Below, one piece after another: positions 1 to 64,000 of a DNA stretch of 64,000 nt. The notes below the pieces were generated by a model, which searched no databases, was not told the DNA's origin, and worked only from the letters and a program-made list of their open reading frames with translations. Made by a program: the position numbers and the translations under genes. Source of the DNA: Inhella proteolytica (lineage in GTDB: Bacteria > Pseudomonadota > Gammaproteobacteria > Burkholderiales > Burkholderiaceae_C); NCBI RefSeq assembly GCF_016093275.1, contig NZ_JAEDAK010000005.1, forward strand, positions 1-64,000, read 5' to 3'. Position 1 is the stretch's first letter. Each line of letters opens with the position of its first letter.

Positions 1-15
1 CGCAACTTCGGAGAT

Positions 16-363
16 GTGGCCGCTGCACAGCGGGCCTTCGATACCTGGCGTGCCATCTACAACTGCGAGCGGCCACATGAGGCGCTGGCCATGAGGCCAC
101 CCGTGGGCAGCTACCAGCCCAGCCCACTGCCCTACCGCGAAACCCCTGCCCCCTTCGAGTACCCCAGCACCGATGAAGTGGTGAAGGTGGGCTGGAATGG
201 CTTCATCCATTTCAAGGGACGGCGCATCCGAACCTCCAAAGCACTGCACCGCCTTTCCATCGGGCTGCGAGCGTGCGTCGACACCGATGGCGTGCATGAC
301 GTGTACTTCTGCCACCAGAGGTTCATGCAGATCGACCTGCGCAATTTCGCGCCCGACACTTGA
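16..363 (+). mobile_element. C-terminal part of an IS481/IS3-type transposase (integrase-core rve domain); 5' end lies outside the window
   Basis: Protein ends with the conserved '...WRAIYNCERPHEAL...' integrase-core C-terminal signature. The ORF abuts the window start. A tandem 13-bp repeat GTTACCCATGTCC follows just downstream (371-405). Confidence 0.6.
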
Positions 364-532
364 GTTCAAGGTGTTACCCATGTCCCGGCACACCTGTTAC
401 CCATGTCCTGACTCCGAACAGCGCAGCAAAGAAAGGCGGGTCGGGGTGCAGGGGTTGAAGACCCCTGCGGGCTCTCACAAGCGCCTCCAAGCACGCTTCA
501 ACGCCAAGGCCCTTGGCTTTCCCCTTAAGCGC

Positions 533-1414
533 TCAGAGCTGCTTCAGGTACAGATGCAGCGCCTGCGCGTCCACGTCGTTGAGTTCGCGCAGCGACTCGA
601 ACGGCATCACCTGGATGGCGCTGCCATCGGGCCGGCGGCCGCTCTTCAGCATCTGCTGGAAGCTGGCGGCGTCGGGGTAGCGGCTGATCACGCTCTGGGG
701 GCCCGAGAGCGCGGCGGCGGCGGGCCAGTCCGGTGGGCCACCGGGAATGCGACCGCCCTTCAGTTCGGGGCCATGGCAGCCCGCGCACATCTGCGCCACG
801 TAGGCACCGTGCTCCACGCTCACGCTGGCCGGCACGGGCTGCGAGGGTGGCGCGGGGCGGGCGGCGATCTTCTCGGCTGCGTCCTGGATCAGGCCCACCC
901 CGTAGGCGCCCACCATCGGCGGCGGCAGCTTCGCCACCAGGCCCTCGCCGGCCACGGGCGGCAGCTGGCGCACATGGGCCACCAGGGCGGCCAGGTCTTC
1001 CTGCGTCCAGCGGGCGTAGTCCTCGCTGGGCATGATGAAGGCGGGGCGGCCGTTGGGCTTGACGCCGTGGCGCAGCAGGCGGGTCCAGTCCTGCGGCGTG
1101 TAGCGCGCCGCCACCGAGCCGGTGCCGGGGCTGATGTTGGGCGCCTTCACCAGCAGGCTGTCGCCGTCCTGGATGAAGACCTTGCCGCCGCCGTCCTTGC
1201 CATGGCAGTCGGCACAGCCGCGCGAGGCGTACAGGTAGGCGCCGCGCGCCAGGGCTTCGGCGCTGCTGGGCACGGCCCAGGGGGCGCTGCTGGGGGTGCT
1301 GATCTGGCGGTCCATCTTGCGATGGCCCATCCAGACGGCGCCGGCGCCGGCCGTGGCCAGCAGGGCGGCGGTGGCCAGGGCCCCGAGGGTGAGGCGGCGG
1401 ATCCAGGGACGCAT
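533..1414 (-). CDS. Diheme c-type cytochrome (secreted)
   Basis: N-terminal signal peptide. Two CxxCH heme-binding motifs (CADCH and CAGCH). Strong GC3 codon bias on this strand. Confidence 0.8.
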   Translation of the reverse strand: MRPWIRRLTLGALATAALLATAGAGAVWMGHRKMDRQISTPSSAPWAVPSSAEALARGAYLYASRGCADCHGKDGGGKVFIQDGDSLLVKAPNISPGTGSVAARYTPQDWTRLLRHGVKPNGRPAFIMPSEDYARWTQEDLAALVAHVRQLPPVAGEGLVAKLPPPMVGAYGVGLIQDAAEKIAARPAPPSQPVPASVSVEHGAYVAQMCAGCHGPELKGGRIPGGPPDWPAAAALSGPQSVISRYPDAASFQQMLKSGRRPDGSAIQVMPFESLRELNDVDAQALHLYLKQL

Positions 1415-1605
1415 GGGGGCTCTCCTTTGTTCGATGGGCCGGCAGTCTCGCGCCCGCGTATCAATTTGTCATGGGCCGAACGGGCCAATGCGGGCGACCT
1501 CCAATGGCCCGCTGGCGGGCGGCCCACTGGCCCATACGGGCGATGTGCGCGGGCGGATGACTGGGAACACTGGCGTCCATTCCAAACCCACAACCCGACG
1601 CCGCC

Positions 1606-2301
1606 ATGACCACCGCCCAACGCCTCGACCTGTACGCCCCCATCCACAAGGCCCTGCGCCTGTTCATGGCCGACACGCTGACGCGCCTGGGCCGCCTGGA
1701 CGTGGACTGCGCCGCCGAGCGCAGCCAGGTGCTGGCCCAACTGCAGGAGCTGCTGCAGGAGTGCGAAAGCCATCTGCGCCACGAGAACGAGTTCGTGCAC
1801 ACCGCGCTGGAGGCGCGCCGCCCCGGCGCCAGCGCCCGCATCGGCGCCGAGCACGAGGGGCATGTGGACGCCATTGCCGGCCTGCAGGCGGAAGGCCAGG
1901 CCCTGGCCCAGCAACCCAGCGCCGCCGCCGCCCTGCATCTGTACCGCCGCCTGAGCCGCTTCGTGGCCGAGAACTTCGAGCACATGCTGGAAGAGGAAAC
2001 CCGCCACAACGCCCTGCTCTGGGAGCTGTACAGCGACGCCGAGCTCGAAGCCCTGCACCAGCGCCTGCTGGCCTCCATCCCGGCCGACGAGATGCTGCGC
2101 ACGCTGCGCTGGATGGTGCCGGCGCTGAGCCCGGCCGAGCGTGCCGGCCTGCTCGGCGGCATGCCCCCGCCGGTGCGCCAGGTGGTGCTGGAGCACGTGC
2201 AGCCGCATCTCGATGCCCACGGCTGGTCCAAGTTGTGCGCCGCCGTCGGCGCGCCTGCGGTCGTTCCCCTGCCGGCCCATGTCACACCGGTCAGTGCCTG
2301 A
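1606..2301 (+). CDS. Hemerythrin-like (HHE cation-binding) domain protein
   Basis: His/Glu-rich helical protein (HENEF, EHEGH, EHMLEEETRHN motifs) resembling hemerythrin HHE domains. Good codon bias. Confidence 0.55.
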   Translation: MTTAQRLDLYAPIHKALRLFMADTLTRLGRLDVDCAAERSQVLAQLQELLQECESHLRHENEFVHTALEARRPGASARIGAEHEGHVDAIAGLQAEGQALAQQPSAAAALHLYRRLSRFVAENFEHMLEEETRHNALLWELYSDAELEALHQRLLASIPADEMLRTLRWMVPALSPAERAGLLGGMPPPVRQVVLEHVQPHLDAHGWSKLCAAVGAPAVVPLPAHVTPVSA

Positions 2302-2311
2302 AAGGTTCTCC

Positions 2312-3133
2312 ATGTCGTCGCTTCGTCTGCGTCCCTTGCTCGTGTCCTGGCTGCTCCAGGTGGTCGGTGCCTGCCTGCCGCTGCCGGCGGCCGGCGCACC
2401 GGCCCTCGCCAGCCTCTCCGCCCCCGCGGCCCCCGCCCCCTGGCCGCTGTGGTTCCACGGCATCCAGGCCATCCAGACCCATGAACACCTGGCCGCCTGG
2501 CTGGGCAGCGCCCAGGGCCTGCTGGACACCCCGGTGCGCCTGGTGCTGGTGGACGGCCATGGTGGTGCACCGCGGCTGGAGCTGCAGCGCGGGGGCCTGG
2601 GCCTGGGCGATGCGCTGCGCTACAGCGAGGCCAACCTGGGCAGCTACCGCCTGGGCCTGCAGCGCCTGGCCCTGCAGGCCGGCGAGCCCGACCCGCTGGA
2701 CGCCGCCAACCGCCTGCTCAGCCTGGAACGCCGCCTGGCCGCACGCTGGGTGCAGCAGGACGGCGGCAAGCCGCTGGCCAGCCGCTCAGAGCTGCCCGCC
2801 GGCTTCAACTGGCCGGTCTTCCTGGCCGCCGCGCGCGTGCCGGCCGATGCTTCTCTGCACCTGGCCCAGCCGGCCAGCCTGGCCGGCCTTTCGCGCCTGC
2901 TGGCCGACGTACCCCTGGCCGACTGGAAGCTCTACCTGCGCCTGCACAGCGTGGCCCAGCTCAGCCAGGCGGCCGAGCGCCAGGGCCATACCGATGGCCA
3001 GCGCCTGACCCAGCAGGTGCATGCCGCGCTGGGCCGCTGGGACGAACGCATGCACGCCCTGCAGCAGCCTGGCCCCACCGTGGTCTCGCACCCCTCCAAA
3101 CCCCGACTGCCGGCCCTGCGCCGCGGCATCTAA
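2312..3133 (+). CDS. Hypothetical secreted protein (possibly peptidase-M13 N-terminal-like)
   Basis: Start chosen at the in-frame ATG 2312 with a signal-peptide-like N-terminus (MSSLRLRPLLVSWLLQVVGACLP). The longer ORF from 2141 overlaps the upstream gene. GC3-biased. Confidence 0.45.
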   Translation: MSSLRLRPLLVSWLLQVVGACLPLPAAGAPALASLSAPAAPAPWPLWFHGIQAIQTHEHLAAWLGSAQGLLDTPVRLVLVDGHGGAPRLELQRGGLGLGDALRYSEANLGSYRLGLQRLALQAGEPDPLDAANRLLSLERRLAARWVQQDGGKPLASRSELPAGFNWPVFLAAARVPADASLHLAQPASLAGLSRLLADVPLADWKLYLRLHSVAQLSQAAERQGHTDGQRLTQQVHAALGRWDERMHALQQPGPTVVSHPSKPRLPALRRGI

Positions 3134-3144
3134 GGAGCCCCTGA

Positions 3145-4125
3145 ATGAAAGCCGACACGCACTTCGATTCCCCCAGCGACCCTCAGAGCGACCTCGACCT
3201 GCTGGCCCGCATGCTGCTCATCCGCGCCTACGAGGAGCACCTGGCCGAGCTGGCCGCGCGCGGCCCCGCGCCCATGGTCTGCTCCTCGCAGGGCCAGGAA
3301 GCCTCGGCCGTGGGCCTGATGGCGGCGCTGCAGCCCGACGATGAAATCCTCACCGCCCACCGCAGCGCCGGCCACCTGCTGGCGCGCGGCGCCGACCCGG
3401 CGCGCCTGCTCGGCGAGCTGTATGGCAAGGCCACCGGCTACTGCGGGGGCAAGAGCGGCTCGCTGCACATCTCCGCCAAGGAGCTCGGCGTGGTGCTCAC
3501 GTCCACCATCGTGGGCGGCCAGCTCAGCATGGCCACCGGCGTGGCGCTGGCACGCAAGATGGCGCGCCGCCCCGGCGTCGTGGCCTGCCTGTTCGGCGAC
3601 GGTGCGGCCACCGAGGGCATCTTTCATGAATCGCTGAACCTCGCCGCCGTCTGGCAGCTGCCGCTGCTCTATGTGTGCGAGAACAACCAGTGGCAGGCCT
3701 TCGTGCCGCGCCGCGAGACCATGGTGGGCGAGCACATCGCCCCCTGGGCCGAGCGCTACGGCATCGCCCACCAGACGGTGGACGGCAATGACGTGCGTGC
3801 CGTGCGCGCCGCCGCCGAGGCCGCACGCGCCTACATCGAGGCCACCGGCCAGCCCTATCTGCTGGAGACCTGGACCTACCGCCAGCGCGGCCACTACTCG
3901 GGCGACAACGGCGCCCACATCGACCCCGCCGAGCGCGCCCACTGGCAGGCGCTGGACCCGATCACCCAGCTGGCCGACGCGTTGCAGATGCGCGGCGACC
4001 TGGACGCCGAGGGCCTGCAGATGCTGCGCCAGCTGGCCACCGAACAGATCCGCCTGGCGCACGAGGAAGCCAGCGCCGCCCCCGCGCCCGCCCCCGGCGC
4101 CTTGCTCACCGATGTCTACGCCTGA
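3145..4125 (+). CDS. TPP-dependent 2-oxoacid/acetoin dehydrogenase E1 component, alpha subunit
   Basis: Classic E1-alpha motifs (GDGA..EG, YxxxxRxxGHS-like 'YRQRGHYSGD'). RBS, stop at 4125, and immediately followed by the beta subunit. Confidence 0.85.
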   Translation: MKADTHFDSPSDPQSDLDLLARMLLIRAYEEHLAELAARGPAPMVCSSQGQEASAVGLMAALQPDDEILTAHRSAGHLLARGADPARLLGELYGKATGYCGGKSGSLHISAKELGVVLTSTIVGGQLSMATGVALARKMARRPGVVACLFGDGAATEGIFHESLNLAAVWQLPLLYVCENNQWQAFVPRRETMVGEHIAPWAERYGIAHQTVDGNDVRAVRAAAEAARAYIEATGQPYLLETWTYRQRGHYSGDNGAHIDPAERAHWQALDPITQLADALQMRGDLDAEGLQMLRQLATEQIRLAHEEASAAPAPAPGALLTDVYA

Positions 4126-4135
4126 GGAGCCTTCC

Positions 4136-5122
4136 ATGTCCCAACTTCTGACCCTGACCCAGAACGAGGCCATCACCCAGGCCCTGCACGAAGAGATGGC
4201 GCGTGACAGCCGCGTGCTGATGTTCGGCGAGGGCGTGGCCACCACCCGCCCCGACCTGCTGCAGGCCTTCGGCCCCGAGCGCGTCCGCAACACCCCGCTG
4301 GCCGAGGCCATCATTGCCGGCACGGCGGTGGGTGCTGCCGCCAGCGGCCTGCGCCCCGTCATCGACCTGCTCTACGCGCCCTTCCTGACCTACGCGATGG
4401 ACGCGCTCGTCAACAGCGCCGGCAAGCTGCGCTACCTCTCCGGCGGGCAGTTCAACTTCCCGCTCGTGGTGCTGGCGCAGACCGGTGCGGGCTGGGGTGT
4501 GGGCGCCCAGCACAGCCATAACCTGGAGGCCTGGTTTGCCCATGTGCCGGGCCTGAAGATCGCTTTCCCCTCCAACCCTGCCGACGCCAAGGGCCTGCTC
4601 AAGGCCGCCATCCGCGACGACAACCCGGTGCTGATGTTCCTGGACATGCCGCTCGGCTACGTGCCCGGCGCCGTGCCCGCCGAACCCGAGCAGACCCTGG
4701 TGCCGTTGGGCCGCGCCAGCACCCTGCGCGTGGGCCGCGACATCACGCTGGTGAGCTACGGCAAGACCGTGGCCACCTGCCTGGACGCCGCCAAGCAGTT
4801 GGAGGCCGATGGCGTGAGCGCCGAGGTGATCGACCTGCGCAGCCTCAAGCCCCTGGACAGCCGCACGGTGCTGAACTCGGTGCGCAAGACCGGCCGCCTG
4901 GTGGTGGTGCACGAGGCCGGGCCGATGTGCGGCATTGGCGCCGAGGTCATCGCCCGCGTGGCCGAAGAGGGCTTCGAGCACCTGCGCGCCCCGGCCCGCC
5001 GCATCACCAGCCCGGATGTGCCCACGCCCGCCGCCCACAGCCTGGAAGCCGCCTTCGTGCCCAGCGCCGCCGCGGTGCGCAGCACCGCGCTGCGCCTGTG
5101 TGAGGGCGTGGCAGTGCTGTGA
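4136..5122 (+). CDS. TPP-dependent dehydrogenase E1 component, beta subunit (transketolase-like)
   Basis: Real start MSQLLTLTQNEAI at 4136, preceded by GAGGAG RBS. The track ORF 3671.. is an out-of-gene N-terminal extension. Pyrimidine-binding and transketolase C-terminal-like sequence. Confidence 0.85.
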   Translation: MSQLLTLTQNEAITQALHEEMARDSRVLMFGEGVATTRPDLLQAFGPERVRNTPLAEAIIAGTAVGAAASGLRPVIDLLYAPFLTYAMDALVNSAGKLRYLSGGQFNFPLVVLAQTGAGWGVGAQHSHNLEAWFAHVPGLKIAFPSNPADAKGLLKAAIRDDNPVLMFLDMPLGYVPGAVPAEPEQTLVPLGRASTLRVGRDITLVSYGKTVATCLDAAKQLEADGVSAEVIDLRSLKPLDSRTVLNSVRKTGRLVVVHEAGPMCGIGAEVIARVAEEGFEHLRAPARRITSPDVPTPAAHSLEAAFVPSAAAVRSTALRLCEGVAVL

Positions 5123-5643
5123 TCGCGCGCCTGTCCGAACTGGGCCGCAGCGCCTGGCGCTGGCGTGGGGCGGAGCCTGCCCCGCTCAGCCAGTGCTTTC
5201 TGCGGCCGTACCGCGAGGTCGACTTCGAGGCCTTCGCGGCCTTGAATGCCGACCCGGTGGTGCGCCGCTTTGTGGGCGGCCCGCTGAGCGAGGCGCAGGC
5301 GCGCGAGCGCTTCGCCGCCTTGCGCGGCGCGCGCCTGCAAGCCTGGGCGGTGGAACGCGCCGACCGCTACGCCGGCCACGCCTGGCTGCTGGCGCCGGAC
5401 GCGCAGGGCGAATGCGAGCTCGGTGTGCTGATCGCGACCGAGCATTGGCGCCAGGGCCTGGGCCTGGCGGTGGTGCAGGCCTTGCGGCAGCAGGCGCAGG
5501 GGTTGGGCTGGCGGGTGCGGGCGAGCGTGGATCTGGGGAACGTGGCTTGCATCGCCTTGCTGGAGCGGGCGGGGTTGCGGTTGCGCGAGCGGGAGGTGGG
5601 CGAGGACGGGCCGTACTGCGTTTATGCGGAGTGGGTGGGCTGA
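5119..5643 (+). CDS. GNAT family N-acetyltransferase
   Basis: GTG start overlapping the E1-beta stop. Acetyl-CoA binding-like motif (WRQGLGLAVVQAL). Confidence 0.65.
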   Translation: MIARLSELGRSAWRWRGAEPAPLSQCFLRPYREVDFEAFAALNADPVVRRFVGGPLSEAQARERFAALRGARLQAWAVERADRYAGHAWLLAPDAQGECELGVLIATEHWRQGLGLAVVQALRQQAQGLGWRVRASVDLGNVACIALLERAGLRLREREVGEDGPYCVYAEWVG

Positions 5644-5707
5644 TCTGCCTGTTTGAGAAGGGGCGCGACTCGTTGCAGCCCGCAGGGGCTTCACCCCTGC
5701 ACCCGAG

Positions 5708-5739
5708 TTCCTTTTCTTTGCTTCGCCAAAGAAAAGGAA
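5708..5739. terminator. Perfect 13-bp-stem hairpin TTCCTTTTCTTTG-cttcgc-CAAAGAAAAGGAA (possible factor-independent-like terminator/structured RNA)
   Basis: Perfect inverted repeat ~65 nt downstream of the GNAT gene stop. AT-rich stem is unusual for this genome. No U-tract follows. Confidence 0.35.
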
Positions 5740-5802
5740 CCAAGAGAAAGGCGACCCCGATGCGCAGCCCCGGCCGATGGCCGGGGTCCCCTGCGATGCT
5801 CG

Positions 5803-5909
5803 CTTGGCTGGGCCGGCCCAAAACTCGCTGCGTTCGCTTCGCTCACTCCGCTCAGACAGTTGGGCCGAGTCAGATGGGAACGCGTGCTGGTGCACGCGGC
5901 CCAGCCAAG
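5803..5909. repeat. ~107-nt structured intergenic element bounded by a 13-bp inverted repeat (CTTGGCTGGGCCG ... CGGCCCAGCCAAG) with an internal CGCGTGC/GCACGCG hairpin
   Basis: Read directly from sequence. Lies between convergent genes, not coding on either strand. Confidence 0.5.
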
Positions 5910-5943
5910 CTGCGCTTCTCGGCAGCGCATAGGGGCAGCAGCC

Positions 5944-5973
5944 TCAACAGCCAACAGCCAACAGCCAACAGCC
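5944..5973. repeat. Heptamer microsatellite (CCAACAG)x~4
   Basis: tCAACAG CCAACAG CCAACAG CCAACAG cc read directly, in the convergent intergenic region. Confidence 0.8.
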
Positions 5974-5979
5974 GGCCGC

Positions 5980-6264
5980 TTACCGCCGCGGCGACCGCGC
6001 CACCCCCGCCTGGCGCCAGTACCCGAACTCCTCCTCATGCACCTCCAGGTCCAGCTCCGCCACGCGGGCCTGCAGGCGCTCCTGCACATCGGCCACCGCG
6101 CGGTTGTAGACCGTCGGGCCAATCTCCTGCAGAAAGAAGTTCAGCAGCGACGCCGCGGCCAGATTGCCGATGCGTTCCTCGCGCTCCTCCTGGAAGTAGC
6201 GCTCGATCGAGCGCACCGCCTGGTCGCGCAGTTCTTTGGGCAGTTCGATGGGCATGGTGCGCAT
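5980..6264 (-). CDS. DUF2164 domain protein
   Basis: Short conserved protein 'MPIELPKELRDQAVRSIERYFQEEREERIGNLAA..', typical of the DUF2164 family. Confidence 0.6.
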   Translation of the reverse strand: MRTMPIELPKELRDQAVRSIERYFQEEREERIGNLAAASLLNFFLQEIGPTVYNRAVADVQERLQARVAELDLEVHEEEFGYWRQAGVARSPRR

Positions 6265-6310
6265 GATGCCGGCTGGGCCGGCTGCCCCGTGCGCGCGTGG
6301 GTTCAGCCGT

Positions 6311-7822
6311 TCACGGGTTCAGGTAGACCGGCCGGCCACTGAGCTTGGCCTGGATCCAGGCCTCCTGCCTGCCCTGCATGCGCGCGTTGAGGCTTTCGTA
6401 CACGCGCCCGAACATCAGGCGTGCATCGAGCTGCCGTTCACCCAGGTGCTTCAGCAGCGCTTCGGCATAGGGGCTGTGCTCGCCCTCACCGTCGTAGCTG
6501 GGTTGGCCGGGGTCGGCCGCCAGCGCGATCAGGGTGCCCGGGCGTGCCTCCATCTCGGCCAGCCCTGCGGAAGACCGGCTGCCTTGAGCGCCCGGAAACG
6601 GGTTCTCCCGGCAGGCGTCCAGGATCAGGATGCGTGCCTGCTTGACGCCCGCCAGATGGTCCAGCACCTGCGCGACGGGGATGGTCTCTTCCTCCAGCTG
6701 CTCGTCGCTGAGCACCTGGGCATCGATGGGGACGAGAAAGTTCCGCCCCGCACTCTCCAGCCCATGCCCGGCGTAATAGATCAAGGCCAGCTCGGCCTCA
6801 CTGGCCTGGGCCTGGAACTGGCTTAGCGCGGTCCGAAATGCCTGACGCTCCAGGTTCATGTGCTCATGCACAGCGGCAAACCCCATGCCGCGCAGCGCCT
6901 TGGCAATGGCCCGGGCATCGTTCCCGGGGTTGAACAGCAGGCCCGCATGGCGGTAGTGCGCATTGCCGATCACCAGGGCCACGCGCCGCCCGGTGCTGCC
7001 CACCGCCGGCTCGGCGCGCCCGGGCCGGAACGCGTACGGACGCACCAGGCGATCCTCGATCCAGGGCAGCTGGCGCCCCTTGGTGCTTTCGGCCACGCGC
7101 ATCTGCACCTGCTTGAAGACGGCCTGGGCCTCCAGCCCCGGGCTGCGCAGGGCATCCGCGAGGGCGCTGGAAAAGGCGTTGTCGTCATGGGCCGGCACAC
7201 CCGGGCGCCCGCGCGCCACCAGCATGGCATTGGTTGCGATCTCCCGTGTGCCTGCGGGGCCGGCGAGCAGCTCCGGCTCGGGCGCGTCCAGATGCGAGTC
7301 GATGACGACGAAGTTCGCCTGGTTGCGCAGGGCGTTCAAGGCATGGGTGACCCGGCGCAGCGGCAGGCCGACGCGCGGCAGGGCGGCCTGGATGCTGTGC
7401 AGATGGGCCGGACCGAGGCCCTCCTTGCGCAGGATCTCGCGCGCCTGCGGCAGCGTCTCGTTGGCCACCAGGTAGTTTCTTTTGGCGCGCGCATCGGCCC
7501 AGCAGTGGCCCGAAAAGTAGAGGAAGCCGACGGCCGCCGGGCCGGCGGCCTTCAGCGCATCGAGCCAGGATGCCGTCACCGCCTCCAGCTGCCGCAGCGA
7601 GAGATCCTGGTGCGCAAGCACCTTGAAGTTCAGCTCCTGCAGGGCCTGCCCCACCAGCTCGGCGTCCCGATGCGTGGCCTCCAGGGGCCCAAGTTCCTGC
7701 GCATAGGCCTGCAGGCTGAGGACCAGGGCCAGTCTGGGCTCCGCGGCGGCGGCCGCTGCGCTCAGCGGGGGCACGGCGGCCAACGCCAGCCATTGCCGAC
7801 GCGAAAGCAGGGAATGGTTCAT
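6311..7822 (-). CDS. Caspase-family (peptidase C14) protein with two tandem caspase-like domains; Tat/Sec signal
   Basis: N-terminal 'SRRQWLALAAVPPLSAAAAAAEP' twin-arginine-like signal. C-terminal domain has His (YYAGHG) and Cys (ILDACR) of the catalytic dyad. N-terminal domain is caspase-like but with Cys replaced (YFSGHC ... VIDSHLD). Confidence 0.75.
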   Translation of the reverse strand: MNHSLLSRRQWLALAAVPPLSAAAAAAEPRLALVLSLQAYAQELGPLEATHRDAELVGQALQELNFKVLAHQDLSLRQLEAVTASWLDALKAAGPAAVGFLYFSGHCWADARAKRNYLVANETLPQAREILRKEGLGPAHLHSIQAALPRVGLPLRRVTHALNALRNQANFVVIDSHLDAPEPELLAGPAGTREIATNAMLVARGRPGVPAHDDNAFSSALADALRSPGLEAQAVFKQVQMRVAESTKGRQLPWIEDRLVRPYAFRPGRAEPAVGSTGRRVALVIGNAHYRHAGLLFNPGNDARAIAKALRGMGFAAVHEHMNLERQAFRTALSQFQAQASEAELALIYYAGHGLESAGRNFLVPIDAQVLSDEQLEEETIPVAQVLDHLAGVKQARILILDACRENPFPGAQGSRSSAGLAEMEARPGTLIALAADPGQPSYDGEGEHSPYAEALLKHLGERQLDARLMFGRVYESLNARMQGRQEAWIQAKLSGRPVYLNP

Positions 7823-7906
7823 CGGCCCAGTGTGCAGCGCGCGTGCGCGCATCCACCACCGGGTCAAGTACCAGCCTGAAGTCGGCCTTCATGACCCGTC
7901 AGGTCA

Positions 7907-8317
7907 TTGCCGCGCCGCGGCCCGGCCGCGAGCATGCGCGCCATGCGTCACCTCGTCCCCGCCGCCCTGCTGCTCGCCGGCCTGATCCACCTGCTGCCCC
8001 TGGCCGGCCTGCTCGGCCCCGAGGCCCTGCAGCGCCTCTACGGCCTGCCGGCCGAGGAGCCCAATCTGCAGATCCTGCTGCGCCATCGCGCGTTGCTGTT
8101 CGGGCTGCTCGGTGCCTTCCTGTGCGCGGCCGCCTTCCGCCCCGCCTGGCAGGGGCCGGCCCTGCTGATGGCCGGCCTGAGCATGGCCGGCTTCATCCTG
8201 TTGACCCTGGCCGTGGGCGGCGCCAACACGGCTTTGCAGCGTGTGCTCTGGATCGACGCCGGCGCGCTGGCCCTGCTGCTGTTGGCGCCGCTGCTGGGCC
8301 GGGTCAACCCGCAATGA
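7907..8317 (+). CDS. Hypothetical integral membrane protein
   Basis: Three to four hydrophobic helices and good codon bias. Start uncertain (ATG at 7907, 7934 or 7943). Confidence 0.4.
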   Translation: MPRRGPAASMRAMRHLVPAALLLAGLIHLLPLAGLLGPEALQRLYGLPAEEPNLQILLRHRALLFGLLGAFLCAAAFRPAWQGPALLMAGLSMAGFILLTLAVGGANTALQRVLWIDAGALALLLLAPLLGRVNPQ

Positions 8318-8376
8318 CGGACGGCAGGGGGGCCGCCAGCCCCTAGCCTGCGCGCCTTCTTCATCCGGGAGGCGCC

Positions 8377-8787
8377 ATGCCCGAGCAACGCGTTCGAGAA
8401 GCCCAGGCCCTGACGGCTCTGCGCCTGACCCTGGCCCTGCTGATCTTCATCCACGGCGCCTACCGGGCCTGGAGCGGCGGCTATGCGCCCTTCGGTGCCT
8501 GGCTGGACAGCCAGGGCATCCCGCTCGGCGCGGCCGTGGCCATCGGCATCACCGCGCTGGAAGTGCTGGGCGCGCCGCTGCTGGCCTGGGGACGCTGGGC
8601 GGTGATGCCGCTGTGCCTGCTGTTCGCCCTGGTCTATGCGGTGGGCATCGCGATGGTGCATGCGCCCTTCGGCTGGTTCGTCGTCGGCGCCGGGCGCAAT
8701 GGCGCCGAGTACTCGGTGCTGCTGATCGTCGGATTGCTGGCGACCGCGTGGGCCAGGCTGCCAGGGTTATCGGCTGGCCGGCAATGA
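8377..8787 (+). CDS. DoxX family membrane protein
   Basis: Four TM helices with the DoxX-like pattern 'LRLTLALLIFIHGAYRAW'. Confidence 0.65.
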   Translation: MPEQRVREAQALTALRLTLALLIFIHGAYRAWSGGYAPFGAWLDSQGIPLGAAVAIGITALEVLGAPLLAWGRWAVMPLCLLFALVYAVGIAMVHAPFGWFVVGAGRNGAEYSVLLIVGLLATAWARLPGLSAGRQ

Positions 8788-8971
8788 GCATCCGCAACGA
8801 GGCAGTGATTGAATGAGGCTCGCCCACGGCAGCCATTGAGACCTGCCATCACCACAGCCATCCGAGAAGAGGGCCAACTTCGCCGGCTTCGCATTGCTCC
8901 GCCGAACGGGCTGGTGTCTGGCGGCAGGCTAAGGACGTGAAGACAGCAGGCTCAAGTGAACATGTCACCTC

Positions 8972-9760
8972 ATGCGAAGCATCAACGCACTCACTGACTC
9001 ATTGGCCATCCCGGCCCTCCATCTGGTCGCCGCAGGCGAGCCTTCGAAGTCCCATCTTGGTGGATCGCCGCGCTTGCCTGCGAGCTTGAGTTGGCCTGAG
9101 TGGAAGGGTCGGAAACTCGGGTTTCTGGCCCGCCTTTCCCTGCCTGAACTTCAACGCGTGCACCCGATCGACTGGCTGCCGTCTACCGGGGCGCTGCTCT
9201 TCTTTTACGACGTAGAGGAACAGCCCTGGGGTTTCGATCCCAAGGACCAGGGCAGTTGCGCAGTGCTGCATGTCGCTGATCTGCAGCAAGCGCTCGCACC
9301 CTCGGCGGATGACGGCGATGACGAGACCTTCCCGCGGATGAATGTTCAGTTTCGAAAGATCGCGGTCTTCCCTTCGACCGAGCGCCCGCAGGTCGAGGCA
9401 CTCCAACTCGCTCGGGACGAGCACCATCAGTACTGGGACCAGCTGGACTCGCCCTATCAGGGCTTGCCGAAACATCAGGTGGCGGGTTTTCCAGCACCTG
9501 TGCAGGGCGACTGCATGGAGCTGGAATGCCAGCTGGTCAGCCATGGCTTGTATTGCGGAGACAGCACGGGCTACACCGATCCACGCGCCAAGCTTCTTGA
9601 AGACGGTGCAAAGGACTGGCGCCTGCTTCTTCAGCTCGACACCGATGACGACTCCGGCGTGATGTGGGGAGACTGCGGCACGCTCTTCTTTTGGGTTCGA
9701 GCCGACGAGGCCGCTGCCGGCAACTTCCAGAACCCCTGGCTCGTTCTGCAATGTTCCTGA
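8972..9760 (+). CDS. DUF1963 (YwqG-like) domain protein
   Basis: Characteristic C-terminal 'MWGDCGTLFFW' and 'SKSHLGGSP' motifs of DUF1963. The gene and ~180 bp upstream are visibly lower in GC than their surroundings. Confidence 0.65.
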   Translation: MRSINALTDSLAIPALHLVAAGEPSKSHLGGSPRLPASLSWPEWKGRKLGFLARLSLPELQRVHPIDWLPSTGALLFFYDVEEQPWGFDPKDQGSCAVLHVADLQQALAPSADDGDDETFPRMNVQFRKIAVFPSTERPQVEALQLARDEHHQYWDQLDSPYQGLPKHQVAGFPAPVQGDCMELECQLVSHGLYCGDSTGYTDPRAKLLEDGAKDWRLLLQLDTDDDSGVMWGDCGTLFFWVRADEAAAGNFQNPWLVLQCS

Positions 9761-9866
9761 AGCCACCGTCAGGACCTGCCGCGCACGGCCGCGCCGTGAG
9801 CGAGAACGCCAACAGCCTGCGGTTCAATGCGCCCCCGTTCCGCGCCCGCCGATTCGCCGATCCGCC

Positions 9867-10322
9867 GTGACCCCCTTTCAGATCCGCCCCGCCACCCTGG
9901 CCGACCTCGACCAGATCGCCCCCCTGTTCGACGCCTACCGCCAGTTCTACGAGCAGGTGCCCGATGCGGCCCTGGCGACGCGCTTCATCGCCGAGCGCCT
10001 GCAGCGCCAGGAGTCGGTGATCCTGCTGGCGGAGGACGCGCAAGGGCAGGGCTTGGGCTTCTGCCAGCTCTACCCCAGCTTCTGCTCGGTGGAGGCGGCG
10101 CCCATCTATGTGCTGTACGACCTGTTCGTGGGCCCCGCGGCGCGCGGCGGCGGCGTGGGCCGCGCCCTGCTGCTGGCGGCCGAGGCGCGCGCCGTGCAGG
10201 ACGGCAAGCGCCGCATGGACCTGACGACAGCCAAGACCAACCAGGTCGCGCAGTCGCTCTACGAGTCGCTCGGCTGGGTGCGCGACGAGGTGTTTTGGGC
10301 TTACAACCGCCGCCTGGGCTGA
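9867..10322 (+). CDS. GNAT family N-acetyltransferase
   Basis: 'RGGGVGRALL' acetyl-CoA binding motif, GNAT size. Confidence 0.8.
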   Translation: MTPFQIRPATLADLDQIAPLFDAYRQFYEQVPDAALATRFIAERLQRQESVILLAEDAQGQGLGFCQLYPSFCSVEAAPIYVLYDLFVGPAARGGGVGRALLLAAEARAVQDGKRRMDLTTAKTNQVAQSLYESLGWVRDEVFWAYNRRLG

Positions 10323-10352
10323 GCCCCCACCCACCCCGCCGAGGAGACCGCG

Positions 10353-10832
10353 ATGCCGAGCAAGAACACCATCTGCCTTTGGTACGACGGCGACGCTGAG
10401 GAGGCCGCGCGCTTCTATGCCGCGACCTTTCCCGACAGCGCCGTGGGCCGCATCCTGCGCGCGCCGGGCGACTACCCGGCCGGCCAGGCCGGCGACGTGC
10501 TGCTGGTCGAGTTCAGGTTGATGGGCATCCCCTGCATCGGCATGAACGGCGGGCCGGGCGTGCCGCATGGCATGGCCTTCTCGTTCCAGGTCTCCACCGC
10601 CGACCAGGCCGAGACCGACCGGCTCTGGCACGCCATCATTGACCACGGCGGTGCGCCCAGCGCCTGCGGCTGGTGCCAGGACCGCTGGGGCCTGTCCTGG
10701 CAGATCACGCCGCGCGCGCTGATGGACGCCCTGGCCGACCCCGACCCCGCGGTAGCCAAGCGCTGCTTCGAGGCCATGATGACGATGGGCAAGATCGACA
10801 TCGCCGCCATCGAGGCCGCACGGCGCGGCTGA
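10353..10832 (+). CDS. VOC/glyoxalase-superfamily protein (PhnB/3-demethylubiquinone-9 3-methyltransferase-like domain)
   Basis: 'MPSKNTICLWYDGDAEEAARFYAATFPDS..' is typical of the PF06983-type VOC proteins. RBS GAGGAG upstream. Confidence 0.7.
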   Translation: MPSKNTICLWYDGDAEEAARFYAATFPDSAVGRILRAPGDYPAGQAGDVLLVEFRLMGIPCIGMNGGPGVPHGMAFSFQVSTADQAETDRLWHAIIDHGGAPSACGWCQDRWGLSWQITPRALMDALADPDPAVAKRCFEAMMTMGKIDIAAIEAARRG

Positions 10833-10845
10833 CGGTCTCTCTCAG

Positions 10846-11418
10846 TCAGCGGCAGGCGCGCGCCTCCGCCAGGCGGCGCTGCAGATCGGCTTGCAGGCGC
10901 GCGTTGTCGCGGTTGGCGATCTTGCTGATCTCGATTTCCAGGTCGCGGATCTCGCGCGCGCTGGCGCAAGGCTTGGCGCGTTCGGTGGGCGGCAGGGCGC
11001 GTTCTTGCACCGCGGTGACCACGCCGTTCTGCGTGGTGACGGCGTACTGGCGGCCGTTGCGGCTGTAGAAGCGGTGCTCGTAGTGCCCCCCGACCTGCTG
11101 ACCGGACTGCACCTCCTCGGCGCGGCCCAGCGCCAGGTCCAGCTCGGCCAGGCTCATGCTGACCAGGGGCTGGCCCGCCTCGATGGCTTTGCGCACCGCC
11201 ACGCGGCGGTCCAGCTCGTCGAGCTGGGCCCGGCGGGCCTCGGTGCCGGGCGGGGGCGCGGCGCTGCGGGCCGGCAGCTTCAGCGCCGTCTCGGCCTCGC
11301 CGGAGGCACAGGGCGTTTGCTGGAAGCGCGTGGCGCCATCGGGCTGCCGGCATTGGTACTGGGCCTGGGCGCAGGCGCTGGCCAGCAGCAGCAGCGCAAG
11401 CAGGGTGGGGTGGCGCAT
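10846..11418 (-). CDS. DUF4124 domain secreted protein
   Basis: Start at MRHPTLLALLLLASACAQA (signal peptide). 'YQCRQPDGATRFQQTPC' matches the DUF4124 core. The track ORF extends further upstream without support. Confidence 0.6.
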   Translation of the reverse strand: MRHPTLLALLLLASACAQAQYQCRQPDGATRFQQTPCASGEAETALKLPARSAAPPPGTEARRAQLDELDRRVAVRKAIEAGQPLVSMSLAELDLALGRAEEVQSGQQVGGHYEHRFYSRNGRQYAVTTQNGVVTAVQERALPPTERAKPCASAREIRDLEIEISKIANRDNARLQADLQRRLAEARACR

Positions 11419-11585
11419 GACGGCTCCCTGTTCGGTTCTGGTTGGGAAGCCGGCAACGCCGCGGGCCCGATTGGGATGACCGGGCAAAGCCCCATGCGAG
11501 CCAGGGGGTAAATGTTGAATTTTCAGTAATTCCTGAAAATTGCAGATACGCTGACGCCCATCAAACACTCGTGACGGGCAATGTG

Positions 11586-12137
11586 ATGACTCCCTTGGTA
11601 CGTGCCTTCGTGGGCCATTTCGGCGAGATGGGCAGCCGCTGGGGCATCAACCGCACGGTGGGGCAGATCTATGCGCTGATCTTCGTCAGCCCCGAGCCAC
11701 TGAATGCCGACGACATCGCCGCGGCGCTGGAGTTCAGCCGCAGCAACGTCAGCATGGGCCTCAAAGAGTTGCAGGCCTGGCGCCTGGTGAAGCTGCGCCA
11801 CCTGCCGGGCGACCGGCGCGAGTACTTCGAGGCCCCCAGCGACGCCTGGGAGGTCTTCCGCACCCTGGCCGAGGAACGCCGCCGGCGCGAGATCGAGCCC
11901 ACGCTCTCGATGCTGCGCAACGCCCTGCTCGAAGAGCCCGCCAGCGAATCCGACCGCATCGCGCAGGAGCGCATGCGCGGCATGCACGACCTGATCGAGC
12001 TGATGACGACTTGGTTCGACGACGTGCAGCGCCTGGAGCCCGACACCCTGGCCAAGCTGATGAAGATGGGCGCCAAGGTGCAGAAGCTGCTCGAAGCGAC
12101 GGGTGCCATCAAGGTGCGGGAGCGCAGTGATGCCTGA
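11586..12137 (+). CDS. MarR/GbsR-type winged-helix transcriptional regulator
   Basis: wHTH segment 'GQIYALIFVSPEPLNADDIAAALEFSRSNVSMGLKELQAWRLV'. Its stop overlaps the start of the downstream cytochrome bd oxidase gene. Confidence 0.6.
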   Translation: MTPLVRAFVGHFGEMGSRWGINRTVGQIYALIFVSPEPLNADDIAAALEFSRSNVSMGLKELQAWRLVKLRHLPGDRREYFEAPSDAWEVFRTLAEERRRREIEPTLSMLRNALLEEPASESDRIAQERMRGMHDLIELMTTWFDDVQRLEPDTLAKLMKMGAKVQKLLEATGAIKVRERSDA

Positions 12138-13467
12138 TCCGACCGCGCTCCTGCTGGCGCGCGCCCAGTTCGCCGCCAACATCAGCTTCCACATCCTGTT
12201 CCCCACGCTGACCATCGCCCTGGCCTGGGTGCTGCTGTTCTTCCGCTGGCGCTGGCTGCGCACGCAAGACAGCGCCTGGCTGGCCGCCTACCGGCTCTGG
12301 ACCAAGGTCTTCGCGCTCAGCTTCGCGCTCGGCGTGGTCAGCGGCATCACCATGAGCTTCCAGTTCGGCACCAACTGGCCGGGCTTCATGGAGAAGGTCG
12401 GCAACATCGCCGGGCCGCTCTTGGGCTACGAGGTGCTGACGGCCTTTTTCCTCGAAGCCAGCTTCCTGGGCGTGATGCTGTTCGGCCATGGCCGCGTATC
12501 GGAGCGCGTGCACCTGCTCGCCACCCTGCTGGTGGCCCTGGGCACCAGCTTCTCGGCCTTCTGGATCCTGAGCCTGAACAGCTGGATGCAGACGCCCACG
12601 GGCTTTCGCATTGAGGGCGGCGAGTTCTTCGTCGAGAGCTGGGCCGCGGTGGTCTTCAACCCGAGCTTTCCGTACCGGTTCACGCACATGCTGCTGGCCT
12701 CGGGGCTCACCGGCGCCTTCCTGCTCGCCGGCGTCTCGGCCTGGCAGCAGCTGCGCGGCCACGCGAACCCCAGCACCGCCAAGGTGCTGCGCACCGGGCT
12801 GACGCTGGGTGCGCTCTTGATCCCGCTGCAGATCTTCGTGGGCGATCTGCACGGCCTGAACACGCTCAAGCACCAGCCGGCCAAGATCGCCGCGATGGAG
12901 GGCGTGTGGGAAACCGAGCGTGGCGCGCCGATGCTGCTGTTTGCCTGGCCCGATGAGGCCGAGCGCCGCAACCGCTTCGAGATCGGCGTGCCCAAGCTGG
13001 CCAGCCTGATCCTCACGCATGAGGCCGAGGGCGAGATCAAAGGCCTGAACGAGTTCCCGAACGCGCACCCGCCGGTGGCACCGGTGTTCTGGGGCTTTCG
13101 CCTGATGGTGGGCACGGGCCTCCTGATGCTGGCGAGCAGCTGGCTCGGCGTGTTCCTGCTGCGCCGCGCCGGCTGGCGCCCGGAAGGGCTGCCGCGCGCG
13201 CTGCTGCACGGCCTGGCTTGGATGTCCGTCTCCGGCTGGCTCGCCACGCTGGCCGGCTGGTACGTCACCGAGATCGGCCGCCAGCCCTTCCTCGTGTACG
13301 GCCTGCTGCGCACCGCGGACCTGGCCTCCAGCACACCCAGCAGCCACATCGGCCTCACCCTCACGGCCTATCTGCTGATGTATGCCGGCCTGCTCTATGC
13401 CTACTTCCGGGTGATGCGCCACCTCGCGCGCACGCCGGTCGAAAAACTGCTGGGAGTGAACGCATGA
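12130..13467 (+). CDS. cydA: Cytochrome bd-type (cyanide-insensitive, short Q-loop) quinol oxidase subunit I
   Basis: 'ARAQFAANISFHILFPTLTIALAW', heme-ligand His and the GWxxxEIGRQP motif. About 445 aa, consistent with the CioA type. Confidence 0.85.
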   Translation: MPDPTALLLARAQFAANISFHILFPTLTIALAWVLLFFRWRWLRTQDSAWLAAYRLWTKVFALSFALGVVSGITMSFQFGTNWPGFMEKVGNIAGPLLGYEVLTAFFLEASFLGVMLFGHGRVSERVHLLATLLVALGTSFSAFWILSLNSWMQTPTGFRIEGGEFFVESWAAVVFNPSFPYRFTHMLLASGLTGAFLLAGVSAWQQLRGHANPSTAKVLRTGLTLGALLIPLQIFVGDLHGLNTLKHQPAKIAAMEGVWETERGAPMLLFAWPDEAERRNRFEIGVPKLASLILTHEAEGEIKGLNEFPNAHPPVAPVFWGFRLMVGTGLLMLASSWLGVFLLRRAGWRPEGLPRALLHGLAWMSVSGWLATLAGWYVTEIGRQPFLVYGLLRTADLASSTPSSHIGLTLTAYLLMYAGLLYAYFRVMRHLARTPVEKLLGVNA

Positions 13468-14462
13468 ACGCCGCGCACTGGCTGCCGCCAGTCTTCCTGG
13501 CCCTGATGGGCCTGGCCATGCTGGCCTATGTGGTGCTCGATGGCTACGACCTGGGTGTGGGCCTGCTGCTGCCGCGCGCCGGCAGCGAGGCCGACAAGGA
13601 CCTGATGGTGGCCTCCATCGGCCCCTTTTGGGACGCCAACGAGACCTGGCTGGTGCTGGGCGTGGGGGTCTTGCTGATCGCTTTCCCCAAGGCCCATGGC
13701 CTGGTGCTCACGGCGCTGTACCTGCCGGTGGCCGTCATGCTGATCGGCCTCACGTTGCGCGGTGTCGCCTTCGACTTCCGCAGCAAGGCCGAGGCGCACC
13801 ACAAGGGCTGGTGGAACGCCGCCTTCGTCGCCGGCTCGGGCCTGGCCGCCGCGGCCCAGGGTTGGATGCTCGGGCGCTACATCACCGGCTTTGCCGAAGG
13901 CGGGGCGGCGCAGGGCTTCGCGCTGCTCATCGGCCTGGCCCTGCCCGCCGCCTACGTGATGCTGGGCGCGAGCTGGCTGCTGATGAAGACCGAAGGGCCG
14001 CTGCAGCAGCGCGCACGCCTGTGGGCGCGCCAGGCCTGGTGGCCGGTGCTGCTGGGCATCGGGCTGATCTCCATCGCCACGCCCATCGTCAGCGCCACCG
14101 TGCGCGAGCGCTGGTTCGCGCTGCCCGAGTTCATCGCCCTGCTGCCGATCCCGCTGTGCACCCTGCTGGCACTGGGCGCGCAGCGCGCGGTGCTGAAGAG
14201 CGACCGCGTGCTGGGCCGCCTGTGCTGGCTGCCCTTCGCGCTCAGCGTGCTGCTCTTCGTGCTGGCCAGCCTGGGCCTGGCCTACAGCCTCTACCCCTAT
14301 GTGGTGATGGACCGACTCACGCTCTGGCAAGCCGCCAGCCATGTCGATTCGCTGATCGTCATCGGCATCGGTTGCGCCATCACCGTGCCGGCCATCGTGG
14401 GCTACACGGTGTTCGCCTACCGGGTGTTCTGGGGCAAGGCGACCGAACTGCACTACGGCTGA
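13464..14462 (+). CDS. cydB: Cytochrome bd-type quinol oxidase subunit II
   Basis: Start overlaps the cydA stop (ATGA). 'LDGYDLGVG', 'IGPFWDANETW', and 8-9 TM helices. Confidence 0.85.
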   Translation: MNAAHWLPPVFLALMGLAMLAYVVLDGYDLGVGLLLPRAGSEADKDLMVASIGPFWDANETWLVLGVGVLLIAFPKAHGLVLTALYLPVAVMLIGLTLRGVAFDFRSKAEAHHKGWWNAAFVAGSGLAAAAQGWMLGRYITGFAEGGAAQGFALLIGLALPAAYVMLGASWLLMKTEGPLQQRARLWARQAWWPVLLGIGLISIATPIVSATVRERWFALPEFIALLPIPLCTLLALGAQRAVLKSDRVLGRLCWLPFALSVLLFVLASLGLAYSLYPYVVMDRLTLWQAASHVDSLIVIGIGCAITVPAIVGYTVFAYRVFWGKATELHYG

Positions 14463-14488
14463 GCCCCCCCTTCCCAAGGACCTGACCC

Positions 14489-15340
14489 ATGAAGCTTCTC
14501 CACCCGACCTTCGGCCTGCTGCTCACCCTCGCCCTCGCCCCCTTGGCCCAGGCCGTCGAGCCGGCGCGCACCGAGGCGCGCCAGCGCGTCGGCGCGCACG
14601 AACTGTCCTGGGAATGCCGCGGCAGCGGCCCGCAAACCGTGGTGCTGGTGGCCGGCATGGGCCTGGACGTGCGCGCCACCTTCCGCAACACCTACCGCCA
14701 CTTCCCCGTCGAGGGCGTGCGCCTGTGCCTGTACGACCGCGCCGGCGTGGGCCAGAGCAGCCCCCTGCCGGCGGCGCGCCCGCTGCAGGCCCTGAGCGAT
14801 GAACTGGCCGGCCTGGCCCAGGCGCTGAACTGGGGGCCCATGGTGCTGGTGGCCCATTCCTTCGGCGGCCTGGTGGCGCGCTCCTTCGCGCTCGACCACC
14901 CCGAGCAGGTGCGCGGCATCGTGTTCGTGGACGCCGTGCATGAATCCTGGTGGTCGGGCCTGCAGCAGGCCCTCAGCCCGGCGGGCTGGCAGCTGATGCA
15001 GAACATCATTCGCTGGGAGCGCGACGTGCACGCGCACGAAGACTTCGCCGAGGCGGTGCAGAGCCTGCAGGCGCGCCGCCGCCCGCTGCCGCTGCCGATC
15101 ACGGTGCTGAGCCGCGGCATCCCGCACACCCAGCTGCGCCAGGCGCGCTTCAGCTACGCCGACGTCGACGCCTACAACGCCAGCTGGGACGTGGCGCAGG
15201 CCCGGCTCGCGCAGGAGTCGAGTGACACGCGCCAGCGCCGCATGCACTACGCCTCGCACCTGTTCGACGAGCAGGACCCCTGGCTGGTGATCGAGGAGAT
15301 CCAGACGCTGCTGCAGCGCCTGCCGGCGCGCGCGGACTGA
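14489..15340 (+). CDS. Secreted alpha/beta-hydrolase
   Basis: Signal peptide; nucleophile elbow 'AHSFGG'; Asp/His further downstream. Confidence 0.7.
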   Translation: MKLLHPTFGLLLTLALAPLAQAVEPARTEARQRVGAHELSWECRGSGPQTVVLVAGMGLDVRATFRNTYRHFPVEGVRLCLYDRAGVGQSSPLPAARPLQALSDELAGLAQALNWGPMVLVAHSFGGLVARSFALDHPEQVRGIVFVDAVHESWWSGLQQALSPAGWQLMQNIIRWERDVHAHEDFAEAVQSLQARRRPLPLPITVLSRGIPHTQLRQARFSYADVDAYNASWDVAQARLAQESSDTRQRRMHYASHLFDEQDPWLVIEEIQTLLQRLPARAD

Positions 15341-15369
15341 GAAGGCGATAGGGCGAGAGGACGCGCCGC

Positions 15370-15723
15370 TCAGCGCGCGCGCCGCTGCTCCAGGCTCACC
15401 CGCTCCACGCGGCCCGCCGCATTGCGGTGCAGGTGCAGGCGCTGCAGGCCATCGGGGCTGACGATCAGCTCGGGGCTGACGAGCTGCCAGCGCTCCTCGG
15501 GCTGGAAGCCGACGGCCACGCTGACGCGCTGGCCGCGCACATGCAGGGAGAGCGAACGCCCGTCCTGCAGCTCGTACTCGCCTTCGGCGTCCCACAGCGC
15601 GCGCACGGCGGCGGCGGTGGCCGGCGGTGTGCCTTCCGCCACCGCCGCCTGGGCGGGTGCGTGGGCCAGATTCAGAACCAGGGCCACCACGGTCAGGGGC
15701 TGCGCCAGGGTCAAGGTCTTCAT
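15370..15723 (-). CDS. Hypothetical small secreted protein
   Basis: Start at MKTLTLAQPLTVVALVLNLAHAPAQA (signal peptide). Good codon bias. Confidence 0.5.
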   Translation of the reverse strand: MKTLTLAQPLTVVALVLNLAHAPAQAAVAEGTPPATAAAVRALWDAEGEYELQDGRSLSLHVRGQRVSVAVGFQPEERWQLVSPELIVSPDGLQRLHLHRNAAGRVERVSLEQRRAR

Positions 15724-15942
15724 GGTGTGAACTCCTTTGTGTGCCCGGGGCCCGTCGCCCCGGCTATCCGGATAGCGCAAGCGGCGTGCCAGGCCGGGCT
15801 GCGTGCACGGGCCGCGTTTTGGCCCCGCTTCGGTGCCACAAGCCTGCCGTGCTGCCTTGAATTGGGCCGCTGCGCCCCGTCTCGGCGCGGGGCCTGGGGC
15901 GGGTCACCCGTTCGCGTCACACTGCAGCCCGCCCCCAACTGC

Positions 15943-16596
15943 ATGCAACGCCCCATGTCCCTGGCGCTTCGGTTTCGCCCACTGGCTTTGCTGGCTCTGC
16001 TGGCCTGCGCCGGCAGCAGCGCGCCCTCGTGGGCGGAGCCCGGCAGCCGCACCGTCATCCCGCTGCACGGCCAGCTGCTCGTGTTCCAGCAGCCCGCCGG
16101 CTTTGTGTTGCTGGGCGAGCAGCAGCAGGGCGGGCTCTACCTGCGCGAGGCCCTGCCCGAGGGTGAGGACCGCGGCAACTGGACGCAGATGCTGACCGTG
16201 CTGGTGCACCGCGGCAGCCCCGACGGCCTGGAGGCCTCGCCCGGGGCGCTGGTGCGCGGCCTGGCGGCGGCCTACCAGCAGGCTTGCCCGCGCAGCTTCG
16301 CCACCCGCACCCTGGCCGACGCCGCCTTGCCCGAGGGCCACCCCCTGCATGCCGCCGTGCTGGGCTGCGGTGCGCTGGGCGAAGGGGCGCAGCGCCGCGG
16401 CGAGCAGGTGCTGGTGGTCAGCATCAAGCGCGCCGAGCTGTACTTCACGTTGCAGTGGACCGAGCGCGCGGCGGCGCTGGAGCAGGCACCGGTGCTGGCC
16501 ATGGAGCAATGGGCCGCGCGCTTCCAACAGCTGGCGCCGCTGAAGGTCTGCGACCGCCTGCCGGGCGAGCGCGCGCCCTACGCCAGCTGCCGCTGA
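15943..16596 (+). CDS. Hypothetical secreted protein
   Basis: Start at MQRPMSLALRFRPLALLALLACAGSSAPSWA (signal). The long track ORF from 15427 is an unsupported 5' extension that overlaps the convergent gene. Confidence 0.5.
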   Translation: MQRPMSLALRFRPLALLALLACAGSSAPSWAEPGSRTVIPLHGQLLVFQQPAGFVLLGEQQQGGLYLREALPEGEDRGNWTQMLTVLVHRGSPDGLEASPGALVRGLAAAYQQACPRSFATRTLADAALPEGHPLHAAVLGCGALGEGAQRRGEQVLVVSIKRAELYFTLQWTERAAALEQAPVLAMEQWAARFQQLAPLKVCDRLPGERAPYASCR

Positions 16597-16655
16597 TACA
16601 GCTCCTCACAAAGAACGACTTGACATGAAATGTCAAGCCGCTATCGTGCGCCGAC

Positions 16656-17108
16656 ATGTTATGTCTGGAGAACACGGTGAGCCTGGCAACCCCTTTGATG
16701 GATGTGCTGAAGGGCCTGGACGGGCTGCTGAGCGAGCAGCTTGGCGGCCTGGCTGTGCAGCTGCAGCCGATTCCCGGCGCGGTGACGGTGCTGCAGGTCA
16801 GCATCGAAGGGCGCGAGGAGCTGCCGATCTTCCTCACCGGCTCCGAGCACCAGATCCTCTGCATCTGCTACCTCTGGGACGAAGCCCAGGTGCGGCCCGA
16901 GCGCCGCACCGAGCTGCTGGAGACCCTGCTGGACCTGAACCCGTCGGTGCCGCTGTCGGACTTCGGCCGCGTCGGTGAGCGCTATGTGCTGATCGGCGCG
17001 CTGCGCCGCGAGGCCGCGGTGCAGGACGTGGCCAAGGAGCTGGCCGTGCTGAGTGACAACGCACTCGACGCGCTGGATGCGCTGGCCGAGTTCCTGATCG
17101 AGGAGTGA
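16656..17108 (+). CDS. YjfI-like (DUF2170) protein; first gene of the PspA-flotillin operon
   Basis: 'DGLLSEQLGGLAV...ELPIFLTGSEHQILCICYLWDE' resembles the E. coli YjfI/DUF2170 family. Its stop overlaps the start of the PspA-like gene. Confidence 0.65.
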   Translation: MLCLENTVSLATPLMDVLKGLDGLLSEQLGGLAVQLQPIPGAVTVLQVSIEGREELPIFLTGSEHQILCICYLWDEAQVRPERRTELLETLLDLNPSVPLSDFGRVGERYVLIGALRREAAVQDVAKELAVLSDNALDALDALAEFLIEE

Positions 17109-17776
17109 CCATGCCCAACGCCATCCGCCACATGCTGACCAGCCTGCGCGCCAGCGTGCAGGAACTGGGCGAGACCCTGCTCGGCCCCGAGCTGGACGCG
17201 CAGCGCCTGCAGTCCGCCCAGGCCGATCTGCGCGACGCGCGCCAGCACCTGGAGACGCTGCTGACGCAGCAGCTGCGCCTGGGCCGCGAGCAGGAGCAGG
17301 GTGCGCAGGAAACGGCGCGCCTGGAAGATCTGGCCACCAAGGCCTTGGCCCAGGGGCGCGAGGACCTGGCCGAGGCGCTGGCCGACCGCATCCTGGCCCA
17401 GCAGGCCGATGCCCAGGCTCGCCTGCAGCAGCTGGAGCTGCTGGGCACCCAGGCCCAGCAGCTGCGCACGCAGATCCAGGCCGCCGAGGCGCGCCTGCGC
17501 GAGTTCGAGCGCGAGCTGCAGATGGCCGAGACGCGCGCCGCGGTGGCGCGCACCACCCGCACGGTGGCCGATCAGCTGGCCGACGGTGCGGCGCTGCGCC
17601 GCCTGCGCGAGCGCCGCCAGGCCGAGGCCGACCGCAGCGCCGCCGCCGCCCAGATGGCTGGCGAAGACGCGCTGGAGCGCCAGCTGGTGGAGGCCGGCCT
17701 GATGCCCGACCCCGCCACCGAGCCGCGCCGCCGCCTGCTCGAGCGCCTGCGCGCGCGCAGTCAGGACCTGCGCTGA
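17105..17776 (+). CDS. PspA/IM30 (Vipp1/ESCRT-III-like) family protein, YjfJ-type
   Basis: All-helical, coiled-coil pattern. 'MPNAIRHMLTSLRASVQELGETLLGPELDAQRLQSAQADLRDARQHLETLL' matches the PspA/IM30 N-terminus. No pspB/C/F nearby. Confidence 0.8.
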   Translation: MTMPNAIRHMLTSLRASVQELGETLLGPELDAQRLQSAQADLRDARQHLETLLTQQLRLGREQEQGAQETARLEDLATKALAQGREDLAEALADRILAQQADAQARLQQLELLGTQAQQLRTQIQAAEARLREFERELQMAETRAAVARTTRTVADQLADGAALRRLRERRQAEADRSAAAAQMAGEDALERQLVEAGLMPDPATEPRRRLLERLRARSQDLR

Positions 17777-18141
17777 TGGCCATCCGCAAACCCGCCCGCT
17801 GGAAAAGCACGGACGAGGCCTTGAAAGCCGTGCAGGTCGCCTTTGATGTCGAGCTCAGCGTGATGGACGCGGTGCGCACCGCGGCCTTTCTGAACGAGGT
17901 CTCGCCCTCGGACCAGATCCGCCGCCTGCTGCAGCTGCCCACGGCCGAGCGCCCCAAGCGCCCGCGCCTGACCGTCACCCTCGGAAGCGAGGATTACGCG
18001 CTGCTGGCCGAGCGCTATGGTCTGGACCCGGAGGACCGCCTCGCCATCAAGGAGCAGGTGACGGCCGAGCTGATCACCTTTGCCGAACAACACCCGGCGC
18101 TGCCGCGCAAGGCCGCGCTGCGCCAGAAGGGGAAGAGCTGA
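17776..18141 (+). CDS. Hypothetical small protein in the PspA-flotillin operon
   Basis: TGATG start/stop overlap on both sides (translational coupling). No recognisable motif. Confidence 0.5.
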   Translation: MAIRKPARWKSTDEALKAVQVAFDVELSVMDAVRTAAFLNEVSPSDQIRRLLQLPTAERPKRPRLTVTLGSEDYALLAERYGLDPEDRLAIKEQVTAELITFAEQHPALPRKAALRQKGKS

Positions 18142-18758
18142 TGGGATTCATCGACGCTGCGCTGAGCTACCCGACGGGTTTGCTGAGCGCCCTGCTGGCC
18201 GTGGTGCTGGTGTACTGGCTGCTGGCCCTGGTGGGCCTGGCGGACTTTGAAACCGATGGCCTGGAATGGCAGGCCGATGTGGACGCCGGCGAACTCAGCG
18301 GCGCGGCCGCGCTGCTGGTGGGCCTGGGCCTGGGTGGCGTGCCCTTCTCCATCGCCGCCAGCCTGGTGGTGCTGCTGGCCTGGACCTTCTGCTGCCTGGC
18401 CGCCATGTGGGTGCTGCCCACCGAGCCGGGGCTGCTGATGCAGATCGGCGCCGGCACCGGCGTGCTGCTGCTTGCGCTGGCCTGGGGCGTGCTGCTCACC
18501 AGCCGGCTCATCCGCCCGCTGCGCCCGCTCTTCAAGACGCACCAGGCCCAGCTGAACGCCGACCTGGTGGGCCAGCCCTGCACGGTGCTCACCGGCAGCG
18601 TGGACGAAAAGCTCGGCCAGGCCGAGATCAAGCAGGCGGGCGCCAGCCTGAACGTGCGCGTGTGGGCTGCCAGCCCGAACGATTTCAAGCGGGGCTCCAC
18701 CGCCCGCATCGCCGAATACGACGCGGCCCGCGGCCGCTATCGCATCGAACCCGTCTAA
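18141..18758 (+). CDS. YqiJ/NfeD-like membrane protein (OB-fold C-terminus)
   Basis: N-terminal TM helices plus C-terminal beta-rich 'GQPCTVLTGSVDEKLGQAEIKQAGASLNVRVWAA...RIAEYDAARGRYRIEPV', typical of NfeD/YqiJ partners of SPFH proteins. Confidence 0.65.
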   Translation: MGFIDAALSYPTGLLSALLAVVLVYWLLALVGLADFETDGLEWQADVDAGELSGAAALLVGLGLGGVPFSIAASLVVLLAWTFCCLAAMWVLPTEPGLLMQIGAGTGVLLLALAWGVLLTSRLIRPLRPLFKTHQAQLNADLVGQPCTVLTGSVDEKLGQAEIKQAGASLNVRVWAASPNDFKRGSTARIAEYDAARGRYRIEPV

Positions 18759-18786
18759 GAACCCCAATCACCCCCGGAGGAGAGCC

Positions 18787-20988
18787 ATGGAGCCCCTGAT
18801 CGTTGCTGTCGTCATCCTCGCCGTCCTGCTGCTCGGCATGGTGGCGCTGTTCGCCAAGTTCTATCTGAAGATCGACCAGGGCTATGCGCTGATCGTCAAC
18901 ACCCTGCGCGCCGAGCCCGAGGTCACCTTCACCGGGCGCATGGTCTACCCGATCATTCACCGCGCCGAGCTGATGGACATCTCGCTCAAGACCATCGAGA
19001 TCGACCGCAGCGGGAACGAGGGCCTGATCTGCAAGGACAACATCCGCGCCGACATCAAGGTCAAGTTCTTCGTGCGCGTGAACAAGACGGCCGACGACGT
19101 GCTCAAGGTCGCGCAGGCGATCGGCTGCGCGCGCGCCAGCAGCCAGGAAACCCTGGAAGAGCTGTTCTCCGCCAAGTTCTCCGAGGCCCTGAAGACGGCC
19201 GGCAAGGCGCTCGACTTCGTCGACCTCTACCAGGCGCGCGACCGCTTCCGCGACGAGATCCTGCGCCAGATCGGTGACGACCTGAGCGGCTACGTGCTCG
19301 AAGACGCCGCCATCGACTACCTGGAGCAGACGCCCATCCAGAAGCTCGACAGCAACAACATCCTCGACGCCCAGGGCATCAAGAAGATCACCGAGCTCAC
19401 CGCCGTGGAGCACGTGCGCACCAACGAGCTGCGCCGCAACGGCGAGATGCAGATCAAGAAGAAGGACGTCGAGACCCAGGAGACCATGCTGGAGCTGGAG
19501 CGCCAGGCCGCCGATGCCCAGGCCAAGCAGAGCCGCGAGATCGCCAGCGTGAAGGCGCGCGAGGAAGCCGAGACGCAGAAGATCCAGGCCGAGGAGCGCA
19601 CCAAGGCCGAACTGGCCCGCCTGCAGGCCGAACAGCAGCTCGCCGTGCAGCAGGAGAACGTGCTGCGCGAGAAAGAGGTGGCCGAGAACAACCGCAAGCG
19701 TGCGGTGGCCATCGAAGAAGAGAAGGTCACCCGCGCCCGCGAGCTGGAGGTGGTGGACCGCGAGAAGGAAGTGACCCTGCAGCGCATCGACAAGGACCGC
19801 GCGGTGGAGGTGCAGAAGAAGGCGATTGCCGACGTGGTGCGCGAGCGCATCGTGGTGGAGCGCACCGTGGCCGAGCAGGAAGAGGCCATCAAGGAACTGC
19901 GCACCGTGGCCGAGGCCGAGCGCAACAAGAAGGCCACCGTGGTGATGGCCGAAGGCCAGGCCGAAGAGAAGCTGCTGCTGGAGGTGAAGGCCGCCGAAGC
20001 GCAGGAGCGCCGCGCCCGCCACAAGGCCGCCGAGGAACTGACGCTCGCCGATGCCAAGCTGAAGGTGGCCGAGCGCGAAGCCGAGGCCAAGAAGCGCGAG
20101 GCCGAGGGCCTGGAGGCCATCACCGCCGCGCCCGGCTTTGCCCAGGCCAAGGTGGCCAAGGTGGGTGCCGAGGCCAAGCTGGCGCAGATGGAGGCCGAGG
20201 CCGCGGGCAAGCAGAAGATCGGTCTGTCGGAAGTGCAGGTGCGCACCGCCGAGGCCGAGGCCACGCTCAAGGCCGGCCAGGCCGAGGCGCAGGTGGTGCA
20301 GGCCAAGATGACGGCCGAAGCCGAGGGCAAGGGCAAGCTCGGCCTGGCCGAGGCGCAAGCCGTGCAGGCCAAGCTGCTCGCCGAGGCCGAGGGCAAGGAA
20401 AAGCTCGGCCTCGCCGACGTGCATGTGCGCGCCGCCGAATCGGACGCGCTGATCAAGGTGGGCGAAGCCGAGGCCCGCAACATCGAGCTGCGCTTCCAGG
20501 CCGAGGCCAAGGGCCTGCGCGAGAAGTTCGACGCCATGAAGGCCATGAGCCCGGACACCCGCCAGCACGAAGAGTTCCGCATGGCGCTGGAGAAGCAGCA
20601 CACCGAAACCATGAAGGGCATCGACGCCCAGACCTCGATCGCCCGCGAGCAGGCCGAGGTGCTGGGTGGCGCGCTCTCGAAGGCGAACATCGACATCGTC
20701 GGCGGCGAGGGCGACTATTTCGACCGCTTCGTGCGCGCGCTCTCCATCGGCAAGGGCATCGACGGCGTGATCCAGAACAGCCGCACCCTGCAGGTGGGCC
20801 TGAAGGACCACCTGACCGGCGAGCGCGATCTGGTGGGCGACTTGAAGGGCCTGGTGGGCGCGCTCGGCGGTGCGAGCGGCGAACTGCAGAACCTGACCGT
20901 GGCCAATCTGCTGGCCAAGGTGGCCAAGGATGGGACGGAGCCGCAGAAGGCCGCGCTGGCCACGCTGCTCAACGGCTTGAAGAACTGA
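18787..20988 (+). CDS. Flotillin-family (SPFH/band-7) protein, YqiK-like, with a long Ala/Glu/Lys-rich coiled-coil repeat region
   Basis: N-terminal TM helix. SPFH domain (GYALIVNTLRAEPEVTFTGRMVYPIIHRAELMDISLKTIEI...). About 350 aa of EA-repeat coiled coil. C-terminal flotillin tail. Confidence 0.85.
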   Translation: MEPLIVAVVILAVLLLGMVALFAKFYLKIDQGYALIVNTLRAEPEVTFTGRMVYPIIHRAELMDISLKTIEIDRSGNEGLICKDNIRADIKVKFFVRVNKTADDVLKVAQAIGCARASSQETLEELFSAKFSEALKTAGKALDFVDLYQARDRFRDEILRQIGDDLSGYVLEDAAIDYLEQTPIQKLDSNNILDAQGIKKITELTAVEHVRTNELRRNGEMQIKKKDVETQETMLELERQAADAQAKQSREIASVKAREEAETQKIQAEERTKAELARLQAEQQLAVQQENVLREKEVAENNRKRAVAIEEEKVTRARELEVVDREKEVTLQRIDKDRAVEVQKKAIADVVRERIVVERTVAEQEEAIKELRTVAEAERNKKATVVMAEGQAEEKLLLEVKAAEAQERRARHKAAEELTLADAKLKVAEREAEAKKREAEGLEAITAAPGFAQAKVAKVGAEAKLAQMEAEAAGKQKIGLSEVQVRTAEAEATLKAGQAEAQVVQAKMTAEAEGKGKLGLAEAQAVQAKLLAEAEGKEKLGLADVHVRAAESDALIKVGEAEARNIELRFQAEAKGLREKFDAMKAMSPDTRQHEEFRMALEKQHTETMKGIDAQTSIAREQAEVLGGALSKANIDIVGGEGDYFDRFVRALSIGKGIDGVIQNSRTLQVGLKDHLTGERDLVGDLKGLVGALGGASGELQNLTVANLLAKVAKDGTEPQKAALATLLNGLKN

Positions 20989-20997
20989 GGACCGGCC

Positions 20998-21540
20998 ATG
21001 TACACGCCCCTGATGAGCCCCTGCGCGCCGCAACAGACGCTGCAGCGCGGTGAGCTGGCGCCCGGCCTGCTGGCCTGGCTGTGCAAGGAATCCGGCGGCG
21101 CGCTGCTGGACCTGCAGGACTACCGCCGCTGGGCCGAGCAGGCCGTGGCCGTGCCGCTCACCGTCACGGCCGAGACCGCCTTGCACGACGGCCAGGGCGT
21201 GCGCCGCTGCCCCAACTGCACCCGCCTGATGCAGCGCCTGCGCTCGGGCACCGAGCAGGGCTTCCGCATCGACCGTTGCGCCGCCTGCCAGCTCGTCTGG
21301 CTGGACCGCGGCGAATGGGACGCCCTGGCCGCCGCCGGCCACGCGCTGCACCTGCAGGCCCTGCTCTCCGACGCCGGCCAGCGCCTGGCCCAGGAGGACG
21401 AGCTGCGCGAACGCCGCGAGGCCGAACTGGCCGAGCGGCTGGGGCTAGACACCCTGCGCGAGCTGCAGCGCATGCGCGTCTGGCTCGACGGCCGTTCCGA
21501 CCGCGATGAACTCTTGAACCTCCTCCGCAATGGCTGGTAG
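20998..21540 (+). CDS. Zinc-ribbon (CxxC...CxxC) domain protein
   Basis: 'CPNCTRLMQRL....RIDRCAACQLVWLDRGEWD' is a TFIIB-type zinc ribbon. Only 10 bp downstream of the flotillin stop. Confidence 0.55.
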   Translation: MYTPLMSPCAPQQTLQRGELAPGLLAWLCKESGGALLDLQDYRRWAEQAVAVPLTVTAETALHDGQGVRRCPNCTRLMQRLRSGTEQGFRIDRCAACQLVWLDRGEWDALAAAGHALHLQALLSDAGQRLAQEDELRERREAELAERLGLDTLRELQRMRVWLDGRSDRDELLNLLRNGW

Positions 21541-21684
21541 GACGTGACCCACCCCCGAAGCGCCTTTGGCGCTTCCCCCTCAAGGGGGCGCCACTGGCGG
21601 CCCGGCAAAGCCGGTTCCGCGGTGGCCCCTTGATCAATCTGGCGCTGCTGCTGTTGTCGCATTGAGTTGCCACCGGAATTCCAC

Positions 21685-24600
21685 ATGACCACCATGCCCG
21701 ATGCCGCCGACAGCGCCAGCTTCGAGCTGCTCAAAAAACGCCTCGCCACCCAAGGCGAGGCGCTGGCCGCGCAAACCTGCGCGCTGAACGACGCGCGCCT
21801 GCAGGCCTTCGGCCGCAGCGAGCTGGCCCTGCTGCTGCGCACCCGCGCCCGCACCGAGAACAACTGCCATGCGCGCGACCTCGTGCGCATTGGCGAGCAG
21901 CTGCTGTTCGGCTTCAACGTCTTCATCGGCCTGCGCAAGGAAACCTCGGTCGCCGATGTGTTCGCGCTCTATCGGCTGGGCGCGGGCGATGAGCTCGAAG
22001 CCCTGCCGCTGGCCGGCAGCTTCCTGGACGAAGCCCGCTTCACGCAGGACTTCCGCGAGCTCTACGCCTATTACAAGAACGCCACGCTGATCCAGCTGCG
22101 CGTCACCGCGGACAAGCTGCTCGCCGCCTTCCAGATCGGCCAGCAGCTGCACGACCTGCGCGTGTTCCGCTGGCAGATCGAGCGCGATGGCAGCCTGAAG
22201 TACATCGACAACCGCGGCGAGCGCGACATGCAGCTGCCGCCCACGCACGACTTCGAATGGACGCCCACCGCGCGCGAGCACCAGGTGGCCGGCCGCCACC
22301 CGCACGTCAACATCCTCGACACCGTGTTCGTCGAGACCACCGGCGGCGACCTCACCGTCAAGGTGGAGAACAACACCGAGAGCGGGCTGGGCATCTACAG
22401 CGAGCCGGTGGAAGACAGGAACCAGAGCCTGGCCGATGCCGAGATCGCCTACGCCCGGCTCGGCGCCTTGATCCTGCTGCGCATCAAGCCCTACCGCGAG
22501 ACGGTCACGCGCTACCTGGTGTTCAACACGCGCACCCGCGCGGTCGAGCGCATCGACGCCATCGGCTCTTCCTGCGTGCAGCTGCCCGAGGACCACGGCA
22601 TCCTCTTCCCCGGCGGCTGCTACCTGCAGAACGGCGAGACCAAGCGCTTCGACCTACCCGAGGCCATCACCGCCGGCCTGCGCTTCAAGCGCATGGTGCG
22701 CTCGCCCAATGGCGAGGACGTGCTGTTCGTCTTCTACGAACCGACAAGCGGGCATTACGCGCTCTTCACCTACAACCTCATCAACAAGGCCCTGGCCACG
22801 CCCCTGCTGGCCAACGGTTATGCACGCTTCCCCGATGGCCGCGTGCTCGTCTTCCTGACCGAAGGCGCCGAGCCCACGCGCGTGCACCCCATGCAGCTGT
22901 GGCAAACGCCCTTCTTCAGCGAAGAGCATGCGCTGGCGCAACCGAAGGCCGAGGGCTTCTTCGGCCGCATCGGCAACGCCGAGCTGGTGCGCGGCATTGC
23001 CGAGCTGAATGGCATCGCCCGCGCGCTGGCCGACCAGCCGCCCACCCGCACCGCCTACGAAGACCTGCTGCGCCAATGCGGCCGCGTCGTCGATGCCTAT
23101 TTCTGGCTGGATGAGACGGAAGCCGGCGGCCTGCTGCAGGCGCTCAAGGCCATCCAGGACGGCGCCCGCGCCACCCTCACCGAATTCGAGAAGGTCGAGG
23201 CCATCCGCCAGGACACCGCCAAGGCCTTTGCCCAGGCCGAAGGCCAGCAGCGCGAACTGCTCACGGTCATCGCCAGCACCCTGTGGAAGCAGCCGGACGA
23301 CTTCATCCAGGCGCTGGCGCGCCTGCGGGAACGCCGCGGCCAGCTGCAACTGCTGAAGGAGCTGCGCTACGCCGATCTGGCACGCGTGCAGGCCTGGGAC
23401 GAGGCCCTGGCCACCGAACAGCAGCGCGTGGGCGAAAAGGCCCTCGCCTTCCTGGCCGGCGACAAGGCCTTCGACAGCCAGCGCGCGGCGCTCACCAACC
23501 TGGCCGCCGAACTGCCCCAGGCCAGCACCACCACGCAGATCGCCGCCCTGCTCGCCACCCTGGACGAACAGGCTGCCGGCCTGGACCTGCTGACCGAGCA
23601 GCTCGGCAGCCTGCCGGGCGGCGACGCGGTGACGCGCACCCAGATCCTCGACCGCATCTCGGCCCTCTACGCCGACATCAACCGCCTGCGCGCCGAAGCG
23701 CGCCAGCGCCGCAAAAGCATGGGCGCGGCCGAGGCCACGGCCGAGTTTGGCGCCCAGTTCAAGCTGTTCGGCCAGGCGGTGGACAACGCGGTGTCCTTTG
23801 CCGACACGCCCGAGGCCTGCGACGAGGCCCTGACCCGGCTGCTGGCCCAGCTGGAAGAGCTGGAAGGCCGCTTTGCCGAGCACGACGAGTTCCTGCTCGA
23901 CATCACCACCAAGCGCGAGGCTGTGGTCGAGGCCTTTGCCGCGCGCCGCCAAACCCTGGTGGACGCGCGCCAGCGTCGCGCCCAGGCCATCACCGACGCG
24001 GCCGGTCGCATCCTCGACGGCCTGCCGCGCCGCCTGGCCAATCTGGCCGATCTGGCGGCCGTGCACAGCCTGTTCGCCGCCGACCCCCTGGTGGGCAAGC
24101 TGCGCAGCCTCATCAAGGACCTGCGCGACTTGGGCGCCGCCGTGGCCGCCGATGAGCTGGACACCCGCCTCAAGACCGCACGCGACAACGCCCTGCGCGT
24201 GGTGCGCGACCAGAAGGACCTGGCCAGCGACGGCGGCAAGGCGCTCAAGCTCGGCCGCCATGCCTTCAGCGTCAACCACCAGGCGCTGGAACTGACCCTG
24301 GTGCCGCGCAACGAAGCGCTGAGCTTCCACCTCACCGGCACCGACTATTTCGCCCCCGTGCAGGACGAGCGCCTGAACGCCCTGGCCCCCTACTGGCAGC
24401 AGGCCCTGGTGAGCGAAACCGCCGAGCTGAGCCGTGCCGAATACCTGGCCGGCTGCGTGCTGCAGGCCGCGCTGGCCGGTGAGGAAGGCGATGCCCTGCC
24501 GGAGCTCTTGGGGCACGCCCTCGCCGGCCCGGACGGCCACGCGGCCCTGCTCGAAGCCGTCCGCCGCTTCGCCGCCCCGCGCTACCAGGAGGGCTACCAG

Positions 24601-26754
24601 AAGGGCGTGCACGACGAAGACGCGGCGCGTCTGCTCGGCCCCCTGCTGGTGATGCAGGACAGCGCCGGCCTGCTCGCCTTCGAGCCCGCCGCCCGCGCCC
24701 TGGCCATGCGCTTCTGGGCCGGCGCGCTTGACGAGCCGGCCCAGGCCGCGCTGCAACGCCGCGCCCGCGCCGCCGCGCAGATGCGCGCCCTCTTCAAGGC
24801 CGCCGAGCCGCAAGCCCAGCTGGAAGCCGAGCTGGCCCCGCAGCTCGCCGCCTTCGCGCCCGACCAGGCCGAACACGCCCCCCGCGCCGCCGCCTACCTG
24901 GCGCGCCAGCTCGCTGCCGCACACCCCGCCTGGCCGCTGGCCAATGGCGCCGGCGAATTGGTGGACCAACTCTGGCGCGCGCTGGAGCGCAGCGGCCAGG
25001 CCGGCCCCTTGCGCCACGACCTGGAAGCCGCCAGCCCGACCGAGCGCTGGCAGCAGGCGCGGGCCTGGCTGCAGGCCTTCGCCCAGGCCCAGCACCCGCA
25101 GCTGCTGCAGTGGCTGGACGATGCCGCGAGCAGCCTGGCCATCCCCAAGCTGCCGCGCGAACGCCTGGGCGTGGAGCTGGAGCATGCGGTGAGCGGCCTG
25201 CTCAGCGAACACCCGCGCATTCAGCAAGGCCAGCTGCTGCTGAACCTGAACGAGTTCTGGCGCCGCTTTGCCCACCACCAAGCCGTGGTGCTGCCGGCCT
25301 TCCAGGCCTTGCAGGCGCGCCGGCTGGAACTCGTTCAACAGGAAAAGCAGCGCCTGCGCCTGGAGCAGTTCCAGGCCAAGCCGCTCTCCAGCTTCGTGCG
25401 CAACCGCCTGATCGACGAGGTCTACCTGCCCCTGGTGGGCGACAACCTGGCCAAGCAGCTCGGCACCGCCGGCGAAGGCGCCCGCACCGACCGCATGGGC
25501 CTGCTGCTGCTCATCTCGCCGCCCGGCTACGGCAAGACCACCTTGATGGAGTACCTGGCCGAACGCCTCGGCCTGATCTTCGTGCGCATCAACTGCCCGG
25601 CGCTCGGCCACGACATCACATCCGTCGACCCGAGTGCGGCCACGCACAGCGCCGCGCGCCAGGAGCTGGAAAAGCTCAACCTCGGCCTGGCCATGGGCAA
25701 CAACGTGATGCTGTACCTGGACGACATCCAGCACACCCACCCCGAGTTCCTGCAGAAGTTCATCGCCCTGGCCGACGGCACGCGCCGCATGGAAGGCGTG
25801 TGGAACGGCCAGCCGCGCTCGTACGACCTGCGCGGCAAACGCTTCGCCATCGTCATGGCCGGCAACCCGTATACCGAGAGCGGCGAGGTCTTCAAGATCC
25901 CCGACATGCTGGCCAACCGGGCCGACATCTACAACCTTGGCGACGTGCTGTCAGGCCGCGAGCAGCTGTTCGCGCTCAGCTACATCGAGAACGCGCTCAC
26001 CGCCAACCCGGCCCTGCAACCCCTGGCCAGCCGCGACCCCGCCGACGTGCACAAGTTGGTGCGCCTGGCGCAAGGCCAGGAGGTGCCCGCCACCGACTTC
26101 GCCCACCCCTACAGCGCGGCCGAACTGGACGAGCTGCGCGAGCTGATGCAGCGCCTCTTCAAGGCGCGCGACCTGCTGCTCAAGGTCAACCTCGCCTACA
26201 TCGAGAGCGCCGCCCAGGCCGACGCCTACCGCAGCGAGCCGCCCTTCAAGCTGCAGGGCAGCTACCGCAATATGGGCAAGCTGACGGCCAAGATCACCGC
26301 CCTGATGCGCGACGAGGAGCTGGATGCGCTGCTGCGCGACCACTACCGCGGCGAGGCCCAAACGCTCACCAGCGGGGCCGAAGAAAACCTGCTCAAGCTC
26401 GCCCACCTGCTCGGCTCCCCCACCGACGAGGAGCGCACGCGCTGGGCTGCCATCTGCGAGGAATACGTCAAGCGCCGCAAGCTAGGCGGCGCCGGGCAGG
26501 ACGGCCACACGCGCATCGCCGCGTCCTTGCTCGACGTGGCCGGCGCGGTCAAGGACCTGCACCTGAACCCGCCCATGACCGAGGGCATGAAGATGGCCGA
26601 GGCTCTGCTGCAGCTCTCCATCACCTACCGCAAGATCCTGATGCCCTTGGTCTCGGCGACCGAGAAGCGGCTGGAGCTGGATCAGTCGCTGCATGAGCAG
26701 GTGGAGCGGTTGGCGCGTGGGGTGGAGGGCGATCCTCTGGAGGATGGGGTCTGA
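21685..26754 (+). CDS. Giant (~1690 aa) uncharacterised protein with C-terminal AAA+ ATPase domain
   Basis: Single uninterrupted GC3-biased ORF. Beta-rich N-terminal ~450 aa. About 800 aa of Ala/Leu/Glu/Arg-rich helical region. AAA+ module near the C-terminus: Walker A 'ISPPGYGKTTLMEY', Walker B 'VMLYLDDIQ', sensor-1-like 'IVMAGNPYT', Arg 'DMLANRADIYNLG'. Confidence 0.8.
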   Translation: MTTMPDAADSASFELLKKRLATQGEALAAQTCALNDARLQAFGRSELALLLRTRARTENNCHARDLVRIGEQLLFGFNVFIGLRKETSVADVFALYRLGAGDELEALPLAGSFLDEARFTQDFRELYAYYKNATLIQLRVTADKLLAAFQIGQQLHDLRVFRWQIERDGSLKYIDNRGERDMQLPPTHDFEWTPTAREHQVAGRHPHVNILDTVFVETTGGDLTVKVENNTESGLGIYSEPVEDRNQSLADAEIAYARLGALILLRIKPYRETVTRYLVFNTRTRAVERIDAIGSSCVQLPEDHGILFPGGCYLQNGETKRFDLPEAITAGLRFKRMVRSPNGEDVLFVFYEPTSGHYALFTYNLINKALATPLLANGYARFPDGRVLVFLTEGAEPTRVHPMQLWQTPFFSEEHALAQPKAEGFFGRIGNAELVRGIAELNGIARALADQPPTRTAYEDLLRQCGRVVDAYFWLDETEAGGLLQALKAIQDGARATLTEFEKVEAIRQDTAKAFAQAEGQQRELLTVIASTLWKQPDDFIQALARLRERRGQLQLLKELRYADLARVQAWDEALATEQQRVGEKALAFLAGDKAFDSQRAALTNLAAELPQASTTTQIAALLATLDEQAAGLDLLTEQLGSLPGGDAVTRTQILDRISALYADINRLRAEARQRRKSMGAAEATAEFGAQFKLFGQAVDNAVSFADTPEACDEALTRLLAQLEELEGRFAEHDEFLLDITTKREAVVEAFAARRQTLVDARQRRAQAITDAAGRILDGLPRRLANLADLAAVHSLFAADPLVGKLRSLIKDLRDLGAAVAADELDTRLKTARDNALRVVRDQKDLASDGGKALKLGRHAFSVNHQALELTLVPRNEALSFHLTGTDYFAPVQDERLNALAPYWQQALVSETAELSRAEYLAGCVLQAALAGEEGDALPELLGHALAGPDGHAALLEAVRRFAAPRYQEGYQKGVHDEDAARLLGPLLVMQDSAGLLAFEPAARALAMRFWAGALDEPAQAALQRRARAAAQMRALFKAAEPQAQLEAELAPQLAAFAPDQAEHAPRAAAYLARQLAAAHPAWPLANGAGELVDQLWRALERSGQAGPLRHDLEAASPTERWQQARAWLQAFAQAQHPQLLQWLDDAASSLAIPKLPRERLGVELEHAVSGLLSEHPRIQQGQLLLNLNEFWRRFAHHQAVVLPAFQALQARRLELVQQEKQRLRLEQFQAKPLSSFVRNRLIDEVYLPLVGDNLAKQLGTAGEGARTDRMGLLLLISPPGYGKTTLMEYLAERLGLIFVRINCPALGHDITSVDPSAATHSAARQELEKLNLGLAMGNNVMLYLDDIQHTHPEFLQKFIALADGTRRMEGVWNGQPRSYDLRGKRFAIVMAGNPYTESGEVFKIPDMLANRADIYNLGDVLSGREQLFALSYIENALTANPALQPLASRDPADVHKLVRLAQGQEVPATDFAHPYSAAELDELRELMQRLFKARDLLLKVNLAYIESAAQADAYRSEPPFKLQGSYRNMGKLTAKITALMRDEELDALLRDHYRGEAQTLTSGAEENLLKLAHLLGSPTDEERTRWAAICEEYVKRRKLGGAGQDGHTRIAASLLDVAGAVKDLHLNPPMTEGMKMAEALLQLSITYRKILMPLVSATEKRLELDQSLHEQVERLARGVEGDPLEDGV

Positions 26755-27037
26755 GCCGATGGCAGAAGGCGCCCCCTGCGCTACAACGCGGAGCGTCATG
26801 CCCTCAACGAAAGGGCAGGCACCAGGGAGGAGCGAGAAGTGCCGGCTTCAAACATTGGACGGGTCATTGCCAAGGAGGCCCAGCAGCAGCAGCGGCGGCC
26901 TGCACCGCTGCTCAGTGCGGGCAGCGGGCCGAGCTGCAGCGGCGACTCGCGGCCCATGAAAGAGAGCCCACTCGAGTTGTGCCTTGGGAGGCGGTCCGCG
27001 TCGCACTGGGGCTTTCCACGACCGAGGCGGCTTCGCG

Positions 27038-27646
27038 ATGAGCCAAGCGCTGCAGCCCCTGATCCAGAGCCGCATCCTGACCCTGCGCGGCCAGCGGGTC
27101 CTGCTCGACGCCGACCTTGCTCAGCTCTACGGCGTCGAAACCCGGGCACTTGTGCAAGCCGTCAAGAGAAACCTTGCGCGCTTTCCCGAGGACTTCATGT
27201 TCACCCTCAGCGCCGAGGAGTTTGCCGACTTGAGATCACAGACTGTGATCTCAAGTGCCGCTCTTCCCGCTGTGCGCCATGGCGGTCGGCGCACCCCGCC
27301 TCTCGCCTTCACGGAGCAAGACGTCGCCATGTTGTCCTCGGTGCTGAACAGCCCGCGCGCGATCGCGGTCAACATCGAGATCATGCGCACCTTCGTGCGC
27401 GTACGTGCCTTGGCGGCCACCCATGCCGACCTGGCCCAGCGCCTGAGTGAACTGGAGGACAAGACGGCTTCGCTGGCGCTGGACCACGAACTGCTGGGGC
27501 GCAATACCCGGGCGCAGTTGAAGCAGGTGTTCGATACCTTGCGGCAATTGATGACGCCCGTGGAGCCCCCTACGCCGCCCAAGCGGCCTATCGGGTTCGT
27601 GCAACCCGACGAGTCGAATCGGGGCAAGGCCAAGGGGCGGCTATGA
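27038..27646 (+). CDS. ORF6N-domain (KilA-N-related, phage-associated) protein
   Basis: 'ILTLRGQRVLLDADLAQLYGVETRALVQAVKRNLARFPEDFMFTL' is the hallmark ORF6N motif. Real start at 27038; the track ORF adds an unsupported N-terminus. Confidence 0.75.
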   Translation: MSQALQPLIQSRILTLRGQRVLLDADLAQLYGVETRALVQAVKRNLARFPEDFMFTLSAEEFADLRSQTVISSAALPAVRHGGRRTPPLAFTEQDVAMLSSVLNSPRAIAVNIEIMRTFVRVRALAATHADLAQRLSELEDKTASLALDHELLGRNTRAQLKQVFDTLRQLMTPVEPPTPPKRPIGFVQPDESNRGKAKGRL

Positions 27647-27818
27647 GCGGGCGGCCGGGCCATGTGTCGGAACCCCTGCTGATTGAAGGCCTGCCCCCGG
27701 GTATCCGTGCCCCCGGTATGCGGCCTTTAGGACGCCTCTGGGACGCGCCTCGGGTTCTTGCATCTTTCATCGGTGAGTGCAAATTGAAAGACCCCGTCCC
27801 TGGTGCGCCCCGGGGGAA

Positions 27819-28298
27819 TTAATTTGAGACAACAATGAAAGCGCTCAACGAAGTCGCTATTGATTGTCTGTCCGCGTACGTCGCGCGAACTCGAAATACA
27901 CCAATACTATTGGCCTTCACAGAAACAGATACGGTAGAGAATCCGTCGGTTCCGATGGCAACGACTGACGGCGCTACTATGGCTCCGTGATCAATTGCTC
28001 CAAATGAATCCACAATATCCAGCATGACTTCGCCGCCAGGATTGGCCTTACGCACGTCGTCGAAATATACAGACCTCAGCCAAATTGGAACTGTTTCGCC
28101 TGCCCGAATCGTCCAAGACAAGTCTTGTCTCTGTGGCAATATGCAACACTTAGGAACTGTGCCAATTCCGACTAATACATATGTGCTATTGCGGTCTCGA
28201 ATTGGCTGAATTCGATTAGCCTGCAATGCGCAGCAGCCAACGAGCAAAAATAGAACGCCCACCGACAGTGCATGCTTGGTTCGTTGCAGGCCGCTCAT
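27819..28298 (-). CDS. Hypothetical lipoprotein/secreted protein in AT-rich islet
   Basis: Signal/lipobox-like 'LFLLVGCCALQA'. AT-rich codon usage unlike the host genome. Confidence 0.5.
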   Translation of the reverse strand: MSGLQRTKHALSVGVLFLLVGCCALQANRIQPIRDRNSTYVLVGIGTVPKCCILPQRQDLSWTIRAGETVPIWLRSVYFDDVRKANPGGEVMLDIVDSFGAIDHGAIVAPSVVAIGTDGFSTVSVSVKANSIGVFRVRATYADRQSIATSLSAFIVVSN

Positions 28299-28329
28299 GT
28301 CCCTAGCATTGCCTCATGGTGAGTGGCGT

Positions 28330-29778
28330 TTATTTACGAATTCCCAGTGCCTCTGCCTCAAGGCGATTCAATTCAGCGTCGGTCAGACTTTGAATGCGGG
28401 CAAACCGCTCGCCTGAAAATGCAGGTAGAACCTTGCCCATTTCCGCAGCCGCTGGGCTAAATGTTTCGCAGAATGACGTTCGATTGTAGAGTGCCAAGAG
28501 TCGATCGTACTGCGCTGTATTAATTTCACCGAGAGCAAGCTTTTCTTCCAACTTCAGAAGCTTGGGCTGTTTGGCTTTTGCCTCGCAGGCCATGCGCGCA
28601 TTAAAGGTGTCGATCTTTTGCTGAGTAATGCACGCTTCGCTGGCATTGCTCAAATCAGAGAACATTGATTTGGTAGCACTATTGCAGCTAACAGCAAGCA
28701 CCATCGAGGCCGGAATCCGGTAATTGAAGCGCCCCGTATAGGAAACCGTGTCTTTGTACTCAATTGTTTGCTTGAAGTGTGCACTGCTGTATCCTGCATT
28801 CACACTAACACTCCAAGGCCATGTAGCGCTGGCTCCACCGCCGCCGGGATCGCCGGCGTCCGGATTCGGTTCAAATCGAAAGAATCCATCCCCTTCGACC
28901 GCTAGTTTGTTGACGGCCTCATATATTTTTTTGACCATATCAAACACTTGACGGCCATATTTTTCGTTGTCAAGCGACCCTTCCTTCATATCAAAAGTGC
29001 AGGCCTTGGATTTTTCCAATTCCTGCTGAACCTTTGAATAGTTGAGTGAGCCGACCTTGAACCAGCCAAGCGACGCAGAGGCGCTAAATTTCGAGCGAAT
29101 TTGGGACCAAACCTGCGATAGGTCACATGATATCTTTGCGGTCCATGGGTCGCCGACAAATTCCGTCTCACCTACAAAATTTACGGCAAAAGTGGGATTG
29201 GGTTGAATGTCGAAATTGGAAGACTGTCGAGCTCCGACCACTTGTGCGAAAAGCGAATTCCCGGTGCCAATGGAGTAGGCAAAATCAGATGTGAAATTGA
29301 TTATTGATGGAAACACGACCGTAACATCCTTCTTGCCAAGCGACAACGTCTCGCTATCAAGTACAGGAGTAACGGTAACGTTCTTCAGCGAAAGTGGAAG
29401 TAGTTTTGGGTTGGCTACCCCATATGCCTTTTTGATTTCTGCAGTGAGCTCTGTTCTTTGTTTTGCCGTTATGTCAATATTGGCCGAGCCAGAGACAATG
29501 GCGCCAACAATTGAGTAAATTGCACCTGATGAATCTTGTGCCCAATGAGTCGGGCCGATTCCCCAATACTGGGCCTTAAACGCCTTGAGATTTACACCGA
29601 GGGCAAGGTCAATGCGACCAGGCTGGTAGTGGAACTGATTCTTGTCAGTGTCGTCCTGATACGCAATTACGCCGGCAACTGCAGTGCCCTTGCTGAAAAG
29701 CGGAGCGGCTGCGGCATTGCCAGAGCCCAGAATGAACATAAAGGTGAAACACCCAATTGTTGCTGAATAAGAGCGCAT
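28330..29778 (-). CDS. Hypothetical secreted 482-aa protein with SHOCT-like C-terminal helix (AT-rich islet)
   Basis: Signal peptide 'FTFMFILGSGNAAAAP'. Beta-rich body. C-terminal 'KLLKLEEKLALGEINTAQYDRLLALY' resembles a SHOCT motif. Compositionally foreign (~45-50% GC). Confidence 0.6.
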   Translation of the reverse strand: MRSYSATIGCFTFMFILGSGNAAAAPLFSKGTAVAGVIAYQDDTDKNQFHYQPGRIDLALGVNLKAFKAQYWGIGPTHWAQDSSGAIYSIVGAIVSGSANIDITAKQRTELTAEIKKAYGVANPKLLPLSLKNVTVTPVLDSETLSLGKKDVTVVFPSIINFTSDFAYSIGTGNSLFAQVVGARQSSNFDIQPNPTFAVNFVGETEFVGDPWTAKISCDLSQVWSQIRSKFSASASLGWFKVGSLNYSKVQQELEKSKACTFDMKEGSLDNEKYGRQVFDMVKKIYEAVNKLAVEGDGFFRFEPNPDAGDPGGGGASATWPWSVSVNAGYSSAHFKQTIEYKDTVSYTGRFNYRIPASMVLAVSCNSATKSMFSDLSNASEACITQQKIDTFNARMACEAKAKQPKLLKLEEKLALGEINTAQYDRLLALYNRTSFCETFSPAAAEMGKVLPAFSGERFARIQSLTDAELNRLEAEALGIRK

Positions 29779-29895
29779 GCAGTTCTCCGGTTTAGTAATT
29801 CAACTCAGTTGAGGCCTATGTTTTGCTCAGTGTGCTAGTCGACTCTCGGCAACTGTTCACCGGGAAGATGGGCAGCACCATAGGGTTTGCGCTAA

Positions 29896-29913
29896 CTCCT
29901 CATTAATGAGGAG
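29896..29913. promoter_or_regulatory. Perfect 18-bp palindrome CTCCTCATTAATGAGGAG in divergent promoter region
   Basis: Self-reverse-complementary. Lies between the start of the AT-rich 482-aa gene (minus, 29778) and the NYN gene (plus, 30052). Confidence 0.5.
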
Positions 29914-30051
29914 GACGAAGGGCCATCTGCTCGCTTCGGGGCGTTGCCTTTCGCGGCTTCGGGGAAAGGCCTTAAATCGAACCCCTTCGAACCAAAGGCC
30001 CCAGTGGGCCTCCGTGCCCCGATTAATGCTTGCCAGCCCGAACGCCGTAGC

Positions 30052-30672
30052 ATGGTTCAAACACCAGGCTGGGAGCCCCGCTTGATCCACGACGACACCG
30101 GCCGCTCGGTCGCCCTCTACTGGGACTTCGAGAACCTGCACGCCGGCCTCTTGGAGGCCAAGCAGGGCGAGGGCGCTTACGCCAACCCCGACATCCGCTT
30201 CAGGCCGCAGGAGCCGCTGGTCGATGTGCAGGCGCTGGTCGATCTGGCCAGCGCCTTCGGCCCCATCGCCATCAACCGGGCGTTCGGCAACTGGCAGTAC
30301 TTCAGCCGCTATCGCGATGCTTTGCTGCAAAACGCCATCGAGCTGATCCAGCTCTTCCCGCCGGGTGCGGCTACCAAGAATGGCGCCGACATCCGGCTGT
30401 GCCTGGACGCCACCGAGGACCTCGCCCGCTTCGCGCATATCGGCACCGTCATCGTCATTGGCGGCGACAGCGACTTCATGCCGCTCGCCCAGAAGATCAA
30501 GGCCGCCGGGCGCCGGCTGATTGGTGTGGGCACGCGGCCGAACACCAACAGGCACTGGGCCCGAAGCTGCCACGAGTTCAGGTACTACGAGAGCCTGGTG
30601 GGGGCAGAGGCGGCTGCGTCAGCGTCATCTTCTGATGCCGAGGGCGGCGGGGCCACAGGCAAGGCCCCATAG
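30052..30672 (+). CDS. NYN-domain (PIN-like nuclease fold) protein
   Basis: 'VALYWDFENL', 'ADIRLCLDA', 'VIVIGGDSDFMPLAQK' are the conserved acidic motifs of PF01936 NYN domains. Confidence 0.75.
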   Translation: MVQTPGWEPRLIHDDTGRSVALYWDFENLHAGLLEAKQGEGAYANPDIRFRPQEPLVDVQALVDLASAFGPIAINRAFGNWQYFSRYRDALLQNAIELIQLFPPGAATKNGADIRLCLDATEDLARFAHIGTVIVIGGDSDFMPLAQKIKAAGRRLIGVGTRPNTNRHWARSCHEFRYYESLVGAEAAASASSSDAEGGGATGKAP

Positions 30673-30852
30673 CCCAGCTTCTGAGGATGCCGGGGCAGGT
30701 CCCTCGCTTGAAGGGGTTCAAGTTGAAGGCCCTCTTGCCACGCTCCCGCCAGGTGGGTCACGCTGGATGGGGCTAACGGCAGACTCGCTTATCGTGATGT
30801 CCATGTTGGACCGCGAGCACCAGGCCCGTGCGGGCCAAGCGACTGGAGTGAG

Positions 30853-31794
30853 ATGAGGGAATTTTTGTTCCGCAGCCTGGGGCCCTGGCTGCTGGCCGGC
30901 CTGAGTACCAGTGTGGCGGCTGACGCACCACGCTTTGAGTTCCACAACCACTTTCTGCTGAACCTGCACCACCGGCTCTACAGCGGCGCACGCAGGCCCG
31001 CGCAGCTGACCGAGGCCGAACGTCAGGCGTGGGAGCCGGCCTTGGCGCTGTACCGGCGCGAGTACCTGCAGCGCCACCCGCTGTTTGACGAGCAGATGGA
31101 CGCCATCAAACAGAGCCTTCGACGCGCGCCGGATGCGGTTCGCACGCCGCAGGGCTTGGGCCTGCCCAAAGAGCTTGAGCAGGCCTTGGGCCTTGCCGCA
31201 TCGCTCTATGCCGAGGAATCCTGGCCGCTGGACCGGGCGCGGAATGCGCGCTGGCAGGCGGGCCTGGAAGCGCTGCAGCGGCGCCATGGTGCCGCCATCG
31301 CGAGCGGGCTTGAATTCCAACTGGGGCAGGGATTTCCGGCCGAGCCGATCCGGGTGGATCTGGTGGTCCGCACCGGGACGTTCGAAGGGGCCTACACCAC
31401 CCAGGCGCCCGCCCATGCCGTCATTGCGACCGGGCTACCCGCGCATGCAGGCCTGCACGCCTTGGAGGTGCTGTATCACGAGGCAACGCACACGGGGCCG
31501 GCGGATCGGGTGTTTGAGGCGGTCAATGCCGCTTTTCGGGATCAGGGCGGGCACGACGTGAAGAACCAATGGCACGGCGTGCAGTTCTTCATCGTGGGCG
31601 CGGTGGTGCGTGAGGCGTTGGCCCAGGCGGGGCTGCCAGGCTATGTGCCCTATGGGGAGCTGCAGGGCGTGTTTGCACGGGCCTGGCCGGGGCTGCCGCA
31701 GCGTCTGGAGTCCTTGTGGTTCCAGGGCCGCCAGCAGGGCCGCAGCGTGGAAGCGCTGGCGTCGGCTCTGGTGGCTTCGGTGCCGGCGGACTGA
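30853..31794 (+). CDS. Hypothetical secreted protein
   Basis: Signal peptide (MREFLFRSLGPWLLAGLSTSVAADA). Good codon bias. No recognised motif. Confidence 0.5.
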   Translation: MREFLFRSLGPWLLAGLSTSVAADAPRFEFHNHFLLNLHHRLYSGARRPAQLTEAERQAWEPALALYRREYLQRHPLFDEQMDAIKQSLRRAPDAVRTPQGLGLPKELEQALGLAASLYAEESWPLDRARNARWQAGLEALQRRHGAAIASGLEFQLGQGFPAEPIRVDLVVRTGTFEGAYTTQAPAHAVIATGLPAHAGLHALEVLYHEATHTGPADRVFEAVNAAFRDQGGHDVKNQWHGVQFFIVGAVVREALAQAGLPGYVPYGELQGVFARAWPGLPQRLESLWFQGRQQGRSVEALASALVASVPAD

Positions 31795-31866
31795 GCAGCG
31801 GCGCAGGCCGGGCTGAATGCCCGGCAAGGGCAGGTCATTGCCCTTCACCTCTCCCCGCCTATCGGC

Positions 31867-33102
31867 TCAGGGGTTTCGTCGGCTCTGCGCGGCCATCTCA
31901 AACGTCAGCCCCGCCCGCTCATGCAGCCGCCGCACCAGCGCCAGGCCCATGGCGCTGCCGGGGGTCCAGACGCCACCGGGCGTGGCGCTGCGGGGGATGT
32001 CCTCCACCAGGCACAGCGCGGCTTCGCTGATGAGCTTGCAGGTGGAGCCGTAGCCGGGGTCGCGGTCGCCTTTGACGATGGCCCGCAGCAGCTCGCCGGA
32101 GGCGCTCTTGCCGCTGAACCACACCTCGTAGTGGCCGGCCTCGCGGGCGGCCTTGTTGGGGCCGTCGCCCGGTTGCGTCAGCACGAAGCGGCGCAGCAGG
32201 GCGCGCGCGGGGCCGAAGCCCAGCACGCGGTTCTGCCAGCGGGTCATGCGGGCCAGCGCCTGGGCCTTCTTGGCGCCCTTGTCGGGCGTGCCGGGGCGGC
32301 CGGTGAGCATCTTTTCGCTGTACACGAAGTCCCGGCCCCAGGGGTGGCCGCGCAGGGCGTTGCTGCGGTGCACGTTCTTGGTGTTGATGGCGGCCATCAC
32401 GAAGGGCCCGGCCCAGAGGTCCGCCCAATCGTCCAGGGCGGCGCCCTGGTCATCGGGCTGCGTGGGGCCCTTGAACCCGGGCGTCAGGGCAAAGGGGTCG
32501 CTCATCGTCTGGCCCAGCGCGGGTTCGCGGCGGATGGCCTCGAAGGTCTCCATCATGCTGGCCAGCGTGCCGCCTGAGGCCGCGCCCTTCATGCGCGCCA
32601 TGCGGGCGCGCACCTCGCGCAAGGGGGCGCCCAAGCGCTCCTGCGCCTGGGCCTGCAGATAGACCACGCCGAGGTCGAAGGGGATGGAGTCGAAGCCGCA
32701 CGAGAACACGATGCGCGCGCCGCTTTGCTGCGCCAGCGGCGTGAGCTTGTCGATCATCCGGGCCATCCACAGCGGCTCGCCGCAGAGGTCCACGTAGTCG
32801 GTGCCGGCCTCGGCGCAGGCGGTGACCAAGGGCTCGCCATGCAGCTGATACGGACCGACGGTGCTGATGACGACCCGCGTGCGCGCCACCAGGGCCCGCA
32901 GCGCGGCCGCATCGCCGGCATCGGCCTGGAGCAGGGGCAGGTCCTTGGGCAGGCCCAGCTCGTCGCGCACGGCGGCCAGCTTGGCGGCGTTGCGGCCCGC
33001 GATGGCCCAGCGGGTGGCGCCGCGGGCCTGCAGGTATTCGGCCACCAGGCGGCCGGTGAATCCGGTGGCGCCGAAGACGATCAGGTCGAAGTCGGGGTTC
33101 AT
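31867..33102 (-). CDS. Saccharopine dehydrogenase NAD(P)-binding domain protein (trans-acting enoyl reductase-like)
   Basis: 'DLIVFGATGFTGRLVAEYL' Rossmann motif and the overall pattern of the saccharopine dehydrogenase-like oxidoreductase family. Confidence 0.8.
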   Translation of the reverse strand: MNPDFDLIVFGATGFTGRLVAEYLQARGATRWAIAGRNAAKLAAVRDELGLPKDLPLLQADAGDAAALRALVARTRVVISTVGPYQLHGEPLVTACAEAGTDYVDLCGEPLWMARMIDKLTPLAQQSGARIVFSCGFDSIPFDLGVVYLQAQAQERLGAPLREVRARMARMKGAASGGTLASMMETFEAIRREPALGQTMSDPFALTPGFKGPTQPDDQGAALDDWADLWAGPFVMAAINTKNVHRSNALRGHPWGRDFVYSEKMLTGRPGTPDKGAKKAQALARMTRWQNRVLGFGPARALLRRFVLTQPGDGPNKAAREAGHYEVWFSGKSASGELLRAIVKGDRDPGYGSTCKLISEAALCLVEDIPRSATPGGVWTPGSAMGLALVRRLHERAGLTFEMAAQSRRNP

Positions 33103-33417
33103 GGGGTGTCCTGCTTGGCTGAGGGGCGGGTGGCGCGGGAGCCCGCCGCGTGGAAGGCGCCGCAGCGGTGGGCGGCTGAGGTTCAGCCTTGCGCCAGAGG
33201 CTTCAGTGGCAGATCTTGCCTTTTGCTTTCAATGGCAAGAGCGTCACGCGCGGGCTCTCGCTGCCACAGGCTTGGCCGGGCAGGTCATTGCCTATTTGGC
33301 GCCCGGCCTGGGGTGGGTGACTCCTGCGCTGCCGATCATTGCCCTTCAGCAAGCCATTGGGGGGGCATGGCCCTGCGATAGGCTCGCCTGCTCCGCCAGC
33401 GCCCCACCTCACCTCCC

Positions 33418-34599
33418 TTGGTAGCACCAATGTTCATGAAATTGCATGCGCCGCGATGCACGCCCCAGGCCGTCATCAAGCACTGGTGCGGGCTGCTGAT
33501 CGGTATGGCCTTGATTCAGCCAGGCTTTGCCGCCACGGCTGGAGATGCGGGGACTGCCACGGCAAGACAGCGGGCGCGCAACGACAACACGATCGTGGCG
33601 GTGTCGCGCATCTTTGAGCTTCGCCGTATCGCGGCACCGCTGTGCAGCGCAGAGCCGCAATGGGATTGGGTCCAGCAACTCATCTTGGTGCGAAAGCCTG
33701 AACGCTGGGCGTTCTCCACGGACCGGGCTCTGGCTGAGATCCTGAATCGGCACTTCGAAGCCAAGCCAGGCGAGTTGATTGTGTTGGTGGACCAGCGAAG
33801 CGGTTCGTTCAAGCTGCCCGGTGGTCTGAAGGCGGGTGACCGCATCTTGGCCGCCGACGCGTCCGAAGCCGAACTCTTGATCCGTCGGCCCTTGGAAGGC
33901 GAGTTCCATGCCGACACCCAGGAACGTTTGCGTCGAGCCAATGAATGGGCTCGGAGCCAACCCTCACGAACCCTCCAGCTGATTCGTCAAGGCCAGACCC
34001 TGAAGCTCGACATTGAGCCGATTCCGATCTGCGCGATGCGCTTTGGCGTGGTGAACAGCGAGACCGCCTATGCGGCTGCTCGGTCTGATCTCATTCTGGT
34101 CACCCATCCTCTTCTGGAGCAACTGAGCGCAGACGAACTCACGATGGTGCTGGCCCACGAGGCGGCTCAGGTGCTGCTGGCCCTGACGGATCCCAACAAG
34201 CCAACCAACTGGAAATCAGGAGCTTGGCCCTTGTTGGGCGGCAACTCGCAATGGAATCGCGAGCTGGGACTCGGCGCGCCGACGCTGGAGAGCTTGATCG
34301 AGGCCGATCGTCTGACGGTGATGCTGCTGGAGCCCTTCGGGCTGGGGCCCCAGGAATACCTCGAGTTTCTGGCGCGGGTTCAAGCGGCGGAGCCAGGTGG
34401 CATGTTCCGTCCGACCTACGCCAACTTGCGGCCCGTGGCTGAACAGAGGCTGGAAGCCGTGCGATCGCTGCACGCGAATCGCCAGGCGGAAGGTCGCTGG
34501 ACGCTGAAGCCGCAAGGCATTTCCGAAGCAGCGTTTCGGGCCTTCCTCGATCACCTGGGCAACGAACAGACCCGCATCAAGGCGCAGTCGAATCCTTGA
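33418..34599 (+). CDS. Hypothetical secreted protein (PDZ-like segment; degenerate metalloprotease-like 'HEAAQ')
   Basis: Hydrophobic N-terminus. 'GDRILAADASEAELL' is PDZ-like. 'MVLAHEAAQVL' is HExxH-like but lacks the second His. Start uncertain. Confidence 0.45.
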   Translation: MVAPMFMKLHAPRCTPQAVIKHWCGLLIGMALIQPGFAATAGDAGTATARQRARNDNTIVAVSRIFELRRIAAPLCSAEPQWDWVQQLILVRKPERWAFSTDRALAEILNRHFEAKPGELIVLVDQRSGSFKLPGGLKAGDRILAADASEAELLIRRPLEGEFHADTQERLRRANEWARSQPSRTLQLIRQGQTLKLDIEPIPICAMRFGVVNSETAYAAARSDLILVTHPLLEQLSADELTMVLAHEAAQVLLALTDPNKPTNWKSGAWPLLGGNSQWNRELGLGAPTLESLIEADRLTVMLLEPFGLGPQEYLEFLARVQAAEPGGMFRPTYANLRPVAEQRLEAVRSLHANRQAEGRWTLKPQGISEAAFRAFLDHLGNEQTRIKAQSNP

Positions 34600-34747
34600 C
34601 GCGCGCCGATCGTGCCCCACGCCGCTCAGGATTGCCAGAAGCACGCAACCACCCTGCCGCTTCTGGGTCGGGTCTTACTCCCTGACTTCAATAGCAAGAC
34701 TTCAATCCGGCCCTCGCGAGGGCCCCTTGGCGCCGGGCGCGTGAAAC

Positions 34748-34984
34748 TCAGTCCCACCTCCCGCAACAAGCGCATCACCTGGGGGGTGATGATGTCCACC
34801 GCCGGGCCGTTGGCGCCGTGCGGCAGGATCACGTCGGCGTTGCGCTCGGTCGGTTCGATGAACTGCTTGTGCATCGGGCACACGGTTTCCAGGTACTGAT
34901 TGACCACCTATGTGCTGCGGCCGCGCTCGGAAATGTCGTGCTGCAGGCGGCGGATGAAGCGCATGTCCGAGGCCGTGTCCACGT
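34748..34984 (-). pseudogene. Duplicated, frameshifted copy of the 3' end (about the last 80 codons) of uridine kinase
   Basis: About 90% nucleotide identity to 37706-37945. Translates as '...VVNQYLETVCPMHKQFIEPTERNADVILPHGANGPAVDIIT...', but a short indel near 34905 breaks the frame. No upstream kinase portion (P-loop) is present. Confidence 0.7.
34748..34984. repeat. Direct repeat copy 1 (~240 bp) of the udk 3' region
   Basis: Aligns with 37706-37945 with only a few mismatches/indels (e.g. ...GTGATGATGTCCACCGCCGGGCCGTTGGCGCCGTGCGGCAGGATCACGTCGGCGTTGCGC...). Confidence 0.8.
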
Positions 34985-35002
34985 ATAGCCGGCGTGCGGA
35001 GT

Positions 35003-37501
35003 TCACCCTTCCAAATAGGGCAGTCCGCTGCCCGCCAAGCCCACGAGGTCGATTTGCTGCGCGGTCATTGGAAGTTCACAGGCCATTCGAGCCAGTACCG
35101 CCTGACTGGTCTCCCCGCGATCCAGTTGACCGACGAACTCAGCCAGGGTCGCTTCCGATGGGGCTTGCCCGACCACGTTCTGGTAGACCGTCCGGACGAA
35201 ATCAGCGTGTCCGTGCGATCCGGCGCGCTCGGCAAACAAGTCCGAAGCCACGGCCGCTGCGACCAACTCTCCAAAGGCCATGCCGCCATCGAGGTATCGC
35301 AAGCCAAGGCCAACCAGTGACGCATCGGTCAAGGTGGCTTTGCCAAACAGCGCACCGATCAGCCGGGCCACTTGACCGGCATGACCTTCCAAATCAAGTG
35401 CCAGCGCCGGACCCTGGCTGAACACCAAGCGCTCAACCTGCTGCAAGAGATCTCCCTGGCTTTCGGCGCCAGATCCTTCGACGACCACCTGCTGCGCCGA
35501 GATTTGCACTCGATGCTGCGCAAGGCTGTAGGAATACAGGGCTCGGTCTATTCCATTCCCGCCATCAATGACATCGGCGCCCGGCCCGCCCTCAATGCGG
35601 TCGGCGCCATCACCACCGAATAGCCAGTCGGCTTCGGCCCCACCCCGCAAGATGTCGGCGCCCGGGCCGCCCCTGACCAAGAGTCCCTGGAAGTTCAGAC
35701 CTGGCAGGGGGCCTAGCGAGGCAAGCTGGGAACCTCCCCCAGGGTGATCATCAGGGCGGATTTCGGTGACGCTCAGTGTGTAGGTGCCCAAGCCCATGCT
35801 CTTGAGGTAATAACTTCCGCTCCGGCCTGGCTCAACCTCCAGCACGCCCGTAGGTGGCATCTCAAAACCCGTGGGGTGCAACTTGTCGTCCAACAGGTGC
35901 AGACTGTCGGCAACTCCGTCGCGGCCGCCTTTGTGTTCAATCTGGTACCGCTTGCCTGCTTCGAGATTCAGTCGAAATAGGTCAATATCACCCAGCGTCA
36001 ATTCGTGCTGGAGTACCTGATTCAGATTGACTGGTGTTGAGCTGTTCGAAGTTTCTCCGTGATCATCCTGTTCAATCCGAATGCGCTGAATGGTGTAGCC
36101 GCGCGAGCTACGATCCACGGGATGGTCGTTGGCGCCAATGATTAGATGCTGAAGACCACTGGTACTTGGGGTAAAGCTAAAAATGTAGGCCTTGGGGTTG
36201 TCCGGATCTTGCTGGAACCAGCTGTCAATCGAGCCTTCGCTGAATCCTTCAAATGTGCCCCGGTCTTTGAGAAGCTGAAGCAAGGGGCGCGAGCCGCTAC
36301 CCACTTCCACCCGGAATAAGGAACGCTCATATATTGTCGAGACCGAGAACCGGTACCAATCAGTATCGCCGGCGCCGTATAGAGTTGATTGTTCCAAGCG
36401 CCCAACCGGCATGAACAAGGCATTCTGCGGGCCGTTGTTCTGATCGCTTTCAGGATAGGGCGACCTCAGACGCGCCTCATAGTCCGATGGCAATGCAGAG
36501 CTGTTTGCCTCGGGGGCCGCTCGAAGCCAATAACTACCGGTTGTCGGAGGGATGAATAGCACTTCGCCAACGCCCCGGACAAATTCGATCCCTTGGGCAT
36601 CATGGATGCTGACCTTGGATTCCGATGGCAAGCCCTTCTTCAGCACAGTAATGTTGATCGGGGTGCCGGCAACCAAATAGACCGGAACCCAATCCACATC
36701 CTGAGGATTGCTTAGATCGAGTGGTGCTATTGGGAACTGGGCTTGCAGTGATTGCACTAATCTGAGATCGCTCGGTGCAAGTGGGAAATTCGGGTAATCG
36801 TCTTCGGCAGCAAAGCTGTACTGAGTAAGGCCAAGACGATAGTTTGTTGCGGAATATTCTTGAGTGGCTGCCTTGCCTGACGGTGTTGCCCCAACGGTCA
36901 CAAAGTAGGAGCTGCCCGACGGTGTGGAGAAATCAAAATCTATCAGGCCATCGCTATTGGACTGCCACTCATTGATAAGGGTCGCATCCCTCTCGTCAAA
37001 ACCTCGGTAGAGTTTGACAACAATTCCCGACGCGGCGTTTGAAGCACCCGTCAGATCCAGCTGGAACTGATAACGCTGGCCAGAGTTCAAGTCCAGAGAG
37101 AAGCTGTCCACGTCGCCGCGTGTCTCCAGTTGGCCGGGAAGTGTTTGGCCCACCAGCAGCTTCTCGGTCCGAGTGACGCGATCGGAATGGTCATCGACCG
37201 GCAACGGTGCGGCCTCAATCTCGTACTGAACCGAATGGTTCAAGCCCGAGTGACCGGTCAGGACAAGCTGATACCAGCCCGTAGTTTCAGGCGAACCCAC
37301 GAGCTCCGCGCCTTGAGAAACGGAGCTGGCAGTGGAAAAAAGGACCTTGCCTTCGCCGCTTTGAAGCTTGAGTTCGCTGCCAAAGCTCGAGGCTCCTGAA
37401 GGCGTCTTGACAGTGAAACGGTAGCGCTGGCCTGCCTGCAGAAAGACGCTGAAGGCGTCGGCGTCTCCATCGCCATCCATCTGGCCCTGAACGGTGCTCA
37501 T
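35003..37501 (-). CDS. Secreted Ca2+-binding RTX-repeat protein with pre-peptidase-C-terminal-like (PPC) domains and C-terminal DUF4214
   Basis: Start at 37501 with GGGAGGG RBS. Repeated 'GDxDxFxxxLxxGQRYxF' PPC-like units. 'GGPGADILRGGAEADWLFGGDGADRIEGGPGADVIDGGNGID' hemolysin-type nonapeptide repeats. 'FVRTVYQNVVGQAPSEATLAEFVGQL' is DUF4214. GC lower than host (~55%). Confidence 0.75.
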   Translation of the reverse strand: MSTVQGQMDGDGDADAFSVFLQAGQRYRFTVKTPSGASSFGSELKLQSGEGKVLFSTASSVSQGAELVGSPETTGWYQLVLTGHSGLNHSVQYEIEAAPLPVDDHSDRVTRTEKLLVGQTLPGQLETRGDVDSFSLDLNSGQRYQFQLDLTGASNAASGIVVKLYRGFDERDATLINEWQSNSDGLIDFDFSTPSGSSYFVTVGATPSGKAATQEYSATNYRLGLTQYSFAAEDDYPNFPLAPSDLRLVQSLQAQFPIAPLDLSNPQDVDWVPVYLVAGTPINITVLKKGLPSESKVSIHDAQGIEFVRGVGEVLFIPPTTGSYWLRAAPEANSSALPSDYEARLRSPYPESDQNNGPQNALFMPVGRLEQSTLYGAGDTDWYRFSVSTIYERSLFRVEVGSGSRPLLQLLKDRGTFEGFSEGSIDSWFQQDPDNPKAYIFSFTPSTSGLQHLIIGANDHPVDRSSRGYTIQRIRIEQDDHGETSNSSTPVNLNQVLQHELTLGDIDLFRLNLEAGKRYQIEHKGGRDGVADSLHLLDDKLHPTGFEMPPTGVLEVEPGRSGSYYLKSMGLGTYTLSVTEIRPDDHPGGGSQLASLGPLPGLNFQGLLVRGGPGADILRGGAEADWLFGGDGADRIEGGPGADVIDGGNGIDRALYSYSLAQHRVQISAQQVVVEGSGAESQGDLLQQVERLVFSQGPALALDLEGHAGQVARLIGALFGKATLTDASLVGLGLRYLDGGMAFGELVAAAVASDLFAERAGSHGHADFVRTVYQNVVGQAPSEATLAEFVGQLDRGETSQAVLARMACELPMTAQQIDLVGLAGSGLPYLEG

Positions 37502-37705
37502 GAGTTGTCCCTCCCCGAAAAGGCGGCGGATGCTACGTGAGGGGGGCCGAGTGCGATGCGCCATGCCCGCTGGGCGTGGGAAGCGCTGGTGTCAGGCCCA
37601 TAGCTTGGGGCGGACTTCGGCGACTGTCCTGCCGAAGACTGACTTCCATAGGGGAATCTGTCCCCAGCCCTGAGCCGCCCCGATGTCAGAGCGTCAAGCG
37701 CGGCA

Positions 37706-37945
37706 GGCTCAGCCCTGCCCCATCTCCCGCAACAAACTCATCACCTTGGTGGTGATGATGTCCACCGCCGGGCCGTTGGCGCCGTGCGGCAGGATCACGT
37801 CGGCGTTGCGCTTGGTCGGTTCAATGAACTGCTTGTGCATCGGGCGCACGGTTTCCAGGTACTGATTCACCACCGATTCGGTGCTGCGGCCGCGCTCGGA
37901 AATGTCGCGCTGCAGCCGGCGGATGAAGCGCACGTCCGAGGCCGT
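37706..37945. repeat. Direct repeat copy 2 (inside intact udk)
   Basis: See copy 1. Together they bracket the ~2.7-kb RTX-gene insert. Confidence 0.8.
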
Positions 37946-38350
37946 GTCCACGTAGATCTTCAGCGACATCATGTTGCGCAGCTTGGTGTCGTACAGCGCG
38001 AACAGGCCCTCGACCACGATGATGGGCGCCGGCTTGACGGTGATGGTCTCGTGCGAGCGGTTGTCGGCCGCGAAGTCGTACACGGGCATCTCGATGGCCT
38101 CGCCCTTGCGCAGTGCGGCCAGATGCTGGGCCATCAGCGGCCAGTCGAAGGCATCCGGGTGGTCGTAGTTCTGCTTGCGCCGGTCTTCCGGCGGCATGTG
38201 GGATTGGTCGCGGTAGTAGTCGTCCTGCATCACCACCGCCACTTTCTCCGGCCCGATGGCGGCCAGCACCTGGCGAGTCACCGTGGACTTGCCGCTGCCG
38301 CTGCCCCCGGCGACACCGATGACGAAAGGTTTGTGGGGGTTCTTGGGCAT
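37709..38350 (-). CDS. udk: Uridine kinase
   Basis: P-loop 'VIGVAGGSGSGKST' and full-length uridine/cytidine kinase pattern. Confidence 0.85.
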   Translation of the reverse strand: MPKNPHKPFVIGVAGGSGSGKSTVTRQVLAAIGPEKVAVVMQDDYYRDQSHMPPEDRRKQNYDHPDAFDWPLMAQHLAALRKGEAIEMPVYDFAADNRSHETITVKPAPIIVVEGLFALYDTKLRNMMSLKIYVDTASDVRFIRRLQRDISERGRSTESVVNQYLETVRPMHKQFIEPTKRNADVILPHGANGPAVDIITTKVMSLLREMGQG

Positions 38351-38432
38351 GGGGGTCCGGCGCGGGGTGGGGGAAGCCGGCGAATTTTGCCGGCTGGCAC
38401 ACTGCCGCCGCCCTCCACCCGATCACGCCGTC

Positions 38433-38951
38433 ATGAACCCAGCTGAAATCCCGTCGTCTGCTGTCCGCGGTATCGAGGCGCGGCAAGTGTTCCAGTGGCT
38501 GAGCTATGCGCAGTACCCCGCCCTGCTGGTGACGACGGTCTACATGGTTCAAGCCGTGATCGCGCTGACCGCCTTCCGCACCGCGGGCTGGGGGCCGGTG
38601 TTCGATCTGCTGAACCTGGTGCTGCTCTACGGCGGCGTGGCCATCGGCCTTTCGTCGTTGCAGGACCCGAGCAAGACGCAGAACAAGATCTCGCGACGCG
38701 TCTGGATGGATCCGGCCAAGGGCCGGGTGCTGCTCTGGGTCCTGGCCCTGGAGGCCTTCGTGCCGATCGCGCTGGGCCTGGTGGGGGCCTCGCTCGCCAA
38801 AGACACGGTGGTGAGCCAGCTGGCCTTGGGCCTGGTGGCCTTCGGCCTGGGCATGATCGGCCTGCTGAAGACGGCCATCGAGATGCGCGAGCACCATCGC
38901 CTGGATCGCGTGCCGGCAGCGCCCCCGGCCGCGGCCGGCGCTGGGTCCTGA
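38433..38951 (+). CDS. Hypothetical integral membrane protein
   Basis: Four predicted TM helices and codon bias. Start at MNPAEIP. Confidence 0.5.
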   Translation: MNPAEIPSSAVRGIEARQVFQWLSYAQYPALLVTTVYMVQAVIALTAFRTAGWGPVFDLLNLVLLYGGVAIGLSSLQDPSKTQNKISRRVWMDPAKGRVLLWVLALEAFVPIALGLVGASLAKDTVVSQLALGLVAFGLGMIGLLKTAIEMREHHRLDRVPAAPPAAAGAGS

Positions 38952-39062
38952 TCCGCAGCCGTGCCCCGCTGGGGGCGCAGGCGCTCCCAGACGGCGCTGC
39001 CCCGACAATGCGCGCCCGCCAAGTCTTGGCCCCCTTTCCCTTCAAGCAATCGACGTACGGCC

Positions 39063-39374
39063 ATGGACCTGAAGCTCCCCATCCAAATCATTGACGAACT
39101 CAGCGACGGCGAGGTGCGCGCCACCGGCGAGCTGGACCTGGCCTGCGGCGAGATCCGCAACGTGCGCTACGAGGACTACGACGTGGCCACCCAGGGCGTG
39201 CCCGCTGCGCAAGAGGACTACGAGTTCACCGTGGGCATCCTGAGCAACGGCACGCGCGAGGTGGAGTTCCGCGTCGAGGCCGATGCCGTCAGTGGCCGCT
39301 ACTCCATCACCGCCAGCGAGCTGCTGGAACTCAAGGGCCGCGCCGCCAAGCTGTTCACGCGCGCGCCGGGCTGA
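39063..39374 (+). CDS. Hypothetical small acidic protein
   Basis: GC3-biased ORF starting MDLKLPIQIIDELSDGEV. Confidence 0.4.
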   Translation: MDLKLPIQIIDELSDGEVRATGELDLACGEIRNVRYEDYDVATQGVPAAQEDYEFTVGILSNGTREVEFRVEADAVSGRYSITASELLELKGRAAKLFTRAPG

Positions 39375-39419
39375 GGCGCCCCGCACGCTGGGTTCGAGGG
39401 CGTTCGGCGAAGGACACAA

Positions 39420-40154
39420 GTGGTGAGTTCGAAGCCCTGCAGCTACAGGTGCCTGAGCCCATCGAACGCGCAGCAGGCTGGGGCGAGCTCAAAGAACTTG
39501 AGTCTGACCCTCGCGCTGTGGGGGGCCTTGGCTTGGACCGCGAGTGCGTCCGCCCAAGGCCTGGAGCTGCAGGGCGCACACCATGACGAGGTGAGCACCA
39601 TCCGGCAGCTTGGGCAAGGCCGGATTGAGCGTGTCAGTCCCACGCGCTTGCGGATCAGCCTGCCCCGCAAGGCATTGGTTTTCGACGACCGGCCGCCATA
39701 CGACGAACCTTTGGCAGGCACCCGCTACCGATTCCTTGATCGGCGTGGAGGCTTCATCCTGCTCGGGTTGGAAGAGGATGAACATTCCCATGGGCTGCTG
39801 ATCGATGAAGAGACGGCGGCCGTGACGCCAGGGGGTGAGCGCGTCCTCTTCGCCCCCGATGGCCGCGCCTACTTCGCGGTGGAGCAGCACAACGGCATGG
39901 ACGCCGAGGTCTGGAAGGTCTACCACCGCGATGGCCGTGAAGCCTGGGCCGGTGCCAGCTACGTGCCCGACCCCCAGGAGCCCTTGCGCGCACGCTACTA
40001 CCTGGATGGCGTCAGCTGGTCGGCAAAAGGCGAGTTGCAGGCGCGGGCGGCCTGCGCTCAGCAGCCGCTGGAGCGCTGGTCCGTCAAGCTGATTCGGAAT
40101 GCTCAGGCCGAATGGACCTGGCGGCCGCTGCGGCCTTGTGGAACGAAGCGTTGA
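39420..40154 (+). CDS. Hypothetical secreted protein
   Basis: Signal-like 'LSLTLALWGALAWTASASAQG'. Start (GTG/ATG) uncertain. Confidence 0.45.
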   Translation: MVSSKPCSYRCLSPSNAQQAGASSKNLSLTLALWGALAWTASASAQGLELQGAHHDEVSTIRQLGQGRIERVSPTRLRISLPRKALVFDDRPPYDEPLAGTRYRFLDRRGGFILLGLEEDEHSHGLLIDEETAAVTPGGERVLFAPDGRAYFAVEQHNGMDAEVWKVYHRDGREAWAGASYVPDPQEPLRARYYLDGVSWSAKGELQARAACAQQPLERWSVKLIRNAQAEWTWRPLRPCGTKR

Positions 40155-40269
40155 ACCCGCTGGAACACCGGGCCGAGATTTCGCTGACGCGCTTCGTCAA
40201 GCTCAGCCTCTGAGCCTCACAGGCTCATGGCCTGGGCGCTACTTGAATTCTCCGCACTGCTGGGGCCAC

Positions 40270-41142
40270 TCAGAGCTCCGCCGGCTGCGTCGGCGCAAAC
40301 CCCGGGCCCGAGCCGGGCGCGGTCTCGTCGAACCCTGCCGGCACGGTCGGCGCAAAGCCGCGCGCGCGGGCCTCGTAGTCGGCGTCGTCGTCCAGCAGCT
40401 GCGCCGGGTCGGTGAAGGTCTCGGGTTGCGAGTCGGTGGGACCGGGCCAGAACACCTGCAAGGGTAGGCCGGCGGCCTGGCAGGCGCGCACCAGCGGGGC
40501 TTCCCATTCCATCGGGCCCTGCACCAGCAGGCGCAGCGCCTGGGTGCGCGGGGCCTGTTCCAGCAGCACGGCCACGAGCTCGGGTAGGGCGACGGACAGC
40601 AGCGGGTCGAACACGATCAGCGTGGCACGGCGCGGCTGGAACGCGCGCAGCAGGGCGCGGTGCTCGGAGCTGTAGTTGAGGTAACCGCAGTCCCAGGGGT
40701 CGTCGGCCTGGTGGCTGCGCCACCAGCACAGGTCGTTCAGCTTGACGCGCAGGCGCAGCCCCAGACCGGCTGCGCCACTGAGCGCTTGCAGCCGCGGCGC
40801 GCCGTCCAGGCTGCGGCAGGCGGCCTCCAGCGTGGCGGCATGGCGGGCTTCCGGGTCCAGCCAGAGGCCCACGGCCAGCGGCCGCTGCAAGGCCGTCGCT
40901 CCCCAAGGGCGCCACCAGGGGCGGTTGGCCGGGCCGGCGCCTTCCTGGCACCAGTGCTGCAGCGCGGCGAGCAGGGCGGGGTCGGCCTGGGTGGCGGCGC
41001 CTTGCCAAAGCGGCTGCGGCTGCACGCGCAGCAGGCGGCTGTCGAAGCGCCGGCTCAGCACCCAGGCGCTGCGCAGCAGCAGGGCCAGGACCGGCAGCAG
41101 CAGGAGCAGAGACAGGGTGGGCAGCGAGAAGGGCAAGTCCAT
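40270..41142 (-). CDS. Hypothetical membrane-anchored protein
   Basis: Start at MDLPFSLPTLSLLLLLPVLALLL (N-terminal TM anchor). The long upstream extension in the track is unsupported. Confidence 0.5.
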   Translation of the reverse strand: MDLPFSLPTLSLLLLLPVLALLLRSAWVLSRRFDSRLLRVQPQPLWQGAATQADPALLAALQHWCQEGAGPANRPWWRPWGATALQRPLAVGLWLDPEARHAATLEAACRSLDGAPRLQALSGAAGLGLRLRVKLNDLCWWRSHQADDPWDCGYLNYSSEHRALLRAFQPRRATLIVFDPLLSVALPELVAVLLEQAPRTQALRLLVQGPMEWEAPLVRACQAAGLPLQVFWPGPTDSQPETFTDPAQLLDDDADYEARARGFAPTVPAGFDETAPGSGPGFAPTQPAEL

Positions 41143-41456
41143 GACGCAGGCGGCAGGCTGGGCGAGGGCTGCCAGCTTAGTTCTGCTTGCGCGTGGGCCA
41201 GGGGTTGGCAGCGCGCGCAGGGGCGGGAAGGCGGCATAAGGTCGCACGGCTGCGGGTCGGCCCTGGGCAGCGGAGCAGGCGGCTGCCGGCCAGCCCCCGA
41301 TAGAGTCGCGCCCCGGCCCGCTTGACTCCAGAGTGGAATCCGGATGGGCCGCGGAATGGCCGAAGTAGCCGGAGTTGCGGGCCTCGCGGCGCCGCATCCC
41401 ATCGAACGCATCGCGATCAGAGGGCGAGTGCACTTGCCCCATCAGGAAGGAGCCCC

Positions 41457-43145
41457 ATGTCCCACCCATCCATGGCCAGGGTCGCTGCGGCCTCGCCACA
41501 GCCCGCAACGGTCTGGCAGATGCTGCCGTTCTGTCTGCGCCTGCCGTTGCGCTTCGGCCCCTTGGTGTTCCTGGGCAGTCTGGCCCTCGCCGCCGTTCTG
41601 GCCAGCCTGGTGCTGGGCGCCTTTGGGCTGGTGTTCAAGGGCATCCTGATCTTTCTGGGCCTGCGCTACGGCTTCAACATGCTGGAGCTGCTGTCGCGGG
41701 GGCGGTTCGAGGGGGAATCACCGAACTTCTCGGTCTGGGGCGGCAGCGACCGCCGCCCGGGCAAGTTGGCGCTGGTGCTGACGCTGTTCATCGTGCTCGG
41801 CGGCCTGCTGGGCAATCTGGTGCTCGATCGTCGTATCGCCAATGACACCAAGACGCAGGACGCGCTGGTGCGCATCTACGAGGCGCAGAACGCCGAGTCC
41901 CTGCAGGTCTTGCGCCGCGAGCACGAGGCACTGGCCGCGGCACGTGCGGCCGCGGTGGCTGAACGCGAGCGTCAACGCGCGCGGCAGCTGGCGGCCGCGC
42001 CGGCAGAGGGAGAAGACGGCGCCGAAGGCGAGTCGGCAGTGGAGCTGGGCCCTGCCGATCTGGAAAGCGAGTTCACGGCGCATGCCCTGCCCAGCCGGGA
42101 GGAGATGGTGCAGGCCGCCCGCCCCCAGACCTTTGCCGCGGCCTGGTTTTCGCTGCTACCGGCCTGGTACTGGCTGGTGGCCGCGCTCACGAGCCTGCTG
42201 CTGCCGGCGGCGGCGCTGGTCATCGCCACCGAGGATGCGTTCTTTCAAAGCCTGAACCCGCTGAACGTCGCCCGCTTCGTGGGCGCCATGGGGGCCGAGT
42301 ACTTCACGCTCTGGGGCCTGTTCCTGTTGATTGCCGGCGTGCGCCACGCGGTGCTGGTGATGGGCACCGGCTGGCCGACAGCGGTGGCCTTTCCCATCGA
42401 GCTGACGCTGGCCACCTATCTGTTCTGGGTGCTGTGCGCGCTGATGGGCTATGCGCTGTACCGCCATCACGAGGCGCTGGGCCACGAAGTGGAGTTTGAC
42501 TTCGAGACCCAGCAGCGCGCCGGTGGCGTGGAAGCCATTGCCCGCGCCGGCAGCACCGAACGCGCGCTGCGTGCCCAGCAGCCGACCGACCCCTTCGAAC
42601 GCCGCGTGCACGAGCTGCTGGCCGACGGAAAGATCGACGCTGCGATTGATGTGGTGCGCGACGAAATGCGCTACGACCGCTTGGACGCGCCGCTGAACCT
42701 GCGCCTGCACGCGCTGCTGCAGCGCCAGGGGCAGCGCGAGGCCATCCTGGCCCATGGGCCGCAACTGCTGCGCGCCTTGGCGCGGGCGGAACGCGGCAAG
42801 GACCTGCTGGCGGCCCTGCAAGATTTGCGCAAGCTCGATCCGTCGGTCGAGCTGCCCGACGGGGTGGGCACGGCAGCCGCCGCCGAGGCCGCCCTCGCGA
42901 AGGGCGACGCAAGCAGCGCCACGCAGCTGCTCAAAGGCTTCGACAAGCGCTGGCCCCAGCACCCCGAAGCGCCGCGCGTCTACTTTCTGGGCGCTCGCCT
43001 GATGAGCGAGCACGGGCGCGACCACGACCGTGCCGCACGCCTGCTGCAAGGGCTGCTCGCGCGCTTCCCCGAGCACGCCGTGGTGGCCGAGGCGCAGCAG
43101 TACCTGCAGGTGCTGGAACGCATGCGCAAGCCCGGCGCGGCCTGA
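41457..43145 (+). CDS. Polytopic membrane protein with C-terminal TPR-like helical domain
   Basis: Start MSHPSMARV preceded by GGAAGGAG RBS. About 8 TM helices. C-terminal helical repeats. Confidence 0.55.
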   Translation: MSHPSMARVAAASPQPATVWQMLPFCLRLPLRFGPLVFLGSLALAAVLASLVLGAFGLVFKGILIFLGLRYGFNMLELLSRGRFEGESPNFSVWGGSDRRPGKLALVLTLFIVLGGLLGNLVLDRRIANDTKTQDALVRIYEAQNAESLQVLRREHEALAAARAAAVAERERQRARQLAAAPAEGEDGAEGESAVELGPADLESEFTAHALPSREEMVQAARPQTFAAAWFSLLPAWYWLVAALTSLLLPAAALVIATEDAFFQSLNPLNVARFVGAMGAEYFTLWGLFLLIAGVRHAVLVMGTGWPTAVAFPIELTLATYLFWVLCALMGYALYRHHEALGHEVEFDFETQQRAGGVEAIARAGSTERALRAQQPTDPFERRVHELLADGKIDAAIDVVRDEMRYDRLDAPLNLRLHALLQRQGQREAILAHGPQLLRALARAERGKDLLAALQDLRKLDPSVELPDGVGTAAAAEAALAKGDASSATQLLKGFDKRWPQHPEAPRVYFLGARLMSEHGRDHDRAARLLQGLLARFPEHAVVAEAQQYLQVLERMRKPGAA

Positions 43146-43158
43146 GGCCCACCAGGGC

Positions 43159-43629
43159 TCAGCCGGCCTTGCGCTCCACCACCGCCACCGCCGGCGTGCA
43201 GCGCAGCTGGGCCTCGGCCTGGCCGCGCCGCTTGGGCAGGAAGTGGCAGTGCCGCACGGGCTCGGGCAGTTGCAGCACGCGCCGTGTCTGGTCCTGGTAC
43301 TGGCAGTGCACCCAGACCTGGCGGCCGGCCTGGTAGACGTAGGCCAACGGCCAGCTGTCGCGGCCCTGCGCATCGGGTTCGGGCACCAGCGAGGCCAGCT
43401 CTTCCGGTGGGCCGTCGAACACGGTCACCTGGCGCAGGGCGCTTGCAGGCTGGCTGGGGCAGACGGATACCCAGGGGCTTGGGTCGGCCCGCGCCAGCAG
43501 CGGTGCGGCCAGGGCCAACAGGGTGACCGCCCCGCTCCAAAGCGGGCTGAGGCTCGCCCTGACCCCAGAGGGCCGCCGGCCGTCGCGGGTCGGGGTGATG
43601 CAGGGGTCGGGGCGGGCCATGTCAGGCAT
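43159..43629 (-). CDS. Hypothetical secreted protein
   Basis: Signal-like N-terminus, Cys-containing. Weak evidence only. Confidence 0.35.
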   Translation of the reverse strand: MPDMARPDPCITPTRDGRRPSGVRASLSPLWSGAVTLLALAAPLLARADPSPWVSVCPSQPASALRQVTVFDGPPEELASLVPEPDAQGRDSWPLAYVYQAGRQVWVHCQYQDQTRRVLQLPEPVRHCHFLPKRRGQAEAQLRCTPAVAVVERKAG

Positions 43630-43684
43630 GAAGTGAGGGTGCGAGTGCAGGTGCGGGCACTCTAGCCAGCCAGGGTCTGCCAGC

Positions 43685-45742
43685 TCACAACCACAGGCGC
43701 AGCAGCCCGAAGTCGTTGTTGCTGCTGCTCACCTCGCCGCCCAGGATGGCGCGCACCGTGGGCACGCGCTCGTCGCTCTGCAGCACCATGCCGCGGGCGT
43801 TGTCGGCGCGGGTGCCGGCGGCCACGGGGCGCAGGGCGATGCCGGCTTCGCCGAAGGAGGTGTCGAGCGCGCCGCTGGGCAGCAGGCGCACGGCCACGAA
43901 GTCGCCGGCGGAGCTGTTGTCGCGGTAGCTCCAGCCACCCAGCAGCAGCTTGCCGTCGGCCTGGCGCGCCACGGCGGTGGCGTTGTCCCAGTTGGCCGGG
44001 TTCACCGGCACGGTGACGAGGCCGCCCTGGCCGAAGCTGGCGTCGAGCGTGCCGGCGGGAGTGAGCTGGGCGGCGGCGAAGTCGTTATAGATGCCGCCGG
44101 CCAGCACCATCTGCCCGCCGGGCAGCAGCGCCACCGAGCGCGCCGCGCCGATGTTGCGGCCGAACAGGCCGACCACCTTGCCGCCGTTGCCGAAGCTGGC
44201 GTCCAGCGTGCCGTTGGGCAGGTAGCGCGCGGCCTGGAAGTCGCCCTCGCCGCCCACGGCCAGGATGCGCTGCTGGCCATCAATCACCGGCAGGGCCAGG
44301 GCGTAGACGAGGTCGCCGCCGCTGTTGGCCGTCATGGGCGTGACCACCTTGCCGCCGTTGCCGAAGCCGGCGTCGAGCGTGCCGTCGGCGTTCAGACGGA
44401 TGAGCGCGAAATCCTGGCCGGTGGTGCTGGTGCTGGTGAGCGTGGTCCCGGCGGCGACGATCTTGCCGTCCGCCTGAATGGCGACGGCGTAGGCGCGGTC
44501 GGTGCCATTGCCGGTGCCGATGGGCAAGATGAAGCGGCCGCCGTCGGCAAAGCTCGGGTCGAGCGTGCCGTCAGGGCGGTAGCGCAGCACCAGGAAGTTG
44601 GCGTCGATGCCGGTGGCGTCCGTCCAGCCGGCGACGACGATCTTGCCGTCGGCCTGCACGGCCACCGCACGCGCGCTGTCGCCGCGCGCGCCGACCTGAG
44701 TGATGACCTTGCCGCCGTTGCCGAAGCTGGGGTCGAGGCCGCCGTCGCGCAGATGGCGGGTGAGGGCGACCACGGTGCCGGCGCTGATGGCGGTGGTGCC
44801 GGCGGTGAGGATCTTGCCGTCCGCCTGCACGGCCACGGCATGCGCGTAGTCCTCGCTGCTGGCCACTGGGGTGATCTGCGTGCCGCCGCCGAAGGAGGTG
44901 TCCACCGCGCCGGCCACGCCGCGCACGGTGAGGGTGAGCGGGGCGCTGGCTGCGGCCTCGAGCGCGCCTGCTGCCGGGCTCGTGCCGGCGGTGACCGGTC
45001 CGCCGAAGCTCGCGCGGGCCGTCAGCTGGATGGCCGTGGGCAGGGTGTGCGCGGCTGAGGCCTGCGCGACCAGGGTGAGCTCAACCTCGCTTGCGCCCGC
45101 CGCCACGGTGACCGGCGCCGCGCTGACGCCCTCCGGCAGGCCGGACAGCGACAGCTGCACCGGGCCGCTGAAGCCGTTCAGGCGTTCGACGTTGACGCGC
45201 AGCTTGGTGCTGCTGCCCTGCACCAGCTGCAGCTTGTCGACCGCGGGGGTGCTGCGGGCGCCGGCGGCATTGGGGCTGATGAAGTCGCTCACCGCGCCCA
45301 CATGCACCGGGTTGTTGCCGAAGGCACCGCCCATCACGTAGACGCCATTGCGCACGTAGGGGCCGTCTTGGAGCACGACGCCCAGGTAGACGCCCGTGCT
45401 GGGGTAATGGCGGAAGGCGAAGGGCGATAACCAGTTGGTGGCAGCCGGCCCCGCGAAGTACTGCGGGAAGTTGGCGACGGCGAAGTCCATCAGCTGATTG
45501 GCAGCGGCCAGCGGGTCGTGGAGCACGAGGCTGGGCGGGGCTTCGGTGGCGCTGGCGGCCAGCGCTTGGCGGCGGGTGCCACCGGCGGTGGCCAGGGCGC
45601 TGGCGGCGGCCTGGGCGGTGGGCGCGGCGGCCGCCAGGCTGAGTTCGGCGTGCTCGTCGCCGCCGCCGCAGGCGCTCAGGGTGGCCGCCATGGTGGCGGC
45701 CAGCAGCGTGGTGGTGGCCCAGCGGCCCAGTCGGGAGTGCAT
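43685..45742 (-). CDS. Delta-60 repeat lipoprotein
   Basis: Lipobox 'ATLSAC'. About 9 tandem 'LDxSFGxxGxV...GK(I/L)V(V/L)AG' delta-60-type repeats. Confidence 0.7.
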   Translation of the reverse strand: MHSRLGRWATTTLLAATMAATLSACGGGDEHAELSLAAAAPTAQAAASALATAGGTRRQALAASATEAPPSLVLHDPLAAANQLMDFAVANFPQYFAGPAATNWLSPFAFRHYPSTGVYLGVVLQDGPYVRNGVYVMGGAFGNNPVHVGAVSDFISPNAAGARSTPAVDKLQLVQGSSTKLRVNVERLNGFSGPVQLSLSGLPEGVSAAPVTVAAGASEVELTLVAQASAAHTLPTAIQLTARASFGGPVTAGTSPAAGALEAAASAPLTLTVRGVAGAVDTSFGGGTQITPVASSEDYAHAVAVQADGKILTAGTTAISAGTVVALTRHLRDGGLDPSFGNGGKVITQVGARGDSARAVAVQADGKIVVAGWTDATGIDANFLVLRYRPDGTLDPSFADGGRFILPIGTGNGTDRAYAVAIQADGKIVAAGTTLTSTSTTGQDFALIRLNADGTLDAGFGNGGKVVTPMTANSGGDLVYALALPVIDGQQRILAVGGEGDFQAARYLPNGTLDASFGNGGKVVGLFGRNIGAARSVALLPGGQMVLAGGIYNDFAAAQLTPAGTLDASFGQGGLVTVPVNPANWDNATAVARQADGKLLLGGWSYRDNSSAGDFVAVRLLPSGALDTSFGEAGIALRPVAAGTRADNARGMVLQSDERVPTVRAILGGEVSSSNNDFGLLRLWL

Positions 45743-46018
45743 TGCAAAGTCCTTGGTGACGATGCCTGGCACTCTAGGAATCCGGCGTGCCGCCGGCATC
45801 GGCCAAACGGGCCATTGCGGGGCTCAAGAAGGACCAGAGACCCCTGGGTGCGGGGGGCCTGGCGGGGCTGTCCATGTCGGAAGTGATGGGGTGGGCATGG
45901 ACGCCCAGCCCGCAAGACCTCGAATTGGATGTTTTTTGGATCGCCCACCGGCGCACCGGCGCCCCGCTGAGGCGCCGCCTCGTGAATCATGGCCGCACCA
46001 CTTCCAAGAGGGTCTCCC

Positions 46019-46294
46019 ATGCAAGGAAAGTACTTCGTCGCCGGCCTCTGCCTGAGCGTGCTGGCCGCTTCGGCCGGCGCCCAGTCCAAGGGCCCCACCG
46101 AGGCGCAATGCCGCAGCCTGATCGACGGCATGCTGGACACCATGAAGGCCACGCCGCTCAAGACCGACAAGGAGAAGCAGGGCGCGCGCGAACTGATCGA
46201 GCGCGTGGAGAAGCTGGTGAAGGGCAACCGCGCGCGCGGCGTGCCGGAGTGCGAGACCTACGCGGCGATGGCCAAGATCATTGCCAATCAATGA
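46019..46294 (+). CDS. Hypothetical small secreted protein
   Basis: Signal peptide MQGKYFVAGLCLSVLAASAGAQS. Two Cys. Confidence 0.4.
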   Translation: MQGKYFVAGLCLSVLAASAGAQSKGPTEAQCRSLIDGMLDTMKATPLKTDKEKQGARELIERVEKLVKGNRARGVPECETYAAMAKIIANQ

Positions 46295-46345
46295 AGGGGG
46301 CTGGCGCCCGGGTGGCGCTCGTGCAGTGTCAGATCCGCCGCCGCC

Positions 46346-47116
46346 TCAGCCCAGCGCTGAAGGCGTCCGCCCGTACTCCGCCCGGAACGCGCTGCTGAAA
46401 TGGCTGTGTGACGAGAAGCCCAGGTCCAGGGCCAGTTCTGTCAGCCGGCCGCGCAGATCCGGCAGGCGGAACAGCGCCTCGCGCAGGCGCAGGCGGTTGA
46501 GCTGGCGGTGCAGGCTGCTGCCGGTGACGCGCCGGTACACGCGGCTGGCGTGGAAGGGCGAGGCGCCGCAGTCCTGCGCCAGGCGCTCCAGGCTCAAGGC
46601 CTCGCCGAAGCCTGTGGCCAGGCGTTCGTCCAGGGCGCGGGCCAGGCGCTGCCAGGCGGGGCTGGGGGGCGGGCCCGCGGGCCGCGCGGGGCCGGCGTCG
46701 CCCAGCACGCTCTCCACCAGCATCAGCGCCAGCTCGTCGCGGTCCAAGGTGTCAGTCGGGGCCTGGCGCAGCCGCCACTGCAGCAGCGCGCTGCGCGCCG
46801 AGGTGTGCACGGCACCCGGCCGGAACGAGGGGCCGAGTTCGTCCAGCAAGGCGTCGTCCAGCCCGATCGTGGTGGCGCGGCGCGGGCGCGCGGTGGGCGA
46901 GGCGTAGCCGTACACCTCGTGCGCGCCGTGCAGCAGCGCGGTGCCGGCGCGGGCCACCAGCTCCTGCCCGCGCAGGCGACGTAGATCCATGCCCGTGCTG
47001 GGCAGCTCGATCAAGGCCAGCGCCGGCTGCTCCTCCTGCCAGCCGCTTTGCTGCCCGGGGCAGTGCCACTCGCTGACGCGGGGCCGGGTGGGGTGGGCGG
47101 CGCGGTTGGGGGGCAT
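46346..47116 (-). CDS. AraC-family transcriptional regulator
   Basis: C-terminal AraC HTH ('LAQDCGASPFHASRVYRRVTGSSLHRQLNRLRLREALFRL...LGFSSHSHFSSAFRAEYGRTPS'). Start uncertain. Confidence 0.7.
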   Translation of the reverse strand: MPPNRAAHPTRPRVSEWHCPGQQSGWQEEQPALALIELPSTGMDLRRLRGQELVARAGTALLHGAHEVYGYASPTARPRRATTIGLDDALLDELGPSFRPGAVHTSARSALLQWRLRQAPTDTLDRDELALMLVESVLGDAGPARPAGPPPSPAWQRLARALDERLATGFGEALSLERLAQDCGASPFHASRVYRRVTGSSLHRQLNRLRLREALFRLPDLRGRLTELALDLGFSSHSHFSSAFRAEYGRTPSALG

Positions 47117-47173
47117 GGAGGGCGAGCAGGAATTTGATAGCGCGGTGGGGCGGGGCTTTGAAGAATAGGCCTC

Positions 47174-47770
47174 ATGAACTCCGAGCCGCCTGTCTGGACC
47201 CCCATCACCCCTGCAGCGCCGCGCCATCTCTTCATCCTGGGTAGTGCCCGCCAGGGTGGCAATGCCGAACGGCTGGCACGCCACGCGGCCGCGCACCTGC
47301 CCGCAGCCACCCCCGTGCAGTGGTTGTCGCTGCGTGAGCACCCCCTGCCGCCCTTCGAGGACCGCCGCCACGAACCCGGTGCGGTGTTCGCGCCGCCGCG
47401 CGGGCCCGAGGCCGAGCTGCTGGCGCACACCCTGGCGGCCGACCACCTGGTGTTCGTGGTGCCGGTCTACTGGTACAGCCTGCCGGCCGATGCCAAGCGC
47501 TACCTGGATTACTGGAGCGCCTGGCTACGCGTGCCGGGGGCGGAATTCCGTGCCCGCATGGCGGGCAAGACCCTGTCCGTCATCACCTGCCTGAGCGACG
47601 ACGACCCGGCGCTGGCCGAGCCCCTGCTCCAGACTCTGCGCCTGGGCGCGAGCTACATGGGCATGCGCTTCCATGGCGCGCTGGTGGCCTACGGCAACCG
47701 CCCGGGCGATGCATTGGCGCGGCCCGCCCAGCTGGCGGCGGCGGCACGGCTTTTTCAGCCGCCCGAGTAG
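47174..47770 (+). CDS. NAD(P)H-dependent FMN reductase-like flavodoxin-fold oxidoreductase
   Basis: 'HLFILGSARQGGNAERLARHAAAHL...LVFVVPVYWYSLPADAKRYLDYW' matches the NADPH-dependent FMN reductase family. Divergent from the AraC regulator. Confidence 0.65.
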   Translation: MNSEPPVWTPITPAAPRHLFILGSARQGGNAERLARHAAAHLPAATPVQWLSLREHPLPPFEDRRHEPGAVFAPPRGPEAELLAHTLAADHLVFVVPVYWYSLPADAKRYLDYWSAWLRVPGAEFRARMAGKTLSVITCLSDDDPALAEPLLQTLRLGASYMGMRFHGALVAYGNRPGDALARPAQLAAAARLFQPPE

Positions 47771-48069
47771 TGTGTCCAGGCACCGTGGCTTGTTGCGGGA
47801 TTTGCGGGCGCAAAACCACCTTGCCGTATGCAACCGAGCTTGGCGTTCGCGACGATCGGAGCATTCGCGCCACGCCGAATCGCCAGGTCCCGCGGCGCGT
47901 ACGCAGTCCGTTGCACTGGATCCAACTGGTCAGCGCGCTCACTTGGACAGCAGACTTGGAGTATTCAAAGGCGTCAGGGCGGCTGCGGACACCAGTCTCC
48001 CCAGAGGGCGTGGTGCTAAGGTGCCGCGGCGCCGTCTGATCGGCGCTTTCCTTTTTGCTTGAAGTCTTG

Positions 48070-49230
48070 ATGCGATTCCTCTTCCCCTCCTCTCTCCTGA
48101 CACTGGTCTTGGGCCTCAGCGCCTGCGGCGGCGGGAATTCCACTGATATCCCGGTTGCATCCGCATTCGTGACTCGCATGCATGCGGCGCAGGCTCGCTC
48201 CGAGGCGTCCACGGCGTCGCGCTCTTTGAGCTCCATCGGCGCCAAAGAGTTGTTCGACTGGGCCGAATACAAGTACCCCAACCTGTTCCCCAAGGGGTCG
48301 CAGAACTTCAGCCTGATCCATGAGGGCGTTGCCTACACCGTGCGCGCCTATCCCGGCGGTACCTATCTGGGCCTCACCGAAGACGGTCGTGTCTATGGCC
48401 TTGGGGCCTTCACCAACGGTGCCCTGCAGGGGTTCGGTCGGCTGTCCGACTACACGGCCCAGATCCAGGCCGACAACTGCACGCTCTACCCTGGCAGCTG
48501 CTATTCCAATGACCCACTCGGGCCGCTGAATGAGTGCTTCAGGCCGGCATCCCAGGCCCTGGCTTTGGGCAGCCACTACAGCCTTGTCTACAGCCATGCG
48601 GGCACCGGCAAGGACGGTGAGGCCACGGGCGAGATGAAGGTGGAGTCCCTGGTCGAGCAGAACGCGACCTTTGCGGGCCAGAGCGCGGTGCAGACGGCGA
48701 TGAATACCGAGTTCACGATCACGCAGGGCGGCCAGACCAGCACCACCCGCTATCGCAGCAAGCACTACGCCCAGGCTGCAGCGAATGAGCTGATGCTGTT
48801 GCTGGGCGGGGAGACCGCCATCGAGAGCCGCTCCGCTCAAGGCCTTTACACGGTGAACGCGCGCCAGGTGTACCAGCCGGCCTACCTGAACAGCGAGGCC
48901 ACGCTCAGCGTCGGCCAGTCACTCACTCGTCGCCTGGTCTCTGAATTGACCACCACGACGGTCATTTCAGGGATGCCCCTGCCGACCACCACGGACACCG
49001 AGACCGAGAACGAAACCCATGTGTATGAGGGTCGCGAGATGGTTACCGTGCAGGGGCGCCGCTATGACACCTGTCGCTACCGCCAGAGCGACCCCACCAG
49101 CCCCGGCGAAAGCACGTTGAGTTGGCTGCTGGTGGGCAAGGGCATCCCGGTGCGCACGGTGTCCACCGATGCGGACGGCACCGTGACGCAAGAGCTCAAG
49201 AGCGGCACGCTCAACGGGCAGGCGCTTTAG
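48070..49230 (+). CDS. Hypothetical lipoprotein
   Basis: Lipobox 'LGLSACGGG'. Slightly lower GC than surroundings. Confidence 0.55.
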   Translation: MRFLFPSSLLTLVLGLSACGGGNSTDIPVASAFVTRMHAAQARSEASTASRSLSSIGAKELFDWAEYKYPNLFPKGSQNFSLIHEGVAYTVRAYPGGTYLGLTEDGRVYGLGAFTNGALQGFGRLSDYTAQIQADNCTLYPGSCYSNDPLGPLNECFRPASQALALGSHYSLVYSHAGTGKDGEATGEMKVESLVEQNATFAGQSAVQTAMNTEFTITQGGQTSTTRYRSKHYAQAAANELMLLLGGETAIESRSAQGLYTVNARQVYQPAYLNSEATLSVGQSLTRRLVSELTTTTVISGMPLPTTTDTETENETHVYEGREMVTVQGRRYDTCRYRQSDPTSPGESTLSWLLVGKGIPVRTVSTDADGTVTQELKSGTLNGQAL

Positions 49231-49261
49231 CCAGAGGGCGCCCCATGCCCTTCGGACCCGC

Positions 49262-50191
49262 TCAGGCGCCCAGCAGGTAGTCGATCGCGCGGCTGACGGT
49301 GACGGCCTGGGCCTCGTTGCACTGCGCCGGTGTGGTGCGCGGGCTGTCGGGGTAGACCTCGGTGGTGGTGTGCAGGCGCGCGGCCGTCATGCCGCCGCAC
49401 AGGCCCAGCGGGCCCATGTCGTAGTGGATGACGCCGGGCTGCTGCACCGGCGTGCCGATGAGGCAACCCTGCGGGTCGGCTGCGGCGATGGGGGTGACGC
49501 GCGCCACCGCCTCGATCAGCGCGCGCTGAAAGTCCGGTTCGGGGCGGGCGCTGTCGGCCACCAGGTAGAAGCCGTCGGGCACCTCATGCCATTCAGAGGC
49601 CTTGCCATCGCGCGCCGCGCGGGCCGGGCCGAACTCGCTGTTGTCGCTGTCGGTGGTCTCGTGCAGGTCCACATGCAGGTCTACCTGCGGCGCCTGTGCG
49701 GCCACGCAGGCCCAGGCCAGGCGCGCTTCCAGCGCGGGGCTGTCGGGCCGGAACAGGCGGTTCGGGTCCAGCGCCAGCGGGTTCCAGCGGTTGATGGTCT
49801 CGTAGGCCCAGGGGCTGATGGCGGGCAGCATCAGCACATTGACATCCTTGGCGTAGCGCTCGAAATCGCGCCGCAGCCACAGCAGCGCACCCTGCACGCC
49901 GCTGGTCTCGTAGCCGTGCACGCCGCCGGTCACCAGCACCGTAGGCCGCCCGGCGCGCCAATCTCGGCTGCGCACCGCCATCAGCGGGTAGCGCCCAGCG
50001 CCCAGCGCCGTGTAGTCCAGCTCGCCGTACTGAACGCATTCAGCGCCTGCGGGGCCTTGCGCCTGCAGCGGCGCCAGCACCTCGTCGGCGTAGCTTCGCT
50101 GCACGGTCTGGCGCGCCAGCCAGGCGGCGCGTTCGGCGGCGCCCCAGGGCCGGCCGGGGGTGCCGATGGGATAGGGGGTGGTGGGATGCAT
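49262..50191 (-). CDS. M14-family zinc carboxypeptidase-like protein (succinylglutamate desuccinylase/aspartoacylase type)
   Basis: 'VLVTGGVHGYETSGVQGAL' is the Zn-binding HxxE motif. A later 'VDLHVDLHETT' His. Confidence 0.65.
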   Translation of the reverse strand: MHPTTPYPIGTPGRPWGAAERAAWLARQTVQRSYADEVLAPLQAQGPAGAECVQYGELDYTALGAGRYPLMAVRSRDWRAGRPTVLVTGGVHGYETSGVQGALLWLRRDFERYAKDVNVLMLPAISPWAYETINRWNPLALDPNRLFRPDSPALEARLAWACVAAQAPQVDLHVDLHETTDSDNSEFGPARAARDGKASEWHEVPDGFYLVADSARPEPDFQRALIEAVARVTPIAAADPQGCLIGTPVQQPGVIHYDMGPLGLCGGMTAARLHTTTEVYPDSPRTTPAQCNEAQAVTVSRAIDYLLGA

Positions 50192-50404
50192 GGAGGGTGC
50201 TGGAGCCTTGGGCGGGCCTGCATTCTTCCTGCGCACGCCGTCGGGTTGAAACAGCTGCTCACGCGGGCGGTCTGAAGCTCGATAAGGTCGCACCTTCGTA
50301 TCAGGGAGAACACAGTGGGACGACAAGGCTTCAGGCTCGCGTGGGGCATGTGCCAGTTTGGCTTGGCCATGTCGGCAGCAGCAGCGGACTCAGGCGGCTA
50401 GGCG

Positions 50405-51283
50405 ATGCGAGTGGCAATCCAAACGGACCACCTGGAGCCGCGGGCTGCGCAGCCCGCCGGCCCGCGATGTCACCCGTTGACCCGCTGGCTCGGTCTGGCA
50501 ACCGGCCTGCTGCTCCCCGGCCAGGCCTGGGCGGACATGGGCAACATCGGCGACGGCTTCATTTACACCCTGGTCGCCATTGGTCTGCTGGGCCTGCTGG
50601 CCTGGACGCTCGTGCCTTGGCTCGTCTACCGCTCCCTAAGGGGCCGTGGCACCGCGCTGCGGGTGCTTGTGGCGGTGCTGGTGTGGACGATGCCGGCCTG
50701 GGCGCTGCTGGGCGCAGGGGCGTTCGCAGCCTTTGAGCAGCGGCCGCGCGCGCCTGAGGTCGTGGAGCGGTCGACCGCGCCGCAGACGCTGCTGGATCTT
50801 GAGTTCCCGGCGGGCAGCCGCCTGGAGTACGCCCATGACGGCTCGTATGGGCGGCGCCTGGTGGGGGCTTGGGCTCAGACGGAGCGGGACTTCAGTGGCC
50901 TGAAGATTCTCGGCTTGAGGCTGGCCAGCACGGCCAGCGAGAGCCGTTTGCAGGTTCAGCTGAGCCGAGCGCAACTCATCGACGGCTGGCTGTGCGGCAC
51001 CGAGGAACAGGTTGGGCTGCAGTTCATCCAATCGAGCTATGGACTGAGCCACTGCATCCTGGCCGGACAGGCCGTGGGGGAGGTGCACTGGCCCGCAGGC
51101 ACACGCGTCCGATTCGACGGCCAAGCCTGGGCCTTAGTGGCCTCCACAGTGACGGGCCTGGATGCGGCTCAGCGATGCGAGCGGCCCATCGTGATTGGCA
51201 CGGGGCGCTACATCCAGGTGATGGCGCAAGTCGACCTGGAAGGGAGGCAGGTGACGGCAACCGCAGGCGTGCACTGCAAGTAG
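50405..51283 (+). CDS. Hypothetical membrane protein
   Basis: Three N-terminal TM helices and codon bias. Confidence 0.45.
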   Translation: MRVAIQTDHLEPRAAQPAGPRCHPLTRWLGLATGLLLPGQAWADMGNIGDGFIYTLVAIGLLGLLAWTLVPWLVYRSLRGRGTALRVLVAVLVWTMPAWALLGAGAFAAFEQRPRAPEVVERSTAPQTLLDLEFPAGSRLEYAHDGSYGRRLVGAWAQTERDFSGLKILGLRLASTASESRLQVQLSRAQLIDGWLCGTEEQVGLQFIQSSYGLSHCILAGQAVGEVHWPAGTRVRFDGQAWALVASTVTGLDAAQRCERPIVIGTGRYIQVMAQVDLEGRQVTATAGVHCK

Positions 51284-51314
51284 CGGCCGGGCGTTGAGGC
51301 CAGCTTGTGCGACC

Positions 51315-52424
51315 TCAGGGTCGTGGCGCGAGGCTGCCGCTGGCGTCCAGCCGCAAGGTGTGCGGCACCGCGCCGTTCTCCACCGGCTTGCGCGCCAGGA
51401 AGGCGCGGCTCTCGGGGGCCTGCTTGAGGTGCGCGTCGAGGAAGTGACGTACGTACAGCGCCACCATGCCGAAGGCCTGCCGCACCTCGGCCTGGCTGTA
51501 CTCGTCGTAGGCGGTCGGCGGCGCCTCGCGCAGGCGCCGCGAGACGAAGTCCTCGTGCCGCATGGGGTAGACGATGAGCTGGGTGACGGGGCTGTGCCGG
51601 GCCTCGTTGAGCAGGCTGAAGCGGGTGTCGATGCCGCGGCGGTTGATCTCGGAAATCGTGTCCGGCGTGCGCGAGACATAGAGCCAAGGGGCGATCAGCC
51701 GTGTCACGTCGATCTGTCGCGTGAGCTCGGGCTCGCGGGTGCCGTCCAGGCTGACGAGGGCCTGCACCCGGGCCTCCTGCGTCGCCGCGAACAGCTGCGT
51801 CATGCCGCCCCAGCTCCAGCCCAGCAGGGCCAGGCGCCGCGCGTCGGCCTGTGGGTCCGATTCGGCCAGGCGGATCAAGGCGCGGATGTCCGCCACCTGG
51901 GGTTCGACGCCGGCCAGGCTTTCCTCTACGTCCTTGCCGTCGGCCCCCATGCCGATGCTGGACAGCACCACATAGCCGTGGCTGGCCAGGTCTTCGAGCA
52001 GCTCGGCGTTCTCGTCTGCCGGCCCGCCCACGCCGGGTGCGTAGACGATGACGGGAAATGCCGCGCCCGCGGGCGCTGCGTGCAGGGTGGCGCGCATCGG
52101 TGCCTCCAGCAGCGCCTGCGCCGTGGCGCTGCCCAGGCGCTGGCCGAGCCGGCTCGCCTGCTGGCCGCGCAGGGCCTGCAATTCGTCGGGAGAGCGATCC
52201 TGCCGCAGGGCGGTGAGGCGGGTGGCCAGGTAATCGGCATAGCGCAGCGTCGAGCCCGGCGCACCGGCCGGGTACCACTGCAAGACCTGCGCCGGCTGGC
52301 GACCCTGGGCCTGCTGGATGACACGAAAGCCGACCGGGTAAGGACCGGGCGGATGCGCGAGCAGCGGCTCCGCGCCGTGGGCGGCCAGGCTGGATAGGGC
52401 CAGGCAGAGAACGAGGTGGCGCAT
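51315..52424 (-). CDS. Secreted alpha/beta hydrolase (dienelactone hydrolase/PAF-acetylhydrolase-like)
   Basis: Signal peptide and nucleophile elbow 'GWSWGG'. Confidence 0.7.
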   Translation of the reverse strand: MRHLVLCLALSSLAAHGAEPLLAHPPGPYPVGFRVIQQAQGRQPAQVLQWYPAGAPGSTLRYADYLATRLTALRQDRSPDELQALRGQQASRLGQRLGSATAQALLEAPMRATLHAAPAGAAFPVIVYAPGVGGPADENAELLEDLASHGYVVLSSIGMGADGKDVEESLAGVEPQVADIRALIRLAESDPQADARRLALLGWSWGGMTQLFAATQEARVQALVSLDGTREPELTRQIDVTRLIAPWLYVSRTPDTISEINRRGIDTRFSLLNEARHSPVTQLIVYPMRHEDFVSRRLREAPPTAYDEYSQAEVRQAFGMVALYVRHFLDAHLKQAPESRAFLARKPVENGAVPHTLRLDASGSLAPRP

Positions 52425-52436
52425 GGGGATCGAGGC

Positions 52437-53075
52437 TCAGACGGCCTGTGCCGAAGGGGGTGCCAGCACCAGGGCATGGTTCGCTGTCCAGGGCTTCAAG
52501 CTCCATTCGTCACGCAAGCCCCAGCCGCGCTGGGTGGCCTCACGCAGCCAGTGGTCACGGGTCTGGTACCGAACCCGGTCACCGGTGATGTAGCGATCGC
52601 TGAGGTAGCCGAGGTGGTAGATCGGTGTGCGGTTGCGCACCCACTCCTTCAACACCAGCCGTCCTTGAAGTGGTTCCACCAACTGGGCTGCGACGCTCCA
52701 TAGAGCTTCGCGTGCCGCCTCGTCGGCATGGTGCATCACGTCGCACACCAGCACCAGGTCGGCTCGTGCTCTGAGATGCGAAAGCAACTGTGTGGCGTCG
52801 CCATGGATGAACTGCGCGCGCTCCGTTGAGCCCTGAAAGAGGCGGCCCACGCGCGGCGAAATGTCGATCCCGACATAGCGTGCCGCAGGAAGCCTGGGAA
52901 GGAGCGCGCAGGCCAAAGCGCCCTCGCCGCATCCGATCTCAACCACTTGCTGAGGACGACCCAGGGCCGCGATACGGTCCGCAAACGCTTCAATGTTGAA
53001 GAAGAAGCCGCGGTAGGCAGATGCCAGGGCTGGCTCAAAGGGGCCAGCCAGCCGGCGCACAAGGCGACCGATCAT
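52437..53075 (-). CDS. Class I SAM-dependent methyltransferase
   Basis: Motif I 'VVEIGCGEGAL'. Start at MIGRLVRRL; the track ORF adds about 215 unsupported residues. Confidence 0.7.
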   Translation of the reverse strand: MIGRLVRRLAGPFEPALASAYRGFFFNIEAFADRIAALGRPQQVVEIGCGEGALACALLPRLPAARYVGIDISPRVGRLFQGSTERAQFIHGDATQLLSHLRARADLVLVCDVMHHADEAAREALWSVAAQLVEPLQGRLVLKEWVRNRTPIYHLGYLSDRYITGDRVRYQTRDHWLREATQRGWGLRDEWSLKPWTANHALVLAPPSAQAV

Positions 53076-53317
53076 GGATGAGAGCGCTCCGGGGAAGTGC
53101 AGGACCCTGATGATGCGGCCCGGCTCCAGTGAAATTATCGAGGTCGGGGCACAACGCTCCGCATCTTGAGCACCGCCCCGCAGAACGCCATCAAGGGCTC
53201 CGACCGACTGGCTGGTGCGCTGGCGGCGTGCGTGACCAACTCCGCCGAGATGCTGCGCCATCGGCCTGCGGGAGTTCTGGGCGTGAGCGGGTCGAGGGCG
53301 TGAGCGCCTGCCACTCT

Positions 53318-54052
53318 TCAAGCCCAGTGCCGGGCCCAGATGCGGTCGTGGAAGCCCATCAGGTTCGGCTGGGCCTGCACATAGTCCTGCACCGGGCTCT
53401 GGAAGGGGTGGCGCGCGAGCGTGTGGATCCAGGCGAACAAGGTGGCGTCCACGCAGCTGGGCTGGTCGCCGAACAGATAGGGCTGATCGCCCAGCAGGGT
53501 GCTCAGCGCCTGCCAGCCCTGCAGGCCCTGGGCCACCACCTCGTCCGGACCGTGCCGCCCGATGCCCTGCTGCCAGGCCTGCTGACGCATGCGCTTGGCC
53601 AGGCCGCTGACGATCGGCGTGGCCAGGGCCTTGACGAGCGGGCGCTGCCAGTCCGGCACGGCGCGCAGCGCGTAGTCGATCAGCAGCGGCTTGTAGCGCT
53701 CGACATTCGCCGGCACGCACCAGCGCAGGTAGAGCCCGACCCAGTACAGGCGGTCTTCCAAAAGGGCCTGGACGGCCAGGCTTTGCGCCTGCTGGGCGGG
53801 GCTGAGGTGCTCGTCGCGCAGGGCGCGGGCATCATGGGCCTGCAGGTGCGCCACGATGGCAGTGGAATCCGGGATCAGGCGCCCGTCGATCTGCGCCACC
53901 GGCAGCTTGGCCTTGGGCATCACGCTGCGGTCGCCGGTGCGGCCCTCGTAGGGGATGCCGGACAGGCGCAGCCAGGTTTCGAGCTTGATGACGAAGGGGC
54001 TGATGTCGGGCGTGCCGTGGCCGGCGGGGTAGCCGAATTTGTAGACGATCAA
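53318..54052 (-). CDS. Glutathione S-transferase family protein
   Basis: GST N-terminal domain 'LIVYKFGYPAGHGTPDISPFVIKLETWLRLSGIPYE...LPVAQIDGRLIPDSTAIVAHL'. Predicted TTG start preceded by GGGAG. Start uncertain. Confidence 0.6.
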   Translation of the reverse strand: MIVYKFGYPAGHGTPDISPFVIKLETWLRLSGIPYEGRTGDRSVMPKAKLPVAQIDGRLIPDSTAIVAHLQAHDARALRDEHLSPAQQAQSLAVQALLEDRLYWVGLYLRWCVPANVERYKPLLIDYALRAVPDWQRPLVKALATPIVSGLAKRMRQQAWQQGIGRHGPDEVVAQGLQGWQALSTLLGDQPYLFGDQPSCVDATLFAWIHTLARHPFQSPVQDYVQAQPNLMGFHDRIWARHWA

Positions 54053-54221
54053 GAGAGCTCCCGTTGGATGTGTTCTGGTGGACGCGCGTGCTGCGAGCCG
54101 GGGCGCAGTGTCCCGAATCGGGCGCCCTTCAATCCCTGCTCCCTGCACTTCATCGCAAGTCCAGGGCCCGTCCGGGCGTTTGCGCCGACGATGCCGGCTC
54201 GGCTTCCGACCCCTTTCCGCC

Positions 54222-55685
54222 ATGCTGCTTGCCAAACCCCTCGCCACCCTGGCCCTGCTCGGGCTTGCCCTCCACGCCACGGCCGCCGAGCCCGACTGGC
54301 GCGAACAGGCGCGCATCGATCTGGATTTCGCGGCCCAGGCGATTGCCGAGCGGCATGCCGGAGCGGTGCTCGGGCATGCGCACATCCTGAACCAGCTGGA
54401 GCGCGGCCTGCGCCATGCGCGTGCCGACCTGCCCCGGGTGCACAGCGCCGCAGACCACCGTGCGCTGCTGCGCCGCTTCGTGGCCGGCTTTGGCGACCCG
54501 CATCTGGGCCTGCAGACGGTGGGCAAGCTCAAGGGCTGGAACGGCCTGCTGATCGACGCGGCCGAGGGCCGATTCGAGGTCGTGCACACCGAACCCGATG
54601 CCGACCTGCCGCCGGTGGGCAGCGAACTGCTGGACTGCGACGGCGTGTGGATCGGCAGCTACCTGAAGGCCCAGGTGGCGCCCGGCGTCACCGAGGGACT
54701 GGAGCAGCCCAGCGGCCTGAGCCAGCTGGCCCGCCGCGTGATGTTCGACAACGACCTCGGCTGGGCCCCCGGGCGCTGCCGCTTCCGCCTGGCCGACGGC
54801 CCGCTGCGTGAGTGGTCGCTGCCGGCGCGGCCCTTCAGCGCCAGCTGGCCCGAGGAGCGGCTGGATCGCGCGCTCGCGCAGACCGGCTTCACACCCCTGC
54901 CCATCGGGCTGACGCAGCCGGCGCCGGGTGTGCTGTGGGCCGCCATCGGCAGCCTGAACCTGGGCGACCCCAAGACCGCGCAGGCGCTGGACACGCTGAT
55001 CGCGCAGCTGGCCGAGCAGGGCCCGAGGGCGCAGTGGGTGGTGTTCGACCTGCGCGGCAATGGCGGCGGCGCCTCCAGCCCCGGCGGCCGGGCGTTGAAG
55101 GCCTTGTATGGGGAGGCCTACGGCGGCCGCTTGGCTGAGCTGCCCTACAACGGCAAGCAGGTCGTGGTGCATCCGGACGCCGTGCAGATGCTGCGCGGGC
55201 TTGCCGCGCGCACGGACCTGCCCGCCGAGGTGCAGGGCCAGGTGCGCGAGGCCCTGCAGGCGCTGGAGGCCGCCCAGCAACGCGGCGAGCGCGTGGCCAC
55301 GCTGAGCCCGGTGGCGCCGCCCGCTGCCCGTGACGCGCTGCGCGCCCAGCTGCGCCAGCGCCCCGGCGGCCCGCGCTTGGCGGCGCTGATCGACCGCGGC
55401 TGCTTCAGCTCCTGCATGGCCTTGCTGCAGATGCTGCAGGGCCCGGCAGACACCCTGGTGCTGGGCGAGGCCACGGTGGGCTACTCGCCCTACGGCGAGA
55501 TTGCACCCCTGCCCCTACCCAGCGGCCAGGGCACGCTGCGCCTGCCCGCGGCCTACTTCGTGAGCGAGCAGGCGGCGCAGCAGCCCTTTGTGCCGCAGCG
55601 CCGCTACCCGGGCCGGATGCACGACGGCGCCGCCGTGCAGGCCTGGGTGCTGCAGCAGCTGCAGGCGGCGACTCAGCCGCGCTGA
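54222..55685 (+). CDS. S41-family (C-terminal-processing-like) peptidase, secreted
   Basis: Signal peptide. 'VVFDLRGNGGG' and the S41 pattern. Start at MLLAKPLATLALLG. Confidence 0.7.
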   Translation: MLLAKPLATLALLGLALHATAAEPDWREQARIDLDFAAQAIAERHAGAVLGHAHILNQLERGLRHARADLPRVHSAADHRALLRRFVAGFGDPHLGLQTVGKLKGWNGLLIDAAEGRFEVVHTEPDADLPPVGSELLDCDGVWIGSYLKAQVAPGVTEGLEQPSGLSQLARRVMFDNDLGWAPGRCRFRLADGPLREWSLPARPFSASWPEERLDRALAQTGFTPLPIGLTQPAPGVLWAAIGSLNLGDPKTAQALDTLIAQLAEQGPRAQWVVFDLRGNGGGASSPGGRALKALYGEAYGGRLAELPYNGKQVVVHPDAVQMLRGLAARTDLPAEVQGQVREALQALEAAQQRGERVATLSPVAPPAARDALRAQLRQRPGGPRLAALIDRGCFSSCMALLQMLQGPADTLVLGEATVGYSPYGEIAPLPLPSGQGTLRLPAAYFVSEQAAQQPFVPQRRYPGRMHDGAAVQAWVLQQLQAATQPR

Positions 55686-56245
55686 CGGCGCGCGACGCCG
55701 GCCATCAGGCCCAGGCCCACCAGGGCCAACGCCAGGGCGGCGGGCTCGGGCACGGCGTTGGCGGCCTGCTGCAGGGTGACGCGCACGTTGTCCAGGCGGT
55801 AGAAGGACGGGTCGTTGCGGCCGCTGAAGGACAGCTTGGTGCTGTCGCTGTCCGCCACCAGGTCGGTGAAGGTGAAGTGCGTCCAGTTGTAGGCGAGATT
55901 GGCGGTGCTGAACACCAGGTCGCCGTCGAAGCTGGCCGTGAATGCCACGGCGCCGCTGGTGGCGGTGTTGTAGAGGTCGAACTCCAGCGTGTACATCTCA
56001 CCGGCCACCGTGCTGAGGAACTGGCTGATGACGGCGGCCGAGCCGGTGGCACCGACGCGCCAGACGTAGCTGTGGTTGGAGGTCACCGTGTTGGCGATGA
56101 TGTCGCTGAGGCTGGTGTTGCCCGACTTCGTCCAGCCGCTGAAGTTGCCGGTCTGGAAGTCGCCATTGGCCACCAGGTTGACGGGGTTGGCCTGCGCGGC
56201 GAACGCGGCAAGGGAGAAAAGGCTGGCGAGGGCAAGTTGACGCAT
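55673..56245 (-). CDS. PEP-CTERM sorting-domain protein
   Basis: C-terminal 'VPEPAALALALVGLGLMAGVARRQRG' (PEP motif + TM + Arg-rich tail). N-terminal signal. Confidence 0.7.
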   Translation of the reverse strand: MRQLALASLFSLAAFAAQANPVNLVANGDFQTGNFSGWTKSGNTSLSDIIANTVTSNHSYVWRVGATGSAAVISQFLSTVAGEMYTLEFDLYNTATSGAVAFTASFDGDLVFSTANLAYNWTHFTFTDLVADSDSTKLSFSGRNDPSFYRLDNVRVTLQQAANAVPEPAALALALVGLGLMAGVARRQRG

Positions 56246-56443
56246 GGAGTTTCCGCAACAAGAGGGGGCAAACAGGGGGTGAAGCGTGTCGGCAGCGGCA
56301 TCCCGCCCGGCCTTGACGTTTGCTGACACTTTTCCATGCCCTGCGGGCCCGGCACCGGGCGGACACCCCCCGATCTGCAGGCGGGCGGGTGCGCGCGAAT
56401 GCCAAGAAAGTCACGCAGCCCGCGCCCGGCTGCGTGAACCCGC

Positions 56444-56869
56444 TCAGCCCTCGCGCCGGCTGCCGCTGTCCTGCGCCTCGATGAAGGCCTTGCGAAAGGC
56501 CATCGGCTCGGCGATGCCGGTCAGCGGCGCGTGGGAGGTGCCGGTACCTGAGATGACGAGGGTGCCGAAGTCGAACAGGCGGCCCAGCACGCCCTGATCG
56601 ACCTGGATGCTCTCGGCCTTGTTCAGATTGATCTCGATCGTCTGCCGGCTGATGAAGCCGTGCTTGACGATGATGCGCTTGGTCGTGACCGCCAGCTCGG
56701 TGGACTTGTAGCGGATGTAGGCCGCCACCAGGAACACCAGGCCCAGGCCAAACAGCGGCAGCGTGATGAGGCCCAGCGCAATCAGGTGCGCCAGCCCCCA
56801 CAGGCTGAGGTGGCCTTCGTGCAGGATGGTTTCGCCCTTGACCAGCGCGCCCTCGACATAGCTCGACAT
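56444..56869 (-). CDS. Bacterial PH-domain (bPH_2/YdbT-like) membrane protein
   Basis: Two TM helices followed by the 'TTKRIIVKHGFISRQTIEI..KAESIQVDQGVLGRLFDFGTLVI' bPH_2 pattern. Confidence 0.6.
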   Translation of the reverse strand: MSSYVEGALVKGETILHEGHLSLWGLAHLIALGLITLPLFGLGLVFLVAAYIRYKSTELAVTTKRIIVKHGFISRQTIEINLNKAESIQVDQGVLGRLFDFGTLVISGTGTSHAPLTGIAEPMAFRKAFIEAQDSGSRREG

Positions 56870-57115
56870 CGGTGTTCCTTGGAGATGCAGACAGACAGCC
56901 CGCGCCGTGCCGACGCGGGGCCGCGCATTCTCACCACGCCGGCCGCGCAGCTTCGCACCGGCGCGCGGGTCTCGCTTTTGTTGCGTTCCCGGCAACAACG
57001 GGTTGCAGCCTGCCGTCTTTTTCTGCAACGCCGCGATCTCCAGAATTTCAACCACTCACCCAGGCCAGGGCCTTACGGCGGCCGGGTGTCCCAACAGTCG
57101 AAGTCAGGAGTTCCC

Positions 57116-57415
57116 ATGTCCATCCCCCGCATCCTTGTTCTTGCCACCGCCCTGCTGGGCACCGGTGCCGCCATGGCGCAGAGCAGCAGCGAGGCGCAGG
57201 CGCTCAGCCGTGCCGAGGTGCTGGCCGATCTGGAGATCTACCAGCGCTCGGGCCTGGGCGCCATCGAGCAGGACGATCTGCAGATGTTCCGCGGCGAGCG
57301 CTACCGCGCCGCGCTGGCGCGCTACCGCGCGCTGCGTCAGTCGCCCGAGTTCGCGGTGCGCGTGCAGGCCATCGCCCAGCGGCGCGGCGAGACGCTGACC
57401 GCGACCGCGCCCTGA
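57116..57415 (+). CDS. DUF4148 periplasmic protein
   Basis: Signal peptide plus 'LSRAEVLADLEIYQRSGL', typical of the Burkholderiales DUF4148 family. AGGAG RBS. Confidence 0.6.
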   Translation: MSIPRILVLATALLGTGAAMAQSSSEAQALSRAEVLADLEIYQRSGLGAIEQDDLQMFRGERYRAALARYRALRQSPEFAVRVQAIAQRRGETLTATAP

Positions 57416-57495
57416 TCGGGTCCTGTTCGGGCCCTGACCCGGGCGCTCGCACAATCGATCTCCCTGGGGCCTAGCGCCCCCGTACCGGAGCGAAC

Positions 57496-58455
57496 GTGGA
57501 CAAGTTCAGCGCAATGAGGGCCTTCGTGCGCGTGGTCGAGGCCGGCAGCTTCACCCGCGCCGCCGAGGCCCTGGGCGTGCCCAAGGCGCAGGTGACGCGG
57601 CAGGTGCAGGCCCTGGAGCAGGAGCTGCGCACCCTGCTGCTGAACCGCACCACGCGTCGCGTCACCGCCACCGCCGAGGGCGCCGCCTATTACGAGCGCG
57701 CGGTGAGCGTGCTGGACGATGTGGAGGAGCTGGAGTCCAGCCTCTCCCACGCCAAGGCCCACCCGCGCGGCCGCCTGCGCGTGGACGTGCCCTCGCCCGC
57801 CGCCACCCTGGTGCTGCTGCCGGCGCTGCACGAGTTCTGTGCCCAGTACCCCGACATCCAGATCGACCTGGGCATCAGCGACCGCGTGGTGGACTTGGTA
57901 GCCGAGCGGGTGGATTGCGCGATCCGCGGCGGCACCATCACCGACCCCTCGCTGATCGCGCGGCGCCTGGGCGAGATCCGCCGCGTGGCCTGCGCCTCGC
58001 CCGAGTACCTGCGGCGCCACGGCATGCCCCAGCACCCCTCCGATCTGGAGGACGAGACGCACCGGGTGATCAGCTACTTCGCGCATGGCAGCGAGCGGCT
58101 CACCTACGTGATGGAGCGCGGCAAGGAACGCGTGGAGGTGCACCCCAAGTCCGGCATCGCGGTGAACGACAGCTCGGCCATGCTGGCTGCCGGCCTGGCG
58201 GGGCTGGGCATCGCGCGCACCGGCGCCTTCATGGCCGCCCCCTATGTGGCGGCCGGCAGCCTGCAGATCGTGCTGCCCGAGTGGTCGGCCGGCGTTTCGC
58301 CGCTCTACCTCGTCTACCCGCCCAACCGCCATGTGCCTGCGCGCCTGCGCGTGTTCATCGACTGGGTCGTCAAGCTGTTCGACTGCGCGCTCAGCGGCCA
58401 GACGCGCGGGCCGGCCACCGGCCTGCCCAATGTGCACAAGGAGCTGGCGCTGTAG
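57496..58455 (+). CDS. LysR-family transcriptional regulator
   Basis: N-terminal 'MDKFSAMRAFVRVVEAGSFTRAAEALGVPKAQVTRQVQALEQELRTLLLNRTTRRV' HTH. LysR substrate-binding domain. Confidence 0.85.
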   Translation: MDKFSAMRAFVRVVEAGSFTRAAEALGVPKAQVTRQVQALEQELRTLLLNRTTRRVTATAEGAAYYERAVSVLDDVEELESSLSHAKAHPRGRLRVDVPSPAATLVLLPALHEFCAQYPDIQIDLGISDRVVDLVAERVDCAIRGGTITDPSLIARRLGEIRRVACASPEYLRRHGMPQHPSDLEDETHRVISYFAHGSERLTYVMERGKERVEVHPKSGIAVNDSSAMLAAGLAGLGIARTGAFMAAPYVAAGSLQIVLPEWSAGVSPLYLVYPPNRHVPARLRVFIDWVVKLFDCALSGQTRGPATGLPNVHKELAL

Positions 58456-58561
58456 GGCGCCCTTCGCGCTTCCCCCGTTGTGCGCCCGGTGCCGCCTTGG
58501 GTACAACCGGGCGACGGGGAGACACAGAGCGGCGGCCTGAGCCGCGCGAGCGGAGCTTGGC

Positions 58562-59248
58562 ATGCGTGTTTCCTGGTGGGGGTGCGGCGCCCTGTTGGCG
58601 GCGCTGATGGACCCGGCCGCCGGCCAGACCCTGCTGCGCGGCGGCACCCCCGAAGGCCTGCCCGGCTATGCGCTGGGGCCGCAGGGCGAGCTGCGCGTCG
58701 AGTCGCCACAGAAGGCCGCGCTGCTGCAATGCGTCGAGCAGGCCCTGAATGTGCGCATCGTCTGGTCCGCCTACCCCACGCGGCGCGTGCTGCAGATGGT
58801 GGCGGAGCAGCAGCTCGACCTGGCCTTCCCGATGGGCTTCAACGAGGAGCGCGCCGCCCGCCTGCTGCAAAGCGAACCCGGCTGGGACAACCCCGACGTC
58901 TGGGTCTCGCTCAAGCCCATCCAGGTGCAGGACAAACGCCTGCGCCTGGGGGCCCGTCTGGGCTCACCCCAGCACGACGACCACCAGGGCCAGGGCTACG
59001 CCCGCGTGGTGGGCGCCGTGACCTATGAGGAACTCGCCAAGCTGCTGCTGCGCGACATGGTGGATGCCGTCATCCTGCCGCGCTCGCTGTTCGAGGACAT
59101 GAATGCCATCTGGCCCGCCGGCTACCAGCTGAGCGAGGGCAAGCCGCGGCGTTCCGGCTTCTACCTGGCGAAGTCCGACCCGCGCCAGCTGGCCGTGCCG
59201 CTGGACCAGGCCATCCGGCGCTGCCGGGGGGTGGGCAAGCCCGTCTGA
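58562..59248 (+). CDS. Periplasmic solute-binding protein (family 3) domain protein
   Basis: Signal peptide plus pattern typical of polar amino-acid-type SBP_bac_3. Confidence 0.55.
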   Translation: MRVSWWGCGALLAALMDPAAGQTLLRGGTPEGLPGYALGPQGELRVESPQKAALLQCVEQALNVRIVWSAYPTRRVLQMVAEQQLDLAFPMGFNEERAARLLQSEPGWDNPDVWVSLKPIQVQDKRLRLGARLGSPQHDDHQGQGYARVVGAVTYEELAKLLLRDMVDAVILPRSLFEDMNAIWPAGYQLSEGKPRRSGFYLAKSDPRQLAVPLDQAIRRCRGVGKPV

Positions 59249-59348
59249 TGATGGGTCTGAAGCGGCGAAGGGGCGCGCTATCCTGAGCCCCGCTGCCCCT
59301 TCAGGCCCCGGTTTGGTTCCCAGGGAAGCAGCGCAGAGCGGAGGGGAG

Positions 59349-61469
59349 ATGAGCGCGCGCGAGACCTTGCATCGCGAAGTCGGCCTGGCCTGGGTGGGCG
59401 CGGACGGGCAGCTGCTCTCGTTCAATGCCACGCTGCGCGGCTGGCTGGGCGAGGCCCGGCCCGAGCGCCTGGAGCAGCTGTTGCCCGTATTGACCCCCGC
59501 GCGCTGGGCGCGCTGGAAGGCCGAGGGCTTTGCCGACGTGCTGTCGCTGGAGCTCGGCGCGCCGGGCGGCGAACCCCTCGTGGTGCAGGTGCAGGCCGAC
59601 CCGGCGCCCGACGGCCTGTGCATGCTCAGCCTGTTGGGCAGCCTGCCAGCAGCCGAGCGCCTGGCCATCGACGCGCTGCAGCGCGCCGTGCTGGGCGCGG
59701 TGGCCAGTGGCGAGCCCCTGCGCGCCGTGATGGACCTGCTGTGCCGCGAGGTGGAGGCGCTTGCGCCCGAGCTGATGTGCAGCGTGCTGGCGGTGGATGC
59801 CCAGGGCCATGTGCACCCCCTGGCCGGCCCCAGCCTGCCAGTGGCCTACACGCAGGCGCTGGAAGGCCTGCCGATCGGACCCGTGGCGGGCAGCTGCGGC
59901 ACGGCCGCCTGGCGCCGCGAGCCGGTGGATGTGCGCTCGATCGCCACCGATCCGCTCTGGGCCCCCTACCGTGACTTGGCTTTGTCCTTCGGCCTGGCCG
60001 CCTGCTGGTCCACCCCGGTGCTGACGGATGTGGAGCGGCGCGTCGGCGCCACCTTCGCGTTGTACTACCGCGAGGAAGCGCCGGTGGCCGATTCCCACCG
60101 CCACCTGGTGCAGGCCTGCAGCCAGATGGTGCGCGTGGCCCTGCTGCACGACGAGCGCGAGCGCCGCATCCAGCAGCTGGCCTATGGCGACGACATCACC
60201 GGCCTGCCCAATCGCGCGCGCTTCACGCAGCGCGCCGAGGCCCTGCTGCAGGTTCAGGCCGCCGCGGGCACTGGCGGCGCGCTGCTGCTGATGGACCTGG
60301 ACCGCTTCAAGGCCGTCAACGAGCTGCAGGGCCATGCGGTGGGCAACGAGGTGCTGCGCCGCATCGGCGCGCGGCTGGCGCAGGCCCTGCCGGGCCTGGA
60401 CACCCTGGCGCGCCTGGGCGATGACGAGTTCGTCGTACTGCTGCCCGGCGCGGACCGCGCCGCCGCCGAGCGTGAGGCCCTGCGCCTGTGCGCGCTGGCG
60501 GCCGAGCCCCTGGTGCTGGAACGCGGCCAGCAGCTGCGCCTGGGCCTGAGCGTGGGCTTCAGCCTGTTCCCGCAGGATGGCCACACGCTTGACGCCCTGC
60601 TCAAGCACGCCGACATCGCACTCAACGCCGCCAAGCTCAGCGGGCGCAACACCGCGCGCGGCTTCAGCGCGGAGCAGGCGCAGGCCCTGCAGGAAAAGGC
60701 CTGGATGGAGGGCGAGCTGCGCGAGGCCCTGGCCCGCGGTGGCTTCGTGCTGCACTTCCAGCCGCAATGCAGCCTGCAGGATGGCCGCGTGCTCGGCGCC
60801 GAGGTGCTGCTGCGCTGGCCCCACCCGCAGCGCGGCCTGATCCCGCCGGACCGCTTCATCCCCGTGGCCGAGGAATGCGGCCTGATCGTGGCGCTTGACG
60901 CGTGGGTGCTGGACGCCGCCCTGCGGCAGCTGGCGCGCTGGCACGCCCAGGGCCTGGCCCTACCCAGCCTGGCGGTGAACCTCTCCCCGCCGCGTTTGCT
61001 GCATGGCGATCTGCAGGACCAGGTGCTGCGCCTGCTGGCGCAGACCGGCCTGCCGCCCTCGGCCCTGACGCTGGAGGTGACCGAGCGCCTGATGCTGGAC
61101 GAGCGCCAGGACCGCCGCGCCGTGGAGCCGCTCAGCCAGCTGCGCGCGCTCGGCGTGGGCGTGTCCATCGACGACTTCGGCACCGGCTATTCCTGCCTCG
61201 GCTATCTGCGCCGCCTGCCCATCTCGGAGCTGAAGATCGACCGCAGCTTCGTCCACGAACTGGCCGAGCGCCCCGAAGACCGCGCCCTGGTGGCCGCGAT
61301 GGTGACCATGGCGCGCGGTTGCCGGCTCCAACTGGTGGCTGAAGGCGTGGAAACCGAGGCCCAGGCCCAGGTGCTGCGCGAGCTGGGCTGCGACGCCTAC
61401 CAGGGCTACGGCCTGGCCCGGCCGATGCCGGCGGCGGAGTTGGAGGCCTGGCTGCGCGGGCGCTTGTAG
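59349..61469 (+). CDS. GAF-GGDEF-EAL signalling protein (c-di-GMP)
   Basis: GGDEF-site variant 'RLGDDEF'. EAL-domain motifs 'EVLLRWPHP', 'EVTERLML', 'DDFGTGYS', 'KIDRSFV', 'EGVETEAQ'. GAF-like region 'SVLAVDAQGHVHPLAG...'. Confidence 0.85.
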   Translation: MSARETLHREVGLAWVGADGQLLSFNATLRGWLGEARPERLEQLLPVLTPARWARWKAEGFADVLSLELGAPGGEPLVVQVQADPAPDGLCMLSLLGSLPAAERLAIDALQRAVLGAVASGEPLRAVMDLLCREVEALAPELMCSVLAVDAQGHVHPLAGPSLPVAYTQALEGLPIGPVAGSCGTAAWRREPVDVRSIATDPLWAPYRDLALSFGLAACWSTPVLTDVERRVGATFALYYREEAPVADSHRHLVQACSQMVRVALLHDERERRIQQLAYGDDITGLPNRARFTQRAEALLQVQAAAGTGGALLLMDLDRFKAVNELQGHAVGNEVLRRIGARLAQALPGLDTLARLGDDEFVVLLPGADRAAAEREALRLCALAAEPLVLERGQQLRLGLSVGFSLFPQDGHTLDALLKHADIALNAAKLSGRNTARGFSAEQAQALQEKAWMEGELREALARGGFVLHFQPQCSLQDGRVLGAEVLLRWPHPQRGLIPPDRFIPVAEECGLIVALDAWVLDAALRQLARWHAQGLALPSLAVNLSPPRLLHGDLQDQVLRLLAQTGLPPSALTLEVTERLMLDERQDRRAVEPLSQLRALGVGVSIDDFGTGYSCLGYLRRLPISELKIDRSFVHELAERPEDRALVAAMVTMARGCRLQLVAEGVETEAQAQVLRELGCDAYQGYGLARPMPAAELEAWLRGRL

Positions 61470-61479
61470 GGCAGCGGCT

Positions 61480-61962
61480 TCAGCGTGGCCGCTCGAACCC
61501 GCTCGCCACCCAGGCCTCGGCCGCGGCCTTGGTGAAGCGGAACTCGGCCGGTACGCGCTGCTCGGCCAGCTGCTTGCCGGCCGCGTCCTCGGCGCGCAGC
61601 AGCGCGTAGGGCTCGTCCTCCAGCGGCACGATCTCCAGGCTCACCTTCAGCCACTCGCCGTCCTGCGCCACGTAGAGCGATTTGTGCAGCTGCGCGCGCA
61701 GCTGCTGCTCGTGACGCTGGATCACCTCGCTGGCGGTCTTCACGAGGGTGTTGAAGGCGCTGCTGTCCAGCGGCTTGGGGTTCTTCTTGTCGCGCCCCAT
61801 GGTCCAGGGGCCCACCAGCGCGGGCTCGGACTGGCCGTCCAGGTACATCGCCACGGCCCAGCCCTCGTCGTCCTCGTTCTTGATGACCTGGGCCGTCCAG
61901 CCCTTGTCGCGCCAGCGGCGCGGTTCCTGCACCAGCGCCGGTTCGTCGTGTTCGTTGTCCAT
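61480..61962 (-). CDS. Hypothetical protein
   Basis: Start MDNEHDEPALVQEPRRW. Good codon bias. The track ORF is extended unsupported. Confidence 0.5.
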   Translation of the reverse strand: MDNEHDEPALVQEPRRWRDKGWTAQVIKNEDDEGWAVAMYLDGQSEPALVGPWTMGRDKKNPKPLDSSAFNTLVKTASEVIQRHEQQLRAQLHKSLYVAQDGEWLKVSLEIVPLEDEPYALLRAEDAAGKQLAEQRVPAEFRFTKAAAEAWVASGFERPR

Positions 61963-62496
61963 GGGCCGGCATTGTCCGTGCCGCTGCCGGAGGCACAGCA
62001 ATCGAGGCCCGCCGTGATCCGCTTCACGCCGCGCGGGGTGGCCCCGTATGGCGCCCACCGAAGGTGCTGGATAGCCTTGCGCCGCTCTTGCAACACCCCT
62101 CAGAAAAGCCACCATGCCCCATCGCCTGCTTGCCCGTTCCAGCGCCGACGACAGCCGCCACGCCCTGTCCATGAGCTTTGCGTTCTCCGAGACCCTGCCC
62201 TCGGTGAGTTGGGCACCGCCGCCCGCGGAGCTGCTGTACGACCAGACGCTGGCGCAGGAGCGCAGCGCGGCGCTGGAGCTGCCCGCCCTGGAAACGGCCT
62301 GGGCCGAGACCGAGCGCATGGGTCTTTGAGGCCGGCGCACGTCGCTACAAATTCAAGACAAATCCCCGACAGTCCGCGGATGCCTGGGAAGGGCACGCTT
62401 CATAGGATTCCGGCCAGTCCTCGGGATGCGGCTTGACTGCTCCACGAGGGAGGCTTGAACGGGGCGCCTAGACGCCCCTCTTGTGGAGCAACCCCT

Positions 62497-64000
62497 ATGC
62501 AATTCCCCTTGCTTTCGCGCTGGGCCGCCGGCCTGGCGCTGGGCGGCAGTGCGGCCCTGCTGGCCGCCTGTGGCGGTGGTGGCGCGGCCGAAGCCGGCGC
62601 CCCCGCGGTCTCGCGGCCGCTGGCCATCAGCGGCACCGCCGCCGTGGGCACCGCACTGGGCAATGCCACCGTGCAGGCCAAATGCCTGGCCGGTACCGGC
62701 CAGACCCAGACGGCCGCCGACGGCAGCTACAGCCTGCAGCTCACCGGGGCCCAGCTGCCCTGCGTGCTGCGCGTGCGCAATGCCGCCGGCCTGCAACTGC
62801 ACACCGTCACGCAGGACCAGGGCAACACCGCCGTGGCCAACATCACCCCGCTGACCGAGCTGCTGCTGACGCGCGCCGCGCAGCTGCCCGCCGCGCAGGT
62901 GTTCGACGGCTTCTCGCCCCAGCTGGCCGCCAGCCTCAAGCCCGATGCGCTGGCCGCCGCGCAGAGCCAGGTGGTGAGCCTGCTCAACGGCACGGTGGAC
63001 GCGAGCGGCATTGCCAGCTTCGTGCGCAGCCCGCTGAAGGCGGCGCAGCCCGGCGCGGCCTCGAGCGACCCGCATGACCAGGTGCTGGACCGCCTGCAGG
63101 AGCGCCTGCCGGCCGACAAGTTCGCCGCCCTGAACCAGCTGCTGGCCACCAAGGGCCCGCTGCCCGACCCGCAGCCCTTCAAGCCCGAGCTGTACGTGCG
63201 CAGCAGCACCTTGAGCCTGAGCGTGGGTGAGTCCCTGCCCCTGGTGGCCGATCTGAACTACCCGCCCAATGTGCGCTACATCCGCCCGCCGCTGAGCTGG
63301 AGCGTGGTGGAAACCGACGGCGGCACGCTGCGCAATGAAGGCCAGGGCTGGACCTACACCGCGCCCAACCAGGCCGGCACCTACCACCTGAAGGTGCAGC
63401 GCGACGACTTCGCGCAGGTCAGCGCCACCATCACCGTGCAGGTCACGGCCTTCGAGCCGCGCCTGGCCATCGAGCCGAGCGATTCCGCCGTGGTGCTGAT
63501 GCCCGGCCAGAAGCACTGGTTCCATGCCCGCTTCAATTACCAGCCCGGCTACGCCTACATCCGCCCGCCGGTGAGCTGGAAGGTGCTGGATGCCGACGGC
63601 GGCAGCATCACCCTGGACGGTGAGTACACCGCGCCGGCCAAGCCCGGGGTCTACACGCTGCGCGTGCAGCGCGACGACTTCCCGAACGTGAACCTGAGCT
63701 TCACGGTGCGCGTGGCGTCCTTCCAGAGCCTGAGCCACATCGCGCTGCCGCTGCAGCCCGCCGGCCTGAAGCCCGAGCAGACGGTGATCCGCAGCGAGGC
63801 CGCCTGGGCCGAGTGGAAGAAGTCGCGCCTGGTGCCGGCCGAGCCGCAGTCGGACGACGTCATCGACTTCGAGCGCCACATGGTGCTGGCCATCGTCTGG
63901 CCCGCGCTGAACCCCTGCGCCTCGGCGGATGTGCTGGACGTGGCGCCGGTGAACGGCAGCCTGCAGGTGACGGTGCAGACCCGCCCGGCCCCGCCCGGGG
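62497..64000 (+). CDS. Lipoprotein with tandem Ig-like (BIG_2-type) repeats; 3' end beyond the window
   Basis: Manually translated. ATG 62497 gives 'MQFPLLSRWAAGLALGGSAALLAACGGGG' (lipobox). Two ~85-aa repeats '..YIRPP(L/V)SW.V...DGG...YTAP..G.Y.L.VQRDDF...'. No stop before window end, so it is absent from the ORF track; the 508-aa minus ORF 62353..63879 is its antisense shadow. Confidence 0.6.
   Translation, partial: MQFPLLSRWAAGLALGGSAALLAACGGGGAAEAGAPAVSRPLAISGTAAVGTALGNATVQAKCLAGTGQTQTAADGSYSLQLTGAQLPCVLRVRNAAGLQLHTVTQDQGNTAVANITPLTELLLTRAAQLPAAQVFDGFSPQLAASLKPDALAAAQSQVVSLLNGTVDASGIASFVRSPLKAAQPGAASSDPHDQVLDRLQERLPADKFAALNQLLATKGPLPDPQPFKPELYVRSSTLSLSVGESLPLVADLNYPPNVRYIRPPLSWSVVETDGGTLRNEGQGWTYTAPNQAGTYHLKVQRDDFAQVSATITVQVTAFEPRLAIEPSDSAVVLMPGQKHWFHARFNYQPGYAYIRPPVSWKVLDADGGSITLDGEYTAPAKPGVYTLRVQRDDFPNVNLSFTVRVASFQSLSHIALPLQPAGLKPEQTVIRSEAAWAEWKKSRLVPAEPQSDDVIDFERHMVLAIVWPALNPCASADVLDVAPVNGSLQVTVQTRPAPPG

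What the first reader, a model, noticed from the sequence alone, without database searches (positions are those of the whole stretch)
34748..37945. RTX/PPC/DUF4214 gene inserted at the 3' end of udk, flanked by ~240-bp direct repeats
The last ~80 codons of udk occur twice in direct orientation (34748-34984 and 37706-37945, about 90% identical; the distal copy is frameshifted). The repeats bracket ~2.7 kb of lower-GC DNA whose only gene encodes a secreted Ca2+-binding RTX-repeat protein with PPC domains and a DUF4214 tail.

This is the footprint of site-specific integration into the 3' end of a housekeeping gene: the element restores the gene end and leaves a displaced copy. No integrase remains here, so this may be a decayed islet or the product of an unusual duplication-insertion.
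Basis: seen in the sequence. Interest (0 to 1): 0.6.

Follow-up and report, generated by a model that had tools for sequence, protein, structure and literature searches.

The report
Leftover udk gene-end beside inserted genes
A decaying second copy of the last 80 codons of the uridine kinase gene marks the join between two foreign single-gene insertions in a gene-swapping hot spot just after that gene; it is an ordinary recombination scar, and nothing found here points to a mobile element with its own integrase.

Summary
The last ~80 codons of udk occur twice in direct orientation (37719-37954 inside the intact gene; 34745-34985 as a fragment, 93-94% identical). They bracket one low-GC gene for an orphan PPC/RTX/DUF4214 protein.

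The integration-footprint reading is only partly supported. The window is Inhella proteolytica. A close relative (L081, identical Udk protein, ~97% nt) has udk followed after 33 nt by a saccharopine-dehydrogenase-like gene (SDH). Relative to it the window has 4,570 extra bases (33130-37699), starting ~9-12 nt after the udk stop and running 1.6 kb beyond the distal repeat to include a second foreign gene (M48-like). A third relative has a different 1.1-kb cassette there.

The distal copy is a decaying pseudogene that groups with the window's own udk. I found no recombinase in 21.6-50.3 kb, no recombinase family recurring downstream of udk in 81 genomes, and no phage, virus or plasmid carrying a udk 3' segment. 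Two Roseateles/Paucibacter genomes have similar arrays, each with one fragment fewer than cassettes, and one has the same kind of repeat at another gene.

Most likely (about 0.55) this is integrase-independent recombination that joined two alternative udk-downstream arrangements. Interest is low to moderate.

The parts
37709..38350 (-). Intact udk (uridine kinase), 213 aa
   Evidence: Pfam PRK, E = 3.5e-50. The protein is identical to that of relative L081. It is ~90% nt identical to udk of 80 Sphaerotilaceae species.
37719..37954 (-). Proximal repeat copy: udk nt 397-632, inside the intact gene
   Evidence: the repeat finder families D1 and D2. Alignment A1.
37565..37708 (-). Spacer between the udk stop and the RTX ORF. 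Only its first ~9-12 nt match the udk-SDH spacer of L081.
   Evidence: The blastn block L081 9953-10654 = window 38398-37700 ends here. Alignments A2 and A5. A 13-mer CTATGGAAGTCAG lies at 37639-37651.
35003..37564 (-). Cassette 1: orphan secreted-type protein, 853-aa ORF (832 aa from the NCBI start at 37501). By eye it has about five PPC-like modules. It also has four GGxGxD RTX nonapeptides and a DUF4214 tail.
   Evidence: Pfam HemolysinCabind, PPC and DUF4214. GGxGxD motifs at aa 611-652. GC3 is 0.63. It is 100% identical to an Inhella proteolytica protein. Only three other, partial hits (17-68% of the query covered) were found in a 5.8-billion-sequence protein database.
34745..34985 (-). 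Distal repeat copy: a 5'-truncated udk pseudogene fragment (udk nt 397 to ~640). It starts 17 nt after the RTX stop codon.
   Evidence: nhmmer E = 3.7e-72. It has a 3-nt deletion, a TAG at 34910-34908 and a terminal 5-nt gap. It carries 12 private substitutions, 9 of them at first or second codon positions, mostly at sites invariant in 46 species.
33418..34599 (+). Cassette 2: M48-like peptidase-domain protein, 393-aa ORF (387 aa in NCBI), convergent with the udk fragment
   Evidence: Weak Pfam Peptidase_M48 match: 20.4 bits against a cut-off of 20.3. GC3 is 0.73. Near-orphan: one 73% hit on a 1.5-kb contig and one 33% hit. Absent from L081.
33130..37699 (.). All window-specific DNA relative to the empty udk|SDH site of L081 (4,570 bp). 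It comprises cassette 1, the udk fragment and cassette 2.
   Evidence: L081 9953-10654 = window 38398-37700, and L081 10651-13826 = window 33129-29967. The two blocks overlap by 4 nt, CCGC. GC is 0.605.
31867..33102 (-). Core flank: saccharopine-dehydrogenase-like gene (SDH). In L081 it starts 33 nt after the udk stop.
   Evidence: Pfam Sacchrp_dh_NADP, E = 4.1e-15. L081 gene table. GC3 is 0.94.

Best explanation
The space between the udk stop codon and the SDH start codon is a cassette hot spot in the Inhella proteolytica group. In the window it holds two unrelated, horizontally acquired single-gene cassettes: the PPC/RTX/DUF4214 gene and the M48-like gene. The udk 3' fragment between them is a scar of the event that put the two cassettes in series.

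Proposed mechanism: two alternative arrangements, udk-RTX and udk-M48like-SDH, were recombined using one homologous exchange and one non-homologous join. Three routes give this product.
(a) A Campbell-type single crossover of a circularised donor fragment [udk nt 397 to stop, spacer, RTX] into the resident udk.
(b) Homology-facilitated illegitimate recombination anchored on the udk side.
(c) The same, anchored on the SDH side, with the donor fragment [udk nt 397 to stop, M48like, SDH] joined illegitimately 17 nt after the RTX stop.

All three leave an intact udk upstream and a promoterless, 5'-truncated copy that has since decayed. Selection explains why a 3' end is what gets duplicated: only then does one full udk copy survive. 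No element-encoded integrase or specific att site is involved.

Shown:
- the insertion relative to an empty site;
- two compositionally distinct cassettes;
- the decay and lineage of the fragment;
- no recombinase detected;
- recurrence of the pattern elsewhere.

Inferred:
- the recombination route itself;
- the existence of the two parental arrangements.
For: - Empty site. L081 has udk, 33 nt, then SDH. The window has 4,570 extra bp that run past the distal repeat.
- Hot spot. L082 has a different 1.1-kb SBP_bac_3-like cassette between udk and SDH. L093 has other DNA upstream of SDH.
- Variable neighbourhood. Across 80 species udk is ~90% nt conserved, but essentially nothing flanking it is shared with the window. 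The downstream ORFs of 81 genomes fall into 232 families among 309 ORFs.
- Two cassettes. GC3 is 0.63 for RTX and 0.73 for M48-like, against 0.92-0.94 for host genes.
- Fragment history. It has 12 private substitutions, 9 at first or second codon positions, plus indels and a nonsense codon. It shares 6 of 8 window-versus-L081 variants with the intact copy, which has only 2 private synonymous changes. So both copies come from the same lineage or population and the fragment has drifted neutrally.
- Cassette and fragment counts. The window has 2 cassettes and 1 fragment. L016 and L055 each have 3 cassette blocks and 2 fragments, with none next to the core. Joining alternative arrangements predicts this. 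Tandem site-specific integration predicts equal numbers.
- Not udk-specific. L055 has a 179-nt direct repeat of the MmyB-regulator gene's 3' end around [udk fragment + PIN7].
- Variable fragment starts: udk nt 397 in the window, 444 and 461 for the longer fragments, ~563-565 for the shorter ones.
- No recombinase found. None in the window at 21.6-50.3 kb, in the L016 or L055 arrays or upstream of udk in L016. No recombinase family is matched by 2 or more of 114 family representatives downstream of udk.
- No mobile record. No udk 3' segment in viral contigs, phages or true plasmids.
- Local divergence. Divergence between the window and L081 tends to rise next to several indel borders. This weakly suggests import by flanking homologous exchange.
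Against: - Neither parental arrangement (udk-RTX-SDH or udk-M48like-SDH) was found. Both cargo proteins are near-orphans, so donors cannot be identified.
- The arrangements predicted for the other clade (udk-MmyB, udk-PIN7) are also unseen among 80 species.
- The illegitimate junction (34985/34986) cannot be checked for microhomology without a parental sequence.
- A trans-acting recombinase elsewhere in the genome cannot be excluded from a 64-kb window.
- All fragments share the last ~80 nt of udk. A conserved crossover core would give the same pattern.
- The Pfam survey of neighbours listed only the 25 commonest of 123 families and covered ORFs of 280-480 aa. A single odd integrase could have been missed.
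- L029 carries the same cargo as L016 without fragments. That needs an extra deletion step.
Confidence: 0.55

Rival explanations
1. A decayed integrase-mediated island, of the cis-mobilizable-element (CIME) or tandem-accretion type. An element carrying an attP that contains the udk 3' end integrated site-specifically and restored the gene, as e14 does at icd. It later lost its integrase, or was always mobilised by an integrase acting in trans. The M48-like gene would be an older element whose own distal fragment has been deleted.
For: - The topology is what such integration produces: an intact gene, foreign DNA, then a displaced 3' fragment.
- Three independent genomes have arrays, and every fragment includes the last ~80 nt of udk.
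- The cargo is compositionally foreign.
- Integrase-less elements that keep attL and attR, and their accretion in tandem, are documented (PMC5704250).
- e14 leaves a 163-bp icd' pseudogene (PMC6379469).
Against: - No integrase in the window at 21.6-50.3 kb, in the L016 or L055 arrays, or recurrent downstream of udk in 81 genomes.
- No viral, phage or plasmid sequence with a udk 3' segment.
- The inserted DNA is not bounded by the repeats. The last cassette lacks a distal fragment in all three arrays.
- Fragment lengths differ: about 246, 182-209 and 69-90 nt.
- The intact copy's 3' end shows no foreign signature against L081. Divergence is 2.3% in the 5' part (9 of 396 nt) and 3.3% in the 3' part (8 of 246 nt), and the fragment shares 6 of those 8 variants.
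- The same kind of repeat occurs at a different gene in L055.
Confidence: 0.2
2. A purely intragenomic duplication-insertion. A segment beginning at udk nt 397 was duplicated in place, by tandem duplication or repair synthesis at a break. Foreign DNA carrying the RTX gene was captured between the copies, with no donor udk sequence involved.
For: - The two copies are each other's closest relatives, 93-94% identical, against at most 92.5% (intact copy) and 88.7-89.4% (distal copy) to any other species.
- They share the window lineage's variants relative to L081.
Against: - The spacers downstream of the two copies are not significantly similar apart from one 13-mer (p = 0.33 without it). A recent in-place duplication that included the spacer would have kept about 95% identity there.
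- A tandem-duplication route needs a second RTX copy to be deleted precisely.
- No known repair pathway gives a ~240-bp target duplication around captured DNA (my own knowledge, not tested).
- It does not explain why the M48-like cassette is also absent from L081.
Confidence: 0.1
3. Assembly or annotation artefact: the second copy is a mis-assembled read pile-up of udk.
For: None specific. Repeats of this size can confuse short-read assemblers.
Against: - The copies differ at 12 or more substitutions and two indels. Their flanks are unique on both sides.
- The RTX and M48-like proteins are recorded identically in the NCBI Inhella proteolytica annotation on a 302,701-bp contig.
- Analogous fragments occur in independent assemblies.
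Confidence: 0.02

Closest known systems
Minimal mobile elements (Saunders & Snyder 2002; Snyder 2007): variable gene cassettes between specific conserved flanking genes, exchanged by homologous recombination in the flanks (described in PMC3787668)
   Same: - A defined intergenic slot, from the udk stop to the SDH start, holds different gene content in the closest relatives: 33 nt, 1.1 kb or 4.57 kb.
- The cassettes are one gene each and carry no mobility genes.
   Different: - Here two cassettes are stacked, with a partial copy of a flanking gene between them. One end of at least one event was therefore not a clean homologous exchange.
- The same cassette was not found at the same site in a distant genome, which is the usual evidence for transfer by flanking homology, because the cargo genes are orphans.
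- Natural transformation is not known for this organism. I did not test it.
Homology-facilitated illegitimate recombination and Campbell-type insertion-duplication (de Vries & Wackernagel 2002; Prudhomme 2002; Meier & Wackernagel 2003, as summarised in PMC6382021)
   Same: - One homologous anchor plus one non-homologous join explains the structure: intact gene, foreign DNA, 5'-truncated copy with an arbitrary start point.
- It also explains the variable fragment lengths, the lack of a recombinase, and the occurrence at another gene (the MmyB repeat in L055).
   Different: - These are laboratory-defined pathways in naturally transformable bacteria. Here the pathway is inferred from a scar.
- The microhomology at the join and the RecA dependence cannot be checked.
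- The classical pathway usually deletes recipient DNA rather than duplicating it (my own knowledge, not tested).
e14 / phage 21 integration into icd, and other integrases that target gene 3' ends (PMC6379469)
   Same: The gene end is duplicated: a 163-bp icd' pseudogene there, a ~240-bp udk' fragment here. The functional gene is kept intact upstream of the inserted DNA.
   Different: - e14 encodes its integrase, and its att repeats are the exact element boundaries.
- Here there is no integrase. The repeats do not bound the inserted DNA. The empty-site junction lies after the stop codon.
Cis-mobilizable elements (CIMEs) and tandem accretion at the fda 3' end in Streptococcus (Pavlovic 2004; Bellanger 2011, as reviewed in PMC5704250)
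   Same: Integrase-less DNA lies between att-like direct repeats derived from a gene's 3' end. Cassettes are arranged in series.
   Different: - A CIME is defined by retained attL and attR of an integrative element family that is present in related strains.
- No such element family, integrase or attP was found for udk.
- Fragment counts are one fewer than cassette counts.

Membership tests
Integrase-mediated integrative element at a gene 3' end (e14/icd type, or its decayed CIME form) | Direct repeats (attL/attR), one of them inside the 3' end of the target gene, which stays intact | tested here: met
   Repeats at 37719-37954 and 34753-34985. The intact Udk protein is identical to that of L081.
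Integrase-mediated integrative element at a gene 3' end (e14/icd type, or its decayed CIME form) | A tyrosine or serine recombinase in the element or, for a CIME, in related elements that use the same site in related genomes | tested here: not met
   No recombinase among the ORFs scanned at 21.6-50.3 kb. None in the L016 or L055 arrays or upstream of udk in L016. No recombinase family among those matched by 2 or more of 114 neighbour families from 81 genomes (the list was truncated, so a single case is not excluded). The rest of the genome was not available.
Integrase-mediated integrative element at a gene 3' end (e14/icd type, or its decayed CIME form) | The repeats are the element boundaries: an empty site equals one repeat followed directly by the flank found after the distal repeat | tested here: not met
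   In L081 udk is followed by SDH after 33 nt. In the window the distal repeat is followed by 1.6 kb of further non-core DNA, the M48-like gene. No udk fragment lies next to SDH.
Integrase-mediated integrative element at a gene 3' end (e14/icd type, or its decayed CIME form) | An attP-bearing free or mobile form that carries the gene's 3' segment | tested here: not met
   No udk relative or udk 3' pattern in IMG/VR viral contigs. None in INPHARED phages. The only plasmid-collection hits are full udk genes in large enterobacterial and Aeromonas replicons. Integrative conjugative elements as such were not searchable.
Minimal-mobile-element-like cassette site | Different gene content among the closest relatives between the same two conserved flanking genes | tested here: met
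   The udk|SDH slot holds 33 nt in L081, a 1.1-kb SBP-like gene in L082 and 4.57 kb in the window.
Minimal-mobile-element-like cassette site | Cassettes lack their own mobility genes | tested here: met
   The only genes are RTX/PPC/DUF4214 and M48-like.
Minimal-mobile-element-like cassette site | The same cassette at the same site in more distant genomes, showing exchange through flanking homology | tested here: inconclusive
   Both cargo proteins are near-orphans in a 5.8-billion-sequence protein database. None of 80 species has them near udk. Divergence rising near indel borders is only suggestive.
Homology-facilitated illegitimate recombination / Campbell-type insertion-duplication | One homologous junction, and one illegitimate junction at a short microhomology, relative to identified parental sequences | not testable with these tools
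   No parental arrangement (udk-RTX or udk-M48like) was found. The junction at 34985/34986 has no identifiable partner sequence.
RTX (repeats-in-toxin) type I secretion substrates, for the cargo protein | Tandem GGxGxD nonapeptide Ca2+-binding repeats | tested here: met
   HemolysinCabind, E = 3.7e-15, 2 stretches. Four GGxGxD motifs at aa 611-652 of the 832-aa form.
RTX (repeats-in-toxin) type I secretion substrates, for the cargo protein | A cognate type I secretion system (ABC transporter, membrane fusion protein, TolC-like) and a C-terminal secretion signal | not tested
   None of the ORFs scanned between 21.6 and 50.3 kb matched a transporter family. The rest of the window and the genome were not examined.

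The most novel reading that the evidence does not exclude
The 3' end of udk could be a recurrent docking site for a cassette-accretion system in Sphaerotilaceae that has not been described. Single-gene cassettes would be added in series by a recombinase encoded elsewhere in the genome, or by a dedicated RecA-dependent circle-integration route. Each addition would leave a udk 3' relic. In the Roseateles/Paucibacter clade a ~40-nt palindromic motif at cassette borders would act as a second recombination site.
Probability: 0.1. Interest if true: 0.6.

Novelty: new member of a known kind. Interest (0 to 1): 0.27.

Why it matters
The locus is a clean, datable example of how single orphan genes are stacked next to a conserved housekeeping gene without any mobile-element machinery. 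The dead gene-end acts as a marker for the join between two formerly alternative arrangements.

It carries two practical lessons. First, direct repeats of a gene's 3' end are not enough to call an integrative element. A comparison with an empty site, and a count of fragments against cassettes, separates the two cases. Second, the RTX ORF has stayed open over 2.5 kb while the neighbouring 240-nt fragment gained 12 substitutions, two indels and a stop codon. That suggests the orphan RTX gene is kept by selection.

Beyond this, the locus is an ordinary product of genome plasticity.

Tried and rejected
- Further decayed udk fragments, especially next to SDH and in the 27-30 kb low-GC block. I searched the window with an 80-species nhmmer profile and found none.
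- Synteny of the window with 80 species' udk loci by tblastn, blastn and tblastx. Essentially none; tblastx at loose thresholds gave only GC-rich noise.
- Integrases. Pfam scans of window ORFs, the L016 and L055 arrays, L016 upstream and 114 representative neighbour ORFs found none. The last listing was truncated to 25 of 123 families.
- Donors of the cargo. Homology searches for the RTX and M48-like proteins returned only the organism's own proteins plus a few partial or short-contig hits. Exact-protein look-ups for the RTX protein failed.
- An attP-like udk segment in viral contigs, phages and plasmids. None found.
- Homology of the two spacers downstream of the udk copies. Not significant apart from one shared 13-mer. 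The first scoring scheme, was flawed and I redid it.
- The Roseateles border motif in the window. No significant match.
- Rfam and promoter/terminator scans of 32.5-39.5 kb. Nothing of note.
- The predicted simple arrangements udk-MmyB and udk-PIN7 among 80 species. Not found.
- A divergence gradient around the cassette site against L081. Divergence is heterogeneous and only weakly suggestive.
- Literature search for udk as an integration site. Nothing relevant.


Full report
**Observation.** The repeats are real. The repeat finder reports 34753-34924 matching 37719-37890 (91%) and 34912-34985 matching 37881-37954 (96%). The register shifts by 3 nt between the two families, and the pairwise alignment shows a sharp 5' boundary at udk nt 397. 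A DNA profile of udk from 80 species matches the second copy at 34987-34745 (profile positions 395-640, E = 3.7e-72) and finds no further copy in the window. It is the only long dispersed repeat in the 64 kb.

The intact udk is 37709-38350 (-), 213 aa, PRK family. The distal copy has an in-frame 3-nt deletion, a TAG nonsense codon at 34910-34908 and a 5-nt gap just before the stop. The two copies are 93-94% identical.

Between them lies one credible gene, 35003-37564 (-), with HemolysinCabind, PPC and DUF4214 matches and four GGxGxD nonapeptides. GC is 0.585 there against 0.686 for the window. GC3 is 0.63 against 0.92-0.94 for udk and the neighbouring core gene.

**Organism and cargo.** The RTX protein and the neighbouring M48-like protein (33418-34599, +) are each 100% identical to proteins of Inhella proteolytica, on a 302,701-bp contig. 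Both are near-orphans in a database of 5.8 billion sequences. udk is about 90% nt identical to udk in 80 Roseateles, Paucibacter, Pelomonas, Inhella and Rhodoferax species.

**The empty site.** An exact-protein look-up of Udk returned L081 (GCA_046348345.1). It shares 93-97% nt identity with the window in collinear blocks. In L081 udk is followed after 33 nt by a saccharopine-dehydrogenase-like gene (SDH), which is window 31867-33102.

- L081 9953-10654 aligns to window 38398-37700, and L081 10651-13826 aligns to window 33129-29967.
- The window therefore has 4,570 extra bases, 33130-37699.
- This extra DNA begins ~9-12 nt after the udk stop codon.
- It contains the RTX gene, then 17 nt later the udk fragment, and then a further 1.6 kb with the M48-like gene.

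So the repeats do not bound the insertion. No udk fragment lies between the M48-like gene and SDH. The two cargo genes differ in composition (GC3 0.63 and 0.73), which fits two separate acquisitions.

A metagenomic relative, L082 (SDH 95% nt), has a different 1.1-kb cassette between udk and SDH, an SBP_bac_3-like gene. L093 has yet other DNA upstream of SDH. The udk|SDH spacer is thus a cassette hot spot.

More widely, none of the 80 species shares the window's udk flanks. ORFs downstream of udk in 81 genomes fall into 232 families among 309 ORFs, and most are ordinary accessory genes. Relative to L081 the window has several other single-gene indels nearby, including one directly upstream of udk at 38399-38991.

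**History of the two copies.**

- Among 46 close species, the distal copy's differences from the intact copy are almost all derived in the distal copy.
- Against L081, the distal copy has 12 private substitutions. Nine are at first or second codon positions, mostly at sites invariant across species. It also has the indels.
- The intact copy has only two private, synonymous changes, at nt 528 and 615.
- At 6 of the 8 sites in nt 397-642 where the window's udk differs from L081's, the distal copy carries the window's state.
- The intact copy differs from L081 at 9 of 396 sites (2.3%) in the 5' part and 8 of 246 sites (3.3%) in the 3' part, all synonymous.

Both copies therefore descend from the window lineage's own udk, or from that of a very close donor. 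The fragment has drifted without selection. I see no sign that the functional 3' end came from a distant element.

The spacers downstream of the two copies are not significantly alike, apart from a 13-mer, CTATKGAAGTCAG, at about +58. This argues against a recent in-place duplication that included the spacer.

The RTX ORF has stayed open over 2.5 kb during the time the fragment decayed. I infer from this that it is maintained by selection.

**Recurrence.** Two of the 80 species loci also carry udk 3' fragments downstream of an intact udk.

- L016: 12352-12587 (udk nt 461-642 plus 59 nt of spacer) and 13888-13971.
- L055: 12898-13106 and 15422-15505.

Between and after the fragments lie the following:

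- SBP_bac_3 with YggL (L016), or with GAF and response-regulator genes (L055);
- an MmyB-type regulator;
- PIN7, followed in L016 by macro-domain (DarG-like) and DarT ORFs.

The fragments are themselves decayed, and the short one is shared by both genomes. In each array the last non-core block is not followed by a fragment: three blocks, two fragments.

L055 also has a 179-nt direct repeat of the 3' end of the MmyB gene around [udk fragment + PIN7]. The same kind of scar therefore occurs at another gene.

L029 is a close relative of L016. It has the SBP and MmyB genes but no fragments. The segment it lacks is flanked in L016 by two copies of a ~40-nt palindromic motif, which is concentrated in the variable DNA downstream of udk in that clade. 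The motif is not in the window.

**Tests of the integrase model.**

- No recombinase or transposase family matched any ORF scanned between 21.6 and 50.3 kb.
- None matched in the L016 or L055 arrays or upstream of udk in L016.
- Among 114 representative ORFs of 280-480 aa from the 7 kb downstream of udk in 81 genomes, no recombinase family was matched by two or more. The listing showed only 25 of 123 families, so a single instance cannot be excluded.
- No viral contig, phage or genuine plasmid carries a udk relative or the conserved udk 3' segment.
- Fragment start points differ: udk nt 397 (window), 444 and 461 (long fragments), ~563-565 (short fragments).

**Mechanism.** The structure is A, X, A', Z, core. 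A is udk, A' is its 5'-truncated 3' end, and X and Z are non-core. This is what results when two alternative arrangements, A-X and A-Z-core, are joined by one homologous exchange and one non-homologous join. There are two ways to get there.

- A Campbell-type single crossover of a circularised [A' + X] fragment into the resident udk.
- Homology-facilitated illegitimate recombination anchored in udk or in SDH. This pathway is RecA-dependent and was documented in Acinetobacter, Pseudomonas stutzeri and Streptococcus pneumoniae (PMC6382021).

This model predicts one fragment fewer than cassettes, arbitrary fragment starts, no recombinase, and occurrence at other genes. All four were observed. Selection against loss of udk explains why the duplicated part includes the gene's 3' end. 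I give this 0.55.

It remains an inference. The parental arrangements were not found, either here or for the other clade, and the illegitimate junction cannot be examined.

The main rival is a decayed or trans-mobilised integrative element, of the e14/icd or CIME type (PMC6379469; PMC5704250). It shares the topology but fails three of its four defining features as tested here. I give it 0.2. A purely intragenomic duplication-insertion gets 0.1, and an artefact 0.02.

**Comparison with known systems.** The slot behaves like a minimal mobile element site: different cassettes between the same conserved genes in close relatives, with no mobility genes (PMC3787668). The added feature is an imprecise event that left a flanking-gene relic. 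I file it as a new member of a known kind.

**Limits.**

- Only 64 kb of the genome was visible.
- The species-level collection holds one genome per species.
- L081, L082 and L093 are a MAG-type or metagenomic contigs.
- The ORF filter for the neighbour survey was heuristic.

Noticed in passing
window 27000-30000: A block with GC ~0.49 holds orphan ORFs (28330-29778, 482 aa; 27819-28298, 159 aa) and lies next to an ORF6N/KilA-N-type protein (26984-27646). In the close relative L081 this block is replaced by a 1340-aa protein plus a ParE toxin/antitoxin pair. It sits between a DUF3686/AAA 1695-aa ATPase gene and an NYN-domain gene. It looks like a second variable, possibly defence-related, slot.
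   Followed up: partly
window 38399-38991: About 590 bp directly upstream of udk carry a small membrane-protein-like ORF (~38427-38951, no Pfam match). L081 has only ~19 nt at this position. udk therefore has lineage-specific insertions on both sides.
   Followed up: partly
window 41256-43164 and 46298-48011: Two further differences from L081. One is a 1.9-kb window-only segment with a 607-aa orphan ORF. The other is a replacement: an AraC-family regulator here, a trypsin/PKD/PPC protease in L081.
   Followed up: no
L016 10655, 11666, 12542, 12599; L029 11653, 12966, 17626; also L022, L044, L046, L055: A ~40-nt partly palindromic motif, GGGGACTTCAAATTTAAGGCCTGACCCTCATGCC. Fourteen of 15 hits lie in the variable DNA downstream of udk. 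In L016 two copies flank the [yggL + udk fragment] segment, which L029 lacks while keeping a single copy. It may be a substrate for cassette gain or loss. It is absent from the window.
   Followed up: partly
L055 15243-15421 and 16338-16516: A 179-nt direct repeat (88%) of the 3' end of the MmyB-type regulator gene flanks [short udk fragment + PIN7 gene]. This is the same kind of gene-end duplication at a different gene.
   Followed up: partly
L016 14074-17414; L029 13074-17184: The slot next to the core downstream of udk holds a PIN7 gene, a macro-domain (DarG-like) ORF and two DarT ORFs in L016. In the close relative L029 it holds a 1108-aa DEAD-box helicase plus an unknown gene. This looks like an exchangeable defence-gene slot.
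   Followed up: no
window 30880-31629: There are no differences from L081 over about 750 nt, against a background of about 3% divergence. This suggests a recent recombination tract shared by the two lineages.
   Followed up: no
window 34682-34694 and 37639-37651: The 13-mer CTATKGAAGTCAG occurs exactly twice in the window, about 58 nt downstream of each udk copy. The spacers are otherwise dissimilar. It could be a conserved terminator or regulatory element, or the last trace of spacer homology.
   Followed up: partly
window 49262-50326: An AstE/AspA-like gene lies directly downstream of udk in many Rhodoferax loci. In the window it lies 11 kb away on the other side of udk, in inverted relative orientation. 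This points to an old rearrangement with an end near udk.
   Followed up: no
window 43685-45799: A 704-aa DUF5122 beta-propeller repeat protein. Its internal ~175-nt periodic repeats account for the other repeat families found in the window.
   Followed up: no
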